Shown here: positions 1-52,220 of the stretch, in pieces
How positions within the stretch are numbered: position 1 is the first letter of the stretch
Layout of the letters: every line of letters begins with the position of its first letter
Assembly (NCBI GenBank): GCA_010405405.1
Contig: MU004239.1
Coordinates: 1,628,722-1,680,941, forward strand
Length of the DNA: 52,220 bases
Source of the DNA: Microthyrium microscopicum
Lineage: Eukaryota
Direction: 5' to 3'
Translations under genes and position numbers: made by a program
The notes under the pieces: generated by a model
The model's database searches: none
What the model saw: only the letters and a program-made list of their open reading frames with translations
What the model was told of the DNA's origin: nothing

Positions 1-1222
1 TCTCGGCGATCTCTTTGCCACTGTTGTCCTTGCGCGCCAATGCGACGGCAAACTCGTTGGGTGCGGTCTCGACGATTCCGCTGAGCTTGCCTTCGGCTGC
101 GAACCGGTGTAGAAGAACTGGAGCTGCGTCGGGTTTGGTTGGATCTACTCTGTAGAGCTCTGGTCGGTCCATGAGAGTTACGTAGAGTAGGCCGTTTGTG
201 CCAACGGCAATGTCTTCTAGCCAGGTGCCTTCGGGAAACTTTTGTAGTAGTTTAGGACCATCAGCTAAAGAGGCTTGTTCTGAGACGACTCGACCAAGAC
301 CAAAACCGTTTGGTCGTGATGGTCCGGATTTCTGGCATGCTGCGGGAACTTTTGGGTTTTTGCGGACAACGTCCAATGTAGCTACAGGACAATTAACTGG
401 TCGTGGTATCGTATTTGTCGGCGTGACTGCGGCGGGAATGTATTGGATGACCGCCTCATTGATCTGTTCCGCGTCTCTGGCGACAAGTTGTGGTGGTGAT
501 CTTTGGCATGGAACGGGCATCTTGGGTCGAGCACCATTAGCGAGTGCAGCTGGCGAGTTTGTTGGACACCGCATAAGAGGTGCCTTTGTAGTTGTTGCCA
601 CAACGTCTTTCTTGATATGTTGGTGCCCACGATCCTTCGGTCCTCCTCGATGCTCACGAGGAGCTTCGCCCTGATGTGGGCGACCAGTGGGCTCGCCATG
701 ATGTACAGTGACCTCAGTATGGCGTGGTCGATCTGTTGGTCTGACTGGATTGGTATAGACTGATCTGGGTGGATCAACCGCTGCGACATCTCTTTTCACC
801 AGACGCTCTGCAGCATCTACAACGTTGTCTCTGTATGAAGGCCTATATCCATCACTGTGGTCTCCTTCGAACTTTCTTGGTCCTCCGGGATTGACGGGCT
901 GTCCATTTAGACCAGTGGGCCTGTGTGGTTGTGCTTTCGGTTCACGATCCCGTATGTCTCGCGCAACTACGATGGGTTCGTCAGCATACGCAGGTCCAGC
1001 AGGTTTCCCCAGATTGGGATCCAAAGGTGTCTCACCACTCAGGTCAACAGGTATTGGCTCTTCAGCATATGCTGGCCCAGCCGGCTTGCCCAAGTTGGCA
1101 TCGAGAGTGGGCTCGGGATATATCTGCCCACCAGTTTGACTGACGTCTGCCGTGATTGTTGCAAAAGCTGGCGAGGCGGCAACAGCTACTGCCAACGAAA
1201 TCAAGTGTAACGAGGGACGCAT
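1..1222 (-). CDS. Secreted protein, truncated by the window edge: signal peptide, repeat-rich pro-region with Kex2-like sites, then a six-bladed beta-propeller (SMP-30/gluconolactonase-like) domain
   Basis: Manual translation from ATG 1222 is open to position 1, so it is absent from the ORF track. It begins MRPSLHLISLAVAVAASPAFA (signal peptide). From about nt 250 it reads FPEGTWLEDIAVGTNGLLYVTLMDRPELYRVDP...LLHRF...LSGIVETAPNEFAV, resembling the first blades of fungal secreted propeller proteins. Confidence 0.85.
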   Translation of the reverse strand, partial: MRPSLHLISLAVAVAASPAFATITADVSQTGGQIYPEPTLDANLGKPAGPAYAEEPIPVDLSGETPLDPNLGKPAGPAYADEPIVVARDIRDREPKAQPHRPTGLNGQPVNPGGPRKFEGDHSDGYRPSYRDNVVDAAERLVKRDVAAVDPPRSVYTNPVRPTDRPRHTEVTVHHGEPTGRPHQGEAPREHRGGPKDRGHQHIKKDVVATTTKAPLMRCPTNSPAALANGARPKMPVPCQRSPPQLVARDAEQINEAVIQYIPAAVTPTNTIPRPVNCPVATLDVVRKNPKVPAACQKSGPSRPNGFGLGRVVSEQASLADGPKLLQKFPEGTWLEDIAVGTNGLLYVTLMDRPELYRVDPTKPDAAPVLLHRFAAEGKLSGIVETAPNEFAVALARKDNSGKEIAE

Positions 1223-1780
1223 GTTCAATGTTGATGGTTGTGGAACAAAATTCTCATAGCATTACCCAGACTCCAGAAATCCCGTGGCGATAATGGTCGT
1301 TTTGTGCAAGTGTGTCGTGAAGATCTCCAGATCTAGAATGAACGGTGTTTTCATTTTTCCAAGCTTTTTAAATTAGATGAATATAAATTGGATTGCATTG
1401 ACACTCCTGGAAGAATGAATCGACCAGAGATCGGGAAGAGAGGGCAAGCATCAACCCGGGAACTGTATATTAAATTCAAGCGGTTTGCCTCCAAGTGCAA
1501 TTTTACGGGAAAATAGGTATCATAGAAGTTGAGTTGCATTATTTTTAGCTCCCCGATTCGTTCGGCCCCAGAATTTCACCGTGACGGAAAAATTGGCATT
1601 GACATCGTGTAATAGTGTATCTCTCGCGGCCCGATTTGCCTATCCTTGGAGAACCATACATCGATCAAGTCTCGGCCAAACGCTCGGCCAAATCTGAAGG
1701 CCATATATCTTACATGCTTGTTGAAATCGACGTGAGCTTAATTCTAGCTGCATTCGTTCCTAAAAGGCCCCGAAATCCTA

Positions 1781-3387
1781 TCAATATAGGATTCTTGTTC
1801 TGATACGAGCTAAAACGGAAAATTAGCCTCAAAAGCTCCGGTTATTCGTGGGGATGGTAAACTTACAGCTCAAATCTTCAAGGTTTTGCCATAAATCTTT
1901 GATTTCTGGTTGGCGAACGTTACTAATGTCCGCCATCAGATAGGCGACTTCGCCCCGACTGTCCGTCATTTGCTTGTCGACATTATGGTTTGAAAGTACT
2001 TCATTAACTGCAACAAGTCAGCTATATGGCACTGCGATACGGTTTCATGGACATACCTTTGCGTAGTACACCGGGGACGTTCTTATGAATGAAAATAACC
2101 CGGGCATGATCAGGTTCTTGATCAGTTAATCCTCGGAGACTAACTTCTGGCATGTTGACAGCGCCAACTGTAGTGCCCTCATTAACGTATTTGACCAGGG
2201 CGGTACTGACTTCTACCCCAATGGCACTTTGAGCCTCTTCCGTGCTTCCGCCAATATGTGGAGTTAAGATGAGATTTTTCAAAGACCGCAAATCATCTGT
2301 CCAGGCCCCTTTACCACTTTGCAATGACGAGTCGTTGAAGTAGTCGCCATTGCCTTTTGGCTCTGCTGGATAAACATCAATGGCAGCACCAGCAAGCTTC
2401 TGAGTGCGCATTGCATCAACTAGAGCTGGTATGTCGACCACCGATCCGCGGCTGTTGTTGATGAGGTAGCTTCCGTCTCTCATCTTTGCAAATTGGTCTG
2501 GACCGATCATGTTCTTGGTCTCTGGTAGCTCGGGGACATGAAGAGTCACGAAATCAGCTCTTGAAAGAAGTTCGTCTAGAGTCTTGACTTGTCGAGCTAT
2601 TCCCATGGCCATGAGTGGTATCACGTCGTAGTAGATCACGCTCATGCCCATGCCTTCAGCCAAAACGCTAAGCTGAGAGCCAATGTGACCATATCCAACT
2701 ATTCCAAGAGTCTTGCCACGAACTTCCCAGCATCCAGCGCTAACCTTGTTCCATGTACCATTGTGCAGCTCTGCGCTGCGGTCTGTTAATTGACGGGCCA
2801 GACAAACGATTTCGGCAATTGTAAGTTCAGCAACTGATCGTGAATTTGAAAACGGCGAGTTGAAAACGGCTACTCCATGTTGAGCAGCTGCTTGCAAATC
2901 TACCTGATTTGTACCAATGCAGAAGCATCCTATAACGATCAAGCTCTTTGCAGCTTCAAGAACCCTCGCGGTGAGTTGTGTTTTGGAGCGAATACCAATT
3001 ACATGTACGTCTCTACGATAGCATTAGCTGACAGGTAGTTGTACATCATCAATGGACATACTTGATCTTTTCTATTAGTTCATCTTCTCCAAGACTGCTT
3101 TTCATCGTTTCGACTTGATATCCCTGCTCTTCCAAGATTTCGATACCGGTTTGATTGACATTTTCTAGCAATAGCACTTTGATATCTGCGGTCTGGAACG
3201 GTTTGAGTGATTTAGTTCTTGCCAGATTAGCAAGACTTTGTGACTGTGACTGTGATCCCGGAGGCGAGTGGAATGATAGGACTGGGGAGGTGGAAAGGCT
3301 CATGCCTTGATTGAATGACAGATTGGCCGCGAAGCTTCCACTTCTTGACACTTTGTGGCTTGAGACGATATCGTATGGTTGCGCCAT
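1781..3387 (-). CDS. SER3: D-3-phosphoglycerate dehydrogenase, 4 exons (3387-3062, 3012-2057, 2007-1867, 1809-1781)
   Basis: Motifs KVLLLENVN, VIGIRSKT, GCFCIGTNQVD, Rossmann GIVGYGHIG, LTPHIGGSTEEAQ, and an ACT-like C-terminus ending SRIRTRILY*. Three GT..AG introns restore the frame. Confidence 0.97.
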
Positions 3388-3569
3388 GATCTTGATATTG
3401 CAATGAGGAAACCAAGGTAGAGAGATGAAGTTACGATAAAAACAAGCACCGGTGTAACTGGTGACTTTGTAGTAAGGAGAACAATGCAGGTACGCGGGGC
3501 GCGCCACGCGAATCATCAAGTCAAAAAAACTGGTGGGGTGAAATTTTGCGGATGACGTTTTCGAGTTTT

Positions 3570-3576
3570 TGACTCA
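3570..3576. promoter_or_regulatory. Gcn4/CpcA (cross-pathway control) element TGACTCA upstream of SER3
   Basis: Perfect TGACTCA about 180 bp upstream of the ATG of an amino-acid biosynthetic gene. Confidence 0.55.
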
Positions 3577-4099
3577 CCCAAATCACATCATTCCCAACAT
3601 GTATTTGTTGTAGGTAATAGTGCTTCTTTGAAGATCAAGTACAAAACAAATACTCACAGTTCATCTTTTCAGAATCTGTAATTCACCCTAGACTTCTCGG
3701 TACGCTTTCCAAGTCTATTACGTACACAGAACCACGTATTTCCAAAGCTTTGGAACCAATTTACCGAGGCCAACTGCAATATAATTCCGGTAACGTTGAG
3801 TTGAAAATATTAGCATGGAGTATACAGCAATTTCAGTTTCAATATCATAAACTCCCGCTATGTAATGTTTACTCTGCAAACCACTTCTTTCAAGAGCAAA
3901 AATACTTGGGTTAGATCGACATGGCTTAACACAAATTTTGAGCATATCTGAAGCTGTTAGCATGTTAGATCATCCATATATGGCAATGTATGGTTCTCGA
4001 AAGGAAGCAGACAGTTGGTCAACTCTTCAAACAAGATAGCCAGCTTTCCATCAAGACTCTTCAAAGAGAAAGATTGGCTCGGAATCAAATCAGCCAACG

Positions 4100-6428
4100 A
4101 AGAGGAGGAGGCAAAGTACTTGTTGGATATCAAGTACGGAACTGTGAGAATGAGACAGACGATTTTGTCGTGATGGAAGAACAGGAATCACCGGAGTGAG
4201 CTTCATATAGCTGTTTGCGGCCAAAAACCAGGCCGTCAGCCGACTCAAATCGCCGTTGTAGAAGCCGTATTTGTTGTCTGAGATCCGGATACAGTGGTGT
4301 TGCTCCAGGTCGAATTACCCAGTCGGACACATACGGCATTGTATGAATCTCCGTCAGTGGTGGAGAGTCCATCATAGATGCCGTTGTTGCAGTCGGTACC
4401 AGCCCACGGATTCCACTTGAGAGCATCCGCGGCAGTCACATTGTGTTCTTCCGAAAGATCATCACAATCATAGTCTAGAGACTTTAGTACGGGAAAGGTC
4501 GTTTATAGACGAATAAAACTTACAGCATTTGTCGATACCAATCATCGCTCGGAAGCATTTGCAGTACGGGTTAGTTCCAGCCTTTGTTCTTGAGCGGGCA
4601 ACCTCATCACACAAGTAATAGAATGGAATAAGCGGTTTTACTAAGGCGTGAGGTCAATAAATGGTCACCAAAGTTGACGGGACGCATCAAAGGATACTTA
4701 CTACCTACGGGACGTGTACAGTATCTCAAATTTGGAAGTAGTGTATATTTACCGGTTGTGTTTCCTGCAATCAAGCTCGGATTCAAGTCAAAAGATCGGC
4801 AATGGAAATGCCGTAGACTGCTGTAGTAGTATTGCAATAGAGTTCAGTCGGGTTGTAGGAAGTCTGATCATTGACATTCTCTGCCTGCTCAGCGAAGTCA
4901 GGTCGGGGGAAACCATATTCATGACTTGTGCAATTCGACCAGGTGCCAGGTGCCAGAGAAGATTGAATCGACAGAAGACGTTCACTCAGTGGACCGATAG
5001 AATGAGTCAGTCGAGCACATATCTGCGAATATGAAATGTCTCCTTACCTGACGCAAATGAAATGAGATAGAAGGTCCATGATGTTGCTACAATCACGATC
5101 GAAACTCGGATTCCATATATCTAATTGAACTCTGGTAAGAGCACCATTTGAACCCTCAACAATTGACTCACAGGTATCCCCTGGGACGCCAAGGTGGGTC
5201 AGACATTGCAAACCAATACAGAGGTTTGCTCCCCAGTGCAGCCCTCGGCATTAGCTATCATACTTGTTAAATTGCAATAGAGACCAAGTAGAGACAGAGT
5301 ATTGCAACACGATAGACGCGCAGGAGTCTCGCTCGCTCACTATGCGCAAGTTGCGACATCTGGATTCTGGTATAGTGGCCAACTCTTCGGTAAGCGCGGA
5401 GCAAGCGTATATGTAGCCGGTCAGTGAATGTATATGCTGTTTTGCTGCAGCTTGATGTCCGAGAGTGGAAGTCTTCTTCGTACCCCGAGTCATACCCAAA
5501 GGGAGAGTTTAGAATTGTGACCATTTCGTCCAACACACAGTCCGAGCATTCCTGCTCTGGAGTGGCGTGTTTCTGATAGTCCAATCCTCTTCGTAACGTA
5601 TCGCAGAATTGACCCGAAACTCTATTTTCCACCAAGCTCAGGTCATTGCAGTGGCTTTGTGGATAAGGTGAGTGAGCAGTCACATTGGGCTTCCCCTTAT
5701 TGACAACAACAGCCATCATCAACTTTTACCAAGAGAAATGCTCTACAATTTTCATTGCGGTCGATGAGACGACGTTGACTTTGCGTAGGTATCTGACTAG
5801 GAAATGGAGCATTTGATCCAATGCCTTCTTAAGTGGTGACTATGCCCACTTACTAAACGATCAATTGTAGTTGCCTGCTTTTTCGTCCGGAGAGAGAATG
5901 AAGATAAATGTGACTTACGAGTCCTTTTGGCACGATACTTGATATGCATAGATATATTGATCAACAATCCAGGTTGCTAGAAGCGAACTTATCTCAGCTT
6001 TTCCGTACTGAGAAGACTTGAAAGAGGAGATCTGACCTGGAAATACAGCACCGTAACTCTCGAGAGAGTTCTCCGGCGCAGGACAAGCTTGCTGAATGGT
6101 GTTGCGGGCAGAGGTTGGATTAGAAAGACATTGCGTTGTGCAAAGTGCGGATAATTGGTCTGAATCGAGCCTCGGGCTCCTGGAGAACAGATCAGTACAA
6201 AGCTTGTATCAAAACGTGCAGAATGGTTAAGTTTGAGTGAAGCCGATGAGAATATCAGAACAGTTAATAGTTGTGTTCAAGGGAATGCTGCATTCCGAAC
6301 TGATAGATGGCTACCTACCTAAGGTATCCGCTATGGGAGATCTAGTGTATTGTTGGGCAGAACAGCATAAAATCTTGATGCTCGCGGTAAGACCGCATAG
6401 GGCCAGAAATAAAGGTCGTAAAATGCAT
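4100..6428 (-). pseudogene. Decayed secreted multi-LysM protein (about 5 fungal LysM modules)
   Basis: Fragments in order: frameshifted signal peptide (LRPLFLALCGLTAS), ECSIPLNTTINCS, LSALCTTQCLS..RNTIQQAC, ECSDCVL..LNSPFGYD..TSSC. LysM-like units follow: DSCASI..YSVS..LLQFN, GDTCESI..WNPSFDRDCSNI..ICV, NPSL..RYC, WNPWAGTDCNN..AVCV, GDSCSSI..QFRT*YP. In-frame stops at 6313-6311, 5253-5251 and 4132-4130, plus several frameshifts. Confidence 0.85.
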
Positions 6429-7083
6429 TAGTTTAGGAGGATCAATGATTGCGGTAGCGAGCGCTGAGCAGAGCAAGTCCGGTCGCATGTAACGTGCTGA
6501 GCGCTAAAGAGCTGAGAGTCTTAAGGTTGATACTCTAGAAATCCCCGGCTCTTGAACTTGGACTAAAAGAGTCATTTGTAACGAAGCCTGTTGTTTACAG
6601 AAAGGGACGGTATTTTGGTTCGGACATTCAAATGGGATGTTGATGCTCTTGGCGGTGTGTATTTTGATCCTCCTGAAGTCAGTCTCAGAAAGCCCCCTGA
6701 GATAAAAATAGCCCATAACAACTGCACTTGAACAGTTAATTAACATTGATTTCTTTTTGGTTCAAAATCTGGAGTGGACAATGACTTTCAACTCGTAAAG
6801 GTACCTTCGATTTTACTATACTGGCTGTACAATTAGCAAACTTCTGGCAAATGGAGAAATACACTTCCACCATGAGATGAAGTAGAGAAAAGTGCTCGCC
6901 TCTGGTTTACATGGTACTATGTGGAGTTTACTATTTCTGTGTCAGTTTTGGTGAAATGGCGGGTTGATTTCTACGGTACCTTCTCAGGAATGACTCCCAC
7001 TCCCACTTCGCCCACTTCTACGATAACACATCACACCATTTTAACCTCGACCAACTCAGGCCCATAACCACCAATATGCCGTC

Positions 7084-7686
7084 ATGGCAAAAGTCCAGCA
7101 AAACTCCAAGAAAGAACGAAAAGTGGCGAATAAGCATCTGCACTCTCGTGTTTCCTTTCTCCACCAGGCTGCCAACCTCGTAGCCAACATCTCGGCATCA
7201 AATTCGGAAATTAAATCCACCACACGGAATAAAAACCAACAATTTCAGCATCCAACACAGTGCGATCCAGATGATGAACCCTCTAGCCACCAAGAGCCAT
7301 CAAATTCTTCAGCACCCAGTGACGAGACGAGCTTGAAAATCAAGAATTCATACGCCCTCTCCGGCTACCTTTCATCGCACATCATCACCCTCCAGCGCAA
7401 AAGCAACGACGTCAAATTGACGCGCGAAATCAAGCGCACCATATGCAAGCGATGCAACACACTCCTACTTCCCGGAAAGACGTCGTCGTCTAAAGTGGAG
7501 AATAAGAGTCGAGGAGGCAAGAAGGCCTGGGCTGATGTGCTAGTGGAGACCTGTCTGCTTTGTGGTATGGAGAAGCGATATCCTGTTGGCGCAAAGAAAC
7601 AGCTCTCGAAGAAGGATCGTATAAAAATTGATGAGACGAATGATGAAGAACTTCAAAGCAGTACAGAAATTAATGCAACAGAGTAG
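7084..7686 (+). CDS. RPR2: RNase P subunit Rpr2/Rpp21 family
   Basis: HLHSRVSFLHQAA N-terminal helix; REIKRTICKRCNTLLLPG and TCLLCG zinc-binding CxxC pairs. Confidence 0.9.
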   Translation: MAKVQQNSKKERKVANKHLHSRVSFLHQAANLVANISASNSEIKSTTRNKNQQFQHPTQCDPDDEPSSHQEPSNSSAPSDETSLKIKNSYALSGYLSSHIITLQRKSNDVKLTREIKRTICKRCNTLLLPGKTSSSKVENKSRGGKKAWADVLVETCLLCGMEKRYPVGAKKQLSKKDRIKIDETNDEELQSSTEINATE

Positions 7687-8030
7687 TTTGCCGGAAATCG
7701 AAGACGCACGCGCACAAGAGTCAGATATATATGCTAGAAGTATCAAATCTTGATATCCCACTTTTTCTCACAGATTTACTTTTATTTCGACTTCAAGTTT
7801 GTCATGCTGAGTGGAGGAAATCAAGCGGCTACTCCCGCATAGTGTAAGCTTGACATGGGACAGTGGAGTTGATGATGGAAGAACTCAAAACTCCACAGTG
7901 ATTCCTTCAAATTGACAGCGATATCTACATTCCTCTTAATAATTCTAGCATCATTTGAATAGCTCACCATTTCCACTTTACCGCAACACCAGCAATAATA
8001 TACTTGCTGTAATACATCCAGATTAGCCAA

Positions 8031-8937
8031 ATGGCCGACCAAGTAACCCCGCGGCTCTTCATCATACGACATGGCGAGACAGAATGGTCCCTTAACGGAC
8101 GGTACCAGCCGCCCATGAAGACCTTTTCAAGCTTTAATCTAACACAGCTACAGACATACCGGTAGCACCGATATCCCGCTCACAGCAAATGGCGAGAAGC
8201 GAGTCATCGCCACCGGCAAAGCACTCGTCGGCAAAGACAGAATGATAGTGCCCGGCGATTTAGCACACATGTACCTTCCCTCAATCTCCCAAGTCTTCCC
8301 AGCTTCCAAACATCTAACAGGCTTTTCAGATATGTGTCCCCACGCAAGCGGGCCCAACGCACACTGGAGCTCCTCGGCATTGGCTGCCGCGAGAAATTCC
8401 CCTGGCACGACTCACACAATGGCGCAGAAGTAAGAACTGACGCGTCCATTGAGATCACAGAAGCCGTGCGAGAGTGGGACTATGGTGGTTATGAAGGCAA
8501 AACGAGTGCGCAGATTCGCGTGGAAAGGAATGAGAAGGGGTTGTCTGAGAACTGGGATATTTGGTCTCAGGGGTGTCCAGGTGGAGAGTGAGTTATACCT
8601 ACTGCCTAATAACTACTATGTTTACCGTGCTGATGCTTCATCTAGGTCACCGCAGCAGGTAGAGGAGAGGCTGGACAAGCTCATTGCAGAGATCCGCGCC
8701 AAATGGCATGCGCCCGTGATGGGCAAGGACAGGAAAGGATGTGGGCCTGGTGATGTGTTGGTGGTGGCTCATGGACATATTGGAAGAGCGTTTGTTGCGC
8801 GGTGGGTGGGTAAGAATATTATGGAGAATCCGTCTTTGATATTGGAGGCTGGTGGTGTTGGGTGCTTGAGTTATGAGCATCATAATATCAAGGAGCCGGC
8901 GATCGTCTTGGGAGCTGCTTTTACGGTTCCGCAGTAG
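8031..8937 (+). CDS. SHB17: Histidine phosphatase (phosphoglycerate mutase family), sedoheptulose-1,7-bisphosphatase-like; 3 introns
   Basis: Spliced product [34 protein letters not shown]...YVSPRKRAQRT...EWDYGGYEG...WDIWSQGCPGGESP...VLVVAHGH, with the RHG catalytic motif. Confidence 0.88.
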
Positions 8938-9225
8938 CAGATGTTAGAGTAGCAATGTGTTGTCTTCATCGAAGTACTGCTAGATATCCGGTTAGTGTCA
9001 TGCTCCCTATCAAATGCTTCTTTCAGAACATACCCGAATGAGGATGCTACACGCAACATTGATGGAACACGCTCAACGACCACCATCAACTCATTAATTA
9101 ATAGTACATTTTACGTAAACTCATAAGGGCTGTATACCACCCAGATGCCTACAAAATCTAATGCTACAATGCGTCCCCAAGAACCGGTACTCCCTTGAAC
9201 GCCTTCACCAATTGCTACTCGACTC

Positions 9226-10939
9226 CTAAACATTATTCACAAAGTGGAAAAACTCAAACTCGGGCGCCCCACCAGCAACCTTATCCGCACTATTCGGCTT
9301 CTTGATCCGCGGACAAAACTTTTGCGCATCTGCGCGCCATTGTTGGTGCCCCATATACATGCCTGGGAAGACCTTGGGAAAGTCGTTTTTGAAGCTTTCA
9401 ATGTTCTTCTCCCATGGCTTGAATAGCTTGCTATAGTGCATTACGACAAATTGGGAGTGTAGTTCGCCGAGGGCGCCGCGATTCGGATGTGTGCCGGGTT
9501 GGTATGGGTACGGCGGTGGTTGTTCTGGTGCTTTTGGTTTGGCTGGTGCGCTTGGAACGGTGGGAGGAGAGGCGGGTTTTGACGGTGCTGCAGCTGCTTG
9601 AGCAGGTGTTGATGGTGGGGAATCTGCGTGGGCGTTGGAATCAGGATGTGGAGGGTCTGGTTGCTTGGGTTTGGATTCAATGCTTGGATCGGATGCTTTG
9701 GTTTTATCTTCGGCGGCTTTTGCTGCGGCATTCTCTGTGGTTAGATATATTAGTGTCTAGTTGTAGAACCGACGCGATTGGGAGCAACTTACTCTCCTCC
9801 TCGGCTTTGGCTTTTTGCTTCTCCTTTTCAGCCTCTTCAGGTGTGAGGATTTCACCCAAGTCCTCGTCCTTAAGATCATCATCGACTTTGAGTTCTTGCC
9901 TCTTCTTCAATTTATGCGGTGCTGGTACATCAGTAGGCGCCCATTGCTCTTCCTTCTTCTCCTCTTTCGCAGGTTGAGGCGCTTTGTCACCTCCAGAATT
10001 GATCTGAAGTACTTCCCAAAGATCTTCCAATTTGGCTTTGCTGTACTCCTTGACCATTCCCTCTCGATGTAGATCTCCTTCTGGTCGGAACCATTTTGGC
10101 AAATCCCAGTCAACGAAATGGCTATCTTGTGCGCCATATTGTCCGGGTAGAAGCATGGCAGTCGACTCAAAAACCTGATTGATCAGATCAAAGTCAAACT
10201 CCGAGTCTTTTAGCTTTCCCATCGCAGTCTCAACCTCGGTCCAAAGTCGATCACTGAGAGATATGACCATGAGTGAAGTGCTTATGAAATGATCGCCCTT
10301 CCAATATGCTCGTGGTGCCGCAAGGTCGGTTGAAGGCAGATTGAACAAGGAATCGATTGGATGGTAAATGTATTGATCGGCATCGAGGACGATAACGCGG
10401 CGCAAGTCATGCTCGATTTGGTGCATCTTGAACGCATACAGCTTCAGTAAGGAGCCCTCCTTTGGATTACTTCGTGGATGAGGATGTGTAGGTATTGGCG
10501 TCACGCTGACGGTAACGTTCTGCGTCTCCATCGCTTCTACATATTCTTTTGTGACCTTATCTGTAACGAATGCGAATATGCGATGGGGAGTGCGAAAGTG
10601 TCTTAGTCGTTCAATGTTGATCAAGGCTGAACAGGCGTATTCGTCTTTCGTCGCGTAGAAAACGTATGCGAAGGGAGTTTTACGGAAAAGCATTGGACTG
10701 CCCGTGGGCGCTGGTATTGCCGACTCTGTCGTTGTCGCGGGCACTGGTAGATCGGCATAATGAACTCGTTCTGGTTTTTGTTGATCTGGAGCAGCTAAGG
10801 GTTCATGTGGTTGTTGTATAATGGGAAGGTTGTTATGAGCGGGGGCATGTAATCTGCCACTTTGACCGCGAAAGAGCCATGTTAAGCATACTAAGCCAAA
10901 AACAACGGCACCGATAATACGAGGGAATTTGGCCAACAT
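9226..10939 (-). CDS. Glycosyltransferase family 8 (Gnt1-like), type II membrane protein; one intron near 9793-9737
   Basis: N-terminal TM anchor, FAYVFYAT..YACSALIN, LLKLYAF, DxD motif (VLDAD), AAPRAYW. A gtaagt..ctaaccacag intron joins the ORF in frame to an exon ending VMHYSKLFKPW...NNV*. Confidence 0.88.
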
Positions 10940-11655
10940 ATTGTCTGGGAGATATGGGAAAGAAAGGGAGAACTAGAGGGGAGGAATCCCTTGGGAAGCT
11001 CTAGTGGTATCGTAGATGGTGTACTCGTATGGCAGCCGTGTGGTACCTCCTATGTTGCACAGTACCAAAGATCAAAGAAGTTCAGTGTGACAAAGTAACA
11101 GACATTAGATTTATGGTTATTCGCATTTCGCGACGAAGAAGATGCAAGGTAAATGAAGAAGGTGGAGAAATGAACAAGGAAATCGGGGAAAGAATGAGGT
11201 TGAAGTTCAGCTCAAGCTCTTGGCATGGCCTAGAAGGAAAGCGAATAGGGGTCGTAGACTCGTGGTGTTGTTGGTATCGTGTTTGCAGGGATCCATCATC
11301 CATGTCTACAGATGGCAGATGCTATAAAAAGAATCCACTTGATCTGTCAAAAATCGTTGCAGTTTCAAACCGTAGATATATCAATTTGATTACGTTTGTC
11401 CGTATTATTAGAGGCATACCAGACAATCGAATCATGAGAGCATAGCATCGGTCCTGTGCTTACTTGACCTTTTCATTCACTAATATGGATGGAAAATATG
11501 GTTGTGCAAAGAGCAAGTTAAAAATAACTTATTTTCCATTTCCAGACTCAAGACCGAAACTTCCACAGCTGGAAACAATGAGTTCATGGTTTGATACCGT
11601 ATGATTCTTGAGAATATTGTAAGTGTCGAGGTGCAAGGCATTTGACAAGCTGTCG

Positions 11656-13038
11656 TTACCCAAATACAGTTTCTGATATCCAGTCACTTGTACCGATCTT
11701 CCGATACTCAACTCCCTCCCCAAAGTATCCTGCGTCGTTCCATGACCGCATAGTAGGAACATCATAAGGGCCGTGGCTTTCTCCACCATCTCGTGCATCA
11801 GCCCATCTGTACTCCCACTGAGACGTTTCGTCCAGTTCTTCGTCTTCGTCATCCTGGCCGCCCGGAACAGACCAAGCATCGCCAGTTTCTCGCTGGAATT
11901 GCCGCATCAACAATTCGCGTTCTGTGTCGTAGATCTGATCTTGACCACGAGCAAGAAGCTCATCCGCTGCACCAGTAATGCTCTCCACAGACTCCTTGCG
12001 CTTAGTCTCTGCAGGATCCTCTTCTTTAGCCTCCTTGTCGACGTCCATAGAGTCGGAGTTTTTGTTTCGTTTCTTGTTCTTTTGCCACTTTGGTTTTTGC
12101 TTCGGTCTGTCCTTATTTAATCGAGCCAGTAGCTCTAGAATGGTTTCTCCGGGATGTAAATGTGATATAAGAGTGGAGAGTAAGTCGCTGGTCAGGATTG
12201 CGTCTCGCTCCATGGCTTTCGACCGTCGTTCTTCCTCCCGCTTTTCCTCTGCCTCTTGAGCCTTTTTCATCTCTTTCTTTGACACGCCTTCCAGCCAAGT
12301 ATCGTGCATCGCATTCGGATCTGCCTTGCGGACAAAATTCCCCGTCTCGTCAAAACGACCTTCCTCACCCTCGGCAGTCATATTGAAAGCGTCTATCCGC
12401 GGCGCATGCTTTTTCTTCGCACCCGCACCAAGCTCTAATTCATCCTCATCATCTCCAATCGCATCCCGCCCCTCATCTCCCCCACTTTCGCTATCATCCT
12501 CGTCGTCCGAAATCTCCTTGACATCCTGCGTCTGCCCCTTCTCGTCCTTCAAATCAAACACATTCGCCCCCGCCCGACTTCCAAACACCTGCCCCTCAAT
12601 CTTATCCGCATCCATAAACTTGACCGTCTTTTTCTTCTTCTTCTGGACATCCGGATCATCCTCATCCCCTGCGCCAGCCTCTTCCTCCGAAGCGAACATA
12701 TCCTCATCCGACTCCTCCGCCTTCTGCGCCCGCTTCTTTTGCCGCGCTTTATCCGCCGCTCTTGCGTCAAAGTTATCGTTTTCAGAATCGCTGTCGTAGC
12801 CGTCGAGATTTACAGCGGAGCGCTTGGTGCCAGGGCCTTTGCCGATGGAGTCGAGTTCTAGAACAGCGGCATCGTCAGCGTCAATGTCTTCGTCGGCTTC
12901 GGCGACGAGCTGGGAGGGGTTGCGCGCGTCGAAGCGGAGCTTTTTCGAGGCGGGTTCCAGGTTGTCTGCTTGGTGGGTGCGGAGGAATTCTTCGCCGGCG
13001 CGTTTGGGGCGGGCGGAGGGGCCGGCTCGTCTTGACAT
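11656..13038 (-). CDS. LIN1: LIN1/Snu40/CD2BP2 U5 snRNP-associated GYF-domain protein
   Basis: IDAFNM..E.EEGRFDETGNF motif, L.PGETILE.L.RL, and a C-terminal GYF domain (WEYRW..HGPY..MRSWNDAGYF). Confidence 0.93.
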   Translation of the reverse strand: MSRRAGPSARPKRAGEEFLRTHQADNLEPASKKLRFDARNPSQLVAEADEDIDADDAAVLELDSIGKGPGTKRSAVNLDGYDSDSENDNFDARAADKARQKKRAQKAEESDEDMFASEEEAGAGDEDDPDVQKKKKKTVKFMDADKIEGQVFGSRAGANVFDLKDEKGQTQDVKEISDDEDDSESGGDEGRDAIGDDEDELELGAGAKKKHAPRIDAFNMTAEGEEGRFDETGNFVRKADPNAMHDTWLEGVSKKEMKKAQEAEEKREEERRSKAMERDAILTSDLLSTLISHLHPGETILELLARLNKDRPKQKPKWQKNKKRNKNSDSMDVDKEAKEEDPAETKRKESVESITGAADELLARGQDQIYDTERELLMRQFQRETGDAWSVPGGQDDEDEELDETSQWEYRWADARDGGESHGPYDVPTMRSWNDAGYFGEGVEYRKIGTSDWISETVFG

Positions 13039-13610
13039 CTTGGCGGAATTGTAAGTGTGGAAGATATAGGTTAAGAGCGTGGTGGTGAGGCTGTTCAGTT
13101 CACGTCGTTTGAAGGTCGCAAAATGAATGTGGTCATTATGACTACCAAATGTCGGTTCCGCCTACCATTTAGAGACTAGCGTTGTTGCTTTTCAGCCTTG
13201 TTCAGCCTTGCACGCTTTCCAGCGATCGTCTTGTGATTTATTGTTTGCATTTCTCTACCTATGCTTTCAACGAGATTGAAACATTGAGTTCGGTCGGAAT
13301 TTTTTACTGAGAAGAGCTATTTCGGATTCTAGTCACGCATGCATTTATGGTACACAACTGGTGGTCGTTATAAGGCAAATCAATTTTCCACTGGTGAGTA
13401 TGAGAAGTCATCAACAAGCTGAACCAGTTCCATATAGATTATTGGACCGTCAATATCCAAGCAGCACGTCAATTGATCCCCCGTACCAGCCGCCATGATT
13501 ATTTTGAGTCCTAAGTCACCCAGAAGCCTGCTAGCATTTCTGTCAATTGAGTGCTAGATATGCAAAAGAATTCGGCAGAGGAGGCTCACTCTATACGTTG
13601 TTCAAGGGCA

Positions 13611-14276
13611 TTAGTTTTCCACGAATGTTTTGAATGCCGCCCGGAATTGTTCTTGTGATTTCGCAGCAAATTTGACTCCCTGGACCAATGATTCAAAGGT
13701 CGAGCGTTCCGAACCATGGGCTACGCAGACGCATTGTTCATCCATCACATCATGCCATGTTGGTTCCAGCTGGAACAGCTTGCTGAAAGTTGCTTTCTCT
13801 TTCCTGAAGAACTTGGTCCAAACACCGTGTGTGACGCATAGGAAGTCTGCATCTTTCACAAAAGCCGGACCTATTCTCATAGCTTCGAGACATACATCGG
13901 TGACAAAGATGGGATGCTGACCGTCTCTATCAAGAGAAGATCTGAAGCTTTGATTGTGTAGATCGGAAAGAGACCACACGGCGAGGACTGGAATTGCATC
14001 GGGTAGTTTGCGTTCTTGGATTTGTTGTAGAGCAGTGGCGTCTAAATGACGGATATCATAGAACTGGCCACTTTCTCGCAGCTCAGATTGGATAGTGTAG
14101 CTTTCGAACGTGGGAAATAAATCATGAAGCAGCGAAGTCCACAAGTTATGACGCGCTGTTGCATTATCGTCTTTAGGTGAGCTGTTGAGTACAATAGCAA
14201 GATATGTTTGCATTGCGACATGGTTTGCGTGCAGTATCATTCCCTCCACTTCTTCTTGCGAGTCTGAATCTGACAT
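13611..14276 (-). CDS. Unknown-family paralog 1 (221 aa)
   Basis: Intact ORF sharing motifs EGMILH, RHNLWTSLLHDLFPTFESY, FLCVTHGVWTKFFRK and ERSTFE with the three downstream ORFs. Confidence 0.8.
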   Translation of the reverse strand: MSDSDSQEEVEGMILHANHVAMQTYLAIVLNSSPKDDNATARHNLWTSLLHDLFPTFESYTIQSELRESGQFYDIRHLDATALQQIQERKLPDAIPVLAVWSLSDLHNQSFRSSLDRDGQHPIFVTDVCLEAMRIGPAFVKDADFLCVTHGVWTKFFRKEKATFSKLFQLEPTWHDVMDEQCVCVAHGSERSTFESLVQGVKFAAKSQEQFRAAFKTFVEN

Positions 14277-15381
14277 GGTGTTGCTCTGCTTGCGATGTCT
14301 TCATGTACTTAAACGGTCACTTTTCTATGTCTGGCGGCCAAATGTAAGCGTTAAAGATTGTCATAGGGATACTCTTGTTTACCTTTGAAGTTGCGCGCGA
14401 AGACGCAGAATTTGTGGTTCGTGGACGGCAGTAGGACGGAAGATTATTCGAAGTGCTTAAAGAGTTGATATGTTGGACGGGCAAGACTTGCTACAAGGAA
14501 CATTGTCAGCATAGTACTGGCAGTGAAGCTATCCCAAGCCTTGATTTGAGCCAGCATTCAGTGCTTGAAGACTTACCAACTTTGGTGGGACTTCAATTTC
14601 TGACGCATTCGCATGTCAGGAAACGGAGCTACAATCAAGCGGCTAGTTATTCCCTTCTCTTGGCGTGAAATGACTTCCCCGTCATTGCCATTCATCCCAC
14701 CCGTCCCAGCTCATACAGGGAGATTGAATTCCTGAAAGAAGTAGGCTAGTGGTGGCATTGACAGCACGAACGATATATACGACAGATTGACAGGTCCAGG
14801 CTTGCCCTATTGACGCAGGCTATATTGTAGTTTCTACTTACAGTAGCGGGAGTGATAAGATTTAAATCTTGAGTCCAGAAGAATCAGTGACGCAGCTACC
14901 GTTGAGGATTTAGCTTCGCGTCAATACTGAATTCACCTGTCTGTCTATTTCAATCTTTGAGCACTGAAGTTTGATGAGCCTTCTACCCGATTCTCTTACA
15001 GTCGAGTTTCCCGACCAAGCGCTTCAAAGAACCACAGCCTTGCTCTCTTCTTCAAGCATTCATCCATTGCGCCAACACAATCCTCTAGAAATGATTTGAC
15101 AATAAATATTCGTCCAAAACCAGGTCAGTGTCTTCCGAAACATGCTTCTTGCCGTCTGCCTCATTCAAGGAATAATCAATTTGCTTTCCTGCCAGAGCGA
15201 GGCATGTCAGTAGTGCATTCGACTTGAAAGTAGCAAATCGGCCAAAAGATGGGGCAGAAACGCAATGTAAAGAATCAAGATACTAACGCATCTCAGCTGT
15301 AATCCTGAATTTGCTCTCCATTTCCGGCCCCATTGCTGAACGGCGCACCTCAGACCATATACTGATCTCTACGATAACACT

Positions 15382-15999
15382 ATGGAAGGCGAAGCAACTG
15401 CCACGCTGGACGGCAAAATCCTCAACGAGGGCAATGTGTTATTCAAATCATTGCTCAACTCACCTAGTCCCAGTGAATGTGCGGATGATATGAAGGTGCG
15501 AAGTCTTTGGTATGCAATCATGTCCAGTTTGTGCCAACCATCGAATGAGTACGAACTTGAGGTTCACGAGACACAAGAGGCTTACTGTATTGTCTATGCC
15601 CTCAGCTATCACACGAACAACTCCGGGCCTTCTAAGCAACAGCAAGAACGGCAATTCTTTGAGCTCGTGGTCCTGTCCGCTGACGATCACCCTCGTTTTC
15701 CATATGGCGACAAAAAAAACCCATCTCGCATTCGCTCAAGCGACATGGGCGAAGTCGACGAGTGGCTGGTTGACAATGATCCATCGTGCTTCCTTGGTAT
15801 GGCTACCAGAAATCATATCAAGCTCTTTCGGAGGGTCAGCAACAAGACATACGAAGCACTTACGGAACTTCCTAATCGCTTCTACATGAACAAAGCCCAA
15901 GATCGATACAATTTTGAAATCGCTTTCGACTACATCAAAAACGCCTCACGCACTCACGATATCCTGAAGACAATGGTTATCGAGAAAGGCAGTGACTGA
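15382..15999 (+). CDS. Unknown-family paralog 2 (205 aa)
   Basis: Motifs DGKILN, RSLWYAIMSSLCQPSNEY, FLGMATRNHIKLFRR and KAQDRYNFEIAFDYIK. Probable 5' UTR intron (gtcagt at about 15124 to tactaac..ctcag at about 15296). Confidence 0.82.
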   Translation: MEGEATATLDGKILNEGNVLFKSLLNSPSPSECADDMKVRSLWYAIMSSLCQPSNEYELEVHETQEAYCIVYALSYHTNNSGPSKQQQERQFFELVVLSADDHPRFPYGDKKNPSRIRSSDMGEVDEWLVDNDPSCFLGMATRNHIKLFRRVSNKTYEALTELPNRFYMNKAQDRYNFEIAFDYIKNASRTHDILKTMVIEKGSD

Positions 16000-17024
16000 A
16001 TTGGCACGCTCCGGGGCAATGGCAGTTAGGTAATGGATCTTGTGGTGTGTCGTGGACCGTGGTGCGTGGAAACTGGAAACAAGAAGAAATTATGGGCACA
16101 GAAGCAGATTGAAAACTTGAACAACTCTTTCTAAAAAGTGTACCGAGAGGATGAACTCTAAAAATAGGCAGCTAGATGGCGCAAAAGCGCATTAGGAAAA
16201 GCTTGAAGGCATATCAGTTTCCGCAATAAACTCGGTGCGAGCTTTTCTCCACATGGGTGTCTCGAAATCCATCTTTAGCTTTCCTGTCCATTCTACGACT
16301 TGGCCTGCCATACTCATCACCAAAAGTGTCTCCGTTTGGTCTTGTTTACTAATACTCAGACATGCTCACTATATGCTTCTCAAGGGTTTGAAGCAAGCTA
16401 GGATATGTATACCTCTGGAAACTACCTGGGTACCTCGTATCGTCTTCTGCCAGGCAACGACGCACAGTACGTGGAGTCACGAGAGATACTACAAATGAAG
16501 TATAAACCGTCTGTCCGTAGTACTACATCCGTAACAGAATTGAATAAGGGAAGCATCTCGTCTTATGAACAACCTTCCAAAGATATATAGATCAGTGACT
16601 AAAGTGAATGTTGATATCTTTAGCGCCCTTACTAATTTAAAGGCTCAAGCAGCTCAGGAGCACCATATATCCAGAACTGGGGGTAGTTCGCCTACCTCAC
16701 TGATACAGTTTCCAGTAACTTCCGGCTTGTACCGTTGTACGTGTGTTTGTCTGGTCTTGTCATTCTGATACTAGGCGTTGAACCTTTGAGGTTAACAAAC
16801 ATTGCGAACATACCAACCTTCAAAGTCAGATTCTGAGTCTTACGAATGCCATATCCACCACCAGTCTCACAAACTGTCTCTCACTCACAGCCTCCGCTAT
16901 AGTTCTGGACGATGCAGTAGTCCATACACATATTCTAGGCAGGCTGTGAAGATAGTGGGCTGAACCTGAACAGCTTACTCATAACTATAGGCGACAAGTG
17001 TTATTCAGACACAGTGCAACAGTT

Positions 17025-18125
17025 ATGGAGAAGAAGGATGGGAAGGTCCTGAACACCCGGCAGGAAAATGCTTTCTTGAGCCAGCTTCTCAACGAGGTCT
17101 CAAAACATAAGGGAAGGTCTCCGACCACCCTTGTTCGACTCCTGTTTGGTTACGTGCTAGATAGAGTATTCCCAGCAGTTGAAAACTATAGTCATTGGTA
17201 TGCCAACTTGGAAGATGAAGGTCTTACATCTCTGATCCAAGTCAACATCATGCAACCAAATGATGCTGTCGATTCAACATTAAAATCGGAGGATGACTTC
17301 CAAAACACCGACGAACCAGAGGACTGGCGAATCCTACTTCTCCTCCTTCAGCCAAACCCGTCATTATGGGAACACACAACCGGATTCCATTCAGTGGGCG
17401 ACGGCTTTCCTTGGTGGTTCGAGTTTGACAAAAATGACGAGGTACTACGCAACTTGAAAATATTCCACTTCCTTGGAATTGCCGAGAAAACAAGCATCAG
17501 ATTCTACAAGAAAACCACCATCTCTGGGCCCTTAGTGAAATTTGAAGAGATCTTCGAGAGCCCAGAGAGCCTTGATCTGACAAAAGCTGCCGATCGATAT
17601 ATCTTCGAAGAAGTCATCGAATACATAAAGAAATTCGTGAAAGGCATTCATCTCCACGACCAAAGCAGCTACCATCACATTATAGCCCAACAATTGAATT
17701 CAGAAGTTGACAGACTAATCGGAAACACCGAGGAGATAAGCAATGAAATACAACGTCACTCTGATGAGCTTGTCCATTTGATCCAGGAATCCCAGCGTCT
17801 AAATCAGGGAATCCAGCCGCAAAACCACGAGGGTCCGAATCTTGTGCAACAGCTTCAGGAGGTTTTACATAACGCCCACACGCGGACCTTGGAAGTCTTG
17901 CGTCTCTACGAGACGAAAAATCAGAATGAAAATCAGATACAGGTTTACAATGCCGAGAAGGAGCGTCTACATCAGGAGGGAAAGCGAAAAGGTGAAGAAA
18001 GTGGTCGGCTGCTGGAAGGGATCGATGAATTGTTGGACCAGATCAAAGCCCAGCAGATCCAGGCGCGAAAAGATAGATTAGACGAAAAGAACGGAAGCGA
18101 TCTTGACTCAGAGTCAGATGATTAG
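17025..18125 (+). CDS. Unknown-family paralog 3 with long C-terminal coiled coil (366 aa from ATG 17025)
   Basis: Motifs DGKVLN, RLLFGYVLDRVFPAVENY, FLGIAEKTSIRFYKK and KAADRYIFEEVIEYIK, followed by an E/Q/L-rich helical tail. Confidence 0.85.
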   Translation: MEKKDGKVLNTRQENAFLSQLLNEVSKHKGRSPTTLVRLLFGYVLDRVFPAVENYSHWYANLEDEGLTSLIQVNIMQPNDAVDSTLKSEDDFQNTDEPEDWRILLLLLQPNPSLWEHTTGFHSVGDGFPWWFEFDKNDEVLRNLKIFHFLGIAEKTSIRFYKKTTISGPLVKFEEIFESPESLDLTKAADRYIFEEVIEYIKKFVKGIHLHDQSSYHHIIAQQLNSEVDRLIGNTEEISNEIQRHSDELVHLIQESQRLNQGIQPQNHEGPNLVQQLQEVLHNAHTRTLEVLRLYETKNQNENQIQVYNAEKERLHQEGKRKGEESGRLLEGIDELLDQIKAQQIQARKDRLDEKNGSDLDSESDD

Positions 18126-18708
18126 GGAAATGATAGAGCACATTTATTCTGGAATATAAAGCACTTGTGCGGTGGATTGTTTCGTTGACGAGCAAGACAA
18201 ATTGACAGATACAGAAACCCCAATGTAATAGCGAGAGGAGGGTGCCGGTTGCCGTGACCTTGGGAATATCTGATGAACGCATCAAATCTTTGAGCAATTG
18301 AAATACTAATGCGTGCTTCCCCATCTAGGCAATATACTCCTCCAGTGCCTCATCGCCAAGGTTCACTGAATGACATAGGCAGTATCAGTGCCTACTTTGT
18401 ATAGAGATTGGTGGTCCTCAGTGACTGATCGTTCTCAAAATTATCGTGTATTCACTGGGTTCTCTCATTTTGGAGACTCCATGTCTGATTGTCTGACCAT
18501 CAACGAAACGTCTCGAGACTATAAAATCAAAATTTCTTCGTCCCTCTGAGCACCAACACATCTTCAACACCACAGCATTTCTTTAATAGTCCTTTTGGGC
18601 GAATCGACACAGACACCAGGTAAGTGGTAGCAGCACGAAGTGAGAGTTAGAAAGCTGATCTACATTGTATAGAAACCACATCTCTCCAAGGCCCCACACG
18701 GCAACTTC

Positions 18709-19488
18709 ATGATCATGGATTCCGAGGACGGAAAGATCCTGAACTTGCAAAACCAGGCTCTACGGATTCTTCTTCATGAGCTCCAAACTAGCAGTGAGGG
18801 AGACAAAGACACGGCACGACGGAATTTGTGGATAGCGGTACTGAATAGCCTGTTTCCGACGTCGGAAGGCTATCTCGTCCAGACCACCATTGAAGATAAT
18901 ACTACGATCTCGGTGGCTCTACTTCAGTCCAACGATGGTGCCGAGCCAAGTTTGGGACAAGACATGTGTTGGACGAGCAGCGAGGGTCTGCAGAAACAGC
19001 ATATTCTTGCAATACGAATCTTCGCTCATTCGGCCTCCAAGAATTACACCATCGATGACCCTGATTATCCACCTGGTATCGTTATTGACTGCGACCGTAC
19101 CGCACCAAACGCCTTGAAATATTGCAGCTTTCTCGGCGTAGCAGAAGAAGCTCAAATTCGTTTCTACAAGAAGAAAGAGGGATTTTATACTTCTGGAAGA
19201 TTCCAGGAGATATTTGACGAGTGGAAATTCTTTACTCTTGCAAAGGCTAGAGATAGACAGCACATCGAGGACATCATGAGCTATTTGAAGAATGAGACAC
19301 TGGGATCAATTGCAAGCGAAAAAAGCACCGGGCATCGTGCAAGCGCCCATGTTTTATCCGAAAAACTCCAAGAGAAGACTCGGAAAGCTGAAGCTGAGGC
19401 CGAAAACAGTAGGCGATTACACTTGGAAGCTTCTACCACAATTACTACAGTCAGGACCCGAATGCTGACGCAAGTTGGCTACATCTGA
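18709..19488 (+). CDS. Unknown-family paralog 4 with short helical tail (259 aa)
   Basis: Motifs DGKILN, RRNLWIAVLNSLFPTSEGY, FLGVAEEAQIRFYKK and KARDRQHIEDIMSYLK. TATAAAA at 18520 and a 5' UTR intron (gtaagt at about 18620 to tag at about 18672). Confidence 0.85.
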   Translation: MIMDSEDGKILNLQNQALRILLHELQTSSEGDKDTARRNLWIAVLNSLFPTSEGYLVQTTIEDNTTISVALLQSNDGAEPSLGQDMCWTSSEGLQKQHILAIRIFAHSASKNYTIDDPDYPPGIVIDCDRTAPNALKYCSFLGVAEEAQIRFYKKKEGFYTSGRFQEIFDEWKFFTLAKARDRQHIEDIMSYLKNETLGSIASEKSTGHRASAHVLSEKLQEKTRKAEAEAENSRRLHLEASTTITTVRTRMLTQVGYI

Positions 19489-19860
19489 ATCAACCTCCCG
19501 ATCATATTGAAATTGTGAATCGGAATTGAAGAGGGCACAGAGCGAGATGTTAATTCGACTGACAAAGGCAAAACACTGGCCAGCACCTTCTCCATCAAAC
19601 AGATGTTCTGTCACAGGGAAAAGAGCCCATGACTCATGTTCTTATCGGCAACGACGGGACTGTTGTGCAATAATGGCTAAAAGTTTATGGTTTGAAACAG
19701 CAATAAAAGTGATTCAATCATGATAGCTCATGTGTATGCAATACCGTAATCATAATAGTCTAAGCATAAAATCATAACACGAATCCAGCAACGTGCCTGT
19801 TTTTTAAAGGAGCGACTGTCAGGGCTCGCGCCTCACCACCACCAAAATATCAATCGTCTA

Positions 19861-21706
19861 TCATCCTTCGTGATCATTAAAGTTGTGCAAGCTGATATCC
19901 TGCACGCGAGAAGGACTCGGCGGCTGCACATCATCTTGATGAGCGGATCCATTGATGACTGTTGCTGTGATAATGTTGCCATTGACCTTGGAGCCCAATT
20001 TCTCGACCTCGTCAGCTTTTGAACTGCGTCTATTGGCCGGCACACCATTGAGAGCAATTTCCACGGCAGTGTCATCAGCGACACCTTGAACGACTGCTTG
20101 ACGAGCCATGATGAGCTCCTTCTCCTTTTTGCGGGTACCGCGGAGCATGTCGAGGTGCTCAAAGTAGTTGTCCTGTACGGGCGTGATGTATTGGCCGCAG
20201 AAGACGCCAACTTCAAATTTCTGGTTTGGGCGTGGTGAGAGTTCTGCGCAGGCTTGTTTAAGATCCTCCAGGTTTTGGTAGACCACAGCGTCGGCACCGA
20301 TGACCTCGGCGATTTCTTTCTGAGAACGTGAGTGCGCGAGTAGCTCAGATCTAGATGCGAGATCAATTCCATAGATGTGAGGATGACTAGCGAAGGTTAG
20401 CCGGATCCTGGAACAGAACGGCATCAACTTACGTGATCTCAGGGGCACAGCTCGTAAATATGACCTTTTTCGCTCCCGCTTCTCTTGCCATCAGCACTAT
20501 TTCGCGACTCGTAGTACCCCGAACAATGCTATCATCGACTAGAAGCACCGTCTTGCCTGCAAACTTCGGTTTCATCGGGTTGAGCTTTGCACGAACACCT
20601 TTTTGTCGTTGCTTTTGATTTGGCATGATGAAAGTTCTGAAGATGTACCGATTCTTGACAAAGCCTTGACAATAAGGCTTTTTCAAGCACTCGGCGACGA
20701 CTTGAGCACTGGACATGCTTGTTTCCGGGATTGGCATAACAACGTCCACTTCATCAAGCAGGTCTTTGCCGAGCTCTTTGATGATCTTCTCTGCAAGCTT
20801 GTAGCCCATGTTTCGTCGGCATTCGTCAACATCAATTCCATCAATGATTGTGTCCGGTCTAGCAAAGTAGACATATTCGAAGATGTCAGGAGCATATGCC
20901 AGCTGCTCTTGAATTTGATGAAAGACTGGTGCTTTTCCCTTTTCGATAATGACTCCTTCACCTGGAAGAATGTCTTTGAAGTCGTTGTAACCGCATTGAA
21001 CCAGAGCGACAGATTCAGATGCAATCATGTAGTCCTTACCAATGCCAGAATCAGATGGTTTCTCTCCAATAACCATGGGTCGAATTCCAAAGGCATCTCT
21101 GAATCCAATGAGACCAAAACCTACCCAAGTTAGCCGGAATATGAATGACGCTGGAGATTACTAACCTGCAATCATGCCTGTGCATGCCCAACCTCCAACG
21201 CATCTTTTGTAGGTTCTCTCCAGAGCCTTGAAACAATCATGAGAATTGATTCGAGCTTTTCCAGTCTCGTTCAACTCGCTAGCAAAAACGTTAAGCATGA
21301 GCTCACTATCACTATCGGTGTTGATATGGCGATGTGCTTCTTGATCAAGGAATTCCTTGAGCTCTGGTGCGTTGATTAAGTTGCCATTATGAGCAAAGCA
21401 AATTCCATAGGGACTGTTGACATAGAAAGGTTGAGCTTCAGAGGTCGAGCTGCTACCAGCTGTAGGGTATCTCAAATGTCCAAGTCCCATGAATCCGGGC
21501 AAGTCAGCGATGCGAGTGCCATCGTTGAAGACTTTGGAAGCCATTCCGTTGCCTTTACACTGATAGATACGTCCACCAGGTGCAGCGCAAGTGGCGATTC
21601 CGCATGCATCTTGTCCTCGATGCTGGAGAAGATAGAGGGCATCGTGAATTTCGATAGCAGCAGATGATTTTGGATCCGCATGGATCACAGCAATGATACC
21701 ACACAT
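19861..21706 (-). CDS. ADE4: Amidophosphoribosyltransferase, 3 exons (21706-21166, 21120-20433, 20386-19861)
   Basis: N-terminal MCGI nucleophile, [41 protein letters not shown]-binding [20 protein letters not shown]. Confidence 0.98.
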
Positions 21707-24641
21707 TTTCAGTAATGGTAAAAGTCTATGGCCCGAGTTAGTAAGTAAGTGGAGGACAAAGTTCAAGCAGAAGTATGGCAGATGAGTAATGTTCTAATTC
21801 TTGATAGCGGTCAACCAAGGTTCAGTTTGCCGCACAACGTTAAGCAGAGTTGCTAGTGGCGATATGCAATCAAAGCAGAACTTTCAAGCCGCAAGAATAC
21901 AGAAACATAAAGGCTCAGATCAATTCGAATCTTTCATGGGAAATCAGAAGTCTAACATCTGATATGGAATTTTTTGATCATCATTGCAGGTGGGGAAATG
22001 ATAATTCTGGAAGACATGGCGTCAGAGATCCACTCACAAGGAAGTCAGAGTTTTATGATGCTGGCAAAGTTGCGAATAGGTTCTGCGCAAAGGCAGACAG
22101 GGCAGACTTTGGCCCGTTCAAAGGGGAAGAAAGTGAAGAAGATCGATACATTTTGGAGGTTTTTATCGGTGCAAGATTGCCGGACATGTGGTCACTTTTA
22201 AAGCTTTGCACTGGGCCCACTCACCCACTCTCTGGGGAAGGCGCGTCCCAAATTATTTGACGCCATGGCCATGTGCAGTTGAGTCGCGACCTCCTTCCGA
22301 CCACAACCGATCTCCCGTGCCTACCCCGACACTCCCGGCTTCAAAATGTTGCACTTGCCAAATGTTCCGACCAGCGGACCTTGGCGGGCGGACTAAATCG
22401 TGCCCAATATAACCACGACCTCAAGCCACTCGCAAGCCGCTTTAACCCTGACCCTTCACTATTTTCTTCTTCACCCACATTGACTTGCAACGCAACTTCA
22501 TCCCATTGCCGAAACAGTGAAAAACTCATCAACAATCCTCCTGCACTCTTCATTTCCATCAACAGCTGGCCTGACTTCTGTCTGTCCATCACTACTTGCG
22601 CATCATGACGAACCCTGGAACTGTCCTTCGTATCCCTCATTTGCAAGATTCGCTGGTCTACGTGGCGCTCTTTCAGAGTGTGAAAAATTCTTCATTTCTA
22701 CGTCAACAGCTCATCGAAGGTAACACAACCTACGAGTATGCCTTCTTAGATGCTTCAACCGTGATTCCCTCCAGTACAGCCCAGTAGATAGCACAGTCAT
22801 TCTGATTGGCATCTAGATCCTCTCCACTACTCATGTTCTTGCTGCCTGCTTCAGAGCCATCAACGATGCCACTGCCAACAGACTCCGAACACGCAATGTA
22901 CATTCTGAAATCGTCTTTGCACTGAGTCCCAACAATAATGTAGGTCTATTGTACCAACACATCTACTTTTGCCTTTTACGCAGGGACCGCCATCATAACC
23001 ATTGGGCGGTAACTTTTTCATCTAGGCATAGATCGATATCAAGTGCCTTTCTAATCCCGGTCCTTCTCAAGCTTTTGCTTCTATGGTCGTCTCGGGTTCG
23101 CTTTAGGCTTACATCCAAACTTTTGAAATCGTGACATTGACTGACATGTGTGACTTGACTAGATTGCGGAATCCTTCCGTCGCTTTGGTGTCGCTGATGA
23201 AACAACCTCACTGCTTGCAATTAAGGTTATTCCCACAACAGGAACAGCAGCAGGTGATTCTTCTGCAACAGATGCTATAGCTACTCACCTCAGAGGTGCT
23301 GTAGAGGGTGAACCTGCTCCATTTACTGATGAGGCTTTTGCTGGACTATCAGATGTGACCAGAATCCGCAAGCTATACAAAGCACCTGCACCTGGAAGCT
23401 CGCGAAAAAAGACTGGCGTCAATGGAACATCATCTTCACTCCAAGAGTTGAAGAGCTTGGAATCCATTATCATTGGATCCATGGCCATCAAAGGGTCATA
23501 GGCAAATTTGAACGTCTTCATCAAGAGTTATCTGCGTAGCAAAACCAGCTAAGTCAATGTCCAGCCGAGACGTATAGTCAGTCATCTGCGACTTGGATTT
23601 CGGTGGACTTTATATCACCACTTTGACAAGTTGAGAGAATGCTCAAGGTCATCACTGTCCAGGTTGAAGCAATATTGCTTGTCAGTTAGCCTGCGTCTGG
23701 ACTTTTCTCCTCAATGACAGGCTTGGAGAAGAAAATGTCGCGCCTCTTCGTAGCACTTCGAATCGGCCTGCACTGCACTTGAGGCCATGCTGCGGAACTG
23801 TGACCATGAGGTGTCAAACAAACCAGCTGCTGGGACGGATAACATCACCAATCTATATTTACCCTGACCAAATGTCCTAAGTTCAAAGATTTGCGAGGAC
23901 ACTGGAATGAATTGGGCCAGAGACATTGCTTCAATAGACTATGTCGTCTAATCCTAGCTGTATCACAGTGGCTTTACTTTACTTTAACATCACCTCGTCC
24001 ATGTGTCCATACATTCTGCCATCTAATGGTTTGAATTCTTCAATCAGAGTCCCTATCTAAGAGAATGAGTTTGCAGTAATGGTCAACCATATCGGGGGAT
24101 AAACGCAGTACAGGAGTTGTCTAAGTGTTAAAGGGAACAACAACCGGTGGACAAAATGATAGACGTGCTCCCATCGAGTTTAATGGCTCCCATATGACAC
24201 GCTTTGCTATCGATTGCTTTATTCCCCATTAAGGGCGTAGTAGCAGAGCCAAAATGCTCATCGTAGTGGCTGATAATGACGCGATCTTTCTCTCTAGCAT
24301 CGCACAAATTGGTGACAGAACTGTTTGTGTGGCCAGAAGTAGCTTTTGACGAAGAGATGAATGGTGGCGTTGATCTTTTCGCTGGAGTGCTGCTTTGTTG
24401 CGTGCTTTCTTTCAATATCATCCTCCTTTTGAACCTTCGCAAAATATGCATCGCATGCCTCAGTTGACCACTTGGTTTGATCGTAGAGCCGTGGAATGTT
24501 GGGGTCAGCAATATCTCCTCCGTAACTGAGCGGTGGATCATATGCAATAGGACAGGTATTCTCTGTCATCTTGTCGTAGACTCTCCAGCGAGGAGCAGTC
24601 TTACACAAAGAGTCAGACTTGTTTTGAAAATCATGTTGCGA

Positions 24642-25388
24642 CTAGCCAAGCCATGTCTCGCCGTCGTCTTCCTGCTGCGCCTCGGCATGTTCTCTAGATT
24701 ACACTGAGCTGATGTGCCACGGTGGGAGACCTGGCGGCTTCATGACTTACCCAATCAGGTTGCCAGAGTGAACTGTGCGATGCCAGAGGAACCAAAGTTT
24801 TCTCATTGTAATCCAGATCCATCCAGGATAGCCGGAGTCTTGCCCAGTGTGATCTCGCCCTCGCCCCCGTCCAGTATTGGCTGCTGGCGGTGCAGGCCGG
24901 GGACTGAATGTCGCATCTACAACTTTCAAGCGTTGCTTTTGCCATTCGGGCCCAAATCTCTCTCCATCGTAAGAATCATCAGGGGCATTGATGATGTTGC
25001 TCAAAACTTCCTCGTCGATCATGACAAACGAGCGATTGTCCGGTCCCCACCCGGCAAGTCTTCGATCATGGTTGTCGAGCCTTGCTAAGAAATGGCGACG
25101 CAAGTCGTCTGATGTTGCTTGGTTGAAAGCTTCTGGATCCTGAAGAACATTATTCTGATACCCGGTCATGATTGCATCTGCCACCTGGCGACGCCCTTCG
25201 GTTGGGTGTGGACTACGGTACAGGTCTTCACGGATGTAGCGGTCCAGCTTTTCCATAGCCAGAGGAAAATCTTCGTCAGAGCTTGGCGTGTAAACTGTGC
25301 GATAGATCACATATCCCCAAGTCTCTGAGTCGGTTTTGCGAAATTCATCGATCATACCATTTTCGTCAAATAGGCCGTCGTCCGCCAT
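24642..25388 (-). CDS. Hypothetical protein with the fungal WG(F/Y)VIYRT.Y motif; intron 24750-24694
   Basis: ORF with WGYVIYRTVYT...FVMIDEEVLSNI...YPGWIWI. A gtaagt..tag intron adds a short final exon (EHAEAQQEDDGETWLG*). Confidence 0.8.
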
Positions 25389-25499
25389 GATAAATTGGGA
25401 GAGCTGTGTTAGGAAAAGCGTTGAGAAAGTTGCGGTCAGTTAGCAAGATTATAACGAGCTACGGAAGTTGGACGAGTAGAAAACCAGATTATATTTTGG

Positions 25500-26250
25500 A
25501 GTCTATTATATTCGTAAAGCTTTATAGTAAATATGATAGAGCCCTTAAACTAAAAGTACGGATAGTACTAATATTTTTATAGGGACTGATAGTGAGTTTT
25601 TCTTTATCTAAAGTATAGGGCTTTGGGAACATGCCTTTCGTCTTACGTTTTCGTTCTTCGCGCTTACCCATACTCTCTTGAGGCAGACGGTACTTCGGTA
25701 ACAAGATATTGATGCTTCTTAACTTGTTCTGGAAGCGCTATTGGGCTCGTGACTTTATCTTTGGAATCTGAGCTAGTGTTTTCTCGGTAATATATTGGTA
25801 TATGACACTACCTAATATAGTCGACGTCCAGCTTCTCGTTGAAAGGGGCCAGTGTGTTATTAAATGTGTAAGCGTGAGGTAGGTAGCGCTTTAAGAACAA
25901 GCTTTGTATACCTCTAAACTTCTGTTCGCGTTCTTTGCGCCTGTTCGTACTACTTTGAGGAGTGATTATACATAGGTAGTAAAGCTTCTTCTGACCCAGC
26001 TTTTGACTCTCGCCTCGAATGAGACAGGAGCGAGTCAGGAGAAATCATGTGGATACCTACTACTACTAGGACGAATTCGACTAATTAGTTCGGGACGTAT
26101 TCGACATTCTCCGGTTGGGTCCTCGTTATCTGATAGCCTTCGCGGTGTTACATATTGTGTACTTATCACTAACAACTATCTTGAGTCAATGAGGAGAGCC
26201 GATAGACATGAGGGTCCTTGCTATAAATTCCAAAGAACTTGTGACCAGAC
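25500..26250. other. Partially RIP-like mutated remnant of unknown origin
   Basis: Local enrichment of TA/TAG relative to the flanking genes and broken minus-strand reading frames; no diagnostic motif. Confidence 0.35.
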
Positions 26251-27453
26251 CGAAGTCTTATAGCAATATCTAGTGCAGCCCATGCATCTCGATATGGACC
26301 TCCAGAGAATAAAGAATCAACACAGTCGTCGGCGATTCCATTTCTCAGTGATACTTGTGGCGTTTACATTTTACATTGACTTCCTTCTTCGTTGACTATA
26401 AGTACATGCTTTGACTCGCTCATTCATGAACAGCCTATTCAGGTCCTGCGACTTTCAGCTTCATTGCATCTTCTACTTCATTTAGAAGACAGTCTTCGGT
26501 CATCATGCGTCTCACCTCTTCTACCTTGCTACACTAAGAGCCGCCGAGCAGGTTCAAGAATATCAACAAGTCGGCGAAAGTAAGTCAACTCATCCCTGCG
26601 AGATTCTTCATGCTCACGAGGGCTCCCAGGCTGCGTAAAAGGACTAGTGTGTGTAAAGAGCCTGAGGAGAGTTGGACCACGGGGCCTACTCAAGGTGACA
26701 TGCGAGACGTGTGAATTCTTCAATTCAGAAGGCGTTTGCTGTCCAAATGACGACCGTGAGTCTCCGGTTCTCTTTGATTCATTTGACTAGGTAACTCAAG
26801 GTGCAGCTTGTGATTCTGGGGAGCCACAAGTCCCCAAGATCATCTCTAAGATATGCCGTGGCACACCACCTGTTTGCGTCTAGTCATGGTTTCTATAGTC
26901 TTTTTCCTACAGAAAACACGAGAAAGTTTGCAGGTTTTATTCGCCCTGGACGTGTCGTCGACGTGGCGGAAACGGCGAGAGGCTGTGAGGGATGACGGGG
27001 GTCCACGAGTGTCTTCCTTTTTGAGAGTGGTGGGAAGGCAGACTGAAGGCACATATAATTAGAGTACGAAGAGATGAGATGGTCTACTACAGATGATTCG
27101 CGTAAGTTCGGTGTTATATTCTAGAGCAGATCCCGAATTTGGTGGCTACATTGCTGTTGCTGGAAAAAGCTGGGCTTACGGTTACTAGTGCAAAGCTACA
27201 GCTTTGCATGACGTTCTAGTTGCTTTTGAATTCGTGTGAAGTGATTCGAGATCAAAGCCTTGCGTTCCTTGTGTGTTCCTTTGCTAGAATTGTGCTGCCA
27301 TTTTCCACCATGCTCGGACATGATGTGGAAACCTAAGGAGTAACAATGCAAAGTATATGCTTGGGAGCGAAGGGAGTGTCAGGATCAGCCTCGCCGTTCT
27401 CTCAAATTTGGAACCGCGTTGTTTCACAGAAAGCCCGATCGCTACGTTGGTGT

Positions 27454-28825
27454 TCATGAAATTAGAGGAATGTTGGAAGTCGCTTTTATGGTGTAGCCAG
27501 CCATAAGCCAATGGCCAGCTTCAAGCAATATTTCCCGAGTCTTGTTGTATTTGGCCGCCATACTCAAGCGACATCTTGCACGATCTATTTCCAGAATAGA
27601 ACTCCATCCATAATACAATTCCAAGGTCTCTACTTCCTCGCGTATCATGTCAACGACTTTACTCACATCCTGAGACGAAACCAGCAGAACAGTTCTCAGA
27701 TTCCAAGCTGCAACTTCATGAAAATTGGTTGGTATGCCAATGAGTTCGGGCATTTTTACGTATTAAGTACCTAAGTAATACTATATTCGTTGAAAACGAA
27801 ATATAGTGCTGCACGATGTCCGGTGGAACATAGTAGTGCAAGAACTTACATACAAGGTTAATGTCAACAAGAACTAGACACAGCTTTCCTTCCAGTTGGG
27901 ATGGATCACCAAGGGAACTGGCTACGGCGCTGAGGGCTATCTCTTCAGTCGATTCCCGAAGGGTTCCTGTTTGGGAAGCGATGTGCAGGCTTGTGGGATG
28001 TTGGTGAATTTGTGTAGATCTACAGGGGCTTGCCAGGCGTCGTGTCTTTGACTCGTGAGCATCCCTTGTTCTAGAGCTGTGTTCGCTCTCGTCTTCAAAG
28101 CGAACAAGTCGTTTTCAATTCGCAGTCTATCTGTTTCCATATCTGATGTTGATGACCTTGAAGCGATCGAAGCCCAGAACGTCCTGCGATCTTGTCTGGA
28201 AAGTGATGAATCCTCGCCGAAGAAGCTTATGAATCGATCTTGAACTACCCCGATGGAGCCGTTGATTCATCAAGGAACGGATTGGTACGTTCGTTCCCAA
28301 ATCTTGTTACATGAAGAATCCCATATCTGTGTTCCATGCCTTCCACAGTATTGTCCCAATCAGAGGTTAAGGTTGGATGTGTTCTTATTTCACTCTTGAC
28401 CTGTACATCCGAAAATAAGATGTTGTGTGTGAGGCGAGATGTTTCCGTGCTAGCATCTGCTGAGAATTCTGGCGGCTGAATGGCTCGGATGAAGTTATCT
28501 ATCATATCAAGATATGCCGATGTCCGGTTGTGGTACGAAGATTGAATACCACGATAGCCACTGGCTTTGGCGAGATGGCTGATTTCTGACCACCACACTC
28601 GCTCCAAGCCTGGATCTTCCCCTTTTTGATATCTTTGATTGCGACGAGGGGTTTTCCGAGTAGGGTCGGGAAAGTGTTGGAGTACTGCCAGCCACAGTTG
28701 ACGGTACGTAATCTCAGCGGAACAGCTTGTGTTGAAAGATCGTTCTTCAACTCGAACCCGCCAACCTGAATCTGAATTGTTTCTGTTTTGTTGTGCAGTC
28801 CTCTAACATGTCTATTTTTAGACAA
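27454..28825 (-). pseudogene. Probable fragmented gene of unknown family
   Basis: Series of consecutive protein-like minus-strand ORFs (28825-28502, 28607-28245, 28140-27937, 27753-27454) separated by frameshifts and stops; no recognisable domain. Confidence 0.35.
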
Positions 28826-29009
28826 TTCACACTTCGTAGGGAGAATTTGTCTTAGAATCTATCCTCCCGGTTCAAGATACTTTACGTTTTGCAATACTTC
28901 AGTCAGTAGAGTTGCATTCGCTTGACCTAGGCTCCGAGCCCTTCATTCAAGTCTCACGACGAGGTCAATTTCGTTCACTCGGTCCAAGGCCTGTGAGTTT
29001 GCGAATACT

Positions 29010-29470
29010 TCGCCAAGCTCCCCATTCAAGTTTCATAACGAGATCAACAACCGGTTGGAGAGAATCAGCTAACACACCGTCTCCCTATTCTTCGCAGAGA
29101 TAGAAAATACCCTCGAGCTCGCCATAAATTTCATAACAACTGGTTGGAAGAATCTTCGAGACATACCATCTCCCTTTTGTTCCCAGAGATAGAGGACATT
29201 ATCCATGCTTCCCATACAAGTCTCATGACGAGACCAACAACTGGTTGAGGAAGACCTGGTCACTTGCAGAAACCAGTATCAATGTCGTTCGCTAGGCCCA
29301 GCCCGTCAACGAACTCGCCGTCAAGCTCGCCATCAAAATCTCACAACGAGATCAATAACTGGCTGGGCAGAAGTCAACAGCAGTTTCATTTGCTCGGCCC
29401 AGCCCTTCAACGAACACGCCGCCAAGCTCGCCATCAAAATCCCACGACGAGATCAGTAACTGATTGAGAA
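29010..29470. repeat. Degenerate array of about 100-bp period, 5 copies
   Basis: Core AAGCTCGCCATCAAAATCTCACAACGAGATCAATAACTGG recurs in variant form at about 29013, 29113, 29205, 29322 and 29422. Confidence 0.75.
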
Positions 29471-29744
29471 AATTTTGCCACAAGGAGAAGAACAGATCGG
29501 GAAGAGAATGACAGCGAGATGTAGACTTGGACGAAAAGGAAAATACTCACGAGGAGCTGGCAAGAATGTTAAGAGTCATGGGATCTGAAATTTATCTGCA
29601 TTTTCTCCCCTTTAGCTAACTTGAGCAAGTAAAAGTGAATCGAAGGGGTATAGAAGCTAGCCAAAGCAAGTGAAAATGAAACGACAAAGCATAGAGGTTA
29701 CTCAATGGAATTGAGAGTAAGAAATCGAGACACACAGAGTAGAG

Positions 29745-30841
29745 CAGAGGTTAGTCGACGCACGGAGAAGTCAACCGATGAGACACGTAAGTTACCTAAT
29801 AAAACATGGAGAGGAACCGATGGGGTTAGAAGGGTACCGACGGAATATGGTCGGTACTGACGTTACTTAACAGGTTCAGAGGTAAAGCAATAGAATTAAA
29901 AGTAGAGGTCAGTCGACCCACGAAGAACCAAACCGATAGAATATGGAGGGTACCAAATTAGACATAGAAGGCAGCCGATAGAGTTGGAAGGGTACCGAGG
30001 GGATATAGCGAGCACCGACGGAATATAGAAATTACTTAAGTGGCTTCGAGATGAATTGATAAGGTTAGAAGTAGAGGTTAGTCGACGCATGAAGAAACAA
30101 ACCAATAGAACGTGAAAGGTACCCAGTGAAACATAGAAGGTAACCGATAGCGTTAGAAGGGTACCGACGGGATATAGACAGAACCGACAGGATATAGAGG
30201 TTGTCTAACAAGCTTGGTGAGGATCGGTAGTAGAGGTAGTCGACGCACGAGGAAGTAAGCCGACGGAACATGAAAGATACCAAATGAAAGACAGAAGACA
30301 ACTGATGGGATTGTATGGAGCCGACGGGATATAGAGATCAACTGGTGTAATTTTCCTATGCAAGAAGCTTAGTAAGGATTAGTAGTAGAGGTTAGTCAAC
30401 GTACGAAGAAGTAAGCCAACAGAATATAAAAGATACTAAATAAAAGATAAAAGACAGCTAATAGGATTGTATAGAATCAACGGGGTATAGAGATCAACTA
30501 GCGCAGTTTTCCTATGCAAGAAGCCTGGTAAGGATTAGTAGTAAAGGTTAGTCGACGCACGAAGAAGTAAGCCGACAGAACATAAAAGATACTAAATGAA
30601 AGATAGAAGATAGCCGATAGTATTATATAGAACTAACGAGGTATAGAGATTAACTAGCGCAGTTTTCCTATATAAGAAGCCTAGTAAGGATTAGTAGTAG
30701 AGGTTAGTCAACGTACGAAGAAGTAAGCTAATAGAATATAAAAGATACTAAATAAAAGACAGAAGATAGCTAATAGTATTGTATAGAACCGACGGGGTAT
30801 AGAGATCAACTGGCGCAGTTTTCCTATGCAAGAAGCCTGGT
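29745..30841. repeat. Tandem repeat of 155-168-bp units, 7 copies, right-hand copies RIP-mutated
   Basis: Anchor AGAGGTTAGTCGACGCACGAAGAA at about 29746, 29904, 30072, 30231, 30386, 30542 and 30698. Confidence 0.92.
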
Positions 30842-31479
30842 ACGTTGAACAGGCGTAGAGAGAGAGTAGAGGACTGAAGTTGCAGTTGCCACGAGAAGAC
30901 CACGTTCACACATGCATGTTGCGATAACCGCCACATTTTGCCGCTGTAAAGATAGCCGCGGCTTGCCCCAACTTCCGGTCATTTGTAAATAAAGCCAAGC
31001 TGTCCATTTACTACCCGACGACCTGTACGACTTTGTACAATATGCTATGCTATGCAATAGTAAAGTTGCCTTTTCTCAGTCAACTCACCGCGCTGCCTCC
31101 TAATTCCCTCTCGCGTACTTCCTCTCGCGCACTTCCTCCCATTCGACAATGACAGCATCTTTTCAACCTCCTTCACTCGGCGAAAGAGTACGAACAGCAT
31201 TGCAAATGTCTTGCGCGACCTCCAGACATGCGTGTCACACCTTGAACCCCCATCGAAGAACTGCTTAGACTCCTCAATACCAGACTCTGTGGGAAATTCT
31301 TCTCGACTACAATGTCGCAAGCCAGGAGTAGCGAATCGACATGGGAACGTGGACGGAGGATCTTGTCTTATTGGGCGTAGAAGCACAAGAAACTGCAATG
31401 ACCTCCTTCCAAAGCAGGTTTTGAAACCGCTACATTGCTCTTTCTGGGCTTGGCCTGTTGGCAGCTTCGGCACCAATCT

Positions 31480-32030
31480 CCAGCTCGCCGCTCTTACTCA
31501 CATCCTCCAAGCCCACATCCGCCAGAGTCCAAGCCCACATCTTCCAAGCCCACATCCTCCAAACCTACATCCTCCCTTCGCCGTCCTCCCTGCGCCGTCG
31601 TGGGTCATCATACGAACCTACACTCTTCGAGTTTATGGCCTTCCGGCGCCGTCGCAGCTCGTCCAGCTCGCCCCCCCAGCTCGCCCCCCCAGCTCGTCTC
31701 TCCAGCTCGTCTCTCCAGCTCGCCCCCCCAGCTCGTCTCTCCAGCTCGTACCTCCAGCTCGTCCCTCCAGCTCGCCGCTCTTGCTCACACCCTCTAAGCC
31801 TACATCCTCCATGCGCCGTCGTAGCTCATCCTTCAAACTCACACCTCCAAACTCACACCCTCCGAGCTTGTGGCCTCCGAGCTTGCGGCCTCCCTGCGCC
31901 GTCACAGCAGCCTCATAACTCGTTCACCAGATCGCCGCTCTTGCTCACATCCTCTAAGCTTGTATCCTCTCGGCACCATCGTATCTCGTCCTCCGAAGTC
32001 GAATCCTCCCTGCGCCGTGAAAGCTCTTTC
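31480..32030. repeat. C-rich nested repeat region with a 13-bp minisatellite (CCAGCTCG+5 nt, about 10 copies, 31655-31778)
   Basis: The minisatellite plus longer recurring blocks: CTCGCCGCTCTT(A/G)CTCACA(T/C)CCTC at about 31484, 31771 and 31932, and TGCGCCGT at about 31591, 31812, 31895 and 32011. Confidence 0.85.
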
Positions 32031-32341
32031 CTACGGCCTCTGCAATTCCCCGCCGTTCTAGGCTCTTTCATAGTCAGGGAATTGAGCCCGGACTTTTCGC
32101 TGTTAAATGCAAGCTGTGTTCGGTACCGTCAAGGAAGGCTGCGGGCTTATCTTCACTCCTATCAGCACAACGAGATATGAATATGAGAGGCCGTAGTAGA
32201 AGTGGTTTATAATTATAATGTACAACACAAGTTTTTATAATTAAGTTGGCCATCATCCGTTAATAGTCTTTGAGCTTTCTGCCTTTCGCCTAGCCAGGTT
32301 GTGAATCTGCAGCAATTTACAATCATGAAAGAGATAATGCA

Positions 32342-33415
32342 TTATTCGACTCTTTCTGCAATGAAACAAATTGCCTTGAGCTCATTAGGCAATCTATCTG
32401 GGTACCGCGTATCCCAGAAGAAGGTACCCCCGAACCAATCTTGATCCTCTTGATCGAGGCCGAGCTGATCAAACCCGATCAATTGAGCTCGAACATCCCA
32501 CTTAATAGTCTGCTCACCATAATCTGGACTCGCGAGGATGTTGCAGAACGTTTTGAGAGTAAAGACGGCCCCTCGCCCGCCGTCTCCAAACTCTTTACCA
32601 AAGCCTTTACCAAACTTTTTTTCTGGTGGCTCTCCGACCTGGCCAACCACCCATCCATACATCTTGGTGCCGACTCTGCTGGCTCGGTTGATGCTGTCAA
32701 GGATCGCTCCAACGTACTTGCCCCCCAAAAATGACAGGACATCATTGAGAAGATAGATGTCCGCTTTGTCCAGGAATTGTCCCAACGCGCTGAGTGGCAG
32801 ATCCTCCAAGCCAGGCTGTTTCGATCTGATATCGAGTTCCACGAATGAGAAGCTCTTTTCTGGGTCTTCGTTTTTGAAGAGAGAGCACCCAAGTTCCCAC
32901 AGCTTTGGATGACGATCAACCCCAATCAGTTCCCCCGTTGCACCATCGGCACGCAGTCTACGTAAGTCCTGGCCTAACCCGCAGCCAAGATCCACGATGG
33001 TCGCTCCTTGTCTGGCCGCATGTTGAAGCTCGCGGTAGTATGGGTTCGCAGCTATAATATTTTTCAGAAACCAGAATCTTGCGAAACAGAGTTCCTGGAC
33101 AACCTGCCATGTCGCTTCTTGAACCTCGCGGAAACATTGTTCCAGTTCATCGCTGTCATCGATGCCCGTATGGTCACGCCAGAACAGTTCGTCCTTGAGA
33201 CTGAGCGGGGCGTGAGTATCCCTCCAGTATCTCAGGTCGATTATCCTCTTCGATGCTTCGGGATAAACCTTCCAGAGAAGCACCCTCAGGATAGATGGCG
33301 GAGGCTCCGTATCGTGCGGCGCCGGATAGCTGTTGTAGCCACCTCCTCGATTGATTGGGTCGTCTGGGTAACGCCACCAGGTCCATGGAGTGATCTTTCG
33401 TAACCTGCTTTGCAT
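32342..33415 (-). CDS. Class I SAM-dependent methyltransferase, AusD/Trt5-like fungal family
   Basis: Motif I IVDLGCGLGQDLRRLRADGA, LIGVD, WELGCSLF. Upstream EATWQVVQELCFARFWFL corresponds to the family AW...YPCIG.F.FL motif. Single-exon 357 aa ORF. Confidence 0.85.
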   Translation of the reverse strand: MQSRLRKITPWTWWRYPDDPINRGGGYNSYPAPHDTEPPPSILRVLLWKVYPEASKRIIDLRYWRDTHAPLSLKDELFWRDHTGIDDSDELEQCFREVQEATWQVVQELCFARFWFLKNIIAANPYYRELQHAARQGATIVDLGCGLGQDLRRLRADGATGELIGVDRHPKLWELGCSLFKNEDPEKSFSFVELDIRSKQPGLEDLPLSALGQFLDKADIYLLNDVLSFLGGKYVGAILDSINRASRVGTKMYGWVVGQVGEPPEKKFGKGFGKEFGDGGRGAVFTLKTFCNILASPDYGEQTIKWDVRAQLIGFDQLGLDQEDQDWFGGTFFWDTRYPDRLPNELKAICFIAERVE

Positions 33416-33599
33416 TTTGAATCGAAATCAGAGGTGTTATGCTCGACATGAAATGCGACCTTGATGGTCGCTAAGCATCGTGAATGACTCAAAGTTATAA
33501 ACAGGACTACTGGAAGGATACCTTATTAAAGTATACGTGGATAACACGTTTTCGTCCTAGGTACCTAGCTTGTAATCTGGCCACCTTGGCGTAGTAATA

Positions 33600-34325
33600 C
33601 TAAGGTAGGAAAATACAAGGAATATACGGCTCTTATATATAGAAAGTAGTTAAAGCTACTATATCTTAATTAGCTAGTAACTACTATTTAATATTATTCT
33701 AAATATTCTACTAAATAGACTTTATATTATTTTTTAAAGTTTTATTATATAAATATATTATAAAAAACTTAGTATTTATTATATATAAAACTATATATTA
33801 TACTAAAAAAGTTATTTTTAAATAAAATAACTATATATTTTATTAGAAATATTATAAAACTATTTAAAATATTTATATTATAAACTAACTAATTTTTTTT
33901 AATTTTTTTTTAATTAGTTTTATATTTCTAGTTTATAAATAAAATAATACTTAGTTTAATTTTAACTAACTTATTACTTAGTTTATACTACTACTAATTA
34001 AAGTACTAACTTTTAACTACTTTTTTATTATAACTTTATTAGTCTACGTAATATTAGAAAATAATAAATAATTCTAGTTAATATCTTTAGTTAACTCTAC
34101 TTAAAAACCTTTTTAGGGTTAAGCTAGTAATAAAGCCTAGAAATAAGCTACTAAGTACTATCTTTAAATACTTCTATAATATACTAAGTAGATGATTTTA
34201 GAACGTTACGGCTTAAAATACTGTTTTAAATTAAGTATATAGCTTCTAATTAAACGTCTTAAGATCTCTATTGAAAATAGGCGTAAGAACACTAATTATA
34301 TCTATCTTAAAGTTCTATTTATTAG
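33600..34325. mobile_element. AT-rich RIP-degraded repeat island
   Basis: Abrupt drop to very low GC, dominated by TA/TAG/CTA and depleted of CA/TG. Confidence 0.75.
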
Positions 34326-34478
34326 GAATAAGACTCCCTAAAGATCCGCGATTTAGCTTCCACATATTGAATGTTACAGGGATTTAATGGCACCAAGTAT
34401 TCTATAAGATTGCGTCCTACAGCTCGACGTGTCGCCATTCGATGCCCACACCAGCAGCTCCAGAATTTTCTGCACGAC

Positions 34479-37400
34479 CTATCGAGCGTTGGAAACGTTC
34501 CAAGCGTTTTCAACATGGATCATGTGATCTAAATTTCTCACAAAATCCTCAGAAGTACCATATTGCAGGATTGAACATGCCAAGCGAAGACTTTTATCGC
34601 AGTCTTTGAAACTCATCTTGGCGATCAAATACCCCATGCCTGTCCGGTCCGTTAGTTCCGGTTGGTTGAGTCTGTCCATGACCGTATCGTGGATCAGTTT
34701 TCGAGAACCAAATATCGACTTCAATGCTTGAACCGCTGTGCCCTCAACTGCGACATTGGCACGATCACCGTAAATGCTTATCATTGCTGACACAATCCAC
34801 TGCTGGGATATATGCATGAATTTGGTCCAAGTCGGCTGTTCGCTTTCTGAATCCTCGTCGTCAGTTAGGGGATCAATCCACCCAGAAAGGATCCAGTTCG
34901 GAAACATGTTGCTAATTGCGGTTGCGCTGAAAACCTCAGAGGCTAGCTCATCCACTAACGAGGAACTATCATCGAGGTGATTCATAAAGGCGTCTTTGAA
35001 TCCCTTTTCTGCAGAATCCTTTAGATCATCAGAAATGGCCTCAAACGTTTTTGCGGCGATCAAGTTGTCAAGATCTCCTAGAAATCGTCCGGGCCAAGTT
35101 AATTCCCAAAGCGGGCCAAAGAGAGTGTCTGTTCCAGCTTCAGTTGAGAGCGGTTGAGAAAGGCGAAAGGCGACAGCGGCTCGATCTCCGAAGCCTTTCC
35201 GGATGGCGTGCTCGCAAGTGTCCCTAAAATTGTCGTTCTGCTCATTCAATAGCTCAACTATCGGGTAGGAGTCCAGAAACTGTTCCGTGGCAGTCTTCAC
35301 AGTCCGGCGTAGAACTGCAAAGAAAGCATTCCTAGAATCACCCGAATTTGACATGGACTGTAGGTAGTCTCCAAAGCCTTGGCCCTCCCCTTCTGCTGCA
35401 TGATTTGATAGCGAAGGAAGTTGAGTGGCAAGACATTGAGCGTCTGCACCGGATTGGAGTTTGATAAATGTTTCCGCTAGGCAATATCGGATAATCTCTG
35501 TCACATCCTTCTCCCATCTTTCCGACCATGTACGAATGAACGCACTAGACTCGTCCAAGGCTGCAGCTTGCAGTTGCACGAAAGCTGCCTGAGCAAGATG
35601 TTCCATAAGCAAGGACTCTGTTCGCGTGGTGATGTCTGCCCTGATCTTTTCGATCGTATCCGTCTGACCAACATAATGTAACTCGTAGGGAGCATTGAGT
35701 CTAAATGCAATTGGAACGCACCCGTGAGAGTCTAAAGTATCGAGGAAAAAGTGTTTGAGCATGTAGTCATTTTTCTTGGCGTCGGACGCAACAGCATACT
35801 CGACTTGCTCGCCGAGCTCTCGGGCCCAGTCTTGAAACACTGAGTTCCAATCAACATATTGAAGATTATCTTTGTATGCAGTTGCGATCTCAGACTCCAA
35901 TTCTCTCGAAAACTGACGTAGGCTGCTGCGCTGCGTTGATTCTGCCGGCAGGGAGTCGATTAATTTTGACAACTTGGTTTGCGCATCAAGCAGCAGTGGG
36001 AAAATAGCCTCCGAGACTGGAACGTGACTATCATCAAGCATCCTAGGGTTTTTGATGAGCGGCTCTGAGACTTCTTTGAGCAACACTTCGAACTTCGAGG
36101 CTCCAACTCGACCCTTAGTCACATGTTCATACATACCAAAGCCCAATAGCCACATCTTCGAGCCAGCATATGCAAAAGCCTTACCAAGGTTCATGCCATT
36201 AAGCCATCTTTTGACTAGAGAGTGCATCTCGATGTAAGGCACATCATCAGGCCCAACTTCCACCGAGCTCACTGTAATCATGTTCACTGCGGCCAGGGCT
36301 TGGATTGCGAGCTCAAAAGACCCATTCTCCATGAAACGAAGCTGAGCGATGACAGAATGGCCTGACTTTGTAACAGACGCATTACTCGCTGTACTCGTAG
36401 CGCTGAATTTGCGATACAGGCGAACAAATTCTGCGAGAGTTGACGGGTTCTCGGCCGATGCTACGAAATGAGCCATGGACGTTGCATCTTTATTGATCCC
36501 AGTGCCTTGTAGGATATCCTGAAATGCAAATTGGAAGGCTTTCCATACCGATGAGGAGTAGTCGGAGAACAACCGATCTTTCTGAAGTAAACGGTCTTTG
36601 ACCTCATCAGACCAAGCAAGATAGGCTTGGCCATCAAAGCTCCGGATGCCGTTTCCTTTCTGTAAAGCAGCACCTACGACGGCAATTGCTAATGGAAGAC
36701 CCGCAAGCTCCTTCACGATGTGTCTCCTTGCGTCTGTTTCTTGGTCAGTCTGCTCCTCTTGGGCAGCTTGACCTGATGTAAGTGAAGCTGAGTTTGTGTT
36801 CAGGTACATATCCAGGAGGTCTTGACCAATTTGTTCGTCCAGCGGCTTCATCTGCCAAATATACGGAGTATTGAGGACGGAAGCCAAATCCTTGTTCCTT
36901 GTCGTAATGAGGATCTTGCTGGCGCTTAGGTCGGTAAAGGTGTATTGCTGAATATTGATGAGAGGATCGTCTAGGCCATCGAAAACAACCAACCATTGGT
37001 CAGGAAAGCGTTTGGACAGGTGATGAGCAATGAGATGCACAGGCTCTGAATATTGCTGGTCGTTTCCGCACATCTGCCTAGCATACTGCTCAAATGCTTG
37101 TTTCATAGCTGCCTCGGAATTACTGGGTATCCAAAGAACGGCCATAGCTTTCTGAGCATGGTATGCATATGATCTGGCCATAGTTGACTTCCTGCCGCCT
37201 AAGGTGAGCGGGATAAGAAAAATCTATGTAGAAAAGCTTCACCTACCCTATACCTGGAAGGCCATGTAAGATGACACGAACATGCCCAGTGCAGCTAAGC
37301 GCCTCGGCAAGGAAAGACTGAACATCAGCGCAAATGAGAAGCCGTTCTTGCAGGAATATCGACTTGCTTTGAAGCATTGGAAGCCCATCGGAAGGAATAC

Positions 37401-38136
37401 GATCTGCTAATCCTTTCGCACGTCTGTTGATTGCGTCCTTAAGTCTAATTCGTGCGTGCTCCTTGCCCTCGCCATATATTGGCTCCATGAAGACGCCGAA
37501 GATGCCCAGAAGGGAGTAAGCTTGGTCTTCTTCCCTTCTGGTTGTCCGTTTCTCTGCCCATGCCATTCGTTGTTCGACGCTAATCTTTTCGAGAGGGTCG
37601 CCCCGAAGCGCTGCAAGCGCGACTCCTGTGATGTTGGAAAGCTGTTGTTCTAGTGATTTCTTATCACCAAGTCGCTTGCGGTCTAAAGAGAAGAACTCGA
37701 CCGAATCCGGAGCTATCAGTTCCTGAAGCGTCCATCCACGAGTAAACCATCGGCTCTCTTGCAATGCCTTGTTGATATCATTCTGACTGTTCATCGAAAC
37801 ATCTGTCAGGTACACATAGCATTTCGCAGAATTGCGATACCAACGGAACATCGAATTAATAGCTTCGGAAAGTTCAGCAAGATTAGACTTGTCAATGCAG
37901 CAGGTGTCGATCCAAAAGTACTCCAGGTCATCTTCTCTCGCGCGTTCTTCACAGAACTGAATCTTGTCATTTCCAAGCTTTTCTGTAACATTGCCATGTT
38001 TCATATCATGAAAGGTGACTTCCTCGCTGTCCCGGCGCCATGTGTGAGAAAGTATACCGTAACGAGGGATCGGATCGTCGCCAACCAAGTCCTCAGTAAG
38101 GGTAAATTTACCAGAGACGAGGTGCAGGAGACGCAT
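34479..38136 (-). CDS. Fungal NLR-like protein: HET domain, NB-ARC (STAND) NTPase and an unassigned helical C-terminus; exons 38136-37247 and 37191-34479, 1200 aa
   Basis: HET motifs YGILSHTW, FWIDTCCIDK, EAINSMFRWY, SRWFTRGWTLQELIAP. A 55-nt intron splits Walker A, which splices to LHGLPGIGKST. Walker B WLVVFDGLDD, ILITTRN, GLPLAI, and MHD-like MHSLVK. Confidence 0.92.
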
Positions 38137-41100
38137 AGCTAGGACCAGGGCGGGACGCTAGCAAGTACGGAGTTTGAGATCGGGATGGTTAGGCTAGGTG
38201 GTTGTCTCCATATGTAATAATTCCTTATAGGGGATGGTCAGCAAGCTGAATTCCTACAGAATTCTTCTGCTCTTAGATTAGCTAAAAGCAGGTTAGGGGG
38301 CGTTAGCGTGTAGTAGGCTAATATCAAACTAAGAAAATGCGCCTTATACAAATTACCCCCGCAGTGCTTTTTTAACTATAACCCTACTATATTTTAATTA
38401 GATCTTAGCTAAAAATAGCCTAAAATAAATACTACTAAAGCTATAGATATTAAGATAGCTACTATTAGTATTTTAGCGTTATTATTAAACTAGCTTTAAG
38501 AAGAAAAGGAATAGGAATAAGATTAGATAATACTAGCGTATAATTACTAACTTTTTATAGAATATTCTTTCTATAACTAGAGTTTTAAAGATAGGTTAGA
38601 TTAGATATATAAGATTAAATATTAGTATATACTATAAGCTTAGGTTAAAGTAATATCTATAGTATTAATTAGTATATAATAGATTTAAGAAGTATAAAAT
38701 ATAATAGCTAGTAAAGATAATAGATCTTAAATTTATATCTCTACTTAATTAAATAATACTACTTAAAAAATTACTATTTCTATTATACGTTATATACTAT
38801 AGATTAGCTAAAATCTATATCTATAATAATATTTATTAGTACTTTAGAAGAAGTAAAACTTATATAAAGTATTACTTTAATACTATATTAATATAGCTTT
38901 ATAATAAGTATACTAATACTTTATTATAATTCTATTCTATTTTTATATTATTAAAATATTTTTAATACTTATAAGCTATAAATTATACTAGTAGTATACC
39001 TAAGTTTTAAAGCTAAATTAATAGAATGTATATTAATATTTTAAGGCTAGAAAGTAACTAAATTTAGTAGTAGTTCTATAGTAGTTATTAGGAAAACTAC
39101 TATATAAAAATATAATATATTACTATACCTAATAGAATGTTGCTAGCTATTAATTATAACTACTTTAGATCCTTAAACGACTTCCTAATATTAATTAATT
39201 TAGTTCTTAAAGATAGAATTTAATAGATATTTAGTAATGATCTAAAACTACTTCTTTATAGTAACGCTACTTATCTAATAAACAATATAATTATAGTACT
39301 ATACTAGAGTACTAAATTACTACTTTAGTAGTATAATTTTAACTTTTAATAGGCATTTCTTTAAGTTAGTATTAAGTAGATATTTACTATTATAAAGAAT
39401 ACGTAGTAAGGAGGATTATTAGACTATAGGTATAATATACAAATAGGTTTAATGCCTATAGTATATTATTAAATAGTAATAATATTATTATAAAACTATA
39501 GAATAGCTTAATAGTAGAAGAATCTCGTAGAGAGCTAATATACTATTAAACTACTAATAATTAATTAGTATTTAAATCTAGGTAGTATATTTAATAGTTA
39601 GATACTATTAGAATTATAAGAATAGGATAATTTAAATAATATAAAGTAGTTATAGTATTATTTATAAAAGTAGAAGTTATAAAGTAAAGTTAGATAATCT
39701 TACTAAAGAAAAGAAAGTTAATAGAGTAGAGTTAGCTAATTATTTAACCTTTCTATATACTTTTAAAGCTTTTAGTATCTATTATAAGATTTATATAAAA
39801 ACTATATTCTATCTTTACTACTAAATTATATAAAGAATACTAAAATAATTTTACTAACGCTTATTATCTTAAAGACTCCTTTAATAACTCTTTTATTTCT
39901 ATTATCTTTAAGTATAATCTATTTACTTCTTTTTTTAGATTTATAACTTTATCTCCTTTACTACTACTACTACTACTACTTATATAATTATTAGTACTAC
40001 TACTACCTTATTTATTTCTATCTCTAAGAGCTTTAATTATTACTTTTAATATTTTTATAATTACTTCTAAAGTATTAAAAATCTTCTTACTCTTTTTATA
40101 CTTTACGTGTAGACTTAAAGTAGGATTTCCTTATCTTAAAGTTAAAGTTAAAGAACTACTCTATAGAGAAGTAGAAATATAAGTATTTAGAGTAAGAACT
40201 ATAGAATTTAACTACTAGCTACCCTTTTTAAGATTAATTACTAATAGTTCCTTAATAGGAATATTAAATAATATCTTAATATTATTATTACTATTTAATA
40301 TAATATTAACTAATAGCATATTCTTTTCTAAATACTATTTAGCTATATTATTACGTATTTTAAAGCTATCTTTCTTCTTTATTTTTTTAGTATCTATTAT
40401 TACTTTTTTTCTCTTTATAGTAACTTTATAAGCTATTTAAATAGCCTTAAAACGGTCTAGTGCTTATTAGAATTTATTAATAAGAATATTATACCCTAAT
40501 TAAAGACGCTTTACTTTAGTAATTCTTTAAGGAATTATCTTTTCTATTATAGCTTTATAGGTACTTCTAAAGGGCTCTTTTACTATATCGAGATTCCTCT
40601 TATTCTTAAAGAGGTTAGAGATACCCTACTACTACTATAACTTCTATCTACTAAGGGCGTCTCTACTAAGGCTACTATAGGTATTAATCTTCTTTAAATA
40701 ATAGAATACTACTATTACTAATAGTAGTTATCCCTAATTTAGATTCTACTTCCTACTCTTAATTAAAGAGAATACTACTACTAAAGAAAAAGTAATAAGT
40801 ACTATAAATTTAACTTTTAGCGTAGTAGGAATAATATTCTAGCTCTATAAGTAGGAATATAGCTATAAATATAGCTCTTACTAGCTTTAGGTAAGTAATA
40901 TTAAAGTAAACTAATCCCTATATTATAGTATAGTACTATTTTAGTATATAGGAGTATACTAATCCTAGTTCTAAGTATTTTATAAAGTATATTAAATAAT
41001 ATTAGAATTAGAGTTATAATCCTATATCTATAACCCTTTAGTAAACTTACTATTATAGTTTTAGCTAATATAAGCCCTAAAGTAAGAAGTTTAGGTAAGA

Positions 41101-41579
41101 GTTATCTTATTAATATTATAAAGTATAGAATATAACTCTTTAAACTATAATTCTTACTTAGAATTTAGTAGAGGGCGTAGAATTAAGTCCTATAGAGAAG
41201 GATTAATATTACTATTATTAAAGTTAAGTATATAGCATATATTTAACTCTATACTAATATTATAAATAGATTTATATAGTATTTTACTACTTATAGTAAT
41301 ATAAGTAATTTATATAAGTTTACTAAATTTAATAGCTTTATAGAGTAACTAAGTATTATTAAGATCTATACTAAACTAAGCCTCTTTTAATACTACTAAA
41401 CTATATTAGAAAGAAGAATTTAAGGTTATAACGCTAATGCTAAGGTCTAGCACTATAAGTAGAAATTCTTCTTTTAGCTATTTTAGGTTAGTAAATACTA
41501 CTAAAACGAGAAGAATTCTATAGGAATTCTACTACTAACTATTCTTATAGTACTAAGTATTAAGAAAGATCTTAGTATT

Positions 41580-41860
41580 ATAAAATTACGCGCTAGACCT
41601 AGAAGGATTAGTGTGTCTAAAGTTCTACTAAGTAAGCTTACTTCCTTTATAGATCTATAGTAGTTCTAAATCTTTTTCTTCTTTTCCTATAATAAGCTAT
41701 AGAACTTAGAGTAAGTAAATAATTAGATTATATTCTAGAATCTATAAATAAGAAAAAAAGAGAAGAAGATCTAGAAGAGCTATAGATCTATAAGAATTAT
41801 AAGTCTACTTAATAAATTCTTAGATATACTAATTCTTTTAAGTTTAGTACGTAATTTTAT
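41580..41860. repeat. Diverged inverted repeat, arms 41580-41690 and 41748-41860
   Basis: The reverse complement of the left arm (..CTATAGATCTATAA..TAGACACACTAATCCTTCTAGGTCTAGCGCGTAATTTTAT) aligns with the right arm (..CTATAGATCTATAA..TAGATATACTAATTCTTTTAAGTTTAGTACGTAATTTTAT). Confidence 0.75.
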
Positions 41861-41990
41861 AATAAAATCTCTCTTATAATACTACTATAAAGTTTATAAA
41901 GAAAAATTATTATATAATTCTTCTTTCTAGTATAGCTTTCTAGACTATAAATTACTAATTATAACTACTTTTCTAATTTTTCTATTCTAA

Positions 41991-42040
41991 TTTAGTCTAG
42001 TCTAGTCTAGTCTAGTTTAGTTTAGTCTAGTCTAGTTTAA
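41991..42040. repeat. 5-bp microsatellite (T(C/T)TAG)n
   Basis: tttagtctagtctagtctagtctagtttagtttagtctagtctagtttaa. Confidence 0.85.
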
Positions 42041-44899
42041 TAAACTTTTAGTAATAAATAATATTTTAATTTTTTTATAGTATAATATTAATCTTACTAG
42101 TTATTTAGAGTATTTTAACTTTTAACTTATTAAAGTAACTATTAAGAAGTATTAATAAACTTTAAAATATTTTTAGAATACTTTAGTTTTTAAGTTCTAG
42201 TAGTCTAGTAGTTAGTAATTTTATTAATATAAGAAAATTAATAGTATAATTATTTACTTCTTTTAATTAGTAAAAATACTATTAAAGTTATAATTAATAT
42301 TATTACTAGTAAGTTCTAGTATTATTAGTATCTAAATAGAATATAAATTTAGCTTATTAGAATACTAAGTATAAAACTTAGTAATAAGCTTTAGTATATT
42401 CTTAGTAGCTATTTAATTATACTATTTAGTTTTATTATAACTAGTATACTTAATTTTATATTATAGCTTTTTATATTAATTAGTAAAGTAGTTATTAATA
42501 ATAATATTAATAAACTATTTATTATTATTTATAGTTTTTTTAATAACTACTAGTAGTAAATTAGTATACTTAAGTAGCTTAATATTATTTATAGTATAGT
42601 AAAAAACTTAAGTATAGAAAATATTATATATTTTTATAAAAAAGAGAAGATTAAACTTATAAATAATAGTATTAATTTTTTTAAGTTTTAAGTTTTTATA
42701 TTATTTTCTAAAACTTATAAATATTCTTATAGTTACTAATAAGAAAGCTATTAACATAAATATAATATAGAAAAGCTATACTAAAATATATAATTATTTA
42801 AAAAAGTAATTAATTTAAATATAGACTTAGTAAGTAGAATATACTAACTACTACTACTATATAGTTCTAGACTTACTACTAAATAACTAAGTCTACTTAG
42901 ATATATAAAACTATTCTACTTTATATTTTTTAAAGACTTTAAATAATAAAAAGAATATAAAAATACTTATTATAATTATATTTATATATAGAGTTATAAA
43001 TCTATTATATTTTATTTAATTTAGTATTTAGTAAATTTAATTTAGTCTAGTATTTAGTATAATATTTTTTTAACTAAATCTAGTATTACTAGTATTTAGT
43101 TTTTAGTAAAAACTAGTTTAATTTAGTATTAGTATATATATTAGCAAAAGTTTAGCTCTACTAGCAGTCTTAGTAGGTACCTACTAGGACGTTAGTCTGT
43201 TAGTCTATATCTAATATATTAGGTTAACTTGCCACCTAAGGACTAGCAGGACTAGTAGGACGGAAGCTAAATTTTAGTAGGAGTTAATAGGGATCTTTAG
43301 CTTAGCAAGGAACATTAAAACTAATAATAAGATTAAGATTCTCTAAGTCTAATCTTTCTTTATAGATTACTAGCTATCTAGCCTTACAGCTATTACCTTA
43401 TCGCCTATACGTATAAATCATAGGTTTTATAGGTATTTTAAAAGAACTAGCTAAATTCGTTAAGGTTTTATAGAGTTAGTAAGGATAAAAGATATAAAAC
43501 GCTACTTAAACTTTAGATTATTAAGCTATACTTTTTATATCTAGGCTGCAAACGGCTATAGGGCTTTAATAATCTATAACCTATATATAATAATACTTAT
43601 CTTAATGAGCTCTATCATAGTGCTAGTCTTATTACTATAGCTAGCCTAATTAGGAAGTTATTATAAAAGTCATTTTTAGTAAAATGATAATCGCTGCATC
43701 TCAACGGCTATTAGGGCTAGGGTAATATAAATTACATAATAATATAGCCCTAATCTAGGGCTATATAATGGTATATAAATTACATGCTAGGCCCTACTAG
43801 GAGGTAAAATAATAATAGAAACGTTTTTAATCTAATAATAGTAAACTTATAGAACCTGCTAGGACCTGCTAGGACTTATAGAATTCCTTAGGACTATTAG
43901 GATATCTCCTCTTCCTAAGCTGAGCTTAACTTTTGCCGATGTAAATTATATAAATCTAGTAAATACTAGTATTTAATTAAGTATACTAGTTAAACTAAAT
44001 AATATTTATTATAATTTAAATATATTTATTTTAAGAAAATTTTTATATTATATAATAGCTCTAAACTAGGAAATTTTAGATCTAGTCTTAGTTTTTCTTA
44101 AATACTACTAGTTATAGCGTTATAATTAGTTTTCTAAAATAATTTAATAAAATTAAAATCTTAGATTTAATTTTATATAATACTAACTATAGTATAATAA
44201 GAAAAAGTTTAAGGTATATTATACTAGACTAAGTATATTCTTTAAAGCTATAGATTAGCTTTAGCTTATAACTTAATATTTATAATAGTATTTAATACTT
44301 TAAATAAAGAAAATATATTTACTTAGATTTTATATTAAATTCTAAGTAATATATAGAATATATATATACTACTATAGTAGATATTAGCTTAAGATTACTA
44401 TAGACCTAATTACTAGCATAAATATTAGTTATAACTATTATATATAATAGAAATATTTATTTATACTAGTAATATTAAGAACTAGAATACTTCTAGTTTA
44501 AGATAACTACTAATAGAATACGTCTACGTAGAATAAAGCGTTATTAGTTAGATTAACTAATAATAACCTATTATAAATATAGATAGCTTAATAGAGTCCT
44601 TATAGCTCTAAGTAATAAAGAAGAGAAATTATAAGAGTCTAAGTAACTTTCTAGTAATTACTCTTATTCCTATTTTTATATATCTACTTAAATTATAATA
44701 ATTATAGTCTTTACCTACTTAGAATAACTTATTTCTAATATAGTAATTACTTCTTAATCCTTAAATACTTAAAGAAATTATTTTTATCTTTTATCTAATT
44801 AGAAACTATATTTAATAGTAAATATTTAGACCTTAGCGCCTAGATAAGACTTAGGTAGCTATAACTATTAGGCTAAGGGCTACTAGTACCTATTATATC

Positions 44900-47800
44900 C
44901 TAAATTAATATATTTAGAAGTCTATTAGAACTATCTAATATTAAATTAGCTAACCCTAACCTATCTAGGCTTAAGGAGACTTAAAATAACTTTATAATAT
45001 GCTATAAGAAGAAACTTAATGCGCTTATTAATAAAAAGAAGCTAGAGCTTAAGATATAAAAGCTAATAATAAAAGCTAAGGCAATTTAGTCTAATAAGCT
45101 TAAAACTACTTAAGAGTTAAAGAACTTTAGCTAAGTTAATGTAATAAGACTTAATTAGTATCTTTTAAGCTAAGCTTTTACTCTTTTAAGACTTTTAAAC
45201 TAAGATAAGCCTAAAATAAAGCCTTATAAAGAAAAAAGTTTCTAAGAATATATATCTTAGATTAATAATATTAAATAAAAGTTTATTAAATCTTTTTATT
45301 AAGAGAGTACTTATAACTAGTAACTCTATTAGTATATTTATAAATATAATTAGCTTAAGAAAGAGCTATTATAAATAAGATTAAATAATCTTATTCTTTA
45401 TAAAAAATCCTAGAACTTAGAATTTTAAAAAATATAATAAGTAGTTTAAAACTATATGCTAAGCTATTTAGGCTATTTTATAAAATAAGAATATATTACT
45501 TTTAAGAAGTCCTAGATAGTTAAATTAGATTAATATTACCTTTAAGAGCTTTATAATAACTTCCTTAGATTATAAAAGAAATAGGAGTATAATAATTAGA
45601 AGAGTTACTTCTTTTAATTCTATAAGAGCCTCTCTAGAAATATATAAAAGAAGATTTTCTTTAATAAGAAGTTTACTACTACTATAGTTAAAGAAGCTCT
45701 TAAAAAGGCTAACTTATACTAAACTCTTAATTCTATAGAAGCTAAAGCCTATTCTACCTTTAAAAAGATAAACCTAAAATAACCTTTCTTAAAATAATAC
45801 TTATACTTCTTAAGAAATAAGTATAAGTATAAGAAGGACGTAAAAAAGCTAAAAATACTTAGAAAGTTCTTTTATCTTTTAAAGAATAGTAAAGTAAAAT
45901 AAGCTATGTCTAAAATAACTTAAAATATAAATATTCTATTAAAGTTTAATTTAAAAAAGGTTAAATACTTTAAATATAGTAAATCCTACTTTAAAATAAA
46001 ATATCTTAAATTATAAAGAAAAGATAAAGCTATAAAGTTATAAATTAAAACTTAGTAGCCTCTCTTATTAATAAGATAACCTAGCCTAGTACTAAATAGC
46101 TTTATAAGACTATTATTATATACGTTCTAGAAATATTAAGAACTAAAAATAATAACTTACTTAGTAAGATAGACTTTATAAAACTAAAGTTAAAGTAAAT
46201 ATATTTTTAAAAAAGTTTAAAAGATAATAAAAGCTAAAAGGCCCTATTTCTAAATATTATAATTAATTATAGGTTATACTTTAATATTATAAACGTTAAG
46301 CTAGCTAAAAGACTTTAGCTCTATATTACTCTCTTCTTTAAAATACTTATAATATATTTAGATAATACTCTTATATAAATTTATAGAGTTATAGAAGCTA
46401 TAGTAATAGTAGTTAACTTAAATAGTCTCTTTAAGACTAAAATAAAGTTATTTTATATTATAGACTCTTTATATTACTCTATTATTATAAGAATACTCTA
46501 GTTAAAAAAGTAGAATCCTCTTCTAAACTTTAAAAATAAGATTCTTATATAAAAATAACCTTTTAGTAGCTTCTATAGTAAGATAAGAACTATAAATACT
46601 AATAAGTTCTTTAAGTTAGCTTAAAATAATTTATTCTAACTATTTAATTATCTAGTTAGATTACTAAATCTAAATTTATTTATAAAAGAGCTTCTAAGTA
46701 AGTATTTATAGTTTATTAAAGTCTTTAATAAGTAAGATATACTTAAACTAGCCTAATATAGTCTATAAGACCTTAAAATTAACTTAGAGCTAGGCGCTAT
46801 AGTACTATATAGACTTATTTATAGCTTCTTAAAAGCTAAGTTAGTTATTCTACCTAAGTACTTAAATACTTACCTTATAAGAAGTTAGATCTAAAAGTTA
46901 AAATCTTTTACTAAAGCCTCTATTCTTTTTATAAAGAAAAAAAATAGAATATTATAACTCTATATAAACTACTAAGACCTAAATAATATTACTATTAAGA
47001 ATTAGTATATATTACCTTTTATTAAAAAGTCTTTAAATAAACTTTAAAGTACTAAGTTCTTTACTAGCCTTAATTTATATAAAGCTTACTATTATTTATA
47101 TATTAAAAATAGTAATAAGTAGAAGACTATATTTAGAACTAAATATAAAATATTTAAGTATATAGTAATCTTATTTAAACTTATAAATACTTTTATAGCC
47201 TTCTAAGTATATATTAACTAAGTATTAAGAGGCTTAGTAAATATAATATATATTATTTACTTTAATAATATTCTTATTTACTCTAAAACTAAAAAGTAAT
47301 ATATTAAAAATATTTAAGAAGTTTTATAGTAACTTATAAAGTACTATTTATATATAAAACTATTTAAGTATAAGTTTTATATTAGTAGTATAGAGTATCT
47401 AAGTTATATTATAACTCTAGATAGTACTACTATAAATTAGTTATAAATTAATATATACCTAGATTAGCTAAAACTATATAATATATACTAAGTAAAGAAA
47501 TTTATTAACTTTATAAATTACTATTATTAGTTTATTACTAGATTTTCCTATATTATTATATTACTAAATACCTTAACTTAGAAAAAACTAGATTAAGCTC
47601 TAAAAAGCCTAAAGCTATAATAAGAAAAGTTTATAAATATTAAATTACTACTAAATACCTTAAATTCTTTTAATAAACTAAAAGATTCTTTTATAAATAC
47701 GCTAATTTTAGCCTATTTTAACCTTATACTTTCTATATAGTTAGAAACTAATATCTCTAAAAGGATAATTTATAAAATATTAAGCTAGAAATAGTATAAT

Positions 47801-52220: not shown

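Follow-up and report, generated by a model that had tools for sequence, protein, structure and literature searches.

Four highly diverged paralogs with a probable PD-(D/E)xK fold and an apparently lost catalytic site between LIN1 and ADE4 in Microthyrium microscopicum

Four intact open reading frames (ORFs) between LIN1 and ADE4 in Microthyrium microscopicum, coding for proteins of 221, 205, 366 and 259 aa, may tentatively be read as intracellular pseudo-nucleases that arose by old local duplication and act through protein binding. Positions given here are those of the window, i.e., the whole stretch of 52,220 nt that was analyzed. Paralog 1 (P0001, 221 aa; 13611..14276, minus strand) and paralog 2 (P0002, 205 aa; 15382..15999, plus strand) lie head-to-head and comprise the core domain only. 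Paralog 3 (P0003, 366 aa; 17025..18125, plus strand) adds to the core a tail of ~150 aa, a probable coiled coil with weak matches to coiled-coil families and a heptad a/d hydrophobicity of 0.57 in the best of seven registers, while paralog 4 (P0004, 259 aa; 18709..19488, plus strand) combines the core (residues 1–200 were modelled) with a tail of ~55 aa. In each case the core begins at most 10 residues from the N-terminus; the public protein record of paralog 4 is a 174-aa form from which the first 85 residues are missing. The left flank is a LIN1/CD2BP2-like protein with a GYF-domain match (11656..13038, minus strand) and the right flank a multi-exon ADE4-like amidophosphoribosyltransferase (19861..21706, minus strand), convergent with paralog 4 and named from a phosphoribosyltransferase Pfam match and its purF-like relatives. 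The place and orientation that the first-pass annotation gave the four ORFs, and the neighbors that it named for them, agree with these coordinates and domain matches, and its claim that signal peptides are lacking holds by hydropathy, which reveals neither a signal peptide nor a membrane segment in any of the four. The region has four ORFs of at least 200 aa, as against none in 300 of 300 shuffles. No further or broken copy of the family was found in the window, and no mobile-element or kinase partner within the cluster; a HET + NB-ARC gene lies 15 kb away.

By their sequences, the four ORFs are true paralogs. Their alignment bears out the four collinear motifs noticed earlier despite low overall similarity (15–30% identity), with 11 invariant columns, and the profile that had been proposed together with it recovers every member: when left out in turn, each paralog scores 36–133 bits, whereas none of 500 shuffles exceeds 11.7. 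In pairwise Smith-Waterman comparisons, 4/6 pairs exceed all 1000 shuffles; the score of paralogs 1 and 2 is matched by 13 of the 1000 and that of paralogs 1 and 3 by 172. Four-fold sites are identical at 20 of 99 positions, synonymous sites are saturated and blastn finds no similarity, all in keeping with the suggestion of an old duplication retained under selection; as far as sequence comparison reaches, old local duplication and retention of the four ORFs by purifying selection are established. Repeat-induced point mutation (RIP) is evidently active, or was formerly active, in this genome, as seen at positions 39,000–52,220 (GC 0.19, TpA/ApT 1.69), and the four ORFs, as had been remarked, stay open in this setting and are without a RIP signature (TpA/ApT 0.46–0.64).

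The shared domain of ~190 aa very probably has the PD-(D/E)xK restriction-endonuclease fold, since the AlphaFold model of paralog 4 finds its best matches among restriction-endonuclease domains and the ESM Atlas agrees, which accords with the likeness first suspected from the motifs. The model (residues 1–200) has a pLDDT of 70, with values below 50 at residues 77–93 and 111–122. DSSP gives the element order helix-strand-strand-strand-helix-strand, with the first core helix at residues 30–48 (18796..18852, plus strand), the second core strand at 65–72 (18901..18924, plus strand) and the third at 98–105 (19000..19023, plus strand). Against 48,161 chains, the top VIA-align match is DrdV (Z 8.8, rmsd 3.7, 135 residues aligned), barely higher than the Z of 7–8 attained on this scale when a model has no clear match, followed by HsdR of EcoR124I (Z 7.1, rmsd 4.1, 128 aligned), BpuSI (Z 7.1, rmsd 4.4, 146 aligned) and, lower down, a putative restriction endonuclease (Z 6.4) and NucC (Z 6.2). 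With the model that the ESM Atlas itself provides for paralog 1, the 10 rows of neighbors include HSDR_N, Uma2 and DUF7924 clusters, at TM 0.41–0.61. Neither Foldseek (best NucC, E 0.051) nor a viral fold library gave a match at E ≤ 0.001. An hhalign comparison with 15 archaeal HSDR_N_2 domains yielded 0.3% probability (the shuffle control in global mode, with a real value of 2.5 and 9.0 for the best of 60 shuffles, was uninformative); its low-confidence extension puts motif III on residues 124–130 of paralog 4 (IVIDCDR), in a register differing from the strand-based mapping.

If the fold is right, all four paralogs would probably have lost the canonical metal and lysine site, and then would not cut nucleic acids in the usual manner. 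The archaeal HSDR_N_2 reference domains, in contrast, show E-x-x-V, (P)D and E-x-K. When mapped on the predicted strands, the motif-I position appears as D in paralogs 4 and 2, A in paralog 1 and T in paralog 3, and the motif-II Asp position, mapped by hand, as S (paralog 4), Q (paralog 3), V (paralog 2) and D (paralog 1); paralog 1 alone seems to retain both the beta-1 Glu and the motif-II Asp (D74). The (D/E)xK position would be taken by RIF in paralog 4, LLQ or LLL in paralog 3, VVL in paralog 2 and WSL in paralog 1. On this predicted strand assignment, 0/4 paralogs have [DE]xK where the third strand ends, all such triplets lying elsewhere, and the early observation that E-x-K is missing where expected is upheld. 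The cores are acidic (pI 4.9–5.3), whereas the second core helix of the superfamily usually carries positive charge with which it binds the substrate (PMC3424549).

Sequence relatives did not emerge from any of the collections searched. A word-indexed search matched 1/212 candidates with paralog 4 as the query and 3/1719 with the alignment, every one of them self, and an HMMER profile run against 1.84 billion representatives at E ≤ 0.001 gave six matches: the four themselves and two repeat proteins, dismissed as relatives on inspection. The family had no match among PDB sequences (0), viral contigs (0/17 candidates) or prokaryote genomes (0/192 candidates), and two plasmid matches at E 7–8 were set aside as chance. 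Pfam, NCBIfam, PADLOC and PHROGs likewise had none to the core, save a 16-residue NCBIfam match at E 0.043. In the M. microscopicum genome the search found only the four known loci: a motif-pattern scan gave 24 matches vs 30 for the control, the profile scored only the known locus, and neither PF13588 nor PF20516 had a match, the PF20516 result carrying no weight, as its control also stayed silent. The literature searched, mostly without subscription papers, does not describe the family. In the ESM Atlas, paralog 4 falls near unnamed ascomycete clusters of ~190–200 aa that are alike in features and yet undetected by HMMER at E ≤ 0.001 (the three rows shown have feature scores of 0.95–0.96, 209, 74 and 67 members, and 182–190 of 256 features in common), and the Atlas model of paralog 1 reaches TM 0.58 over 161 residues with a 195-aa cluster. 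A comparison of the LIN1-ADE4 interval across species, as had been proposed, extended to six metagenome LIN1 loci (50–60% identity), too distant for dating the insertion, which held no family member and no ADE4. Long upstream DNA was available in only two of them, which look like one organism and carry upstream of LIN1 a gene that we take to be UFD1-like.

The host itself is phylogenetically isolated, judging by its LIN1 (52–63% identity with other fungi, 58–63% with the best relatives), and this alone could explain the absence of sequence relatives. It thereby lends itself to a possible, if somewhat doubtful, alternative: an ordinary lineage-specific birth-and-death array of dead-nuclease scaffolds with a job outside conflict, be it as adaptor, structural subunit or regulator, comparable to inactive PD-(D/E)xK proteins like Sen15 or RPB5. 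The lack of a mobile-element or kinase partner in the cluster fits such an array, and PMC3424549 describes superfamily members with a structural role and no activity. Against it stands the divergence of the paralogs from one another, at 15–30% identity vs the 52–63% that LIN1 retains with other fungi. Housekeeping adaptors usually change more slowly.

The single-exon structure in the first-pass annotation holds for the coding sequences of the four ORFs but not for the transcripts of paralogs 1 and 2, which have UTR introns spliced in sequencing run X5 (none of the runs compared, X5, X6 and X3, is recorded as RNA). Paralog 1 has two 5'-UTR introns of 52 nt (14331..14382) and 86 nt (14491..14576) and a 3'-UTR intron of 62 nt (13528..13589), all on the minus strand, and paralog 2 a 5'-UTR intron of 173 nt (15124..15296, plus strand), each GT..AG. 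A 5'-UTR intron is also predicted for paralog 4 (18620..18672, plus strand; GTAAGT donor, branch site and AG), and the X5 contig runs through it unspliced. That contig (17,794–20,059, depth 215) was rejected as evidence of paralog 4 expression: it also spans the 3' end of ADE4, it carries no strand information, and ~340 bases at ADE4 level would yield that mean, the neighboring X5 contig on the ADE4 side having a depth of 1430. The X5 coverage gap at ~16,440–17,790 takes up most of paralog 3, from which nothing follows.

The spliced transcripts of paralogs 1 and 2 are of low depth and their leaders contain upstream ORFs, which, with the divergent arrangement of this pair, would suit a linked toxin-antidote set, wherein at least one paralog is an active nuclease or toxin with a rearranged or new site and the others regulate or neutralise it. 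Such a set might also draw on the two acidic positions that paralog 1 seems to keep, and on the segment behind strand 3, in which 4/4 paralogs have an Asp 3–6 residues past a Pro. Catalytic residues can migrate and new sites arise in the PD-(D/E)xK superfamily (PMC3424549), and oomycetes have near-identical CRN pairs with opposite effects (PMC5289972). However, the alignment shows no conserved lysine near strand 3, the sole invariant Lys sitting in the C-terminal helix, and the cores are acidic; an active member is, on balance, improbable.

The same acidity (core pI 4.9–5.3) bears on whether the paralogs might be non-cutting DNA- or RNA-binding proteins, e.g., regulators or genome-defence sensors, that retain the substrate surface of a nuclease. 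Some proteins of this fold are known to bind DNA without cleaving it (PMC3424549), and a basic (R/K)(F/L)(Y/F)(R/K)(K/R) patch is kept in the paralog alignment. Yet the cores are net acidic, and the alignment has no QxxxY in the helix before strand 4; retained binding of nucleic acids thus appears distinctly unlikely. A het-type allorecognition locus, with balanced alleles that differ strongly from strain to strain, would fit the hypervariable middles, the cytoplasmic proteins and the HET + NB-ARC gene, but is the least likely of these alternatives, as the divergence is among paralogs rather than alleles, the four have no HET, NLR, gasdermin or patatin domain, and the covered parts of X5, X6 and X3 show no sequence variant at the cluster—a weak test, since the runs may represent a single strain: this DNA may itself derive from X3, and X5 may share its strain. 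The allorecognition or toxin-antidote locus of the first-pass annotation is therefore not sustained, there being no such variant and no canonical active toxin in the cluster.

Among known systems, the HsdR-type and Type IIG–IIL nuclease domains (DrdV, 7lo5; EcoR124I HsdR, 2w00; BpuSI, 3s1s) are alike in predicted fold and element order (Z 7.1–8.9 over 128–146 residues of the model), and the HSDR_N_2 (PF13588) reference alignment has a similar x-x-V-R helix start and G-h-x-x...F-Y hairpin. Identity is only 7–12%, with no significant profile match, and the paralogs, unlike these domains, are eukaryotic and stand-alone, with no PD-(D/E)xK, QxxxY, methyltransferase or motor domain; as for HSDR_N_2 or HSDR_N (PF13588, PF04313) membership, the four have no Pfam match and no QxxxY. 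Proteins of the fungal DUF7924 (PF25545) are a structural neighbor of the paralog 1 model (TM 0.58) and have three matches on other contigs of this genome, including one intact-looking copy and one with 12 stops; E-x-x-V, PD and E-x-K can all be read in the intact copy, a difference from the four paralogs, which have no Pfam match to DUF7924 and a profile comparison probability of 0.4%. The Spok drivers of Podospora resemble the present family in their PD-(D/E)xK domain, most like HsdR, their coiled coil and their paralogy (PMC6660238). Spok killing needs the PD-(D/E)xK lysine, and so fungal conflict does make use of the fold; Spoks, however, unite the active site for killing, a cysteine cluster and a resistance kinase in one protein, and owe their resistance to that kinase domain rather than to a dead nuclease copy (PMC6660238). 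None of these features is seen here, the four proteins of 205–366 aa having no kinase match. Crinkler (CR) REase effectors are likewise eukaryotic, fast-evolving, conflict-linked families of this fold (PMC5289972), but no Crinkler header domain, NTPase or kinase is matched in the four by Pfam.

Given the fold and the lost site, the chances are about even that the paralogs act by protein-protein binding. In the pseudo-nuclease reading, the conserved scaffold and C-terminal helix would keep the fold, the hypervariable loops would give every paralog a partner of its own, and paralog 3 may oligomerise through its coiled-coil tail. The likeliest putative partner would be a nuclease of the same fold that is active and lies elsewhere in the coding DNA of a selfish or foreign toxin; a dead copy would sequester or poison it. 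The pseudo-nucleases might thus possibly serve as decoys or antidotes against active nuclease toxins; the more specific proposal, an array of orphan antidotes in which each dead toxin-fold copy is tuned against another active nuclease, is rather unlikely. If true, the targets of these orphan antidotes would be a meiotic driver, a mobile-element toxin or the toxin of a competitor, and resistance would come through a pseudo-enzyme decoy instead of the Spok-like kinase route. Should the paralogs be generic adaptors, they would represent another unnamed lineage-specific array, now assigned to a fold and with its gene model corrected. Spore killers and effectors are among the fungal PD-(D/E)xK proteins, and the small stand-alone ascomycete family of the ESM Atlas has no Pfam name; four selected and apparently dead copies would offer a compact test of fungal pseudo-nuclease decoys against nuclease toxins.

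Four open reading frames lie side by side, flanked by LIN1 (a GYF-domain gene) on one side and by an ADE4-like gene for a phosphoribosyltransferase on the other, at the places, strands and flanks that the first-pass annotation had assigned: in the window sequence, paralog 1 occupies 13611–14276 on the minus strand, and paralogs 2, 3 and 4 occupy 15382–15999, 17025–18125 and 18709–19488 on the plus strand. The cluster region holds these four ORFs of at least 200 aa, as against none in 300 shuffles. The four had been read as sharing collinear motifs, which alignment and profiles bear out: paralogs 1–3 align collinearly with paralog 4 at 25–30% identity, with 11 invariant columns across the four-protein alignment. 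Four of the six pairs score above all 1000 shuffles, the weaker P1-P2 and P1-P3 scores being reached by 13 and 172 of 1000, respectively. When a profile is built from three of the four, the remaining one scores 36–133 bits versus at most 11.7 for 500 shuffles, with a small bias from profiles taken from the joint alignment of all four. At the sequence level, we consider the cluster real.

No nucleotide similarity is left between the copies by blastn, and four-fold degenerate sites under identical residues agree at the chance level (20/99). Since the open frames and protein motifs outlast this synonymous saturation, the sequences indicate that the four paralogs are under purifying selection. The right end of the window is heavily RIP-mutated (GC 0.19, TpA/ApT 1.69), and the RIP signature measures of the four ORFs resemble those of their housekeeping neighbors; the mutated block, saturated sites and kept motifs uphold the earlier view of an old duplication retained, with open frames, in a RIP-active genome. 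The AT-rich block itself (38500–52220; GC 0.08–0.29, strong RIP signature) lies ~60 kb or less from the contig end. It adjoins two tandem ORFs (34479–38136, minus strand), one with a HET domain and one with NB-ARC, 61 bases apart, which are probably one intron-split NLR-type gene whose long C-terminal part has no Pfam match.

Sequencing run X5 is guessed to be RNA, spliced ADE4 introns being visible in it. Its GT..AG joints, which fall in both untranslated ends of paralog 1 and, for paralog 2, in the leader (contig depths 4–7), argue that these two are transcribed divergently and spliced, with their nearest 5' pieces ending about 350 bases apart, as estimated from the joint table. The putative leader of paralog 1 (14277–14600) carries upstream ORFs of 21, 23 and 43 codons, the last of which overlaps the main start in a different frame. 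That of paralog 2 (14900–15381) carries ones of 41 and 2 codons. One unspliced X5 contig (17794–20059) runs from the tail of paralog 3 across paralog 4 into the 3' end of ADE4 and retains the predicted paralog 4 leader intron; it could be antisense read-through from ADE4. Elsewhere, a glycosyltransferase-like ORF (9704–10939, minus strand; DxD-type motif by eye, no Pfam match) contains an X5 spliced intron at 9735–9792, so its end is not the true C-terminus.

An AlphaFold model of paralog 4, with the four-sequence alignment as input (pLDDT 69.9, pTM 0.72), has a helix at 30–48, strands at 55–62, 65–72 and 98–105, a short helix at 134–138, strands at 141–146 and 149–155, and a final helix. Searched against 48,161 chains, it matches the DrdV nuclease domain first, with a modest Z of 8.8 (rmsd 3.7, 135 aligned), followed by HsdR (7.1), BpuSI (7.1), a putative restriction endonuclease (6.4) and NucC (6.2), in the same order on repeat. 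The separate ESM Atlas model of paralog 1 matches HSDR_N, Uma2 and DUF7924 clusters. The case for the fold rests on the same superfamily recurring in two models and methods. The suggested PD-(D/E)xK likeness stands in these restriction-endonuclease matches, but not in Foldseek (no match at E ≤ 0.001) or in profile comparison with 15 HSDR_N_2 domains (not significant, 0.3%). By the features tested, the cluster does not belong to HSDR_N, DUF7924, Spok or Crinkler; as a working model, we liken its proteins to inactive PD-(D/E)xK proteins.

The canonical site (PMC3424549) has an Asp where the second strand begins and (D/E)xK on the third strand; the first helix often contributes a Glu. All three positions are present in archaeal reference domains and in an intact DUF7924 gene of the genome that carries the paralogs. 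In the paralogs they were mapped by hand on predicted strands rather than by superposition, giving, for paralogs 4, 3, 2 and 1 in turn, D, T, D and A at motif I, S, Q, V and D at motif II, and RIF, LLQ, VVL and WSL at motif III. The lack of E-x-K noted at first reading holds on this mapping, with [DE]xK at the motif III place in none of the four; QxxxY is missing from their alignment, and the cores of the four proteins are acidic. A weak hhalign extension favors another register (P4 124–130), and proteins of this fold can have catalytic residues that have moved to other positions (PMC3424549).

Sequence searches of protein databases, viral contigs, plasmids and prokaryote genomes returned no relatives outside the cluster, and those of the own genome no further members. 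Each paralog protein forms a one-member cluster, with paralog 4 there in a truncated 174-aa form; the public record for this ORF (18709–19488 in full) starts at Met86, so that the opening helices of the domain and two of its strands are missing. The best relatives of the host LIN1 are 58–63% identical, the top named ones belonging, as we take it from their species names, to Dothideomycetes. These LIN1 comparisons make the host a dothideomycete-like fungus in an isolated position, and this isolation together with fast evolution can explain the lack of sequence relatives. For paralog 4, 29 of the 30 feature matches in the ESM Atlas are to clusters that lack a common Pfam family; the three shown are of 189–202 aa, mostly from Ascomycota, with scores of 0.95–0.96, and the Atlas does detect kin that sequence searches miss. 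A literature search of listings and abstract openings, mostly outside subscription journals, found no published description of the family. Of three DUF7924 matches in the genome (L063, L064 and L065; contigs C2, C5 and C14), one is intact and has the E-x-x-V, PD and E-x-K motifs, a second is interrupted by 7 TAG and 5 TAA stops, and the third is a fragment containing 3 TAG stops.

We tentatively favor a model in which the four proteins would be non-catalytic pseudo-nucleases acting by protein binding, most likely as decoys or antidotes against active nucleases that share the fold and are encoded at other loci. It draws on the conserved scaffold, the apparent loss of the site, the acidic surface, the variable loops, and the use of the fold in fungal killing (PMC6660238); in the own genome, one DUF7924 gene is a candidate active nuclease and another copy carries 12 stops. 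A generic adaptor array is only slightly less likely. An active toxin with a non-canonical site, linked to its regulators, appears improbable. A non-cutting nucleic-acid binder seems slightly more improbable. The allorecognition locus of the first-pass annotation is very unlikely, with no sequence differences listed there in the three runs aligned, which may be from one strain. The pseudo-nuclease reading is the one we retain, and the family may be seen as a new, predicted-inactive form of the known PD-(D/E)xK fold, with a putative function.
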